Notes: a model not told the origin generated them from the sequence alone. A DNA stretch of 63,458 bases from Raja brachyura (GCA_963514005.1 CAUPSL010001045.1:1-63458), one strand, 5' to 3'; counted from the stretch's first letter, positions 1 to 63,458 are shown. Numbers and translations are program-made.

Positions 1-45
1 GAAGTCAATAAACAGCAGCCTGATGTAGGTGTTGTTGCTGCCCAG

Positions 46-678
46 GTGGGACAGGGCAGAGTGTATATAAAGTTCTGCACTGACAACGTCACTACCCACA
101 AAGAGATAAATACCTTCCCTAACCAGATGCCGTGGATGAGCAGGGAGGTCAGACTCCTGCTGAAGGCTCGCGACGCCGCTTTTAAATCTGGCGACGCTGA
201 GGGATACAGCTCATCCAAGGCCAATCTGAAGAAGGGAATTAGGAATGCTAAACTCAATCACAAACGGCGGATTGAGGAGCATTTCCGAACAACTTTGACC
301 CCAGGCGCATGTGGCAAGGAATCAAATACATTGCCGACTAACATAAAGTCAACCCCCCCCCCCCCAAGCAACGCCTCCCTTCCTGATGAGCTAAACCATT
401 TCTATGCTCGCTTTGACCGGGACAACAAAACTCCAGCCATCAAAGTTGCTCCACCCCCGAATGAACAACCCTTCAGTCTGTACAAGATACACTGAGCAAG
501 GTGAATGAGCACATAGCTGCCGGCCCCGATGGCATCCCCGGGCGTGTGCTCAGGGCCTGTGCTGGACAAATATCCCTGGTCCCCACTGACATTGTCAATC
601 TGTCACTGGCCCAGGGTGTCGTCCCCACTTGCCTCAAGACATCTACCATTGTGCCAGTGCCCACACAATCAGCGACAA
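46..678 (+). mobile_element. Non-LTR retrotransposon ORF2 fragment (Rex1/Babar- or L2-like), frameshifted
   Basis: ORFs 46-495 and 501-680 give LPDELNHFYARFD and [36 protein letters not shown], the pre-RT region of this LINE group. Confidence 0.8.
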
Positions 679-2885
679 TCTCTCCCCTCTCTCCCCTTTT
701 TCTCTCTCTTCCCCCTCTCTCTATTATCTCTCTCCCCCTCTCTACCCTCTTTCTCTCAATCTCCCCCCTCTCTCTCTCATCTCTCTCTTCTCTCTCCCAT
801 CTCGCTCTTTCATCTCTCTCCCCCCTCTATCTCTCCGGCTTTCTCTCCCCCTCTCCCTCTCCCCCTCTCTCCCTCTCCTTCTCTCTACCCCTCCCTCTCC
901 CCCTCTCTTTCCCATCTATCAGTCTCCGCCCTCTCTCAATCTCACTCTTTTAATCCCCCTACCCCTCTCCCTCTTCCCTCGTCTCTCTCTCTTCCTGTCT
1001 CTCTCTCCGCTATCTCACCCACTCTCCCTCCCACTATCTCTCTACCCTTATCTCTCCCCTTCTCTCTCCCTGTATCTCCCCTCTCTACCCCCCCTCTCTC
1101 CCCGTCTCCCCCCTCTATCTCTCCATGTCTCTTCCGTCTCACTCCCCCTCGCTCACTCTCTGTCTCCCCTCTCTCGCTATCCCTTCTCCTCCTCTCTCTC
1201 TCTCCTATCCTTCTCTCTGTATCCTCTCTCTCTCCCCCGTCTCTTTCTCTCTCCCCTCTCTCTTATCTCCTCCTATATCCATGCCTCTCTCGCTCCACTC
1301 TCCCCGCTCTCCCTCTCTCCCCTCTATGCCTCCCACTCTCTTTCTCTGCCCCCTCTCTCTCTCCACCCTCTCTCTCCTCCTCTCTCTCCCTCCCTACCCC
1401 TCTCTCTCCCCACCCCCTCTCCCTCTCTCGCCCCCTCTCTCCTATCTCTCTTTCTCACTCTCTCGCTCCCCTCTCGTTTTCCGCTCTCCCCCTCTCTGAC
1501 TGCCTCACCCCCCTCTCTCTCTCTCTCTCTCGCTCTGCCCCCTCTCTCTCTCCTTTCTCTCTCTCTCTCTCTCTCCTTTCTCTCTCTCCCCTTTCTCTCT
1601 CACCCCTCTCTCGCTCCCCTTTATCTATCTCTCTCACATCTCGGTCCCCTCTGCCCCCCCCCTCTCTTCCCCCTCTCTCTCCTCCCTCTCTCTCCCTCCC
1701 CCTCCATATCCCCACTCTCTCCTCCCTCTTTCCCTCATGCCCCCTCTCTCTCTTATATCTCTCTTCTCTCTCCCATCCCGCTCTTTCATCTCTCTCCCCC
1801 TCTCTCTCCCGCTTTCTCTCCCCCCTCACTATCTCCCTCTCCCCTCTCTCTAACCATCTCTCTCCCCCTCTCTCTCTCCCCACTCTCTCTCCGCCTTCTC
1901 TCTGTCTTTCCCCTCTCTTCCTCCCCCTCTCCCTCTCTCTCTCTGTCCTCGTCTCTCTCTCTTCCTGTCTCTCTCTCCCCTATCTCCCCACTCTCCCTCC
2001 CACTATCACTCTCCCCCTCTCTCTCTCTCACCCTCCCCCTCTCTGCCCCTTCTCTCTCCCCGTCTATCTCTATCACTCTCTTTCCCCGCTCTCTCTCCCT
2101 CACGTACTCCATCTCTCTCTCCACCCATCTGTCTTACTGTCCCCCTCTCTCTCTACCCTTCTCTCTCCCTCTCTCTTCCTGTCTCTCTCAATGCCGTATC
2201 TCCCCCACTCTTCCTCCCACTCCCTCTCCCTCTCTCTCCCTCACTCTCTCTCTACCACTCACTCTCCCACTCTCCCCCTCTCACTCCCCCTCACCCCTCT
2301 CTCGCTCCGCCTCTCTCTCACTCCCCTCTCTCCCCCTCTCCCCTATTTCTCCCACTCTCTCTCCCTGTATCTCTCCCCTATCTATCTCCTCCTCTCCCGC
2401 CCCTCCGTCTCTCTCCCCGTCTCTCTCCCCCTCTCTCTCTTCCCTCTCCTCTAACACCCCTCTCTCCCCTCTCCCTCTCTCTCTCTTCCCTCTCCTCTAA
2501 CCCCCCTCTCTCCCCTCTCCCTCTCTCTCCTCTCCCCTTTCTTTCTCTCTCACTCCCGTCACCCTTTTCTCTGTCTACTCTCTCTCTGCCCTCCCTCTCT
2601 CTCCCTCTTTCTCTCTCTCCCCTCTCCGTCTCTCCTCTCTCTCCCCTTTCTCTTCCCCTCTCTCTCTCCATCAATGTCTCCCCCACTGTCTCTCTCTCTC
2701 CCCCTCTATCCCCTCTCTACCCTCTTTCTCCACCTCCCTCTGTCCCCCCTCTCTCTACCTCCGCTCTCTCTCCTCTCCCTCCTTCCCTCTTTCACCCATC
2801 TCACTCCCCTCTCTCACTCTCTCCCTCCCCCTCTCTCCCTCCCCTCTGTCCCCATCTCTCTCCCCCCCTCTCTCTCTCTCTCCTC
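678..2885. repeat. ~2.2 kb imperfect polypyrimidine (CT-rich) tract
   Basis: Almost entirely C/T on the + strand; produces spurious S/L/P-rich and R/E/G-rich ORFs. Confidence 0.95.
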
Positions 2886-2889
2886 GTAC

Positions 2890-3190
2890 CTCATTAATTC
2901 TCCCCGTTTTTTTCTGTTTAGTTATCTTCTGTTGTTCTTTAAACATGACCCAATCCTCTTGCTTCCTGCTCATCTTTTCTACGTTGTACATCTTCGCTTT
3001 AATGTTTATACTGTCCCTGTCGTCCCTTGTCAGCCACGGTCGCCCCTTACTCCCCTTGGAATCTTTCTTCCTCTTTGGAATGAACTGTTCCTGCACCTTG
3101 TGTATTATTCCCAGAAATACCTTCCATTGTTGCTCTACTCTCATCCCTGCTAGGGCATCTTTCCAGTCAACTTTGGCCAGCTCCTCCCTC
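2890..3190 (-). mobile_element. CR1 ORF2 internal fragment
   Basis: EQQWKVFLGIIHKVQEQFIPKRKK..PWLTR matches the endonuclease-RT linker of the CR1 copies elsewhere in the window (e.g. ORF 15988-17163). Confidence 0.75.
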
Positions 3191-3272
3191 CGTCCCTCAT
3201 GGCTCCGGCGGTGAATGTCAGGAGCCGGAGCCCGGAGCGGACAGACTGCGGCAGCCTCTGGGATGGATGCGC

Positions 3273-5243
3273 TCAGGGCGGGGATTTATTAATGAGCCGA
3301 AGCACTGAGGTGAGCGGATATTTCACCGCGTTCTTCACTTGCTCCCTGAACTTGTACTGGGTCACCGCGTAAATAAATGTGTTGGTGCAGCAGCTGAGAT
3401 TCCTCAGCAAATACCCGACGAAATTAAAGATATATTGAGACCCATTCCAAACTTTTCCAATTCCTGTGATCTGATAATAAACGAAGTTTACAACATACGT
3501 CAGCCACAGGAGGATGAAGCTGCCGGAGATGGTGAAGAGTAAAACCATAGACCTCCTCCTGCTCTCCATCTCCGGGTCACTGCGGTTCTCACCCCTCAGC
3601 CCCTTACGGACCCGACTGGCCACTAAAATGTGGCGGACTGTCAGAGCGTTGAGCAGCAGGATTATAGCGAAAGGGAGCAACGGAGTTAAAACCTTGTCGA
3701 TCCAGTCATATGCCACCCACCCGGGGTTAGTGTAATAACTGTCCACCGTGGTACAGTCCCATGGGACATTGTCGATGATTGTCCGGGGTTCATGTATGAA
3801 GTAGCGGGGAAGGTTTTTCAGACAGAACAGAACGCCGGTTGTTGCCAGAACCACAGCCGCAGTTTTCCCGGTACAATATTTAGTTTTCAGCTTCTGGCAA
3901 CAAATGGCGACAAAGCGATCAAAGGTGAAAGTGACGGTGAACCAGACAGAACAGCGTGTGGCTGCAGATATCAGTACAGCGTTAACACTACACACAGGGG
4001 TGATGGTCAGGAAGCTCAAAAAAAAGTAATGCTGTCGGAGCTGATACAAAATGACCTCGGTGATGATGACCAGCAGATCGGCCGCTGCCATGGCCACCAG
4101 GTAGCGAGTGGTGCAGGTGGAGAGGCCGCACTTTCCCCGGGACAGGATCACAATCGCCACTAAATTCACTGTGGAAAGACAAGGGAACGGCCACTGGGCA
4201 TTTACTCAACACGGTCTCCGGGGCTGAACACCGGCTCGACTTTCAGCTGAAGATCAGGAGTGTTGGAGTTGGTGCGCGGCTGCTGCAAGTTTAACAATGT
4301 CAGAGCCGGCTCCGACTGTACTCGACCTGCCTGCCTGCTTCAGGGGATTAGAGATAAGGCGACGGGCGGGCGGGGTAAAGGGCGGGGAGGGAACGAGCAG
4401 CCACCCGCTACAATAGGCGTAATGGTTCTTTCTATAGTGAACCCTGCTGCTGCTCACAGTCTCTGATGGGGCCGCTTGCACAGGCTTAACCGTGAGCGGC
4501 CGGCCTCGTTTAACCAGGGCTCTGGGAACTCGGCATCTGATGGGGACGAGGAGGCTTCCAGAGGGAAGGCAGGGACAACATTGAATCCGGCAGCAGAGTG
4601 GCTCCGTTAATGGATTCATTTCACAGTGAGTTCAGTTCAGTAACAACACACACACACACACGCCGGTAGATCCGCGGCCACTGGTCCAGGATATGGATCC
4701 AATTATTGACCAACAGGTGGTGGGTGGAATCCGACTGTGACAGACATACGCCACAGTGAGACACAGTGTCCACACGAGCAGCTGTTCACTCTGATCAATA
4801 ACTCAGTCTCAGTGAACTTCACAATGTGAACCCCTCTCTCCCAGTCACACCGTCCGGAGAGCTGCCTGCCTGCCTGTCCCGAGCACTGGGACAACACTGG
4901 GCAAGGTGCCACTGAAGGCAATAACAAGTATTCTAGTGGCTCCCGGCCGGCAGCAGAGAGAGAAATAGCGGGTTACTTTCAGCTGTCTGAAAATTAGAAA
5001 AATCACAGCAGCGTTAATTCACAAATATTTCACTGAGAGGATTGACATTCTTCACATATTCTTGTACAACGATCATCAGTTGAGAACTTGTAACATGATG
5101 AGAATCAGGTGAACACCAGTTAACACACGGATGGAGTTATAAAACTTGAATTGTTCTGCTCACTTACCAGGGACTCCAACGGCAGCAATGATCGCGTACA
5201 AGATCTTCTCCACGGCGTAATATTCATAAAAATGCTGCCCCAT
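3273..5243 (-). CDS. GPR139/GPR142-like class A (rhodopsin) GPCR, two coding exons (5243-5168 and 4168-3273), ~323 aa
   Basis: Exon 1 reads MGQHFYEYYAVEKILYAIIAAVGVP+G|gtaagtg. Acceptor ctttccacag|TG AAT completes the Val codon (phase 1). Exon 2 has YLVAMAAADLL (TM2), TFDRFVAIC (TM3), PLLPF (TM5) and CTNTFIY (TM7) with an open frame to the stop. The start ATG is inferred. Confidence 0.9.
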
Positions 5244-6419
5244 TTTCTCTGCCCAGCTACGTGTCCCCTTGAGCTGCCGGTAATGTCTCGGAATGAAATG
5301 CTGGGACACAACATTCTTGGAGATTTTATACCATTTTCCGTCTCCACCGGGACAGTGAAGTTTCAACAGAGTTTAAAAATAGAGATTTAGAAATGATTCA
5401 CAAACAGATGACATCAGCCAAGTGAAATCCCCGCTGAGACAGGTTGTGATTTATTCAGGGAATTGAGTGAGAAACTCCAAAGACTGGGAATTGTGGCGAT
5501 AGATACCAAGGGATGGAAATTGGGAGCGGCGGCATAGTTCCAGCAAAGGAGATATTGTTTCAAACACCATCAGATCCAACTCTCCACCTCATGTTGTTTA
5601 TCTGATTTCCTTCAATCCGTTTCACTCAGCAAGGCAATGCCAAATTCCAGGGACCCTCTCAGGGCTTCTGGTGCCCAGTTTGAAGGTGGACTCGACTGGG
5701 CGACCGTTGTCCACAGGTTGAGGAATTAGTTCAACACATCAACTCGGATTAAAATGCCCCCCCCCCCTCCTCCACTCTGCTTCACCACTCAATATGATCG
5801 CGGCTTAACTGACTGACTGTTACTCCAAGCCCAAACTCCCGGCGATCCCGGTATACATTCACTCCCTGCTTGCCTGAAGTGGATCTGACTTTGACCAGCG
5901 ACAATAACATTCGCTGTCTTCACCACCTTCTGTGGAGGAACGACCCAGACACACAAAGACACCCTGAGAACAAATACATTACCGCCTTAGATTTGTCCTA
6001 AACCCACGTAAAACTGCGAATGATGCAGCACCTCTCCCTCCTCTCTTTCTCTCTCCCTCCATCCTTACTGCTTTCCTCTCTCTGATCTGTCACTTTCTCC
6101 CCTGCTCTCTAATCTCCCTCTCTGCGCCGGTATATCTCTGTCAACCTTTCTTCCCTTATCCCTCCCTCCCCTCTCACTCTCACTACATCTCTCGCTCCGT
6201 TTTTCTTATCTCTCTGACACTTCCCTCTCTTTCTTCTATCAACCCACTCGCTCTGAACTCTTCTCCTTCCCACACTACATTTAATAGTTCACTCTCCCTC
6301 CACCTCTTCCACTTTGGTCGTCACCGCTATCTTTCCCTTTCATCTTCGTACTCCCTATCTGTCTCTTCATTCCCCCAACTCTCCTCCTGCTCGCCCTCAC
6401 CTCTCTCTCCAACGCCTTT

Positions 6420-7100
6420 CTTGAGAAGTACGGTGAGCCGCCATGGGATGTAACAGCTGTCCATATAACCCTTTCCTCACACTCCAGCAGCACTTCCAGG
6501 TGTTCCAGATATGGCCTTCCTTACATCTGGGTGGCCGAACGTCGACTCGGCGAACGTTACGCCAAACACTTTCATTCCGCCCAGGCCTGCCGGATCTCCC
6601 CGTTGCCAACCATTGTAACTCTGCTTCCCACAATTTCGGCCCTGGGCCTCCTCCATTGCCAGAGTGAGGCTACATGCAAACTGAAAGACCGCCACTTCAT
6701 ATTCCGCTTTGGTACCTTGCAACCTCATGGTATGAGCATTGAATTATCCAATGTTAGGTAGGTAGCGTGAACATTCCCGCTTTCCCCTCGCTCTTCCTCG
6801 TGCCTCGAACGGACTCCCACCCACTTATCTCCTCTACCCTCTCACCCGCACCCCCCCCACACCACTTCCGCCGACATTCCTTCACCTATCTTTATAATTC
6901 CATCCTCTTCAATCTTCATTTCGCTCCTTACATAGTTGAATCTCAGGTATCAACTATAACAACCCTATTAATCTGCATCCGCACATCATTCAACTCACTT
7001 TTTCTGCCTCCCTATGTTCCATCCTTCTCCCCCTTCCTACCGCAATCAGTCTGAAGAAGGATCCCGAACCGAAACGTCACCTATTCATTTTCTGAGAAGG
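6420..7100 (+). mobile_element. Penelope-like element 3' fragment (GIY-YIG C-terminus plus tail)
   Basis: RRLGERYAKH..LPVANH.NS.SH..LGLLHCQSEATCKL..HFIFRFGTLQPHGMSIE; tail carries CTGAAGA..GAAACGTC. Confidence 0.7.
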
Positions 7101-7119
7101 CATAGGTAGATCGGCATGT

Positions 7120-8829
7120 CATAGAAACATAGAAACATAGAAAATAGGTGCAGGAGTAGGCCATTCGGCCCTTCGAGCCTGCACCGCCATTCAATGTGAT
7201 CATGGCTGATCATCCAACTCAGTATCCCGTACCTGCCTTCTCTCCATACCCCCTGATCCCTTTAGCCACAAGTGCCACATCTAACGCCCTCTTAAATATA
7301 GCCAATGAACTGGCCTCAACTACCTTCTGTGGCAGAGAATTCCACAGACTCACCACTCTCTGTGTAAAGAATGTTTTCCTCATTTCGGTCCTAAAGGAAT
7401 TCCCCCTTATCCTTAGACTGTGACCCCTTGTTCTGGACTCCCCCAACATCGGGAACAATCTTCCAGCATCTAGCTTGTCCAACCCCTTAAGAATTTTGTA
7501 GGTTTCTATAAGATCCCCCCTCAATCTTCTAAATTCCATCGAGTACAAACCGAGTCTATCCAATCTTTCCTCATATGAAAGTCCTGACATCCCAGGAATC
7601 AGTCTGGTGAATCTTCTCTGTACCCCCTCTATGGCAAGGATGTCTTTCCTCAGATTTGGAGACCAAAACTGTACGCAGTACTCCAGGTGTGGCCTCACCA
7701 AAACCCTGTACAACTGCAGTAGAACCTCCCTGCTCCTATACTCAAATCCTTTCGCTATGAATGCTAACATACCATTTGCTTTCTTCACTGCCTGCTGCAC
7801 CTGCATGCCTACTTTCAATGACTGGTGTACCATGACACCCAGGTCTCGTTGCAGCTCCCCCTTACCTAATCTGCCACCATTCAGATAATAGTCTACCCTC
7901 ATGTTTTTGCCACCAAAGTGGATAACCTCACATTTATCCACATTGTACTGCATCTGCCATGCATCTGCCCATTCACTCAGCCTATCCAAATCACCCTGCA
8001 GCCTCCAAGCATCCTCCTCACACCTAACTATACCCCCCAGCTTGGTATCATCTGCAAATTTGGAGATGTTGCATTGAATTCCCTCGTCCAAATCATTAAT
8101 ATATATTGTAAATAGCTGGGGTCCCAGCACTGAGCCTTGCGGCACCCCACTAGTCACTGCCTGCCATTCTGAAAAGGACCCGTTTACTCCTACCCTTTGC
8201 CTCCTGTCTGCTAGCCAGTTCTCTATCCACATCAATACTGAACCCCCAATACCGTGTGCTTTAAGTTTGTATGCTAATCTCTTATGCGGGACCTTGTCGA
8301 AAGCCTTCTGAAAGTCTAGATATAACACATCCACTGGTTCTCCCTTATCCACTCTACTAGTTACATCCTCGAAACATTCTATCAGATTTGTCAGACATGA
8401 TTTACCTTTCGTAAATCCATGCTGACTTTGTCCAATGATTTCACCACTTTCCAAATGCGCTGCTATCCCATCTTTAATAACTGACTCTAGCAGTTTCCCC
8501 ACTACCGATGTTAGACTAACTGGTCTGTAATTCCCCGCTTTCTCTCTCCCTCCTTTTTTAAAAAGTGGGGTTACATTAGCTACCCTCCAATCCTCAGGAA
8601 CTACTCCAGAATCTAAGGAATTTTGAAAAATTATCACTAATGCATCCACTATTTCTGTGGCTACCTCCTTGAGTACTCTGGGATGCAGACTATCTGGCCC
8701 TGGGGATTTATCGGCCTTCAATCCGTTCAATTTACCCAACACCACCTCCCGGCTAACCTGGATTTCACTCAGTTCCTCCATCTTATTTGACCCCCGTTCC
8801 ACTGCTATTTCCGGCAGATTATTTATGTC
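7120..8829 (-). mobile_element. CR1 LINE, 5'-truncated, RT frame intact (ORF 7219-8844)
   Basis: KSPGPD, NYRPVSLTS, YLDFQKAFD, GVPQGSVLGP, FADD motifs; (ATAGAAAC)n tail at ~7121-7141. Confidence 0.95.
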
Positions 8830-8899
8830 GCCTACAATTCTCACCGACTTCTACACTTGCACCATAGAAGGTTGGTTTGGGAACAGCTCCATCTGGACA

Positions 8900-9600
8900 G
8901 CTCCGTAAAGCTGGACAGGTCGCTTACATTTCCTCAACACCTGGCTGGTCTCCGCGACGAGGTCCTGGCACATAGCGGCGTTATCCGACGGCTGGCAGGA
9001 ACAAGTTGGGGAGCGAGTCCAACAACTCTTCACACCTCCGCCATAGCTCTTGTGTTTGCCCCAGCTGAGTACTGCGCACACGTATGGAGTAGAAGTAGAC
9101 ATACTAGCCTGGTAGACACGAGCCTGAACAGCACATTGTGAACCATCACTGGGTGCCTTCAACCTACTCCAGTCGAACAGCTCCCTATACTTGCAGGCAT
9201 TCCGCCTGCTGGGATCCCAAGGCAAGCAGCAACTCTGGCACTATCCCGTCGTACCATGGACCCAGATCACCTCCTCCATCAGGTTATCAGCAGAGAGACG
9301 AGGCCACCCCGACTGAAGTCCCGTCACCCCTTTGATCCACATGGAAAACAACTCCTAGCATCCATCCACCCAGCTGAGACAAAAGCACACTGGATAGCCA
9401 CCAAGTGGTCACAGAAGTGTAAGGCAACCTTAACTCCATTGCACAGCTACATCTCTTCACCACATAAAAGCTGTCCAGGGTCTGAGCTCCCCAGAGGAGC
9501 ATGGGTGAAGCTCAACGGACTCGGTACTGGAGTTGGGCATTTCAATGCCAGCATGTGGAGATGGGGACTCCGCCTGAGCCCAGCCTGTGAATGTGAATAT
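8900..9600 (+). mobile_element. Vingi/Ingi-like (I-clade) LINE 3' fragment, degraded
   Basis: LDRSLTF..RRLAGTSWGASPTTL.TSAIALV..AEYCA.VW and WVKLN..TGVG.F...MWRWG....PACEC; contains an in-frame stop and a frameshift. Clade assignment is from memory of motifs. Confidence 0.6.
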
Positions 9601-10669
9601 CAGGCAACGAAATAATCCTAACATAACCAGTGCTCAACTACTATCTACCTCTTTGGTGACCCTCGGCCGATCCTTGATGGGACGTTCCTGGCTTTACCTT
9701 GCACTAAATGTTATCCCCTTATCATGTAGGTATGCAATGTAAATGGCTCCATTGTCATCAATTGTTTTGTTTCCGCAGCAAAAGCATTTCATTGTACCCC
9801 GGTACATGTGACAATAAACTAAACCAAACAGAAAAACGAAACTAAACTTCTCCAGAGAGACATCCTGACTAGCATTGGTGATTGTGTGCGTGTGACAGTA
9901 TGAGTGTGTGTGTCCATGCATGGGTGTGTTAGGACGTGTATTTATGTATGAATGTGTGAGATTGTGCAAATCAGTTGGCGTGTGTGTGTGAGTGTAAGTG
10001 TATGCGTTCGCAAGAATTTCAATAATTCAATGGTATTTTATTGTCAGGTGTACCCAGGTACAATGAAATAATTAGTTTTAATGGCAACCCGGTAAAATCA
10101 TGTAGCAGAACTCACCTATACCGTACACAACTCCCAGCACATTTTGGTGCCGACAATGTTACAAACGTTAACCGAATAGTTCAATTTTCTGTTGCCACCG
10201 CAGCCCCCCCCCCCCCCCCTTCGTTCTCGGCGGCCTTCCTCGCTCTCCGATTGACCCCCTCGCTCTCTGCCACTGTTCGCGACTCCCTCCTCGGTACCGA
10301 GGTGCGGCTCTCATCGCCGTCCGCGGTGGGCGAACCGTGCCTACCGGGCCGAAAGAAGGGCGCCTTGCTCACCGGGAAAATTCCGGGTTGAGCTGCGTTG
10401 CGCAGCTCGCCGCGAACGCCCGGAATCCTTTTGAATCACAAAATTGGTAAGTGTGCAGACGCGTCTGCGTGTGTGAGTGCGGCAGAGTTTGTAATAGTGA
10501 CTCTATTTGCTTGTGTCTCTGTCTGCGTGAGTGTGTGAGTGTGCGTGTGAATATGTGAGCATTAGTAAGTGTGGGTGAGAGTGTGTACGTGTTTGAGGGC
10601 GTGTGGTTTTTTGTTTGTGAGGCAATGTCAGAAAAAACTAGACTAAATTGTACCCGGAGGGTCCCATGT

Positions 10670-11460
10670 TCACGTGGAATTACACACTGTGTAGTAATGA
10701 TTGGAGTACATAGAGTGATAGTTATGCCGGAGTGACACTGTGGGGATAGTTAAGCTGGATTGACACACTGTGGTGTAGCATTGGTGGAGTGGCACCCAAC
10801 GGGGTGGCATTCATGGGATGCTCACTGTGGAATAGTACTGATAGATTGGCACACTGTTGTATGTTACTGATGGACTGGCACACTGTGGGGCTATACTAAT
10901 GGACTGACGCACTGCGTGGTAATACTGATGGAATGTGACACTGTGGAGTATTTCTGATGGACTGACGCACTGAGGGTTTGAGCTGACCAATGACAAACTG
11001 TGTGTGTTTCTGAAGAAGTGAAATACTGTGTAGTAGTACTGATGGAGTGAATCACTACGGGGTAGTATCGATGGAGAGACACACTATAGGATAGTATTGT
11101 TGGAATGACACACCGTGGGGTCGTACAGATGTAGTGAAACAGTGTGGGGTAGTACTTCTTCTCCTTCTTCTTCTTGCCTGTGGCGTGCACAGCCTATAGT
11201 TGTTGGGCAACTTCTTCTATTTGGTCTTCCGTTTGTGCACGTCCAGTTGATTGCATTAGTCGAAACAGGGAGGACCACGTGAAGGTTGCAATCTTCCAAC
11301 GTGGTTCCTACTGTTTGAGTGACACACTATGGGGTAGTACTGAGACAGTTACACACTGTGCGGTGGAACGGATGGAATGGCACTCTTGTATAGTACTGAT
11401 GGAACGACACACTGTGGGATAGTACTGATGGAGTTAAACACTGTGGGGTTGTAATGATGT
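10670..11460. repeat. Degenerate ~30-bp minisatellite (consensus ~GACACACTGTGGGGTAGTACTGATGGAAT) interrupted at ~11155-11310
   Basis: Repeating acactgtg..tagtactgatgga units at ~30-bp spacing. Confidence 0.8.
11155..11300 (-). mobile_element. Short retroelement 3' end with (GAA)n tail inserted in the minisatellite
   Basis: Non-repeat block ending, on the minus strand, in caagaagaagaaggagaagaa. Confidence 0.45.
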
Positions 11461-12145
11461 TATGTACCACTTTGATGCACTCTCTCTCTAGTTACCATTT
11501 TCCCCTTGGCCGCAGACTTATACTCCGACGTTATATCTTTCAAGGAACACGGTACGCGTGTTCAACTCGGTGCAGAGACTGAAATCGAGATTTATCCCTC
11601 GGAAAAAATAGCCGCCAAACGACTAATAGTTTATCGGATCATCTACTCGGTGCAGTTTGGAACAACGACAAGTAATTTTGACATAATAAATGTAGGCCTC
11701 TGAGAGGCCTTGACATGATGGGTATTAAACGAAACACACAACGGGTTGCTGGCTAATTCAGTTCGAAAAAATGCTTCAGAATACGAATTGAGTGACTGAG
11801 ATTTAAATGGAATTTATCCTTGCAAACATATCTGAATACACCGTACCTCCTACCCAGAAATTAGTGATGCTCATTTATCAAGTACAAATATGGCTGGGCG
11901 AACATGTTTTTTGGACAATAGGGAAATGAAGAGTAATGTAATCAGGTATGAAATGATCAAGTTCTGAAACTGTGCACCACGGAACATACGAATAACTTAT
12001 TACCCTCCGTTATCAGAACTCTGAACAATCCTTCCACAGCTGAGGTACTGTACACTTTGCCTCTATCGTCATTCCTTCATCATCCTTGAAAAAATTAGCG
12101 ATGCAGTAGTGCTGGTTTCCGACGGGTAAATGGCGGCTTTGGACT

Positions 12146-12752
12146 CTGTCTCACAACAGACTCTGACCCATTGTGGCATTGGGCGCTGTCTCACAGCAGC
12201 CTCTGACCCATTGTGGCATTGGGCTTTGTCTCACAGCAGCCTCTAACCCATTGTGGCATTGGGCTTTGTCTCACAGCCTCTAACCCATTGTGGCATTGGG
12301 CTTTGTCTCACAGCAGCCTCTAACCCACTGTGGCATTGGGCGTTGTCTCACAGCAGTCTCTAACCCATTGTGGCATTAGGCGTTGTCTCACAGCAGCCTC
12401 TAACCCATTGTGACTTTGGGCTTTGTCTCACAGTAGCCTCTAACCGATTGTGCCATTGGGCGCTGTCTCACAAAAGTCTCTAACTCATTGTGGCATTGGG
12501 CGTTGTCTCACAGCAGCCTCTAACCCATTGTGACATTGGGCGCTGTCTCACAGCAGCCTCTAACCCATTGTGACTTTGGGCTTTGTCTCACGGTAGCCTC
12601 TAACCGATTGTGGCATTGGGCGCTGTCTCACAAAAGTCTCTAACTCATTGTGGCATTGGGCGTTGTCTCACAGCAGCCTCTAACCCATTGTGACATTGGG
12701 CGCTGTCTCACAGCAGCCTCTAACCCATTGTGACTTTGGGCTTTGTCTCACA
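12146..12752. repeat. 40-bp minisatellite, ~15 copies
   Basis: Unit TGTCTCACAGCAGCCTCTAACCCATTGTGGCATTGGGCGC. Confidence 0.95.
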
Positions 12753-13997
12753 AACTGGTGAGCAACGATGCGATACAACGGTGAAAACTGTGTTCTGCAC
12801 TCTGTATCGTCCACTTTGCTTTATCTATTTACATACTCATTGACCATCGGCCCAGCTTTCCCCAACCGACAAATGTGACCCATCTACTTGAGGGGGCGCT
12901 GTGCTGCACGGCTGCCAGTCCTGCAGTCCGTTTCTTTTCACGTTAAGTGTGTACTTGAGGGTATAATCTTTTTATCTGTGGATTTGGGGTGGGGGGGAGG
13001 GTGAAACTGCTTTTAAACAGATAACCATATAACCATATAACAATTACAGCACGGAAACAGGCCATCTCGGCCCTTCAAGTCCGTGCCGAACAACTTTTTT
13101 CCCTTAGTCCCACCTGCCTGCACTCATACCATAACCCTCCATACCCTTCTCATCCATATGCCTATCCAATTGATTTTTAAATGATACCAACGAACCTGCC
13201 GCCACCACTTCCACTGGAAGCTCATTCCACACCGCTACCACTCTCTGAGTAAAGAAGTCCCCCCTCATGTTACCCTTAAACCACTGTCCCTTAATTCTAC
13301 AGTCATGTCCTCTTGTTTGAATCTTCCCTATTCTCAAAGGGAAAAACTTGTCCACATCAAATCTGTCTATCCCTCTAATCATTTTAAAGACCTCTATCAA
13401 CTCCCCCCTGAACCTTCTGCGCTCCAGAGAATAAAGAACTTACTTATTCAACCAGTCTCTATAACGCAGCTGTTGAAACCCAGGAAACATTCTAGTAAAT
13501 CGCCTCTGTACCCTCTCTATTTTGTTGACATCCTTCCTATAATTGGGCGACCAAAATTGTACACCATACTCCAGATTTGGTCTGACCAATGCCTTGTACA
13601 ATTTTAACATTACATCCCAGCTTCTATACACAATGCTCTGATTTATAAAGGCTAGCATAACAAAAGCTTTCTTTACCACCCTATCTATATGAGATTCCAC
13701 CTTCAAGGAACTATGCACGGTTATTCCCAGATCCCTCTGTTCAACTGTGTTCTTCAATTCCCTACCGTTTACCATGTACGTCCTATTTTAATTTGTCCTG
13801 CCAAGGTGTAGCACCTCACATTTATCAGCATTAAACTCCATCTGCCATCTTTCAGCCCGTTTTTCCAACTGGCCTAAATCACTCTGTAGACTTTGGAAAT
13901 CCTCTTCATTATCCACAACACCCCCTATCTTGGTATCATCTGCATACTTACTAATCCAATTTACCACCCCTTCATCCAGATCATTGATGTACATGAC

Positions 13998-16900
13998 ATA
14001 GAAACATAGAAACATAGAAAATAGGTGCAGGAGTAGGCCATTCGGCCCTTCGAGCCTGCACCGCCATTCAATGTGATCATGGCTGATCATCCAACTCAGT
14101 ATCCCGTACCTGCCTTCTCTCCATACCCCCTGATCCCTTTAGCCACAAGTGCCACATCTAACGCCCTCTTAAATATAGCCAATGAACTGGCCTCAACTAC
14201 CTTCTGTGGCAGAGAATTCCAGAGACTCACGACTCTCTGTTTAAAGAATGTTTTCCTCATTTCGGTCCTAAAGGAATCCCCCCTTATCCTTGGACTGTGA
14301 ACCCTTGTTCTGGACTCCCCCAACATCGGGAACAATCTAGCTTGTCCAACCCCTTAAGAATTTTGTAAGTTTCTATAAGATCCCCCCTCAATCTTCTAAA
14401 TTCCAGCGAGTACAAGCCGAGTCTATCCAATCTTTCCTCATATGAAAGTCCTGACATCCCAGGAATCAGTCTGGTGAATCTTCTCTGTACCCCCTCTATG
14501 GCAAGGATGTATTTCCTCAGATTTGGAGACCAAAACTGTACGCAATACTCCAGGTGTGGCCTCACCAAAACCCTGTACAACTGCAGTAGAACCTCCCTGG
14601 TCCTATACTCAAATCCTTTCGCTATGAATGCTAACATACCATTTACTTTTTGTTCACTGCCTGCTGCACCTGCATGCCTACTTTCAATGACTGGTGTAGC
14701 ATGACACCCAGGTCGCGTTGCATCTCCCCCTTTCCTAATCTGCCACCATTCAGATAATAGTCTACCCTCATGTTTTTGCCACCAAAGTGGATAACCTCAC
14801 ATTTATCCACATTATACTGCATCTGCCATGCATCTGCCCATTCACTCAGCCTATCCAAATCACCCTGCAGCCTCGAAGCACCCTCCTCACACCTAACTAT
14901 ACCCCCCAGCTTGGTATCATCTGCAAATTTGAAGATGTTGCATTGAATTCCCTCGTCCAAATCATTAATATATATTGTAAATAGCTGGGGTCCCAGCACT
15001 GAGCCTTGCGGCACCCCACTAGTCACTGCCTGCCATTCTGAAAAGGACCCGTTTACTCCTACCCTTTGCCTCCTGTCTGCTAGCCAGTTCTCTATCCACA
15101 TCAATACTGAACCCCCAATACCGTGTGCTTTAAGTTTGTATGCTAATCTATTATGCGGGACCTTGCCGAAAGCCTTCTGAAAGTCTAGATATAACACATC
15201 CACTGGTTCTCCCTTATCCACTCTACTAGTTACATCCTCAAAAAATTCTATCAGATTTGTCAGACATGATTTACCTTTCGTAAAACCATGCTGACTTAGT
15301 CCAATGATTTCACCACTTTCCAAATGCGCTGCTATCCCATCTTTAATAACTGACTCTAGCAGTTTCCCCACTACCGATGTTAGACTAACTGGTCTGTAAT
15401 TCCCCGCTTTCTCTCTCCCTCCTTTTTTAAAAAGTGGGGTTACATTAGCTACCCTCCCATCCTCAGGTACTACTCCAGAATCTAAGGAATTTTGAAAAAT
15501 TATCACTAATGCATCCACTATTTCTGTGGCTACCTCCTTGAGTACTCTGGGATGCAGACTATCTGGCCCTGGGGATTTATCGGCCCTCAATCCGTGCAAT
15601 TTACCCAACACCACCTCCCGGCTAACCTGGATTTCACTCAGTTCCTCCATCTTATTTGACCCCCGTTCCACTGCTATTTCCGGCAGATTATTTATGTCTT
15701 CCTTAGTGAAGACAGAACCAAAGTAGTTATTCAATTGGTCTGCCATGTCCTTGTTCCCCATGATCAATTCACCTGTTTCTGACTGCAAGGGACCAACATT
15801 TGTTTTAACTAGTCTCTTTCTCTTCACATATCTATAAAAACTTTTGCAGTCAGTTTTTATGTTCCCTGCCAGTTTCCTTTCATAATCTATTTTCCCTTTC
15901 CTAATTAAGTCCTTTGTCCTCCTCTGCTGCATTCTGAATTTCTCCCAGTCCTCCGGTAGGCTGCTTTTTCTGGCAAATTTGTGTGCCTCATCTTTTGTTT
16001 TTTATACTATCCCTGATTTCCCTTGTTATCCATGGATGCACCACCTTCCCCGATTTATTCTTTTGCCAAACTGGTATGAACAACTTTTGTACTTCATCCA
16101 TGCAGTCTTTAAATACCTTCCATTGCACATCCACTGTCAACCCTTTAAGAATCACCTGCCAGTCTATCTTGGCCAAATCACATCTCATACCTTCAAAGTT
16201 ACCTTTGTTCAAGTTCAGAACCCTTGTTTCTGACTTAATTTTGTCACTCTCCATCCTAATGCAGAACTCAACCATATTATGGTCACTCTTGCCCAAGGGG
16301 CCACGCACAACAAGACTGCTAACTAACCCTTCCTCATTACTCAATACCCAGTCTAGAATAGCCTGCTCTCTCGTTGGTTCCTCCACATGTTGGTTGAGAA
16401 AACTGTCCCGCATACATTCCAGGAAATCCTCTTCCTCAGCACCCCTGCCAATTTGATTCACCCAATCTACATGCAGATTGAAGTCACCCATTATAACCGT
16501 GTTACCCTTGTTGCACGCATTTCTAATTTCCTGTTTGATGCCATCCCCAACTCCAATACTACTGTTAGGTGGCCTGTACACAGCTCCCACTAGCGTTTTC
16601 TGCCCCTTAGAGTTTCGCAGCTCTACCCATATCGATTCCACATCCTCCACGCTAATGTCCTTCCTTTCTATTGCATTAATCTCCTCTCTCATCAGCAACG
16701 CTACCCCACCTCCTTTTCCTTTTCGTCTATCCCTCCTGAATATTGAATATCCCTGGATGTTCAGCTCCCAGCCTTGGTCATCCTGGAGCCATGTCTCCGT
16801 GATCCCAACAATAGCATAGTCATTAATCGCTATCTGCACCTTCAACTCATCCACCTTATTACGAATGCTCCTCGCATTGAGACACAAAGCCTTCAGGCTT

Positions 16901-18002
16901 GTTTTTACAACACTCTTACTCCTTATACAATTATGTTGACAAGTGGCCCCTTTCACATCGATCCCTATTACACTTGGCCATACTCTCCTATCCCTTTGTG
17001 AGCTTTCTTTCCCGTTAATTCTGGGGTCATTAACCATCCCTTTACTCTCTTTCCCTGTAACTCCGTTCTCGATTATCCCATTTGACACCCCACCCCCCTT
17101 ATTCAGTTTAAAACCATCCGTGTAGCAGTGGCAAACCTGCCGGCCAGAATGCTGGTCCCCCACCTGTTAAGATGCAATCCGTCCCTTTTGTACAGTTCCC
17201 CCTTACTCCAAAACAGATCCCAGTGATCTAAGAATCTAAATCCCTGCCTCCTGCACCTGTTCCTCAGCCACACATTCAGGTCCCGTATCTCCCTGTTCCT
17301 GCTCTCGCCAGCACGAGGAACTGGAAGCAAACCGGAGATAACAACCCTGGAAGTCCTGCTTTTCAGCATTTTTCCAAGCTCTCTGAAGTCCCGCTGCAAA
17401 ATATTCATCCCCTTCTTTCCAACATCATTTGTGCCAACATGCACGACCACTTCCGGCTGTTCACCTTCGCCCTTGAGGATTGTCTGCACTCTGTCCGTTA
17501 CATCCTGCATCCTGGCACCAGGAAGGCAGCACACCATTCTGGAATCCCGTCTGTTGCCGCAAAAACCCCTGTCCGTACCTCTCACAATGGAGTCTCCAAC
17601 TACAATGGCGTTGCCCGACTTTGGCCTCTTTGGGTTTGGCTCATCAGCCCTTTTTGTTTGGCAAGCCAGTCCGCCGCTCAGTGAGATACCGTCTTCTGTC
17701 CCGGCAGCTTCCACGTGGGTGAACCTGTTCACAACAGGTACAACACCCGGGGACCTTTGCATTCCATGTTTTCCTCCCTTTCTCACCGTCACCCACCTTC
17801 TCTCTTCTAGTGCCTTTGGTGTAACAACCTTACTGAAGGACTTGTCGAGGAACGACTCAGTTTCTCGGATGAACCTGAGGTCATCCACTTGTTTCTCCAG
17901 TTCCCCAACACGGTCCTTCAGGAGCTGTACCTGGATGCACTTCTCACATTTGTAGCATCCAGAGGCACCAGCAGTGTCCTTGACCTCCCACATACTGCAA
18001 GC
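13998..18002 (-). mobile_element. Nested CR1 (inner element): ORF1 17993-17103, ORF2 ~17100-14096 with a few lesions, no 5'UTR
   Basis: ORF1 CEKC plus GDS..HVGTND..DGLH SGNH esterase; APE endonuclease in ORF 15988-17163; RT in ORF 14643-15932; (ATAGAAAC)n tail; nearly identical to 7120-8829. Confidence 0.95.
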
Positions 18003-21000
18003 AACAACAAAGGACCAAGCACAGATCCCTGAGGAACCCCACTAGTCACCTGCCCCCAACCCGACAAACAGCCATCCACCATTACGCTCTGGCTTCTCCC
18101 ATTCAGCCACTGTTGAATCCATCTTGCTATTCCTGCATTTATACCCAACAGTTAAACCTTCTTAACCAACCTTCCATGAGGAACCTTGTCAAAGGCCTTA
18201 CTGAAGTCCATATAGACAACATCCACTGCTTTACCCTCGTCAATTTCCCTAGTAACATCTTCAAAAAATTCAAGAAGATTAGTCAAACATGACTTTCCAG
18301 GCATAAATCCATGTTGACTGTTCCTAATTAGACCCTCTTTATACAGACACTTATATATATTATCTCCATGTATCTTTTCCATTAATTTGCCCACCACTGA
18401 AGTCAAACTAACCGGTCTATAATTGCTTGGTTTACTATTAGAACCCTTTTTAAACAATGGAACAGCATGCGCAGTACGCCAATCCTCGGGGACTATTCCC
18501 GTTTCTAATGACATTTGAAATATTTCTGTCATAGCCCCGGCTATTTCTACACTAACTTCCCTCAATGTCCCAGGGAATATCCAATCGAGACCTGGAGACT
18601 TATCCACTTTTATATTTTTCAAAAGTGTCAGTACTTCTTTTAATTGAAACTCATAGTATCCATAGCTACTCTACTAGTTTCCCTTACCTCACATAATTCA
18701 ATATCCTTCTCCTTGGTGAATACCGAAGAAAATAAATTGTTCAATATCTCCCCCATCTCTTTTGGCTCTGCAGATAGCTGTCCACTCGGTCTCTCCAATG
18801 GACCAATTTTATCCCTTGTTATCCTTTTGTTATTAATATAGCTGTAGAACCCCTTTGGATTTACTTTCACCTTACTTGCCAAAGCAACCTCATATCTTCT
18901 TTTAGCTTTTCTAATTTCTTTCTTAAGATTCTTTATACATTCCTTATACTCCTCAAGCACCTCATTTACTTCATGCTGCCTATAATTAATGTAGATCTCC
19001 CTCTTTTTCCGAACAAGATGTCCAATTTCCCTTGAAAACGAGGGCTCTTTCCAATTTTTACTGGTTCCTTTCAACCGAACAGGAACATAAAGATTCTGTA
19101 CACTTAAAATTTCCCCTTTAAATGTCCTCCATTTCTCCTCTACATCTTTCCCATAAAAGAAAATATCCCAGTTCACTCCTTTTAAATCATCTCGCATCTC
19201 GTTAAAGTTAGCCTTTCTCCAATTAAACATCTCAACCCTAGGCCCAGTTCTGTCCTTCTCCATAATTATATTGAAACTAATGGTATTGTGATCACTGGAC
19301 CCGAAGTGCTCCCCAACGCATACCACCGCCACCTGTCCGGTCTCATTTCCTAACAGGAGGTCCAGCACTGCCCCTCCTCTAGTAGGCACCTCTCTGTATT
19401 GCTGCGAAAAACTATCCTGCACACATTTTACAAACTCCAAACCATCCAGCCCATTTACAGAATGTGTTTCCCAGTCTATGTGTGGAAATTTGAAATCTCC
19501 CACAATCACTACCTTGTGCTTACTACTAATATCTGCTATCTCTTTACATATTTGCTCTTCCAATTCCCGTTCCCCATTTGGCGGTCTATAATATACCCCT
19601 ATAAGTGTTGCTACACCTTTCCCACTTCTCAGTTCCACTCAAATAGCCTCCCTAAATGAGCCCTGAAATCTATCCTGCCAAAGCACTGCTGTAATATCTT
19701 CCCTGACTCGCAATGCAGCACCTCCACCTCTTGCCACTATCACACCTGAAGCAACGAAATCCTGGAATATTTAGTTTCCAATTAGAGCCCTCCTGCAACC
19801 CTGTTTCACTGATTGCCACAACATCATACTTCCAGGTGTCTATCCAGACTCTAAGCTCGTCCACCTTTCTTAGAATGCTCCTAGCATTAAAATATGCACA
19901 TTTAAGAAACCCGCCATCCCTTATTCTCTGTTTATTTCCTTTTTCTTCTTTCTCCTCTTGTGTCCGAGTGCTTCCCTTTTCTGCTTCCTGCCTCCCATTC
20001 TGTCTACTTGCTTTTGCTATTTGCATCCCTCGCCCCAACCATTCTAGTTTAAAGTCTCCCCAGTGGCCTTTGCAAATTTCCCCGCCAGGATATTGGTCCC
20101 CCTCCGGTTCAAGTGCAACCCATCCTTTCTGTACAGGTCCCACCTACCCCAAAAGCAGTCCCAATGATCCAGAAACTTGAATCCCTGTCCTCTGCACCAG
20201 TCTTTCAGCCAAGCATTTATCCTCCACCTTGCTCCATTTCTACTCTCACTGTCGCGTGGCACAGGCAGTAATCCTGAGATTGTTACCTTTTTGGTCCTTT
20301 TCCTCAACTCTCCTCCCAAGTCCTTAAATCCTCCCTTCAGGACCTCTTCCCTTTTTTTACTTATGTCACTGGTACCTATATGTACCACTACCTCAGGCTC
20401 CTCTCCCTCTGATTTGAGGATATCTTGGACACGTTTAGACACGTCAGAGACCTTGGCACCAGGGAGGCTGACCACCATCCTGGTCTCCCGATTGCGTCCA
20501 CACAATCGCCTATCCGACCCCCTAACTATAGAGTCCCCAATTACTATTGCCCTCCCCCTTTTTTCCCTACCTTTCGGAGCAACAGGGCCGGTCTCTGTTC
20601 TGAAGGCCCGTCCGCTGTCGCTACCCCCGGGTACTCCCATCACCCCCATCCGTACTCAAACAGGAGTACTTATTTGCCAGGTGTACTGACATTGGAGTAC
20701 TCACTCGTTCATGCCTCAGCCCCTTGCCCTTCCTTAACGTGACCCACATGTCTCTCTCCTGTGGGTTTGGAGTGACCACCTCCCTATAACTCTCCTCTAT
20801 CACCTCTTCACTCTCCCTAACCAGGCAGAGGTCATCGAGCTGCTGCTCCAGGATCCTAATACGGTCCCTTAGGTGCCCCATCTCTCTGCACATGATGCAG
20901 ATGTGGACGTCAAGAGGGCCATCCGACACCATGACCTCCCACATCTGACATGCAGTACAGTACACTGCTCTGGCTGATATTCTATCGCCTTACCCTGGAT

Positions 21001-21109
21001 CCGATACCAGTATAATATAATGGAAACTGCTGTGAGAAATCATCAGGTATCTGACTCAAACAGCAGCTCCCTCTTGACCTTTAAACTACAACTTTATTTT
21101 GCAAACCAA

Positions 21110-21240
21110 AAGCACTGTACCTTTGCTAACCCACTGTAGCTTTACTAACCCACTGTACCTTTACTAAAGCACTGTACCTTTACTAAAGCACTGTACCCTT
21201 ACTAAAACATTGTACCTTTACTCACCCACTGTACCGTTAA
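21110..21240. repeat. 19-bp tandem repeat in CR1 5'UTR
   Basis: (ACTAAAGCACTGTACCTTT)n, ~6-7 copies. Confidence 0.85.
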
Positions 21241-21366
21241 CCAAAAAGCAGAAATACTAACCAGAGGTTCCACCCAATCAGCTGCTTCCTCTAGTCTGCT
21301 TCCACCAATCAGCGGCTTCCACCAGAAACCTCCCTATTCACTGTGGAATGTTCCGGATTTAGGTAA

Positions 21367-21565
21367 GCCCCTGACCCTCCCCCACTCGCACCAACGGTCC
21401 CGGGCCTCTGTAAAAACAAGCCCCGCGCTGGATTTATGTATTCACCGCCCCTGACCCTCCTCCACTCGCACCAACGGTCCCGGGCCTCTGTAAAAACAAG
21501 CCCCGCGCTGGATTTATGTACTCACCGCCCCTGACCCTCCTCCACTCGCACCAAAGGTCCCGGAA
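21367..21565 (-). repeat. 80-bp tandem monomers (~2.5 copies) at the CR1 5' end
   Basis: gcccctgaccctcc..cgcaccaacggtcccgggcctctgtaaaaacaagccccgcgctggatttatgta.tcacc repeated with period 80. Confidence 0.9.
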
Positions 21566-22130
21566 CTCTCAATTCTCCTGCATCTGAAATACAAAGGGAA
21601 GATATAATATACACAGATGACAGAAGACATCGGCGGAGAATGTGGACATTTGTAATGTCAGAAGTTAATTATCTCATCAAAACTCCGATATTATGAGGAG
21701 TTGCGATGAGGGATTTCGTGAAGAACCCGCCAGCACGCATGCGCGACATCTCTTCAATGCAGCGGTGTGGAATCACAGAACCAACAAACCAAATAAATGT
21801 CTTGGTATAGTAAGATTGAAGAGACTCGAGTTACCAGTTGACTTTATGATCGAGGGTTGGGAGCGTAGGGCACGAAATCCCTCATCGCAACTCCTCATAA
21901 AATAAAGATCAAACCTCAAACTGGTAAGTTCTCGTTTAATCTTACTATTTCATTTCGGAGTCACGTGAGTGACTTCGTGAAGACTTCAAAGCTCTGTGAT
22001 TACACGCCCTGGACAACGTCCATGCTATCACACACGCCACGATAAGGATGGACAGGAGTAATCAAAATTTTCAGACTGCTTGTTCTGAAAAATAATAATA
22101 TTTATTAATAATAACAAAAGAAAACCCCCC

Positions 22131-23120
22131 TCACTGGGGAGTAATTGAATGTTCTCGGCCTGCATTCAGTACAGCTTCTGCGAACATTCCAGGAGCGGTA
22201 ATAGGTTTATTATAAAACCGCTGAAAAGTGGCTTCACTGGCCCATCCCGCTGTGGCTAGTATATGGTCCGTGGGCACCTCCATGACCTTTGCCGCCGACG
22301 TTGATGCAGCCCTGGTGGAATGGGATTTAAATACATTAGTATCTATACCTGCTTCGTTCAAAACGATCCTGAGCCATCTGGAGATTGTCTGTACCGTCAC
22401 TCTATGGTGAGGTCTCTTGTGGCTGATTATCAAGTATTGCTCCATTCCCCTTAATTTCCACGTCACTTTAATATAGTGGCGGATATGGGTGGCTAAACAT
22501 AGCCTGGCATCAGCGGGGTATGCTGGAAACACCAGCTGCAACCCTGTGAATCCAGGCCTGTGCTGTTTAAGCAATTAATCAATAAAGAAAATGACTTTTT
22601 CTGGGGTAGAGATCATTCTATCAATCTTGATCTTGTGAAGAGTCTGTACCCTTTGTGCCGAAGTAAGTGCCAATAACATCACCAACTTCAGGGTGAGTTT
22701 GTCCAATTCAAGCCCCATCATGGGCGACCACGTCCTGAGCAGGGTCAGTACCTTCCCAATATCCCAGGTGACGTTGTAACGAGGTCTGGGCGGATTGGAA
22801 TTAAATATTCCCCGCATAAGTTTGGACACCAGTTTATTGGATCCTACCTCCATATTGAGGTAGGATGATAGTGCGCTCCTGGCGCTATTGATGGCACTGT
22901 AGCTGAGGTGTTCGTCATGATGTAACCCCGCAAGGAACTCCAGCACATCTGTGATTGAAACGGAGTCATATGCAATGTCCAAGCGGCCCCAGTAGGTTTC
23001 CCATTTTCTGATGTGCGATAAATATTGCCGTCTTGTGGACTCCCTGCATGATGCTCCCATGGTATCCATGGTCCTTGATGAGAGACCATACTGCAGTAAT
23101 GGTCTGTTCAAATCCTGCAA
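22131..23120 (-). pseudogene. DIRS tyrosine recombinase (one in-frame stop at 22575-22577)
   Basis: LLALTSAQRVQTL (catalytic R), SHSTRAAS (HxxR), AGW..TFQRFY (W, Y). Confidence 0.9.
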
Positions 23121-23480
23121 GCCAATAAATTCAAATGACTATGGCAGGGATGTGGTTCCCCTGTAACAGGGTTCATCACCAATTGTGGGTAACCCTCTAA
23201 GAGGACCCATGGTTGACTGATCATACCAAGGACCACCGGATACCATGACTGAGTAGGCCAGTCGGGTATGATAAGAATGCCATAAGCAGCATATAGCTGG
23301 ATTTTCCCCAATACCCGACTGATGAGGCAAAATGGAGGAAATGCATTTCCCCCAGTCTAGCGAGAAAGCGTCCATCGCCATTGCCCCAGGATCTGGCTCC
23401 CATGAGACATATGTTGGTACCTGATGGTTTAACCGTGACGCAAAAAAGGTCAATATCCGGCTTACCAAATGTGGCTGTAA
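23108..23480 (-). pseudogene. DIRS DNA N6-adenine methyltransferase-like domain, frameshifted
   Basis: FGKPDIDLF/ASRLNHQ..DAFSLDW..ILIIPDWPTQSWYP assembled across frames. Confidence 0.75.
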
Positions 23481-25000
23481 TTTGTTCGAATATTTGGGAA
23501 TTCAACATCCACTCGATGTTGTCATTAAATTTCCGTGACCTGGTGTCCGCCACTGTGTTGAGCTTACCTGGTGAATAGGTAGCTGAAATCCAAATATTCC
23601 TTTGTATACACCAGAGCCAAATTGTATTAGCCAATTCATCACATGAAATTGACCTGGTACCGCCCATATGATTTAGATATGCCACCGCAGTGGTGTTGTC
23701 TATTTGGAGACGGACATAAGCTCTGAGTCCGTGGAATGCCCCAAGCATCTCCAAATAATTTATCCCTTGTGCTAACAAAAGGGTAGATTCTAGTGAGTCC
23801 CATCTGCCCCCACAACTGGTGTTGTTGTCCGTAGCTCCCCAGCCATGGGAGCTTGCGTCTGTTTGTAAGTATACCACCGGACGAGGCACAATGATGGGTT
23901 TAAATGAGTTATGGATATTGTCAATCCACCATTGTAACTCAATTTTTGACTTGAGTGGCAACTGCATAGGTCTATCAAAATGTCCAGCATTCAATTTTAA
24001 CGCTGAAATCTTGGATCTTTGTAAATTTTGATAATGTAAAGGTCCGAATTGAGCAGCTGGAAAAAACTGCTACGATTTTCCCAATTACCTTAGCAGTTTG
24101 TCTGATTGATGGTATACTGGCGCAGACCAGGTTCTTGCATGTTTGAATGACATCCCCAACTTTGTTAATTGGTATGGTGGCAATCATGTGATTGCAATCT
24201 ATCGTGAACCCCAGATAGTCCATGGTCTGTGAAGGACAGAACTTTGATTTATCTGGATGGATAATAAACCCCATTTTTTGGAATATTTCCACAGTGGCTG
24301 AAACTGCCAATTTTGCTGATTCCAATGTATGCCCAATAATTAGGATATCATCTAGATAAGCCATGACCGTGTGATTTGCCATCCTCAGTGTAGCTAACAC
24401 TGGCTTGAGTAATTTGGTAAACAGTCTAGGGGCTGTGGTAAGCCCATTGGGCAAAGCCTTATATTGCCAAAGTTGATCCATCCAGATGAATTTCAAGAAC
24501 TTCCTGTGATGTTTCTGAACGGATACTGAATAGTATGCATCTTTCAGATCAATGCATGCCATGAAGCAGCCCTCAGAAATCAAAGATTTGGCTGTTTCAA
24601 ACGTGTCCATTTTGAAATGAGTATATTTTACAAAGGTATTCAAATGGGTTAGGTCTATAATGACCCTACATCCTCCATCTTTTTTGGTTTTAGTAAATAT
24701 ATTGGATACAAATTCAATCGGTTCATGTGTAGTTCTTTCTATCACACCTTTCTCTTGTAGTCTCAATATTTCAACATAGCCTACTGCTGTTTCCTTCCTG
24801 GAAAGTGCAAATCTGCGATTTGGCATATGCTGAGGTGGAGGAATTTGGCCATTTATGAATTCAATCTCATAGCCCTGAATACTTAGTAAAATAAACTCAT
24901 CTGAGGTGAGGGTTTCCCATGCCTCCTTAAACCCCCGTAGTCTACCCCCAACATGTGAGGTTAGACATGCCAGTGCATGAAAACCAGACCGCCTTACCTT
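23480..25000 (-). pseudogene. DIRS reverse transcriptase / RNase H, frameshifted
   Basis: IDLKDAYY, LPNGL..APR.FTK, YLDD; RNase H TDAS..GWG, INYLE, DNTTAVAY, N.VAD..SR. Confidence 0.9.
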
Positions 25001-25005
25001 CATGG

Positions 25006-26769
25006 TTATCGGTGGTCCCTGACATGTTTGGTGGGACGTGGAGGTGCTGGGTTGCGCTGGTGATATGGAAACCGCATTTTCCATGCTGGCCGTTGAGGGC
25101 CTAGCCCTAAAAAAGGCCTGGGCTGTTGAGGCTGTTGGTACATAGGAGGCGCCGGAACGTAGGTCCTAGCTGTCCTTTCGGTTTGACCTCGTGGCCTGAA
25201 AAAAGGTGTTTTCTTGGCCGGCTGTCTGGTCACGGTGTGTGACCTCATCAGACCCACTGTTTTGGCATGGTCATCTAAATCTTTGACCTGCTTCGGGAGG
25301 TCTTCTCCGAATAGTTGTCTGGGTGGGGATGTAGGAGGTGCTCTACATAACCCCGCAAATTTGGGGTTTAATGTAGGCTTAATGATGCTTTTCCTAAAAG
25401 CATTGATTTCATATTGCGTGTTGCAAAGTAGAGCCAGGGCATCCTCCTGTTCGGTGTTCAAATCCACTCCATCCACCGACCTTGCAAACGCGGTAATCCC
25501 AGATGTAAGTAACTTCAGGATTCTCTGTAATTTTACTTCCTGAGTTCGAATGCCCGGGCTGATATTGCCCCAAATTGGCATGTTGACAATAGGCACATTG
25601 AGCGAATTGCAATTGCCCGGCGCCTTGTGTCTATCCATGGCCTTTGCAAGGACCTCCTCCTGTAGCTGATGGTTTGTGAGGAAATCTATGGTAGCAGCCA
25701 GCTTGGTATTGAGGGGTTGTCCCGATGATATGGGTAATCCAAACGTGGCTGTCACGTCCAGGAGCTCTTCCTGTGGAACCTCAGGTGCAACTGGGGCATG
25801 TACCAAGTTTCCTCCTCTTCTGGCCTCATGCTACCCATAGATGATGGGGACATGTTCATAAGTCCCCTGGAACTGTGAGCTTCCTGTCTTTGATTGAGCA
25901 GGATTTGTTCCATGATCCTCTCCATCCGATCTATGCGCCCTTCATCGTGCGTGAATGGGCGGATAGAGTCCTCATGCCCGAAGGAACTTCTGAGGCTCCT
26001 ATCATCGGCCCGTACCTCGTCGAGGTAATATCGGTGCCGTGACGATAAGTCGCTACCAGCCGCCTCAGCGAAACTGAACGACTCCCGCGCGGATCTGCTC
26101 ATATGCATTCTTTTGGCTGAGCTGCATCCGGCTGCCTCTGAGGGCATATATGCGGTGAGAGCTCGGCACCTAACGCCTCAGCGTGGTGACCCGACATCCG
26201 CGCGGGCTTGCCGACTGTCCTTTTCCTGGACCCAGACGGCGTACGGTCCCGTCCAGCCTCCAGCGGGGGAAGCGGTGACCGTGGCGAGACTCCACCTGTG
26301 TGACTCCTCCTAGTCCAACTAGGTGGTGAGTCTCCACTGGCCCTTCTTGGTCTGCCAGTGGACTCAGATCTCGCTGATACACCAGGCCGTAATCTTACGG
26401 CTCCTGGTGAAACCTCTGCCCGAAAAGGGCTAGGTTGTCGAGCTCTATCCCTGGCTCCACTATGAGGGCTCAGGGAGAAGGGCCGTGCAGCAGCACGTAA
26501 ACCCTCTTTGCACGCCTCTGCCAACGATCCTGTTGGCGATAATGAAATGGAGTCAGGGTCCACCTGCTCCGGCGCTATGCCGACTTCTTGCTCTGCGGGA
26601 ACCCCGTAGAGCTCAGCTGTGCCGGTGATTCGGGTCCTGTGACTACAGGGCTCCCCGATTTGCGCGCCTTTTTCCCGGCCCTTCCAGCGGGTGCTGTAGA
26701 AGGGAGCTCCGGGATGGGTGGCCGGCAGGTCCTTCCGGATGTCCTGCGGCCCTTGCTCCTTTTGTCCAT
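25006..26769 (-). pseudogene. DIRS gag-like ORF1, broken into several frames
   Basis: Lies upstream of and overlaps the RT; PGNC..LNVP.VN..IW and LFGEDL motifs in 25006-25806; probable start at ATG 26769. Confidence 0.7.
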
Positions 26770-29099
26770 GGTCTCTGTAGGGAAGAAAATACAGAAACAG
26801 AAAAAACAACCAGCTCAAGGTTGATTATACTTACCTGAGGTGGTCCTTATGAACGGCTGGTGGTGAGCCGCGCTCCTCCTCCAGCCGTCGACTGCAAATG
26901 CGAGCGACGATATATCGCGCATGCGTGCTGGCGGGTTCTTCACGAAGTCACTCACGTGACTCCGAAATGAAATAGCGCAACAATGCTGATCAGTGTATTC
27001 TGCTCTCTCTATTTTCCACTTTGCTCTATCTATTGGCATGTCACACAATGCAGGAACATGTCCTTCAGCCGAATCTGCCAACGCCGATCAATGTAGACCA
27101 TTCACATAAGCCCCAACTGCCGTTTTTAGCGTGTGTCAGTTATTATATTAGTTTGGCCAAATGTATTATAGATCATGTTTAGTTTCTACTCAGCTACCTC
27201 CTTTGACAGCTATTGCTATATGCCAGCCATCCTCTGTGCGAATCTATAAAGCAACCACACTCTGAGCGTATCCATATAACCAGTGGCTTGTATCATTGCG
27301 TTTGAACCGAAAATATCTATATATGGCATATGTAATCTGTTTAGATAGCATGCAGAACAATGTTTTTTCACTGTTCATCGGTACATGTGCCATTAATATC
27401 CCTAATCCTGAAGCTAAATCCTAAAGCGACGGTCCTCTCCATTGTTTACAACTCCATGAAAGCAGCGGAATGTCTCATTGGTTGCAGAAACATTGCATCA
27501 TCCATTTTGTGGATGCAATAAGTAAAATGGACGGGAGAGCCAGTGGATGTAGTGTACCTGGACTTTCAGGAAACATTTGTTAAGGTCTCACACAGGAGAT
27601 TAGTGGCCACAATTATAGCACATGGTATTGGGGTTGGGTATTGACATGGATAGAAAAAAGGACCGCAGCTATTTACAATATATACTAGACTAAGTGGGAC
27701 CCGTTGGGTCCCAGCTTCAATCGGGAGGGCTGGTCCCCCAACGCAATATTTTACCTCTCCACCAATTCCAATATTGCTGGCCAGTGGGGACGGGCTTTCT
27801 GGAGCGCTAGCATGGTTGTTGTGGGCTGAAAGGATTGGTTTCCAGAGGGCTAGTATGGACATTGTTGGCAGAATTGGTTCCTGGGCTAGCAGCTCAGTCA
27901 CTGAGGCCAGCCAGATCAGTAACTGCGGCCTGGCAGTTCAGTCACTCGGCCATGGCAGGCTGGCAGCTCAGTCACTCAGGCCTGGCGGACTGGCAGCTGA
28001 GAAACTGCAAGACATTCTGCCGAAAACAGGTGACAGATACTGTGGGAGAGAAGGGAAGAGGGTGGACAATTTATTTTTGACATTTTCATTTTTTACAGAT
28101 CACAGCAATGAAGGAGGTAAATGTATTCTTGCGCGGATGTTTGGAGCGCTAGAATGTGTGTTGTGCACTGAAGGGACTGCTTTCCAGTGGGCTAGTATGA
28201 ACATTGTGGACTGACTGGATTCTTGGACTTGCAGTTCAGCGAGTCGGCTGGTGGGCTGGCAGTTCACTAAGTCACGGCTGGTGGGCTGCCACTTCAGTCA
28301 CTTACACGTGGTGGGCTGACAGTTCACTTACTCATGGCTGGTGGGCTGGCAGTTCACTAAGTCACGGCTGGTTGGCTGGCAATTCAGTCACTTACAGCTG
28401 GTGGGCTGTCAGTTCACGCAGCCTCTACTCCTTCATTCACCCACCCCCACTTTGCTCCTTGCCATTTCCCCCTCCCCCACGCATTCAGTCCACCTTTTCT
28501 CAACCCCCCCCCCCCCCCCCCATGCACTCTTAGTGGCGTTCCGACAGCGCAGCTATTCCTGCGTATTAGGTTCCCATTGTGACTAAGAACATGCAGGCAT
28601 GGCAAGTGCGAAAAAGGATTTATTATATGTTAAAATGTGAATGACTTAAAATATATCAACAATTTAACTGATGATATGTATTAAGTTATTTCTTGTTGTG
28701 TTCTGCCTCTTGATGTCTCTTTGTTGTTGATATAAAATAATACAATTTTAATATAGTGAGATTGAGCGGTCAACTTTTAACAAAGAAATCTGATAATTTA
28801 CCTCAAAAGTCATCATTCAGTGGAGGCCTGCAAACAATCTCACAGCACTTGAAGCGGAGTGCAGACCGTAAATCCAACCTAACAGCACTCCAAGCAGAGT
28901 GCAGGCATCAAGTCCAATCTTACAGCGCTCCAAGCAGACTGCAGGTAGCAAGTCCAACCTCACAACACTCCAAGCAAAGAGCAGGCAGCAAGTCCGAATT
29001 CACAGCACTCCATGCAGAATGCAGGCAGCAAGTCCTACCTCACAGCACTCCAAGCAGAGTCAGGCCAGCAAATCTAATTTCACAGCATTTCAAGCAGAG

Positions 29100-29680
29100 T
29101 GCACACACATACACTCACACACACACTCACACTCACACTCATACACACACACAAACACACTCACACAACAAAGACACATTCACGACCACATACACACAAA
29201 CACTCACAACCACGCACACACACACACAGACACTCACATAGACAGACACAGACAGACACACACACACGGTCATAGACAGACAGATATATAGACAGACACA
29301 CAGACAGACACTCAAACACACACTCACATTCACACTCTCACACACAGACACTGACATATACACAGACNNNNNNNNNNNNNNNNNNNNNNNNNNNNNNNNN
29401 NNNNNNNNNNNNNNNNNNNNNNNNNNNNNNNNNNNNNNNNNNNNNNNNNNNNNNNNNNNNNNNNNNNNNNNNNNNNNNNNNNNNNNNNNNNNNNNNNNNN
29501 NNNNNNNNNNNNNNNNNNNNNNNNNNNNNNNNNNNNNNNNNNNNNNNNNNNNNNNNNNNNNNNNNNNNNNNNNNNNNNNNNNNNNNNNGACACGGACACA
29601 CACACACGCAGACACTGACACACACAAAGACACACTCACACACACATACAAACAAACGCAAAGATACAAACACTCACATT
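29100..29680. repeat. CA-rich microsatellite containing an assembly gap (N, 29368-29588)
   Basis: Direct inspection. Confidence 0.95.
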
Positions 29681-29904
29681 CACAGAAGATATATATGGTA
29701 GTAAACTTTTTGAATACTCAAACGGCAGACCGCAGCGTCTCCACTCTGGCATTTCGTAGTCAGCAACACTTCCGCAATCAACACGACCTGTGCACTCACC
29801 GGCAATTACGCAATCAGCGTGACTTGCCCACTAGGAGGAATTCACGAAATGAGCGGGACGTTTGCAGTAAACGCTCGGACCTAATAAAGCGTTTATTCCT
29901 CCCA

Positions 29905-30060
29905 GCCGCAGTTGCCAACGCCACAGTTACGAAAGCCACAGTTGCAAAAGCCAGAGTTGCAAAAGCCACAGTTGAAAAAACCATAGTTACAAAAGCCAGA
30001 GTTGCAAAAGCCACAGTTGCAAAAGCCACAGTTGCAAAAATCACAGCTGCAAAAGCGACA
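29905..30060. repeat. 15-bp tandem repeat (GTTGCAAAAGCCACA)n, ~10 copies
   Basis: Direct inspection. Confidence 0.9.
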
Positions 30061-31992
30061 GGCCTCAGTGAATGATCTGTCAGCCCAACAAACCATTCGG
30101 CCCACGATGTCCATACTAGCCTTCTGAAAACCAGTCCCTTCGGACCACAACGCCCATACTAGCTCTCCACAAATCACCCCCTTCCCACTGGCCAGCAATA
30201 TTGGAATTGGTGGAGAGGTGGAATATTGCGTTGGGGACCAGCCCTCCCGTGTGTAGCTGGGCTCCTACCGTCTCATTAAATGACATTGATTTATTCGAGC
30301 CCACTCGCATGCAGTTCCCTTGCCGTCCACCTGATGTCCCCCTCATTGAAAATCTGTAAATTGCACAACACCCGATAATTATTGGATAAGGGCTTCATTA
30401 TTTGAAGACACAAGAACAGAACTTCGAGCAGCTCAAATGATTCAAAGGACCTTTACTGTCATATGTACCCATTAAGGTGCAATGATATGTGAATTGTCAT
30501 ACAGCCATACAAAACAAAGGCAACAAGACACACAATTACATAAACCTTAACGTAAACATCCACCACAGCGGATTCCGCACATATCTCACTGTGAAAGAAG
30601 GCAAACAATTCCAAACTTCTTCCTCTTCATATACACGCGGCGGGTCAGTCAAACCATCCACAGTCGGGACGATCAAAGCCCCGCAACCGACGATCGAAGC
30701 CCCCGTCGGGGTGATCATAACTCCCGCGTCGGGGCGGTTGAAACTCCCTCCGCGGCATGGAGCTCCCGAGTCGGCCTCTTCTTACCAGAGACAGCGGGCT
30801 CGACGATTTTAAAGCCCACAGATCCCGAGTTTGGTGCTTCGATCCCCGGCAAAGGCATCGCAAATTCCGCGATGTTAAAGTCCCGCAGACCCCTGCGGCT
30901 TGGACCGCCGGATCGGTCTCATGGAAAGGCCACCAACTCCACGATGTTAGGGCACAGTGCGGACGAAGATTCGATACGGAAAAAAATGCATCTCCGTCGA
31001 AGTAAGAGATTAAAACAAAATTTATACAACGCCCCCCCCCCTCACAATCCCACATAAAACAAACCAAGGAACACTAAAACATTTTTTTTGACACATTGAA
31101 AATAACAAAAAAAGAAGAAATAACAGACAGACTGTTGGCGAGGCAGCCACTACTGATGCCGAGGTCAGTTCGCGGACAATATTGAAAGTAAACACAATCT
31201 CGAACTTTACTGTATGCGTTTAGCAATGTGTACATGTCTGCGCAAAAGGATTGGGTGCTTCGCTTCTCCAAACTCCGAGACCGAGGTACATTTTCCACCT
31301 CTTCCACCGAATGCTCGATTTCAGCACTAACAGTCCTCAGTCAGAGATTACACATTACACCTCCTCAAGAATAACACCAGAGCCCTGCATGTATTTGTTT
31401 TCAGTCCGCTACAATACCTCATTTACACTCGCCACCGTGCGGCCAAACACGGCTCTTATTGTATCTACGAGTTGCAGATGATACAAATGGGATTGGTCAA
31501 ATAATGTGCAACGTGGAGACGGAGTAGAAGACGAAGATAGTGAATTTAGTGATATGGTGTCAGGATAATAACCTCACTTTCCATGTCAGGAAGTTGAAGA
31601 GGTAGTTATTGACTTCATGAAACATGGTGGAGTACAAACCACATCTGCCCCAATGGTATGGAATTGAAAATGGTCGCGAGTTGAAATTGCATGGTGTTAC
31701 ATTACCAATGATCTGTCGCAGGGTAATCACATTGATGCGACTTCAAAGAAGGCACATCAACATCTCTACTTCAGGAGGAGTCTGAGGAAATGTGGCTTGT
31801 CACCAGTGACTCTGACAAGCTTCTCGGGGAGCATATTATAGGGTTGCACCACAGATTGGAGTGGTGACAGGTCTGCCACGACCACGAGAAATTGCAGTAA
31901 TAAATATTGCCAAATTCATCACACAGACCAGACTTCGCACCATTGACTCCATCTACACGTCACGCTGCCTCGGAATGAAAACAACCAACGTC

Positions 31993-32445
31993 GGCCCGGG
32001 GAGCCGTTGGTGACAGAGGGTGGAGTTACCTGCACTGTGAGTATAAATCTAGTGCGGGGCTTGCTTTTCACAGAGGCCCGGGGAGCCGTTGGAGACAGAG
32101 GGTGGAGCTTCCTGCGCTGTGAGTGTAAATCTAGCGCGGGGCTTGCTTTTCACAGAGGCCCGGGATGCCGTGGGTGAGAGAGGGTGGAAGCCTCTGATTG
32201 GTTGAAGACGACCAGAGGAAGCAGCTGATTGGCTGCAACCCGGGGTTTACATTTTTACATTTCTGCCTTCAGGATTAAGGATTCTGGGAGCTGAGGATTC
32301 TGGGAGCTAAGGGTTCTGGGAGCTAAGGATTCTGGGTGTTAAGAATTCTGGGAGTTAAGGATTCTGGGAGTTAGGGATTCAGTATTTATTAGTATTTATT
32401 AGTAAAGTTTAAAGGATAAAATTTTGTGTTTAATAAAAAATAAAT

Positions 32446-32513
<68 letters not shown>

Positions 32514-34615
32514 ATACAAAGTAATTCGGGAGTAAGATATGTCAGGGGAGATTGGCCTCATGGTTTGCTCAGCTTGCAACATGTGGGAGATCAGGGATAT
32601 TGTCGGTGTCCATGGTGACCACATTTGCAGGAAGTGTGTCCAGCTGCAGCTCCTGGCAGACCGCATTGAACGATTGGAGCTGCGGCTGGATTCATACTGG
32701 AGCATCCACGATGCAGAGAAAGTCGTGGATAACACATACAGCGAGTTGGTCACGCCACAGGTAAAAGGTAACAGGCCAGAAAGGGAGCGGGCAGCCAATA
32801 GCCAGCAAAGCAGTCTGCAGGTACTGCAGGAGTCCCCTGCAGTCGTCTCCCTACTAAACAGGTTTACCATTTTGGATACTGTTGAGGGAGATGGCTTATC
32901 AGGGGAAGGCAGCAGCAGCCAAGTTCGTGGCACCATGGGTGGCTCTACAGCACATGATTGGGGAAAAAAGAGGGGAAGGGCAATAGTAATAGTGGATTCC
33001 ATTCAGGGGAATAGATAGGCGTTTCTGCGGCCGCAAACGAGACTCCAGGATGGTATGTTGCCTCACTGGTGCAAAGGTCAGCGATGTCACTGAACGGCTG
33101 CAGAACATTCTGGAGAGGGAGGGTGAACAGCCAGTTGTCGTGGTGCATATTGGCACCAACGATATAGGTTAAAAAAAAGGGATGAGGTCCTACAAGGTGA
33201 ATTTAGGGAGCTAGGAGATAAACTTAAAACTAGGACCTCAAAGGTAATAATCTCTGTATCACCACGGGCCAGTCAGAGTAGAAATAGGAAGATATTGCAG
33301 ATGAATACGTGGCTTGAAAAATGGTGCAAGGGGGAGGGATTCAATTTTTTAGGGCACTGGAACCCTTTCTGGGGGAAGTTGGACCACTACAAACAGGACG
33401 GTCTGCACCTGGGCTGGAATGGAACCAATGTCCTTAGGGGAGTGTTTGCTAGCGCTCTCGGCGAGGATTTAAACTAATGTGACAGGGGGATGGGTACAAG
33501 AGCAGAGAGGCGGGTGGGTGTAAAGCGAGGCAGGAAGCAATAGGGAGCAAGGTGAAATGTAAAAGTGGCAGGAACAATGGCAGGCAGTGACTAGTGGGGT
33601 ACCGCAAGGCTCAGTGCTGGGACCCCAGCTATTAACAATATACATTAATGATCTGGATGAGGGAATTGAAGGTAATATCTCCAAGCTTGCGGATGACACT
33701 AAGCTGGGGGGCAGTGTTAGCTGTGAGGGGGATGCTAGGAGACTGCAAGGTGACTTGGATAGGCTGGGTGAGTGGGCAACTGCTTGGCAGATGCAGTATA
33801 ATGTGGATAAATGTGAGGTTATCCACTTTGGTGGCAAAAATAGGAAAACAGATTATTATCTAAATGGAGGCCGATTAGGAAAAGGGGAGATGCAGCGCTA
33901 CCTGGGTGTCACGGTACACCAGTCATTGAAAGTAGGCATGCAGGTGCAGCAGGCAGTGAAGAAAGCAAATTGTATGTTAGCTTTCATAGCAAACGGATTT
34001 GAGTATAGGAGCAGGGAGGTTCTACTTCAGTTGTATAGGGTCTTGGTGAGACCACATCTGGAATATTGCGTACAGTTCTGGTCTCGAAATCTGAGGAAGG
34101 ACATTATTGCCATAGAGGGAGTGCAGAGAAGGTTCACCAGACTGATTCCTGGGATGTCAGGACTGTCTTATGAACAAAGACTGCATAGAATCGGTTTATA
34201 CTCTCTGGAATTTAGGAGATTGAGAGGCGATCTTATAGAAACTTACAAAATTATTAAAGGGTTAGACAGGCTAGATGCAGGAAGATTGTTCCGGATGTTG
34301 GGGAGGTCCAGGACAAGGGGTCACAGATTAAGGATAAGGGGGAACTCTTTTAGGACCGTGATGAGAAGGACTTTTTTCACACAGAGAGTGGTGGGTCTCT
34401 GGAACTCTGCCACAGAGGCTAGTTGAGGCCAGTTCATTGGCTATATTTAAGAGGGATTTAGATGTGGCCCTTGTGGCTAAGGGGATCAGAGGGTATGGAG
34501 AGAAGGCAGGTACGGGATACTGAGTTGGATGATCAGCCATGATCATATTGAATGGCGGTGCATGCTCGAAGGGCCGAATAGCCTACTCCTGCATCTAATT
34601 TCTATGTTTCTATGT
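31993..34615 (+). mobile_element. CR1 with 5'UTR and ORF1 (32539-33477, disrupted) joined directly to the 3' half of RT (33575-34523)
   Basis: CSAC..CRKC zinc finger and esterase remnants; abrupt jump to WQAVTSGVPQGSVLGP; TTTCTATG tail. Confidence 0.9.
32275..32511. repeat. 16-bp tandem repeat (AAGGATTCTGGGAGCT)n and (TA)n microsatellite in CR1 5'UTR
   Basis: ~7 copies at 32275-32380; (TA)n at ~32448-32511. Confidence 0.9.
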
Positions 34616-34944
34616 CAAAACTTGTCCAGACCGGTCAGTTCCTCCAAGTAACGGATGCACTACAATACGCTCAATGGTGCCTTCTATGTGGTGCATTCTG
34701 AAACGTCCACATTGCTCTATATATTGTCAGAGAACACGGTGACAGATCTTTCGATGCAGCTGTCGTCCGATGTGCCCCATGTACACTAATCTCTCCAACC
34801 ATCTTTCGCCCGCATGTCCCCAAATCGTTCCTATCTTCCAAGCAGTCTAACTGCCAATGCAAGGTTGTAACACTGCCTTCCTCAACGACCTCCTCTGGTA
34901 GCTGATTCTCCACGTGAATCCATATCCCCACCACTCGACTTGTA

Positions 34945-35700
34945 GACTTTGTCAATCCTCACCATTGTAGACTTTGGAATGAGTAGGATGGGGACCCACC
35001 GTCCTGTTTATATCAACGGGTCGATGGTTGATAGGGTCAAGAGCTTCACATTCTTGGGCGTGTACATCTGTGAAGATCTTTCCTGGTCCGAGAACACAGA
35101 TGCAATTATTACGAAAGCTCATCGGCGCCTCTACTTCCTGAGAAGATTACGGATAGTTGGTCTCTCAAGGAGGACTCTCTCTAACTTCGACAGGTGCACG
35201 GTAGAGGGTTTGCTGACCGGTTGCTTCGTGTATTGGTTCGGCAACTTGAGTGCCCTGGAGAGGAAAAGACTACAAAAAGTAGTAAACACTGCCCAGTCCA
35301 TCATCGGCTCTGACCTTCCTTCCATCGAGGGGATTTATAACAGTCGCTGCCTCAAAAAGGCTGGCAGCATCATCAAGGACCCACACCACCCTGGCCACAC
35401 ATTCATCTCCCTGCTACCTTCGGGTAGAAGCTACAGGAGCCTGAGGACTGCAACGACCCGGTTCAGGAATAGCTAATTCCCCACAGCCATCAGGCTATTA
35501 AACTTGGCTCGGCCAAACTCTGAACATTGATATCCCTCTATCTGTCATTTGCACTTCATTAATGTATTAACTAATGTGTGTATTTACGTATATAATTGTA
35601 GTCAGTGTCTACTATGTTCTGTTGTGCTATGCAAAGAAAGAATTTCGTTGGCCTGTCAGGGACACATGACAATAAACTCTTTTGAATTTTGACTTGAATT
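34945..35700 (+). mobile_element. Rex1/L2-like LINE 3' fragment
   Basis: IVDF..V.RVKSF.FLGV.I.EDLSW..KAH.RLYFLRRLR..KDP.HPGH..LLPSGR.YRS. Confidence 0.85.
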
Positions 35701-37699
35701 TGACTCGATGCCCTCGAGTTTGAACTGGTACTGTCTATACATGGTATATCTGATATGCCTAGAGAGCATGCAAACCACCGCGTTTTACATGTACTCGTGT
35801 ATCAATAACAAAATTAAACCTGAAGCTCAAACCTAAAACGCCTCTCTTAATTGTTTACAACATCGCTATCCCAGAGGGATATTTCACGGCATATTTTTCC
35901 ATTGTTCCAGATATACACATGCACATTTAAATAATATTTTTTCACACATTCTTTGTTTTATGTGCTTTGCGGAACTCGGATTCTGCAACTGCACTTGTCC
36001 AGTTGTACGGAGAACTGAAGTATACAATGTGACTTGAGCTAAGTTTATTCATTCTCATAAATACACGGAAAATTCGGGGTTTGTTGGAAATAACCAACAA
36101 TATTCAGCATGACATGCTCTATAATACCCTGTACTCTGCATTCTGTAACTTCCTCCACGCTCCAACTACAGGATCTTAATTGATTGTGTCGATGTATGGC
36201 ATATCTGGGCAGAATAGATAGCGTGCAAAGCAACGCTTTCCACTGCATCTAGGATCATGTGACAATAATAGACCAGCCTCATCTTACCCGGTCTAATGAT
36301 CTGATATAAGTAACAGCCATAAACAGAGCGGGATATTCCTACCACGATGGCTACAAAAATTTCCATGTAACGGCAACAGTATTGATTAAACAAGAGAAGG
36401 TGTTGAATGGCGGTTAACCACAAATGAGCTGTTGGACAACTGCGAGGACAAGGTGACGAGTGGGCGCGACTGAAATAACACAGTAAAACACCCGATAACG
36501 TATCGTGAACCGTATTAATTGTCGGCATTTGCAATACAACATAAAACATAATATACTCAGAAGACGCGGAAAATTCATATGTAATGTCAGAAGTAAACGA
36601 TCTTACCTAATTTTGTCCTTAAGTTATACCCAACACCATCTTTGTGTCGTCTTCCCTTCAGGTTCCTTGTAAATCGTGTCCCTCTCACCTTGTATGCGGT
36701 ATTTTTCTGTCTCCTGTCGAAACACTATTGGACCGCGCACCGTTCACATGTGTATTTTCAGCGTCGCCGCCACCACGTGAGCATTCAGCAGCTCACTAAC
36801 ATTTAAAATGGTATACTTATGCAAAATACATAGATATTATTGCTACCAACGGCTAACATTACCATAATCCCGACAGGTTCAGGCGGCCAGGGGTTTCAGA
36901 TTCAAAATAATATTGAGATTCACATTCAAAGTTAATCTATAAAGTCAAAAAATATATAAGCTAACAATGGCCCACAAATCATCTTTTCGAATATGCCAAC
37001 GAAAGAACGTGTTGTCCGTCATGCAAATATACCACTGGCGATTGGAAGATATTTCAAATGAACTCTCGCTCACTTGCTCGCGGAGTGGCGTGGATATCAG
37101 AGCAGTTGCATACGAGCAGCCATACATTGAGAAATCGCAACATTTGACTGAGCATTTACATGGAAATGGTTCCGCCTTCACAGAACTCGACTATGGGAAA
37201 AAACAACTGCGATTCTTGTGAATTGTGGAAACAGTTATAGTGCGTCAAGTTTTTGTATTTCAAATATAATTTATTCGAGAAATAAATATATACAATAAAT
37301 GATCCTTACAAAATCTCATCCGACATTATCGGAGGCTAAACATACATTCAATACTGTTTACATAAATTACACAATGTTGCCTCCCACCGACAGGTCACAA
37401 GTAACATTAGCAAATTTGCAGATGGCACAAAGCTGGGTGACAGTGTTAACATTGAGGAGGATTCAGTGAGAATGACTTCGACGGGTTGGGTGAATGGGCA
37501 AATGCATGGCAGAAGTAATTTAATGTTGGTAAATGTGAGGTTAGACACCTAATTATTGTGAGGTTAGCCAAGCCATTCCATAACAATGCTTTAGCAATGC
37601 ATTCCGATGATTTCGCCCTAATATCTGGAATAACGTCACATGCGGTCCACTTGTCTTTTTTATTGATAAAAAAACATCGCTCAAAATATAACTATTTGA

Positions 37700-37956
37700 T
37701 CAAGGACATTCATTGCTGGTTATTTTTGATGTGGGGCACAACTGTACCCTATTTCATTCTCTATCGAATTACGATTGGATTGATGTGCAAGGGGTTGAAG
37801 AACGGATTTGTAGTATTTGAACAAACTGGAATTATGCTACAACTATTAAACACTTGCACAGACACGCTCATTTACACCGTGACCCAGCGGAGGTTTAGAG
37901 AGCAGCTGCTCCAGGTATTGAAATACCCCTTCACCTTAACTGTAAGCTTAATATAA
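37700..37956 (+). pseudogene. GPR139-like pseudogene fragment (TM6-TM7-C-terminus)
   Basis: TGIMLQLLNTCTDTLIYTVTQRRFREQLLQVLKYPFT aligns with VGYLLRNLSCCTNTFIYAVTQYKFREQVKNAVKYPLT of the intact gene. Confidence 0.8.
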
Positions 37957-38411
37957 TCGAGAAAACATGATGCAAATTAAAACATTACAATACTAATCCC
38001 TTCGTGAGTGAGTGCAAAAACTAGGTAATGAAGGAGTTTTCGTTGAAATCTTTCAGCATCAATTAAAAAAAAGCTTAGAAATACAATCTGAACGCGTTCC
38101 CTGCACTGGAATGCATATTTGGAAATTTATTTAACATGCGACACGGGCGCGTTGTTTATATGCCCGTTGGGGAGGGCGGCCATGTGGAACCGATTGCTTT
38201 GGTGTTCTGGAACAGGCCTCCAATGATTCCGGAATTGAGTCTCGCCGTTAACTGTTTACGCCTTCCTTTGAATCCAGCGGCAACGGATTTCATCACAATT
38301 ATTAACTCTACACCAGATGCAACCAGATGCAGCCAAAAGTAGTGGAGGCTATTCATACGTTGGCAATATTAATTATAAGTTTAATGGAAGCAGAGTGTAA
38401 CAAGCGAGCGT

Positions 38412-38426
38412 CCAGTAGAGGGCAGC
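38412..38426 (+). promoter_or_regulatory. CTCF-like motif
   Basis: CCAGTAGAGGGCAGC matches the CTCF core consensus; paralogous copy CCAGTGGAGGGCGTC at 44253-44267. Confidence 0.5.
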
Positions 38427-38974
38427 AATGTGAGTAAGTTCGCATGTGTGATAAAGAGGCTCTGAATCGATTTGCATTAATGTCCCAACTCTATTGATGC
38501 AGCGCCGACGCTGGAGCTCTGCGTATTTGAGATTCAACGGAGTGCTCAGAGATTCGGATTTAACTCCTCCTGCACTACAAGAAAATTTGAGAAATCCATT
38601 ACTTTATTGTCTCCACCGATGGCGGCTGAGATATGAATAGCTTCAAATTTGATTTGAGTAATCTTTCCCCAAATCTTCCACTAACGACGCGGTAACGATC
38701 ACATTTTTACATATTCTGATTGACATTTTTTTCCCTCGAGACCGTGAACACTTTCACTGAGATGTTATGCTTTATTTCTTGGCATTACTGATTAAAAGTA
38801 AGTAAGAAGTTTAAAAACGACAAAATATTTTGAATTTGAAACAACCAGCTGCAACTGATGACGTTACAATGGCTCGGTCAGCAGTGATCAGCTTCCCTGA
38901 GGAATTCATCCTATATTTCACGTTATTCGCGATTAAAGCATTAAAAATGCCAAATTTCACAAGATTTTTACATA

Positions 38975-40561
38975 CAGTAGCTTGCAAAAGTTTTCATACC
39001 CCTTGTGCTTTTCCACATTTTATCACGTTACAACCACAAACGTAAATGTATTTTATTGGGATTTTATGTGATAGTCCAACACAAAGTGGTGCATAATTGT
39101 GAAGTGGAAGGAAAATGATACATGGTTTCCAAATTTTATTACAAATAAAAAACTGAAAAGTGTGGCGTGCAAAAGTATTCTGTCCCCCTGAGTCAATACT
39201 TTGTGGAACCACCTTTCCATGCAATTACAGCTGCAAGTCTTTTGAGGTTGGTCTCTACCAGCTTTGCACATCTAGAGACTCTAATTTTTGCCCATTCTTC
39301 TTTACAAAATAGCTCAAGCTCAGTCAGATTTGATGGAGAGTGTCTGTCAACAGCAAATTTAAAGTATTGCCAGAGATTCTCAATTGGATTTAGGTCTGGA
39401 CTTTGACTGGGCCATTCTAACACAGGAATATGCTTTGATCTAAACCATTCCATTGTAGCTCCGGTTGTATGTTTAGGGTCGTTGTCCTGCTGGAAGGTGA
39501 ACCTCCGCCCCAATCTCAAGTCTTTTTCAGACTCTAACAGATTTTCTTCCAAGATTGCGCTGTATTTGGCTCCATCCATCTTCCCATCAACTCTGACCAG
39601 CTTCCCTGTCCCTGCCGAAGAAAAGCATGATGCTTTTGAGGATGGTGTGTTCAGGGTGACGTGCAGTGTTAGTTTTCCACCACACATGGCGTTTTGAATT
39701 GAGTCCAAAAAACTTCAATTTTGGTTTCATCAGACCAGAGCACCTTCCTCCACAAGTTTGCTGTGTCCCCCACATGGCTTGTGGCAAACTGCAAACGGGA
39801 CTTATTTTGGCTTTGGTTCAACAATGGCTTTTTTCTTGCTACTCTTCCATAATGGCCCGATTTGTGGAGTGCACGACTAATAGTTGTCCTGTGGACAGAT
39901 TCTCCCACCTGAGCTGTGGATCTCTGAAGCTCCTCCAGAGTTACCATGGGCCTCTTGGCCACTTATCTGATCAATGCTCTCCTTGCTCTGCCTGTCAGCT
40001 TAGGTGGACGGTCATGTCTTGGTAGGTTTGCAGTTCTGCCATACTCTTTCTATTTTCGGATGGTGGATTGAACAGCGCTCCGTGAGATGTTCGAAGCTTG
40101 GGATACTTGTTTATAACCTAATCCTGCTTTAAACTTCTCCACAACATTATCCCTGACCTGTCTGGTGTGTACCTTGGGCTTCGTGATGCTGTTTGTTCAC
40201 TAATGTTCTCTAACAAACCTCTGAGGCCTTCACAGAACAGCTGTATTTATGCTCAGATTAGATTACACACAAGTGGACTCAATTTACTAATTAGGTGACT
40301 TCTGAAGGCATTTGGTTGCACTGGATTTTATTTAAGCGTATCAGAGTAAAGGGGGCTGAATATTTTTACGCCACACTTTTCAGTTATTTATTGGAAAACA
40401 AATTGAGAACCATGTATCATTTTCCTTCCACTTCACAATTATGCGCCACTTTGTGTTGGTCTATCACATAAAATCCCCCCAAAAATAAATTTACTTTTGT
40501 GATTGTCACGTGACAAAATGTGGAAAAGTTCAAGGGGTATGAAAACTTTTGCAAACCACTG
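38975..40561 (-). mobile_element. Tc1/mariner DNA transposon with ~210-bp TIRs, transposase frameshifted
   Basis: TA|CAGTAGCTTGCAAAAGTTTTCATACCCCTTG...CAAGGGGTATGAAAACTTTTGCAAACCACTG|TA; WSDETK, FQQDNDPKH, WPSQSPDLNPIENLW. Confidence 0.95.
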
Positions 40562-41544
40562 TATCTTGTGGATATTCTGATCCACATTTTCCCCCTCCAG
40601 GCAGAGAGCACCTTCGCTGATCATGATATGCTTTATTTCTCGACATTATTAATTAAAGTTACAGAAAAATCAACATACCTTGAATTTAAAGCGAGTAGCT
40701 TCAACTGATGACGTCACAATGGCTCGGATCGCAGTGATCAGCTTCACTTCCGTTCGGGAACGGCTTGAGTTGGAGGACTACGCCTCCTGTGAGGGCAACG
40801 GGTAGGAAACGGGTGCGTTGAGGAACGGACCCTCGCGTAACCTCTCATAACTTTACATACCTCAACCAAATCTTCCTGCAATCTCCGACATTGCATGGGG
40901 ACAGAATCCAAATATGACCAATCTCTCACTGAACCGTTAATGCAGCTACCATTCCGGTAAATGAGCAACTGTGGCTCTAAAACACGGTGTTCTTATTAAA
41001 TATGTCCATCTTGCTGAATTGGTGAAGACATTCACTAATGGGTTTGCTACTGGTCACCAATTTGTACAGCGTGCTAGTTTAGTTAGTTTACGTTAGTTAG
41101 TTTATGATAGGCGTCGATAGGGTAGACTGTCAGAACTTTGATTTTCCAAACGGTTGGTTCTAACCGGGATGGCTGGACTGGGATATGTTGAAAGAATCGA
41201 GTGACTGGGCTTGTATACACTGGAACTTAGAAGCATGAAATGGGATCTGATTGAAACATATAATGTTATTAAGGGTTTGGACACGTTATAGGCAGGAAAC
41301 ATGTTCCCGATGTTGGGGGAGTCCAGAACCAGGGGCCACTGTTTAAGAATATGGGGCAATCAATTTAGATGGAGATGAGGAAACATTTTTTCGCACAGAG
41401 AGTAGTGAGTATGTGGCATTCTCTGCTTCAGAGGGCGGTGGAGGCCGGTTCTCCGCATACTGTCAAGACAGAGCAAGATACGCCTCTTGAAGATAGCGGA
41501 GTCAGGGATGGGAAGAATGCAGGAACGGGGTACTGATTGGGGAT

Positions 41545-42360
41545 GACAATCACTGTTGTGGGATGTTCACTGGTGGGGATGTGTCCGAGTATAGTAGAGA
41601 GATCGAGCGACTGTCCACATGGTGCCAGCACAATAACCTGACCCTCAATACCAGCAAAACCAAGGAACTGATTGTAGACTTTTGAAAGAGTAGGATGGGG
41701 ACCCACTGTCCCGTTTATATCAACGGATCGATGGTTGAAAGGGTCAAGAGCTTCAAATTCCTGCCTGGCCGTGCACATCTATGAACATCTTTCCTGGTAC
41801 GAGAACACTGATGCAATTATTAAGAAAGCACATCACCGCCTGTGCTTTCTGAGAAGATTACGGAGAGTCGGTTTGTCAAGGAGGACTCTCTCTAAGTTCT
41901 ACAGCTGCACAGTAGAGAGCATGCTGAAGGGTTGCATCGTGCCTTAGTTCGGCAACTTGAGCGTCCTGAAGCGGAAAAGATTAAAAAAAAGTAGTAAACA
42001 CTGGCCAGTCCACCATCTGCTTTGACTTCCCGTCGATCGAGGGGATCCATCGCAGTCGCTGCTTCAAGAAGGCTGGCAGTATCATCAAGGACCCGCACCA
42101 TCCTGGCCACACACTCATCTCCCCGCTACTACTTCCCCACAGCCATCAGGCTATTAAACTTGGCTCGGACACAACTCTGAACATTAATAGCCCATTATCT
42201 CTTTATTTACACTTATCAGTTTATTTATTTATGGGTGTATACATTTATATATTGGTATGTGGATACACTGATCTGTTCTGTCGTCATGCCTACTATGTTC
42301 TGATATGCTGAAGCAAATCAAGAATCTCATTGTCATATCAGGTACATAAAATAATAAACA
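41545..42360 (+). mobile_element. Rex1/L2-like LINE 3' fragment (same family as 34945-35700)
   Basis: Near-identical DNA (gagtaggatggggaccca..., gagaagattacgg); preceded by a CR1 3' fragment at ~41165-41545. Confidence 0.8.
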
Positions 42361-42789
42361 TTCTTTAATTTTGAACCTTGAATGATCGCTTTGAATAGGG
42401 GTGTTGGCTCGAAATGCCGAATGGCCTACTCTTTCGCCGTTTGTCTATTGAAAATGAGCTAATCAGCTACTCTAGAATTCCTTCCTATCTGCAGGACATT
42501 CTCTCTCTGCTTCCAGACCCATTAACTAATTTACTTCACAAACACACGTGTTACTTTTTAAGCTAGGGGGATCGACTGTTGCAACTAATTTAACAGGCAC
42601 AATCCTCGGCAACGTGCAGGCTCTACGGTCGTTTCGTTGAACACCTCCGCTCAATTCGCCTAAAACTGCTTGATCTCCCGCTTGCTCAACACTTTAACAC
42701 CCCCTTCCATTTCACACGGATCTCTCTGTGCTGGGTCTCCTGCATTGTTAGAGGACTCAAAATTGTCCGCTCTTACTCTGTTCTCGAAT

Positions 42790-43075
42790 CTGCTTGATAA
42801 CGTACCCTGCTTCTGCAAAGTATTTTACCTTCAACCGCGTGGCGAGTTTACGAATGGCGACGGCGTTTTTTAAACCCTTGCCTCCCGTTCCTATTCATTC
42901 TGTTGCTCAAACTGCAGACGGTCATACAAACCGTGGAGGGCAGTAGAGCCCGCGGGAGACTCCAGGCTGAGAGCAATGTAGCAAACAGTGAGCTAGCAAT
43001 GAAGAACAGAGGTAAGTCCATCATCTTACTGATGGCAATCTAGTGAAGCTGTATCATGTTGCGTTCGCCTTACCT
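42790..43075 (+). pseudogene. GPR139-like pseudogene fragment (ECL2-TM5-ICL3-TM6)
   Basis: Manual translation LDNVPCFC..FLNPCLPFLFILLLKLQTV..SRARGRL..MKNRGKSIILLMAI* versus IDNVPWDC..VLTPLLPFAIILLLNALTV..SRVRKGL..MESRRRSMVLLFTI. Confidence 0.75.
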
Positions 43076-43149
43076 TGTATCCCCTATACCCTATATCCAC
43101 TGGCTCTACCTTGTCCATTTTCCGACTCACATACACAAACAATTCCAGA

Positions 43150-43570
43150 AGATTAGTCAAGTATGATTTCCCTTCGTAAATCCATGCTGATTCGCACCGA
43201 TCTTGCTACTGCTATCCAAATGTGTCCCTATTTCACCTTTTATTATTGACACCAGCATCTTCCCCACCGTCGAGTTCAGGCTAACTGATCTATAATTCCC
43301 TGTTTTCTCTCTCTCGCCTTTCTTAAAAAGTGGGATAGCATTACTTACCCTCCAATCCACAGGAACTGCTCCTGAATCTATAGAACATTGGGAACTTATC
43401 GCCAATTTGTCCACGATTTCTATAGTCACTTCCTTAAGTACCCGGAGATGCAGATCATCAGACCCTGGGGATTTATCAGCTTTCAGTCCCATTAGTGTAC
43501 CCAACACAATTTCCTGCCTAATTTGGATTTCCTTCACTGCCTCGGTCATCCCAAATCCTCTGGCCATCAT
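43150..43570 (-). mobile_element. CR1 RT fragment
   Basis: LKADKSPG..NYRSVSL..QHGFTKG. Confidence 0.85.
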
Positions 43571-45339
43571 GAAGAAAACCCGTTGTAAAATAATATTATA
43601 ATACGAATCCCTTCGTCAGTGACTGCAGTGAAGGCTATGTACTAAAGGAGTTTTCTCTGAAATCTTTGCGCATTAATTATCCACAAAATTGCTTGGAAGT
43701 ACAATCGAAACCTGTGCGTGTCCCCTGCACTGGAATGCATATTTAGCCATCTATTCATCATGGGAGAAGGACGCACTTTTCAATTGCTCAGCCGGGAGGG
43801 AGGCCATGTGGAACCGTGTGCTATGTTGCACTGGAACAGACCTCCAATATCACAGGAATTGAGCCTCGATCGTTAACAGTTTCCACCCTCCTTTGAATCC
43901 AGCGGCAAAGTCTCCAGCACGCAATGAAAACAGACATAGAGTAATGGTCCTAAACATTGCTTGCTCCATTACTCTACATTTCTTTGAGACGTTCCATGGT
44001 TACGTATGTAAGTGCCCAGCGCACAAATGTGTTAATAAAACTCTTGCTGCAACATTTACGTTAATGAGAGTTCGATTTTATCTTTGATTCTCGCATTGAA
44101 TGTAATGCTTCATTGCACCTTACAGAGGCTTTCAATTTCCATTGCAATTATTAACTCTGGACCAGATGCAGCCAAAGGTAGTGGGTGCTACTCATACAAG
44201 TTGGCATTACTAATTACATGTTTAATGGAAGCAGGGTGTAACAAGCGAGTGTCCAGTGGAGGGCGTCAGTGAGAAAGTAAGACTGTGTGGTAAAGAGATT
44301 CTGAATCGATCTGCATTAATGTCTCACCTCCATTGATGCAGCGCCGACGATGGAGCGCTGCCTATTTGAGAATCGAGGGAGTGCTCAGAGAGTCGGATTT
44401 AACTCCTGCAGGGCAAGGAAATGTGAGAAATCCATTAATTTATTTTCTCCACCGATGGCGGCTGACATTTGTATAGCTCCAAATTGGAGTTGAGTACTCT
44501 CTCTCCAAATCCTCCGCTCCCGGCGAGGTAACGATTACATTTTTACACATTCTGATATACATTTTTCCCCTCGAGGCCGAGAACACCTTCGCTGAGCATT
44601 TTATGCTTTATTTCATGATTTGTTACTGATTAAAAGTAATTAAGAAGTTTAAAATCATCAAAAGATTTTGAATTTAAAACGACCAGCTGCAACTGATGAT
44701 GTCACAATGGCTCGGCTAACAGTGATCAGCTTCCCTGAATATTTCATCCTATATTTCACGTTATTCGCGATTAAAGTATTACAAATGCCACCTTTCAAAA
44801 GGTTTTTACATATTCTGATCAACCTTTATCCCTTCTGGGCAGCGAGCACCTTCGCTGGCCATTTTATACATTATTTCTCGACATTACTGGTTAAACGACT
44901 AGCTTCAGCTGATGACGTCACAATGGCTCGGCCAGCATTAATCAGCTTCACGTACGTTCGGGTGGTGGAGGCAGGTTCTCTGCGTGCTTTCAAGAGAAAG
45001 CTAGATAGAGCTCTTAAAAAATAGCGGAGTCAGGGGATATGGGGAGAAGGCAGGAACGGGGTACTGATTGGGGATGATCAGCCATGATCACATTGATGGC
45101 GGTGTTGGCTCGAAGGGCCGAATGGCCTACTCCAGCGCCTTTTACACATGTGTTACTTTTTAAGCTAGGGAGCTCGACTCCTCGGCAACACCTCCGCCCA
45201 ATTGACTTAAAACTGCTTGATCTCCCGCTTCCTAAACACTTTAATTCCCACTTCCATTCCACACTGACCTCTCTGTGCCGGGTATCCTGCATTGTCAGAG
45301 GAGTCAATATTGTCCCCTCTTACTTTTTGTTCGAATCTT

Positions 45340-45840
45340 CTTGACAACGTACCCTGCTTCCGCAACGTATTTTACACTTCAACCGCGTGGAGTGTTTACA
45401 ACTGGCAACGGCGTTTTTTTAAAACCCTTGCCTCCCGTTCCTCCTCATTCTGCTGTTGAAACTGCAGACGGTTGGACAAATTCTGGCGGAGAGTAGAGCC
45501 CACGGGAGGCTCCGGGCTGAGAGCAATGGAGGCAAACAGTGAGTTAGCAATGCAGAACAGAGGAAAGTTCATCATCTTACTAAACGCAATTAGTGAAGCT
45601 GTATCCTGTTGCGTTAGACTTACCATGTAAATGTTATATTTGTAAAAGTTACAAGCATAGCTGTGCTAGCCGGTTTAATGCCACTGATCCACTGTTTTAT
45701 CCTCCAAGAAAGTGGATGCATTCTGGTGCTTCTGAACTCCTGTACCAACTCGTGCATTTATGAAGGGACGCAGACCAAAATCCGAGAGTAGTTGAAGATA
45801 CGGCCAAATACCCCCTGGGTCTATTTAGACGAATGTTTGC
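45340..45840 (+). pseudogene. GPR139-like pseudogene fragment (ECL2 to C-terminus), paralogue of 42790-43075
   Basis: Same DNA as the 42790 copy, continuing to GCILVLLNSCTNSCIYEGTQTKIRE*LK (TM7) at ~45714-45800. Confidence 0.75.
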
Positions 45841-46984
45841 ATATTGTGAACGTCTCTAAAGTAAGCGGGTAATTTAAATTTCCTTTTCACTATCACAGCT
45901 AATATGAGTGAACTCATAAAGAAGGGTATTATATGGTTATATGGTTATCTCATTGGGGCAGTCAAGAAGACCTGTAGAATATTGCGACCTAAATTTCCAT
46001 CAACGTTTACCCATATATCCAGTTCACTCTTTGAAGCGAATGTCGACGGTATTGTGCAGAAAATAATTTGTTTGGGTGCACAAATAAGTATTGAATCTAA
46101 TAGGATGCGGTGTTGCTTCAGTGGGGAAGGTGGGAACTAGTTGCAGTTCTATACGTAGCCGCGCAGGGGCGCGTTCCTTTCAGAACTGGTACTTCACAGT
46201 TGCATCCGATGAAAACAGTGCTTCGTTGAATTGTCATCAAGCAACACACATAGTACCTGTTCTTTTACTCAAATATCCCTTATAGAAATTTTTATTCTCT
46301 GGTAAAATACGATGTAAATGTCATAAATCAAGGCCACTAATCAAGTCATTCTTATCTCTATTAAATTGGACTGCGAGATTCCTATTTCATACCAATATCA
46401 TTAGAATCGACGTCTGAGATTTTCTTCATTTTAGCCCATGTTACGTTGTGCAGCAGACACTGCAATGAAGTCCGGGCAACTTATCGTGTAGGTGTAGACA
46501 TAATTTTCTTGAAGCATGCTGTTCACGTGCTGGTAGTACATTGTTGGAACAAATTCATCTCGTTTGTGATTGCAAATAAAACTTGACGGCCCAGATATTT
46601 AACTTTCTATTATTTTAATTGGGACAAAGGAGTAAGGCAGGAAAATACAGTTCATTTTTTTCACACCGCGCCGTGAGCTTTTCTGGCATTTCTGTTGTAG
46701 GCACTCCCAATTCTATGTCCCATCAAGAACACTCCCATTCAATTCCCCCATGAGTCAGATTCAGCAAATTTGTTTCAAGTCATAAAATTATATAGCACGT
46801 AAACAGACCCTTCGGTCAAACGTCCATGCCGATCAAAATGCCCCATTCAAGGTAATCCCATTTGCCCACGTTCCCGCAAATTCAATCCTATCCATTTGCC
46901 CGCTCAAATGTATTTCAAATAATATTACACATCCTGTCTCAACTAACTCCTCTGGCAGTTAGCTCCTTGTAAACAATAAACTAC

Positions 46985-47380
46985 AGAGAATAGACAATAG
47001 GTGCAGGAGTAGCCCATTCGGTCATTTGAGCTAGCACCGCCATTCACTGTGATCATGTCTGGTCATCTACATTCAGTGCCCCGTCCCTACCTTCTCGCCA
47101 TATCCCCTGACTCCGCTATGTGTAAGAGCTCCATCTAACTATCTCTTGAAATCATCCAGAGAATGGACCTCCACTGCCTTCGGAGGCAGCGAATTCCACA
47201 GATTCACAGCACTCTGCGTGAAAAGATTTTCCCTCAACTCCGTTCTAAATAGCCTACACCTTATTCATAAACTGTGGTCCTAGTTCTGGACTCTCTCAAC
47301 ATCGGGAATATCGTTCCTGCGTCCAACGTGTCCAATCCCTTAATAATATTTTATCTTTCAATAAGATCCACTCTCATCCA
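46985..47380 (-). mobile_element. Old CR1 3' fragment
   Basis: aataggtgcaggagtag.ccattcgg.. and ttctggact..caacatcgggaa shared with the other CR1 3' ends. Confidence 0.75.
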
Positions 47381-48195
47381 GCCAATCCATTCTATCAGAC
47401 TATAGCGATGCAGAGAAGTAATTCAGCACGGGCTTATTGAGCTAATTGAGCAAAAACAGTAATTACTGCTGTAAGATATTTGCACATTTGTGCAGTCGCT
47501 CATTGGGAAATGCGCCAGGCGTATTTAAAGTGTTTAATTACAATGCCCTCACGTGAATATCCATCAGGGGATTTGCTTTAGCAGTTGCTGTAGCTATGCA
47601 TCTGGTGCCCAGTGATATATCCAGCGACTCACATCCGGATTACTCAGCAGGGCCCAATGGTGTAATACCCATCTGCATTATTGATAATCCGCCATGTGCG
47701 GTAATATATTTTGGTTTATAGACTTCAAATTCTTCTCGCGTCCCGGTCAATTATGCTGCTATTATTGAAGGCTAACCACCATCTGAAATTAGAAAGTCTG
47801 TCAGGTTGTCGGTGAAGTGGAATGGTCAACGTACTTCTGACAATTCCGGGCCAGCCCATCCTCCATCTAGTGACACCCTCGTTTCTATAGTTAAAACAGA
47901 AATTCTACAGTTATTGAACAGGTTATCCAGGTCCCAAGGAGAGTCAAATAGAAACAAGGTTTCATATCTCTGGTCACGTTTCCTATCCCGCTGCCAAGTG
48001 TCGTAAGAGCTCTTGTAATTCTCTGCAGCTAGCGGCTAATGATATGGAAACGGATTCCGGAGAAGCAGCTCGCAGTTGGAAACAATAAAACCACCAGGAC
48101 ACCTGCACAGAATGAAAGCAACCGACACCAGAAAGAGTACAGGAAAGCAGGCACACCCAACCGCATCAGCGGAGCAGTGAGCAAGAAAAAGGCGA

Positions 48196-48233
48196 TGTTT
48201 TTGTAAGGGGCTTAACTTGTTTTCATCACTGTG
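48196..48233 (-). promoter_or_regulatory. V(D)J recombination signal sequence (23-type, 22-bp spacer)
   Basis: Minus strand CACAGTG (48233-48227), 22 nt, ACAAAAACA (48204-48196), directly after YYCALR. Confidence 0.92.
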
Positions 48234-48704
48234 CGCCTCAGTGCGCAGTAATAGACGGCAGAGTCGCTGAGATCCAGCCCTGAGATTTTCAAGCTGGTGA
48301 ACTTAGTCGCGGTATTGAGCTCAATAGAGAAACGAGTATCAGCGTATTGGGCCTTGTCTTCATTGTTGCTGGTGTCTCTCAACATAGTAAACTCGGGCTG
48401 CATGCCTGGATATTGTCGGTACCAGAATAACGTATATGCAGTCCATGTGGTATCATAGTTACAGGTTAAAGTCACCGCTTCTCCTTTTGTCTTCGACGCC
48501 GAGGGCAGTGGCTGTGTGACAGATTGTCCGTGAATCGTGACTGTAAAATAAATATATTGAAATAGCAACAGACGCCGGAGTGCCATGAGATTTCACTTCT
48601 CAAACCAAAACCTGACTGAGAAAAGCGAGGGGAACTGAATAAATTGATCCAGAATTACCTGTTAGAAACGCTCCCCACACAACACAGTTGCCTAGAGAAC
48701 GCAT
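48234..48704 (-). CDS. T-cell receptor alpha/delta-type variable gene segment: leader exon 48704-48659, V exon 48540-48234
   Basis: 46-nt leader MRSLGNCVVWGAFLT+G|gtaatt; 118-nt intron ending ttttacag; V exon (V)TIHGQSVTQP..VTLTC..LFWYRQYP..PEF..RFS..LKISGLDLSDSAVYYCALR; followed by an RSS. Confidence 0.92.
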
Positions 48705-50765
48705 CTTACCCGTTCACTCTGTACTAGCTGATTTCCAAACTTCAAGAGACATAAACTGGAGCGTTTTCTCAGTGTGCTGGTCTATGGATATTCTCTGTCA
48801 CTGCCTTGTGCCCCCAGTGATGCAGTCAGAGATGTTGTTGGGCAGCGGGGTCTCACCCAATGGAAATACACGTAGCCGGAAGCCAGCGTTTGACCCGAGA
48901 GTACTCGCATCCGCTTGAACCAACCGTGGTTGAGAAAGGCATACTTGTTCTGGTAACCGGTAGTGAAGGTGCGAAGCCTGAGATTGTTAAACAAAACAAC
49001 AATAAAGTGCATATTCACAAATGGAATAGATCATGTAAACTCACAGAGTATCTTAGACAGATTAGGAGGTTGGAGAAACAGAGAACGTAGATTTAAGTTG
49101 AGTGGGGAGGAAGATTGAATAGAGACCATAAGGGGAACTTTTCATTCAAAGGGGATTTGCATATGGAACGAGCTCCCGGTGCTAGTAGTTAAGGCAGGCA
49201 CAATCGCAAAGTTTAAGAAGAACGTTGACATGTGCATGGATAGGACAGAGGTTAAGGGATATGGGCGAAACGCATGCAGGTAGGACTATGGTAGATGGAA
49301 CATTTTCGCCGCTGTGGATTTGATTCCACGCTGCAAGACTATATGGTGCCATTATTCTAAAAATAATCACCACAGTATAACGTGATCCTTCCAAACGCGA
49401 CAGCCAGTGGACAGTTGCGCAGTCGTCTCGGCAGTGTCGAGAATAAGGGAGTTATTACGATGATTTGATATTCTCATTGAGAAATACACGTGATTTATAT
49501 ATGAAGTAAATTAAATGCAAATCCAGAAGGATGTGCAAGGACCCATTTTCAATCAATGTTTTCAGTTCCACTCACCTTCATCTGCCATGTTTTGGCGTAT
49601 CAAATTCATTCCTGATGACGTCATCCCACCGAGTCCACGCCGACCATCGATGACCCGATCACTGTCGTTCCATGTTATTCCACTTTTCCATCTAACACAC
49701 ACTTGGTGCATGTTCACAGGGGCCAATTAATCTAAAACAACTCTCACACGTATTTGGGATACGGGAGGAAATCAGAGCACCTGGACGATACCGACACGGT
49801 CACAGCGAGCCGGGAAAACTCCAGGATGTGTGAATTGTCTTTATAAAGAGTGCAGCTTGGTGATTTTTGAACTATAACCACAGCTAGCCTGCAAAATAAG
49901 TTTGGAATTTCCATGAGTTGCAGCAGTATGCCGAGTGGTCTGGTGATCTGCATTCTGCGCACAGACCGCTGCTCCCTGTATTCGGTTCGTGGTCAGGGAG
50001 TATGGCGGTATCTTTCTGCCTCCAGTGGAAACACTTTTGGACCACGCACCGTACACTCTGTGACGTTTCAGCGTCGCTGCCACGACGTGAACAGTCAGCA
50101 GCTCACTACAATACAATACAATACAATACCATTTATTGTCATTTGAACCATTCATGCCGTGCCGGGCGATGCAAGGCCCCGCTCTGGGTCTTGATGTTGG
50201 AGCCGAACATTTAAAATGATATTCTTATGCAAAATGCATTAACATTATTGCTACCAACGGCAAGCATTACGACAATCCCGACAGGTTCACGCGGCCAGGG
50301 GTTTCAGAGTCAAATTAATATTGAGATGAAAAATTCAAAATATACCTCAAAAATCAAAAACATATAAGCTATAAATGATCCAGAAATCATGTTTTCAAAT
50401 ATGCTAACTATAAAACGTGTTGTCCGTCATGTAAAACAAACCATTGGAGATTGGAAGGTAATTTAAATGCACTCTCGCTCACTTGCTCGCGGAGTGGCGT
50501 GGATATCAGGGATGTTGAGGGAGGAACAGCCATAAATTAAGAAATCGCAACATTTGACTGGGTTTTTATATGGAAATGGTTCCGCTTTCACAGACCTCGA
50601 CAATGGGAAAACAACTGCGATTAGTCTGAATTGTGGAAACAGTCATAGTGCGTCATGTTTTTGTATTTCCAAATATACTTTATTCGAGTAATAAAATATG
50701 TACATTACATGATCCTTACCAAACCCTATCCGTCATTCTCGGAGGCTAAACATACGTTCAATACT

Positions 50766-53700
50766 TGTAAATAAGCATTTCACAAACTCTTAAAGTGTGC
50801 AACATCTTTTAATGATAGCACAGGGTATTACACACATCATCAAGCACTGGCTACATTCTTCTACCGAACTGTACCCAGGGAGGGGAAAGCGTTATGATTG
50901 ATGTTAACTAGGCGGGGTTCATGGTACTGAGGTAGCTGTACTATTGGTTGCATTTATAAACCATCTACGTCCTTCCCCTTAGAAAATCAAAACAGATCAG
51001 TCGTAGCAACAGAATTAAACAGCAGAATTAAACAAGACTGCCATAACGATCTTATTAATCCGGCCCGAGCGCGTACGGGTGTCTCGCCCTTCCGCCGAAA
51101 GATCAAAAGGAACAGGAGGCCGCGAGGCAGCTGGGGAACCAGAGCAGGACGGTGGGGTGAGAGAAGCAGGAGTCAGAACCGCGACCGGCAACAGGTGACC
51201 CGCGCAGAGGGGAAAAGGGCACGCGATATGGGGACCGAGGAATGCAGGGAACACTGGCTGGGACGGCAGCCGGCTGTCGGTATATAAGTGGCGGGGCATA
51301 GGGGCCCGGAGGCTGCGGCTTCGGCTCATTAACCGCAAGCAGGTGTTGTCGGCTTCTTCGGTACGTAGTTCCCTCATAGTCGACCAGGTACGAACGAGGT
51401 GAGTCCGCCGCGCCAACTGCGGGAGCCACACGGGAGTAACCACTGGCGGTCTGCAACCGAATAACCTGTCCAGTCAACAGAGGATCGACTGGTCTGCACG
51501 ACCGATCGTGGGAACGCTGCTGGCTGCCATATTTCTCTTGAATGCGCCTCTGCACGGAGGCAGGCTGCAGCACCCGAGGTTGCAGCTGGCGCTGAGCAAT
51601 CGGGATGGTAGTTCTTGACATCAGACGCTGAGCAGGGGACCCCATGGCCGGATGCCTGGAAACGTTCCTGAGGTTCAGGAGATCCAAATACAAATCACAG
51701 TTAGACAGTCTCGCCTGTTCCATCAGAAGCTTGGCGCTGCGGACGGTCCGTTCAGCAAGGCCGTTGCTCTGTGGGTACTCTGGGCTGCTGGTGAAATGCA
51801 CGAAATTCCACTTGTCGGCAAAACATTTGAACTATCGGCTGGAAAACTGCCTGCCGTTGTCAGTCTGCAGCCGGACAGGGGACCCAAAAGTGGAGAAGTG
51901 TTTCCGCAGCTTTCGGATTACCATCTCCGACGTGAGGGATGTCAGCAAGTCCACTTCGAACCAGTTTGAGTACGAGTCGACCAGGACAAGGTAATTGTTG
52001 CCACGCCACTCGAAGATATCGGCAGCCAGCGAGGACCAGGCCAAGGCAGGAGCAGGTTTTGCAGCATGGGCTGTCGCTGTCAGTGTGGAGCAAGACTGTT
52101 GCACGTGGAGCAGGCAGAAACTCGGCCACGGATACATTTGGCCATTGCAGGCCAGCAGAATTAGCACTGAGCGTGGGCGAGAGTTGCATCGACCCCAGGG
52201 TGTCCGCTATGGGCTGCGCAGTAGCAAGAATCGAACAGGGAGGACGGGACCACCACTTTATGTCCCTTAACGATAACGCCATTCTGGAGCACCAATTCCT
52301 CGCGGACCAGGAAGAAAGGCTGTGTTTCAGTCGGCGCGCTGGAGTGTTTTGTTGGCCACCCTGATTTAATCACAAGGGCAAGCCGCTGCAAAACTGGATC
52401 GGTAGCGGTGTGTTCGGCCAGAAGCTGTAGCTGCTTGGTGGGAATAAAGTCAACACCCAGTACTAGGAAGTCTTCTGCCTCGTAGGGGTTGCGAGCACAG
52501 GAAGTCCGCGGGGCGCGGCATAGGGTGTCCGCAATGTGCATCTCGGTGCCCTTTCTTGTAGATGATGTCGAAATCGAAACGCTGGAGCTGCAGTATCATA
52601 CGCTGCAGCCTGGCAGGGGCAGCGTGAATCGGCTTGTTCAGGATTGTCACCAGTGGCTGGTGGTCGGTTTCGACCGTAAATCTGCTGCCAAACAGGAAGT
52701 CTCTGAACACCCCCATGTTGACCATGTTCTTGAGCATCGCCTCGACCTTGTCTTTCATGGCTTGAGACACCCAATGAGGTGCGCGGACCACGGGTTGTAC
52801 ATTTGGGTCAATGGAAATATGGTATGTCAGTGGTAACTTTCCCAGGTTATCGTTGAACAGGCCCTGGTTTTCTGCAACCGGGTCAAACGACAATTTCACT
52901 GTGTGGACCGTGCGGTCGAAGGACACCAGGCCGAGGTCTTGGCATGCACGGTTGCCCAGCAGAGTTACACAGTCAGAATTCAAAACATAGAAAACCAGGT
53001 TTCGCGTGGCATTTTGCAGCACACAAGTTAAAGTGGCCCTCCCCGCAGGCCTTAGAACTTCTCCTCCACAGGCATGCAGAGTAGAATTGTCAGCAATCAT
53101 TATTCCTTATCTCGTTGAAAAGATTTATTGACAAAACGTTGACTTTCGCACCAGTGTCTAAGTTTGCAAGGAAGGTTACATCATTGACAGTCACATATAC
53201 GGTGGGATCGGAACGTGGGCCAGGTGCATGTAGGAGTGTAAACACACTCGAATCCTCGGGAGAATTAATTGGATCTGCATCATATGATTCAGCTATGTAT
53301 GGCTGTGAGCCGTATCAACCATCAGATTGTGTCAGCCTGTATAGTTTAGGTCTGGCAATCTGTACCTGTTTCCCACGGGCACGACATGCCGCAGAGAAAT
53401 GATTCAGTTCTTTCCAAATGTTACAGGCCTTGCCATAGGCGGGGCACGTCGACAGTCTGTGGTGCATGTAGTTACAGTTTGGGCACTTTTTGGGGGCACT
53501 TCGCCAGGACCTGGGTTGGCACGCGGCAGAAAAGCCGTGTTTCCCATCCGAGGCTGTGGTCTCTTAAACCCAGCCAGGTTGATAGATTTGGTGCCCGAAT
53601 CCCGGTGGTCATCTGCAAATTCAACGACCTCAGACAATCTGCAGGCATGCATGGCTTTAGCTAACGTTAGATCCGCATCCCTTAGAAGCTCACATCGCAA

Positions 53701-55035
53701 CTTCTGGTCACGCATGCCAGTTACTAAAATGTCTCTGGTGAGATGGTCTGTCATGTAACCAAAACGTCACCGCTGGGCGAGATAACGCAAATCAGCGATA
53801 AAACATTCAACAGGTTCCTCCGGCAACTGTTTCCTTGAAAAGAACAGTGCCCTCTCCAGAATGCGGTTCGAGGGCAGGTCACAAATCTCCCTGAACTTAC
53901 GTAGCCGGCAAGCGGGGTCACTGTCAGATTCTGCAGGAGTAGTCACCACGTTGTTATCGTCCTGGACCGCTGGAACGCAGGTGGACGTTCTGGCTGTCTT
54001 CATGGCATCAGGTCCGACAAGGTTGAGTAGGAGGGAGGCTTTAAGGGAGTCAGGATCGGCTCGGAGTGCGACGTTGACAAAGTGGGTGAAATCAACTTCA
54101 AACGTGGCTCAGCGCTCAGAGATGTTAGCATCAAACACAAGCTGCGCGGGCTTTCTGCAAGAGGACGCCGTGGTCAGAGAGATTAAGCACAAATACGCAC
54201 AAATCAAAATAAATAAATAAAACACGATAGACAGGAGACGCAGGTATCTTCCAGCTTCGACATCATGTAAATAAGCATTTCACAAACTCTTAAGAAACAT
54301 AGAAACATAGAAACATAGAAAATAGGTGCAGGAGTAGGCCATTCGGCCCTTCGAGCCTGCACCGCCATTCAATGTGATCATGGCTGATCATCCAACTCAG
54401 TATCCCATACCTGCCTTCTCTCCATACCCCTGATCCCTTTAGCCACAAGTGCCACATCTAACGCCCTCTTAAATATAGCCAATGAACTGGCCTCAACTAC
54501 CTTCTGTGGCAGAGAATTCCAGAGACTCACCACTCTCTGTGTAAAGAATGTTTTCCTCATTTCGGTCCTAAAGGAATTCCCCCTTATCCTTAGACTGTGA
54601 CCCCTTGTTCTGGACTCCCCCAACATCGGGAACAATCTTCCAGCATCTAGCTTGTCCAACCCATTAAGAATTTTGTAAGTTTCTTTAAGATCCCCCCTCA
54701 ATCTTCTAAATTCGAGCGAGTACAAGCCGAGTCTATCCAATCTTTCCTCATATGAAAGTCCTGACATCCCAGGAATCAGTCTGGTGAATCTTCTCTGTAC
54801 CCCATCTATGGCAAGGATGTCTTTCCTCAGATTTGGAGACCAAAACTGTACCCAATTAAAGTGTGCAACATCTTTTAATGATAGCACAGGGTATTACACA
54901 TATTATCAAGCACTGGCTACATTCTTCTACTGAACTGTATCCAGGGAGGGGAATGCGTTATGATTGATGTTAACTAGGCGGGATTAATGGTACTGCGATA
55001 GCTATACTATTGGCTGCATATATAAACCATCTACA
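50766..55035 (-). mobile_element. Ty3/Gypsy LTR retrotransposon, decayed, RT domain deleted
   Basis: LTRs 50766-50969 and 54266-55035 (the latter split by a CR1); TSD ATACT at 50761-50765/55036-55040; PPT 50970-50980; gag, protease LDTGA (~53150), RNase H ETDHQPL, integrase VDSYS..TDNG..SNGLAER. Confidence 0.92.
54294..54855 (-). mobile_element. CR1 3' fragment inserted in the Gypsy 5' LTR
   Basis: (ATAGAAAC)n tail; LTR sequence ctcttaa|...|ttaaagtgtgc resumes after it. Confidence 0.9.
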
Positions 55036-55040
55036 ATACT

Positions 55041-55440
55041 GTTTACACAAAATATACAATTTTACCTCCCACCCTTTCCACCCATGTGGTCCACTGGCGT
55101 GGAATCCCTTCCCATATTTTGGGGGGCGACTCCACCACACCCTGCCCCCATGTCCAGCAGCGGAAATACCCTAGATTGTGGTCCTCCCCACTGAGCCTTG
55201 GCTTTGGCTGCACTCCTGCAGTCTGCAGAGGGCCAGTCGACAACATTCACAGACGGACATCTCGCTTTGCTGGGAGATCAACAAAGCTCACGCACACCAA
55301 AGCGCGTGTTTGACCGAGTTAATGACCATCGAGCAGCACTCGCATATCGGCCTCTGAATGTGTCCCTGGGAACAGTCCGTAAATCACGGAGTCGTCTGCA
55401 ATAGAGCTGTTCGGAATAAATCGTAACAGGCACCCTGGCA
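55041..55440 (-). mobile_element. L1/Tx1-like LINE ORF2 C-terminal fragment (host of the Gypsy insertion)
   Basis: Manual translation VINSVKHALWCA*ALLISQ; its 3' end continues left of the Gypsy at ~50670-50765. Confidence 0.45.
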
Positions 55441-56974
55441 AACCTCTCCAGACTCTTTTTGCATCTGCAGATCCTCCCCTGATAGTTTTAGTGTATCATA
55501 GATCCAAACACTATCACATGGTCATTCAAAACATGACATTTGTACACTACCACGTGGATAACCACGGTCTCCCTTTGTATTTTTGTGATAAGTTCCTCGA
55601 CATCATTTCAAGGCCAGAAATGTGTTCTTAAGTTCTAAATTGCCTGTTTATTATTACAAGCCCCGATTTCAACAGATCCCCGCGACTGCGTCACGTGGGG
55701 CAATCTACTGACCATCGGATGCGACCATTCGCGAGTCCAGAACACGCTCTCATTGGCGCATCACGGTTCATCTGGGTTATGCGCGCGTACAAACGGGGGG
55801 TATCCACGCACTCTAACACACACTCAGTCAACGTATATTATGGCATGAAGCGCTGTGTACGTTCCCCACATTTCATGACCTGCTGTATTGTGGCTTGGAG
55901 TTCACTGTGAATTCTCACCGGATACATCTTTGAACATGGAACTATTTGTAGATAACCGGTGTTAGGTACTCAGTTTCGAGGTACAACGTGGAAATAGGTA
56001 TTTGGGCCGGCCGAGTCCACGCCGACCAATTCATCACCCATTCACAATGGTTCTCCCTTAATCCGCATTCTTTTCTGCTTCCTACATGGTAAGAGCAATT
56101 TTGCCATGGCCAATTAATCTACTAACTCGCACATCTTGTGAATTTGAGGGTTAACCAGATGACCAAGAAGAAACCCACGCGGACACAGGAAAGAAGCAAA
56201 CAGTCTACACATACATTCTGGACGTCACCATCGAACACAGAATCCGGCACTGTGAGGTAGCAGCTCTACAATCTGCGCCATCCTATAAGATGCACTTCAA
56301 GCATCACATCTACGCTTTTTTTGCGCTAACAATAGAAGCCTCAAAAGGCGTTCGCTCTTTTTTTGTCTTTTGACTGATTTATCAACTCGTTTTGCTTTAA
56401 ATTAAATTAACTTTAAATTCGATGCCAACATGGAAACGTGTCACAATGTTTTATTCCATGCTAAATTGTTTTGATACAATTCGAACGCAATCTCAAGAAC
56501 GGCAACATACCCTACAAACGCCCGCGGCTTTTAAAAATGAAAAGTTACCGGAGGAAAGAGGGAAACCAAGAGAAAGTGAAAACGCCAACTAAAGGACAGC
56601 AGGGACCAGGAGTGAAGGCAGATCTCTGGTGCTGTGATGCAGCAACTCGATCAGCCGTGCGCCTAGGAAGATCTGCAGATGGGATAACCCCATTCAGCGT
56701 CTGGTATGGACAAGACAATGTCTTCGCGAAGAGAACTGCTCCAAGTACAGGAAAACGAATTGATAGCACAGGCATCTAACCTGTAAATGCGTTTACCGAA
56801 TTTGAAATGAGAGTAAATGGGTAAATGGGTATTAGAGCGCGTGGAGCAGTTGCTCTCACAACTTCCGCTGGGTCATGGTGTAAATGGACGTGATTGTGCA
56901 GGTGCTCAGCAGATACAACATGACACCAAATCGCTCAAAAGTGACACGTTGGTTAATCCATGTCTTGATATGAA

Positions 56975-57636
56975 AGTGTTTAAGAAGGAACTGCATATGC
57001 TGGAAAATCAAAGGTAGACAAAAATGCTGGAGAAACTCAGCGGTTGAGGCAGCATCTATGGAGCGAAGGAAATATGCAAAGTTTCGGGTCGAAACCCTTC
57101 TTCAGACTCATGTGAGGGTGGAGTGGGGGGTGGGAAGAAGAAAGGACGAGGTGGAGCCAGTGAGGTGAGGGAGAGCTGAGAAGGGGAACAGAAAGCAGTG
57201 ACTACCTGAAATTACAGAAGTCAATATTCATACCGCTGGGGTGTTAACTGCCCAAGCGAAATATGAGGTGCTGCCTCTCCAATTAACGGTGGTCCTCTAT
57301 GAACTGTGACTGACCGACATCCACAATAAACCCACTGACTCCCATGACTATCTGGCCTACACATCTTCCCACGCTGCTTCCTGTAAGGACTCCATCCCCA
57401 ACCCCCAATTCCACTGCCCGCGTCACATCTGCACCCAGGATGGTGTGTTCCACATGAGGGTATCGGAGATGTCCTCATTCTTCAGGAAACGGGGTTTCCC
57501 CGCTTTTACTATAGATGAGTTTCTCACCAGGGTATCTTCTATACCCCGTAACTCTGCTCTCACTCCCCATCCACCCACTCGCAACAAGGGCCGAGTCCCC
57601 CTTGTCGTCACCTTCCACCCTACCAGCCGCCATATA
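56975..57636. mobile_element. Penelope-like fragments in two orientations
   Basis: Minus-strand tail similar to 6700-7100; plus-strand SEMSSFFRKRGFP..RVPLVVTFHP. Confidence 0.6.
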
Positions 57637-58112
57637 CATAGAAACATAGAAAACTTAGAAAATAGATGCAGGGGTAGGCCATTCGGCCCTTCGAGCCTGC
57701 ACCGCCATTCAATATGATCATGGCTGATCATCCAACTCAGCATCCTGTACCTGCCTTCTCTCCTTACCCCCTGATGCCTTTAGCCACAAGGGCCACATCT
57801 AACTCCCTCTTAAATATAGCCAATGAACTGGCCTCAACTACTTTCTGTGGCAGAAAATTGCACAGCTTCAGCACTCCCTGTGTGAATTTGTATTTTCTCA
57901 CCTGGGTCCTAAATGACTTCGCCGTCATCCTTAAACTGTGACCTCTTGTTCTGGACTTCCCCAACATCGGGAAGAATGTTCTTGCATCTAGCCTGTCCAA
58001 CCCCTTAAGAATGTTTTAAGTTTCTATAAGATCCCCCCTCAATCTTCTAAGTTCTAGCGAGGTCAAGCCGAGTCTATCCAGTCTTTCTTCATATAAAAGT
58101 CCTGCCACCCCG
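57637..58112 (-). mobile_element. CR1 3' fragment
   Basis: Tail repeat and LPQKVVEA..FKRELD. Confidence 0.85.
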
Positions 58113-58659
58113 CTGTTCCTTTCTCGGATACTGCTGCGGACCCGACTGGCTACTAAAATGTGTCTGACTGTGAGCACGTTAAACAGTAAAACAGAATGGA
58201 ACAACTGCGGTAAACAGCTGCTCCGTCCAGGAAAATGTTAACATTGCGGGAATTATACATTGGTGGATTGTCACTCGGCATCATCGAGACAATCCACGAT
58301 TACATATAATAAGGATTAACTGCAGATTACCGGGGACATTCTAGAAGCAGGAGAACGCGCCCAGTGTCATTACAACCACAATCGTCGTTCCCTCGGTGCA
58401 GTAGCGGGTTTTGAGTTTGTAAGTGCGAATGGCAACAAATCGATCAAAAGGTGATAGCGACCGTGAACCAAACAGAACAGTCGATAGTTAGATGAGCAAG
58501 AAAGAGAATGCATCTGCACACAGGGGTGTAGAGCACATCAAACCCTCGCCGACAGAAGTCACCAAATATATGTAGCATGGCGTCGCACACTTTCACGGAG
58601 AAGTGCGCCATCACCGTAACACGTGATGCATTTTGGAGAGACCACAATTCCCGTCGCTT

Positions 58660-58968
58660 AAGTTTAGTTTTGTTTAGAGGTACAGCACGGAAACAGACAC
58701 TTTGGCCCGCCGAGTCCGCACCAACCAGCGTTCCCATCACACTAACACCAACCTCCACACACTAGGGACAATTTACACACACAACAAGCCATTTAATCTC
58801 TCCGTCTTTGGGGCGTGGGAGAAAACCGAGAATCTCGGAAAAGACGCATGCGGTCACAGGGAGAACGTACAAACTCCGTACAGACAGCACCCCTAGTCGG
58901 GATCGAACCCGGGACACTGGCACTGCAAGAGTTGTAAGGCAGCAACTCTACGGCTGCGCCACCGTGGC
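58660..58968 (-). mobile_element. tRNA-derived SINE
   Basis: Minus-strand A box TGGCGCAGCCG and B box GGTTCGATCCC, CR1-like 3' part, (TAAAC)-type tail; decayed relatives at ~49625-49830, 55980-56280 and 59700-60000. Confidence 0.75.
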
Positions 58969-60087
58969 CGCAATCGCCATCAGGTTTACAGGAAAAGAAT
59001 GTAAGAAGATATCGCGGTGAGCTGCAGAGACATGCACCACCGAATTTAAACGGTGGTCCTAATTATTCCACAATTCTGAAGGCTCTCTGTTGTCGAAAGT
59101 AAAGGCTTTGCTGGGAGTTCGGTTTGGTTAATTGTGGCACCTTTTCAACGAGAGATTTCACATAATCCTTACAAAGAGTCAATTTGGCACTGAAATGTAA
59201 AAGGTTAATAAAAATGCTAATCCGAAAATTCCATGGTTGTTAAGATTCCAAACACAACTCATAAAAAAGTACTGCAGAATGATGGCAGACATAATTACGA
59301 AATGGAAAATGAATATGTAATAGCAACAGGGAGACAGAGAGCAAGAGATAAAGTGACCTTTTACTTTCATTAAATCGAGAATCAATCCGGAGATGCACAC
59401 ATTGCTGGATAATTATTTTGGAGAAAATCAAGTCACATATCGCTATAGCTGTTCCCCGTCATCCTTCAGTAATGAATGAGATTACCCTTTCCGTAAAATA
59501 TTGGGAACACGTTAGAAAACAAGATTAAATGACAATGTGTCTGAGTAACTGAGCCGGTCACGCAGCTGCTGCGTCGGGAACGGACATGCGACGTGTCGGA
59601 TCTGAATCCTTCTTCACTCAGTGTATTCCGGGGTTGTGTGGTAATGTGATGCTGTGAGAGCTCCAGTCGTGCCTATACCATTTAATGATTAAAATAAATA
59701 ACTTGAAATCAGGCTCTTCTGCCCACCGTGTCCACGCTGCCCATCAAATTCGCGTTCACGGGATATTTTCTGAAGCCATTCTCTAATCACCTCCCTGCAT
59801 AATGCGGGCGATTTACAAAGGGCAATTAACCTCCAGACATTCATCTGCTTGGGATGTGGGTGTACACCGGCTCACCAGGAAGACACGCGTGTGAGTGATT
59901 TCGGGGAGAAGTGCAAGCGTCATACGAACAGCACCGGAGGTCAGGACCGAACGCGGGGCTGTGGTTCCAAGAGCCAGCAACCCTCCCGGGTGTGCCACTC
60001 TAGCGCATTATGTCTGTTAGAATCGCGATCAAAACAATGAGCAGTGAGATTTAGTGGGCGAATGTTCAGGCTGAGCTTCTGCGTTGT

Positions 60088-60452
60088 ACATAGAAACATA
60101 GAAAATAGGTGCAGGAGTAGGCCATTCGGCCCTTCGAGCCTGCACCGCCATTCAATGTGATCATGGCTGATCATCCAACTCAGTATCCCGTACCTGCCTT
60201 CTCTCCATACCCCCTGATCCCTTTAGCCACAAGTGCCACATCTAACGCCCTCTTAAATATAGCCAATGAACTGGCCTCAACTACCTTCTGTGGCAGAGAA
60301 TTCCAGAGACTCACCACTCTCTGTGTAAAGAATGTTTTCCTCATTTCGGTCCTAAAGGAATTCCCCTCTATCCTTAGACTGTGACCCCTTGTTCTGGACT
60401 CCCCCAACATCGGGAACAATCTTCCAGCATCTAGCTTGTCCAACCCCTTAAG
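60088..60452 (-). mobile_element. CR1 3' fragment (young family)
   Basis: Nearly identical to 7128-7491. Confidence 0.9.
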
Positions 60453-61123
60453 ATGGAAATCTTAATGGAAACGTCTGCACAACCACCGCCGCCCTACTCC
60501 GCCTCCCACCCTGAACTATAGACAGTCCCGTTTCCTAACCACGCAGATGTCAGTTCGATCGGTGACCCCCCGCATTTTTCATGTATAAAGGAACGATGGT
60601 TAAATATTGATCAAAAAAGTGAAACGAAAGAACTCAGCGGGTCAGGCAGCATCTGTCGAGCGAAGGGATGAGAGGTTTACTGAGTGTGACAGGGGCATCA
60701 GGGAGTAACTCTACAGCAACTCTACAGCTACAACACTATGCTGCCTAACTTAGTCCTACCTCCTCAACCTATCCTGTTTTCGTAGTCCCTCGAGGGAGTA
60801 TAGTAGAGCTATGATCTGGAACAACCTTCTGGTGAAGGCGTTGTCATGTTGCTGCTGTGGAGGAATTCCCAGACCATGGCGATGCAGAGAAGTAATTCAG
60901 TATCGGCTCATTGTGCAAAAACAGTAATTACTGCTTTAAGGTATTTGCGCATTTGTACAGTTGTCCATTGGGAAAGGAGCCAGGCGTATGTGTTTAATTT
61001 TACTTCACTACTGAATGTGAAGCAGGGGATTTACTTTAGCGGTTGCTGTAGCTACGCATCGGGTGTCCAGTGATATATCCAGCGACTCATATCTGGATTA
61101 CTCAGCATGGCCCAATGATGAAA

Positions 61124-61999
61124 GGGGGCGCTGGACTGCCAGCAGCCTCTGCCTGCAGCCCGTTTGTTTTTCCACCTTTTTTTTAATTTTTAGTTAGTTT
61201 AAAGTGTGTTTTTTGGGGAAACTTTAACTTTTCTATGTGGGGGAGGGGGGCAGGGTAAGGGGGAAACTGTTTCCCAGTCGCTTCCTGGCGGGGACGTGAC
61301 TATTTCTCCGAGTCGCGTCCTCGCCCCCCACCTCGCGGCCTACCTCCTGGATCCGAGCGGCCTTTCCTGCCGGGGACCGGGAACCGGACCAGAGCTGCAA
61401 CAGCGGCGGCGGCGCTGGAGTCACCACGGAGCGGGCGATGCCTACCTGGGTCGCCGTTGGAGCTCCGGAGCGTTGGGCCGCCGCTCCAACATCGTGGAGC
61501 TCTGGTTTAGAGAGCTCCCAACGCGGGCGGCGCTCACCGTCATCGTGGAGTCCTGGGGCCCTTTGCCGAGGGCCTCCAGCGTTGTGTCTCCACCCGGCGC
61601 GGCCAGTGGACTTTGGGAGCCCCGGACTCCGGTAGGAGGGGGCCGACTCGGGGTCCAGGCAGCTGAGGACGTCCCCCAGCCCCGACATCGGACTTACATC
61701 ACCTCGGGGAGCGGGCCTGAACACCGGGCCGCCCGTTGCGGCGACTGCAGGGGGCTCGGGGAGGCCCCCGACCACGGTGGAACAGTGGGGAACATCAGGG
61801 GAAGAGACTGACTTTGGTGCCTTCCCACACAGTAGGACATTTTGACCCTGCTGTGGGGGGATGTTTTATGTTGAATTCTATCTACTCCATGTTGTGTTCT
61901 TTATTTTTGTTTTTTAATGTATGGCTGTATGGCGATTTAATTTCGCTGTGCCAATTGGCACAGTGACAAATAAATGCATCTCTCATCTCATCTCATCTC
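61124..61999 (+). mobile_element. GC-rich non-coding retroelement with (ATCTC)n tail
   Basis: TSD ATGAAA at 61118-61123/62000-62005; absent from the paralogous block at ~47655-47665. Confidence 0.75.
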
Positions 62000-62229
62000 A
62001 TGAAATCCCGATCTGCATTACTGCTAATCCGCCATTTGCGGTAGTATATTTTGATATATAGAGTTCCTATTCTTCCTGCCTCCCGGACGATTTTGCTGCT
62101 ATTAGTGAAGTCCAACCACCACCTGAAATGAGAAAGTCTGCCAGGGTGTCGGTTAAGTGGAATTGGTTAACGTAATTGGTTAACGTCACGGTTATCAGCG
62201 TATTTTGCCGTATCTTCAGATTTGTAGGA

Positions 62230-62396
62230 GTCTCTTGACATAGTAAACATGGGTTGTATGCCTGGATATTGTGGGTACCAGTATAAAGTATATGCAGTCC
62301 ATGTGGCATCATAGTTACAGGTTAAAGTCACCGCTTATCCTTTTGTCTTCGTCGCCGAGGACAGTGGCTGTGTGACAGATTCTCCGTGAATCGTGA
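62230..62396 (-). pseudogene. TCR V pseudogene (5' half of V exon), paralogue of 48234-48540
   Basis: TIHGESVTQPLSSATKTKG*AVTLTCNYDATWTAYTLYWYPQYPGIQP; TAA at 62337-62335; 3' half and RSS missing; CR1 inserted in the leader intron. Confidence 0.9.
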
Positions 62397-62415
62397 CTGT
62401 AAAATAAATATATTT

Positions 62416-63458
62416 TACAAACTTAAAGCACACGGTATACAAACTTAAAGCACACGGTATTGGGAGTTCAGTATTCATGTGGATAGAGAACTGGCTAGCA
62501 GACAGGAGGCAAAGTGTAGGAGTAAACGGGTCCTTTTCAGAATGGCAGGCAGTGACTAGTGGGGTGCCGCAAGGCTCAGTGCTGGGACCCCAGCTATTTA
62601 CAATATATATTAATGATTTGGACGAGGGAATTCAATGCAACATCTCCAAATTTGCAGATGGCACCAAGCTGGGGGGTATAGTTAGATGTGAGGAGGATGC
62701 TTGGAGGCTGCAGGGTGACTTGGATAGGCTGAGTGAATGGGCAGATGCATTGCAGATGCAGTATAATGTGGATACATGTGAGGTTATCCACTTTGGTGGC
62801 AAAAACATGAGGGTAGACTATTATCTGAATGGTGGCGGATGAGGAAAAGGGGAGATGCAACGATACCTGGGTGTCATGGTACACCAGTCATTGAAAGTAG
62901 GCATGCAGGTGCAGCAGGCAGTGAAGAAAGCAAATGGTATGTTAGCATTCATAGCGAAAGGATTTGAGTATAGGAGCAGGGAGGTTCCACTGCAGTTGTA
63001 CAGGGTTTTGGTGAGGCCACGCCTGGAGTATTGCGTACAGTTTTGGTCTCCAAATCTGAGGAAAGATATCCTTGCCATAGAGGGGGTACAGAGAAGATTC
63101 ACCAGGCTGATTCCTGGGATGTCACGACTTTCATATGAGGAAAGACTGGATAGACCTGGCTTGTACTCGCTAGAATTTAGAAGACTGAGGGGGAATCTTA
63201 TAGAAACTTACAAAATTCTTAAGAGGTTGGATAGGGTAGATGCAGGAAGATTGTTTCCGATGTTGGGGAGGTCCAGAACAAGGGGTCACAGCTTAAGGTT
63301 AAGGGGGAATTCCTTTAGGACCGAGATGAGGAAAACATTTGTCACACAGAGAGTGGTGAGTCTCTGAAATTATCTGCCACAGAAGGTAGTTGAGGCCAGT
63401 TCATTGGCTGTATTTAACAGGAAGTTAGATGTGGCCCTTGTGGTTAAAGGGATCAGGG
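62416..63458 (+). mobile_element. CR1 3' portion (young family), runs off the window end
   Basis: GVPQGSVLGP, FADG; near identity to the reverse complement of 7255-8272. Confidence 0.92.

Follow-up and report, generated by a model that had tools for sequence, protein, structure and literature searches.

A predicted leader intron and gag-end splice donor in a DIRS-like retrotransposon from Raja brachyura

Described systems and the element in the window

Introns have been noted in some tyrosine-recombinase (YR) retrotransposons, a precedent that would lower the novelty of another case. The DIRS1-like elements described in PMC3266345 and PMC9210276 are about 5.3 kb long and possess ITRs, an ICR complementary to both termini, and genes in the order gag - RT/RH - MT - YR, and in almost all of them the two halves of the ICR overlap by a 3-nt circle junction. 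Neither "intron" nor "splic" is present in the main texts of these two papers, and the searched text of PMC3783388, PMC4157794, PMC6681497, PMC8547959, PMC9341512, PMC5718144 and PMC6431247 contains nothing relevant on introns or splicing. Native DIRS splicing is not described in the titles and abstract openings of the literature that we searched, and the searched portions of the DIRS papers do not address how three overlapping ORFs are translated from one promoter.

According to the account in PMC8557442, Penelope and Chlamys elements keep an intron in their 5'-UTR; in Penelope and Chlamys-3_cRei it is short (75 bp in Penelope), adjacent to the promoter and kept after retrotransposition. We propose the like for the element studied here. 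Penelope and Chlamys belong to an unrelated class and differ in having a single ORF with a GIY-YIG endonuclease and in that their splicing has been shown, whereas that of our element is predicted and its donor may serve further ORFs. Ty1/copia elements splice a subgenomic gag RNA, and in Arabidopsis EVD a donor near the end of gag sets structural versus catalytic output while the unspliced RNA is the genome, as PMC5580714 reports; these are likenesses to our element, but EVD is an LTR element with a DDE integrase and one ORF whose splicing is tied to early termination, whereas the donor discussed below is predicted to supply a separate recombinase ORF with its start codon. The statement in the earlier note on this DNA that retroelements normally lose introns is thus too strong, given the Penelope, Chlamys and Ty1/copia cases (PMC8557442, PMC5580714). 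In addition, DIRS gag has been co-opted into TMPO (LAP2alpha) and ZNF451, where PMC4495291 infers that the DIRS1-like gag brought its own built-in splice acceptor. The acceptor that we describe ahead of gag would by its description be such a site, although the gag of our element has no Pfam LAP2alpha match.

The window, that is, the whole stretch of 63,458 nt that was analysed, includes on its minus strand a full-length, decayed DIRS-like tyrosine-recombinase retrotransposon with ITR and ICR at 21688-26975. An inverted-repeat search located its left terminus and left ITR, a putative promoter, at 26906-26975 and its right ITR and right terminus at 21688-21755, with ITR arms of 49 nt that are 90% complementary (26906-26954 against 21707-21755). 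The trinucleotide TAT is found at both ends, which may correspond to the DIRS-like pattern of the same trinucleotide without a target-site duplication. The left ICR (21945-21983) is complementary to the left terminus at 39/39 positions and the right ICR (21871-21900) to the right terminus at 30/30, which is a DIRS-like hallmark, and the genes follow one another on one strand in the DIRS-like order gag, RT/RH, MT, YR. The gag ORF (25006-26769) has a conserved start Met and is broken by frame changes in the window copy; the RT / RNase H / methyltransferase region (23108-25084) is frameshifted; and the YR ORF (22131-23114) has one in-frame stop in this copy. Pfam matches within the element are RVT_1 (E 6.7e-23) and Phage_integrase, while the gag, RH and MT pieces gave no Pfam match and were recognized by similarity to relatives (RH and MT by tblastn to loci L002 and L003, see below). 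Rfam gave no match. An AATAAA at 22106-22101 is followed by an acceptor-like site at 22085, both lying ahead of the ICR within the 3' UTR (22085-22106).

In contrast to the canonical DIRS1 arrangement with its 3-nt overlap, a 44-nt hairpin spacer (21901-21944) keeps the ICR halves apart, and they are also split in the distant relative L003, in which the first ~25 nt of the spacer recur. The element is filed as DIRS-like with a non-canonical ICR. Two other identities were set aside: Ngaro or PAT-like elements have split direct repeats, and only inverted repeats are seen at the ends of this element; Penelope-like elements have a GIY-YIG endonuclease and a single ORF, and this element has a tyrosine recombinase and three ORFs. 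The spacer is partly conserved at ~41% RT identity (L003 4150-4200), is repeated imperfectly and in inverted orientation some 100 nt away (21805-21841) and carries a 7-nt word complementary to a donor consensus; its hairpin could be part of the recombination site. A search with the spacer pattern returned L003 again and nine loci without DIRS proteins.

The left ITR also contains the palindromic word TCACGTGA (26959-26952, minus) and a GCGCATGCG-like word (26924-26916, minus), which we take to be an E-box and an NRF1-like site, respectively. The closest named homologues of the element are skate proteins with 54% identity, which, like the neighbouring LINEs, point to a vertebrate host, probably a cartilaginous fish. 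Part of the element is present in 20 of the 22 listed runs (12 organism labels, 13 studies). The window copy is dead, and the splicing scheme proposed below refers to its active ancestors and relatives.

The element is flanked by LINEs with an esterase ORF1. LINE-type copies with an SGNH/GDSL esterase ORF1 and an endonuclease-RT ORF2 lie at 14000-21560 (minus), 7119-8781, 33576-34615, 54297-54944 and 62437-63458, and two ORF1 copies in tandem adjoin the DIRS element. About 100 nt past the 3' end of the latter, an acceptor-like pyrimidine tract and AG are followed by an ATG (21584-21620, minus), a site that could belong to a host exon or to the start of the neighbouring LINE. A long CT-rich low-complexity tract and minisatellites of 40, 30 and 15 nt occupy 529-2900, 12117-12832, 27920-28447 and 29880-30089, and the ORFs over them are likely spurious.

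For comparison we used five loci with DIRS-like proteins of 35-46% identity, obtained from scans of metagenomes (one locus), prokaryote-genome contigs (three) and viral contigs (one). L002, L003 and L005 are animal-type DIRS-like elements inside contigs filed as prokaryote genome bins, most likely eukaryotic contamination. L004 (4715-5974) consists of a DIRS-like gag and RT in a contig of the viral collection, with a possible intron in gag (donor-like site at 4886).

The interval between the left ITR and gag

On the minus strand, a candidate GT-AG intron of 60 nt (26775-26834) sits between the left ITR and the start of gag, with its donor, D1, at 26834 and its acceptor, A1, at 26775; a short first exon at 26835-26905 is suggested by its place between the left ITR and D1. 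The exon ends in CAG at 26835, the interval opens with GTAAGT and closes with CTACAG, and 27 of the 32 bases ahead of the final CAG are pyrimidines. The positions that the earlier note gave for the donor, the 60-nt interval, the pyrimidine tract and the ATG proved exact to the base. In its GT-AG ends, consensus donor and polypyrimidine tract, the interval matches a U2-type intron, and CAGGTAAGT occurs a single time in the 63,458-nt window when both strands are counted.

On the sense strand of the element, D1 is the best of 230 GT sites and A1 the best of 347 AG sites, as ranked with a rough matrix built from approximate splice-site frequencies. They form the sole pair of such strength at a spacing of 50-150 nt in the window, also with the thresholds relaxed by 2 and 4 bits, and looser thresholds (3 and 6 bits) yield five pairs on the minus strand of the window. 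None of 20,000 leaders simulated with a first-order Markov model matched the strength of D1 and A1, and 72 of the 20,000 reached the loosest threshold. D1 and A1 are, on these sequence features, likely real splice sites, and splicing itself is predicted.

The ATG at 26769 stands 5 nt past A1 and has an A at -3 and a G at +4. A full-length gag homologue of 579 aa (P0122) opens at the same Met and shares 32 of 62 residues, and by this homology ATG 26769 is the real gag start. The gag frame opened by it closes after 64 codons because the window copy is broken. This shared Met, together with splice sites beyond the chance expectation, upholds the placement of the interval by the earlier note in the 5' leader ahead of gag. 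There is no ATG in the unspliced leader between the ITR and gag. Splicing of the leader would put a start codon of the ITR (26922) into the gag frame, but this codon is not in frame with the two further acceptors discussed below; it may precede the start of transcription and was not adopted.

The same motifs could in principle have another meaning, namely that of a T-rich promoter or RNA element joined to a chance donor, or of a private change in a dead copy, in either case without splicing. The 60-nt interval does contain a small hairpin with a T run behind it, the matrix is crude, and no RNA junction was seen in the contig runs, none of which is on record as RNA. We nevertheless judge this reading very unlikely, since it has to face the 0/20,000 result, the presence of the interval in contigs of this family from other organisms, the same layout in L002, and an independent donor signal at the end of gag.

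Four listed contigs (runs X11 and X20; organisms L and C) cover the whole D1-A1 interval at ~91-94% identity, with small gaps only. None of the best 15 of 95 joints, all with a depth of at least 77, removes the interval, and the depth inside the intron is 7,536 in run X1; the intronless DNA form thus makes up less than about 1% in run X1 if the joint list is ordered by depth. The intronless genomic copies considered in the earlier note are therefore not seen in these four contigs or among these 15 joints. Four contig runs were compared, none on record as RNA, and a junction at the local depth of run X20 (28) would fall below the listed joints. Run X20, guessed to be RNA, has a depth profile that follows that of the deepest run, X1 (Spearman 0.91), and its depth inside the intron (28.2, two contigs) equals that 20 nt past the intron. 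In all four runs the contig depth at 21782-22145 and 26878-27050, which hold the ICR and the termini, is far above that of the interior; this may reflect many short non-autonomous derivatives or repeats mapped twice.

Conservation of the motifs across DIRS families, also put forward in the earlier note, finds a counterpart in the one relative with a known left terminus, L002 (35-43% amino acid identity), which is hence the only comparison for the leader intron. An 80-nt GT-AG stretch follows directly on its left ITR, with a donor ranked 2/188 and an acceptor ranked 5/264. L002 carries an internal deletion, and the 280 nt after this stretch contain no ATG, so the link between stretch and gag is not established there. 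In L004, a strong acceptor (2/306) that may or may not correspond to A1 precedes the likely gag ATG by 94 nt, with another ATG between them. L002 (4850-8544) keeps both termini, the ICR, RH/MT and YR, and its rank-1 donor, a strong site, lies shortly ahead of the YR stop.

The length of the interval deserves separate treatment. It falls under the 65-nt threshold of the main human class of short introns, as given in PMC4463651, and it contains no consensus branch point, candidate adenosines being found solely at -41 and -16. D1 might consequently be a real donor that rarely joins A1, 60 nt being too short, and that splices to distal pol or recombinase acceptors or docks U1, boosting transcription and blocking early poly(A), with Gag made from unspliced RNA. 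The absence of an ATG from the unspliced leader agrees with such an arrangement, as does Arabidopsis EVD, in which donor-docked U1 blocks premature termination in the account of PMC5580714. However, it leaves unexplained why the best acceptor of the element lies 5 nt before gag, L002 has an acceptor as well as a donor, and the ultra-short class to which a 60-nt intron belongs exists in human, where introns of 56 nt are spliced according to bioRxiv 10.1101/784868. We consider it rather unlikely, and retain the joining of D1 to A1 as the preferred reading.

The gag-end donor and candidate acceptors for pol and recombinase

A second donor, D2, is found with an RT-frame ATG (25003) at 24992-25003 (minus); the intron would start at 24997, in phase 0 of RT. 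D2 ranks 2/230 and is located 8 nt after the gag stop and 6 nt after the RT-frame ATG. Donors of the same kind, in RT phase 0 and soon after the gag stop, are present in all four relatives that cover the place (L001, rank 3/92; L003, 1/240; L004, 2/195; L005, 6/255), L002 being without the region, and the chance of such a donor was 0.005-0.03 in each of the three relatives for which it was computed.

A protein trace of a phase-0 donor would be the pattern [QKE]V[ST]. From 150 RT homologues taken from 50% clusters, 125 were anchored, and 81 offered a leader of 30 residues or more; in the RT leader, which is unconserved, 23 of these 81 carry the pattern, against 6.9 +/- 2.4 expected and a maximum of 15 in 2,000 shuffles, and in the RT core, used as a control, 5 were observed against 5.1 expected. 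The exact pattern was narrowed from a wider one after inspection of the list, and all four patterns beat every shuffle. The D2 signal is in our view the best-supported sign that splicing may matter across DIRS-like elements. A third strong donor at 23567 (rank 3), in conserved RNase H codons, is treated as a candidate coding by-product.

In a DIRS-like subgroup (P0127, P0128, P0130, P0289 and P0291), gag and pol form one continuous frame of 845-1,180 aa. The three proteins examined at full length, P0127, P0128 and P0130, have the word E-V-S at the gag-pol boundary.

The acceptors are less uniform. A candidate pol acceptor, A2, at 25107 lies within the gag F-L-G codons, and the first ATG after it, at 25084, is in the RT frame (25084-25107, minus); the site is weak (rank 31/347). 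The gag tail contains the top-ranked acceptor of the locus in both L001 and L005, and there the next ATG is an RT-frame one (L005 site at 879). L003 contradicts this route to pol, the first ATG past its F-L site being in the gag frame. A candidate recombinase acceptor, A3, whose AG ends at 23115 (23115-23139, minus), is in phase 0 of the YR frame and ranks 4/347, and D2 is in frame with it at the start of the recombinase in the window element. L002, L003 and L005 lack a strong phase-0 A3, the best acceptors around this place being in phase 1. The idea of the earlier note that splicing also serves RT and YR has thus gained a second, conserved donor at the end of gag, while its acceptors, A2 and A3, are inconsistent among relatives.

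The recombinase could also start without D2, at the first in-frame YR ATG (23069), which lies 46 nt past A3 and behind an out-of-frame ATG in good context (23089). Among 120 YR homologues, 54 were anchored at the A3 position and 23 of these have Q there, for which the codons of the overlapping MT frame are a possible explanation; 18 of 47 have a Met of their own at this place. A search for a spliced RT-leader/YR protein found none, the one match among four candidates being an unspliced RT.

These data bear on another, copia-like use of D2: it would give rise to a Gag-recombinase RNA or to one for gag only, the leader intron would be constitutive, and RT would be reached by frameshift or re-initiation instead of A2. 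The E-V-S word at the boundary of the one-frame proteins points in that direction, as do the weakness of A2 in the window element and the lack of an RT-frame ATG ahead of D2 in L003 and L004 (in L004 the RT frame has no ATG until 6382). On the other hand, D2 comes after the gag stop in the window element, L001 and L005, and 6-9 nt before D2 these have an RT-frame ATG, a position that suits the donation of a start codon, and we find this use of D2 distinctly unlikely.

A proposed splicing scheme and its meaning

With slightly better than even confidence, we regard the 60-nt stretch as a real, slowly spliced leader intron and as the first step of a scheme by which Gag, RT and recombinase would be expressed from one promoter, with unspliced RNA as the replication template. 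Transcription would begin where the left ITR ends, which gives a short first exon. Joining of D1 to A1 would then produce the gag mRNA; joining of D1 to the gag-tail acceptor A2 would make an RT-frame ATG the first one and so yield the pol mRNA; and joining of D2 to A3 would cut out RT/RH/MT and bring the recombinase in frame behind the RT-frame start codon.

We propose that the leader intron survives because only the unspliced full-length RNA would be efficiently packaged and reverse-transcribed. A short intron with a weak branch point would leave a pool of unspliced RNA, and the spliceosome may face competition from packaging factors at the 5' end. An experimental parallel for such partial retention is offered by Dictyostelium DIRS-1, in which, as PMC7192593 reports, an intron engineered into the region from the left repeat to ORF1 remained partly unspliced in cDNA, unlike the same cassette placed near the 3' end. 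Early poly(A) at 22106 could possibly bar spliced RNA from replication; no counterpart of this signal was seen in L002, where the ICR comes directly after the YR stop. A hairpin that hides A1 in the predicted fold of the window copy was also considered as a retention mechanism and rejected, as the window copy is not matched at 26794 by any of the contigs that cover this position in three runs.

Extended to the class, the scheme would have animal DIRS elements generally express Gag, Pol and recombinase in the manner of a complex retrovirus, with a short leader exon, alternative acceptors, a conserved gag-end donor giving the recombinase its start codon, and an unspliced RNA genome; this generalization is tentative, and we lean somewhat against it. 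The exact donor and acceptor positions make the predictions testable in existing RNA-seq of sharks, rays, amphibians and fish. If they are true, one more vertebrate retrotransposon would join the few that keep introns, and retrotransposition reporters based on an intron at the 5' end may mislead in the DIRS class. An acceptor built in before gag would likewise account for the two captures of DIRS gag by mammalian genes, in LAP2alpha and ZNF451, each time as an alternative last exon, and A1 gives a concrete candidate for where the inferred LAP2alpha acceptor came from.
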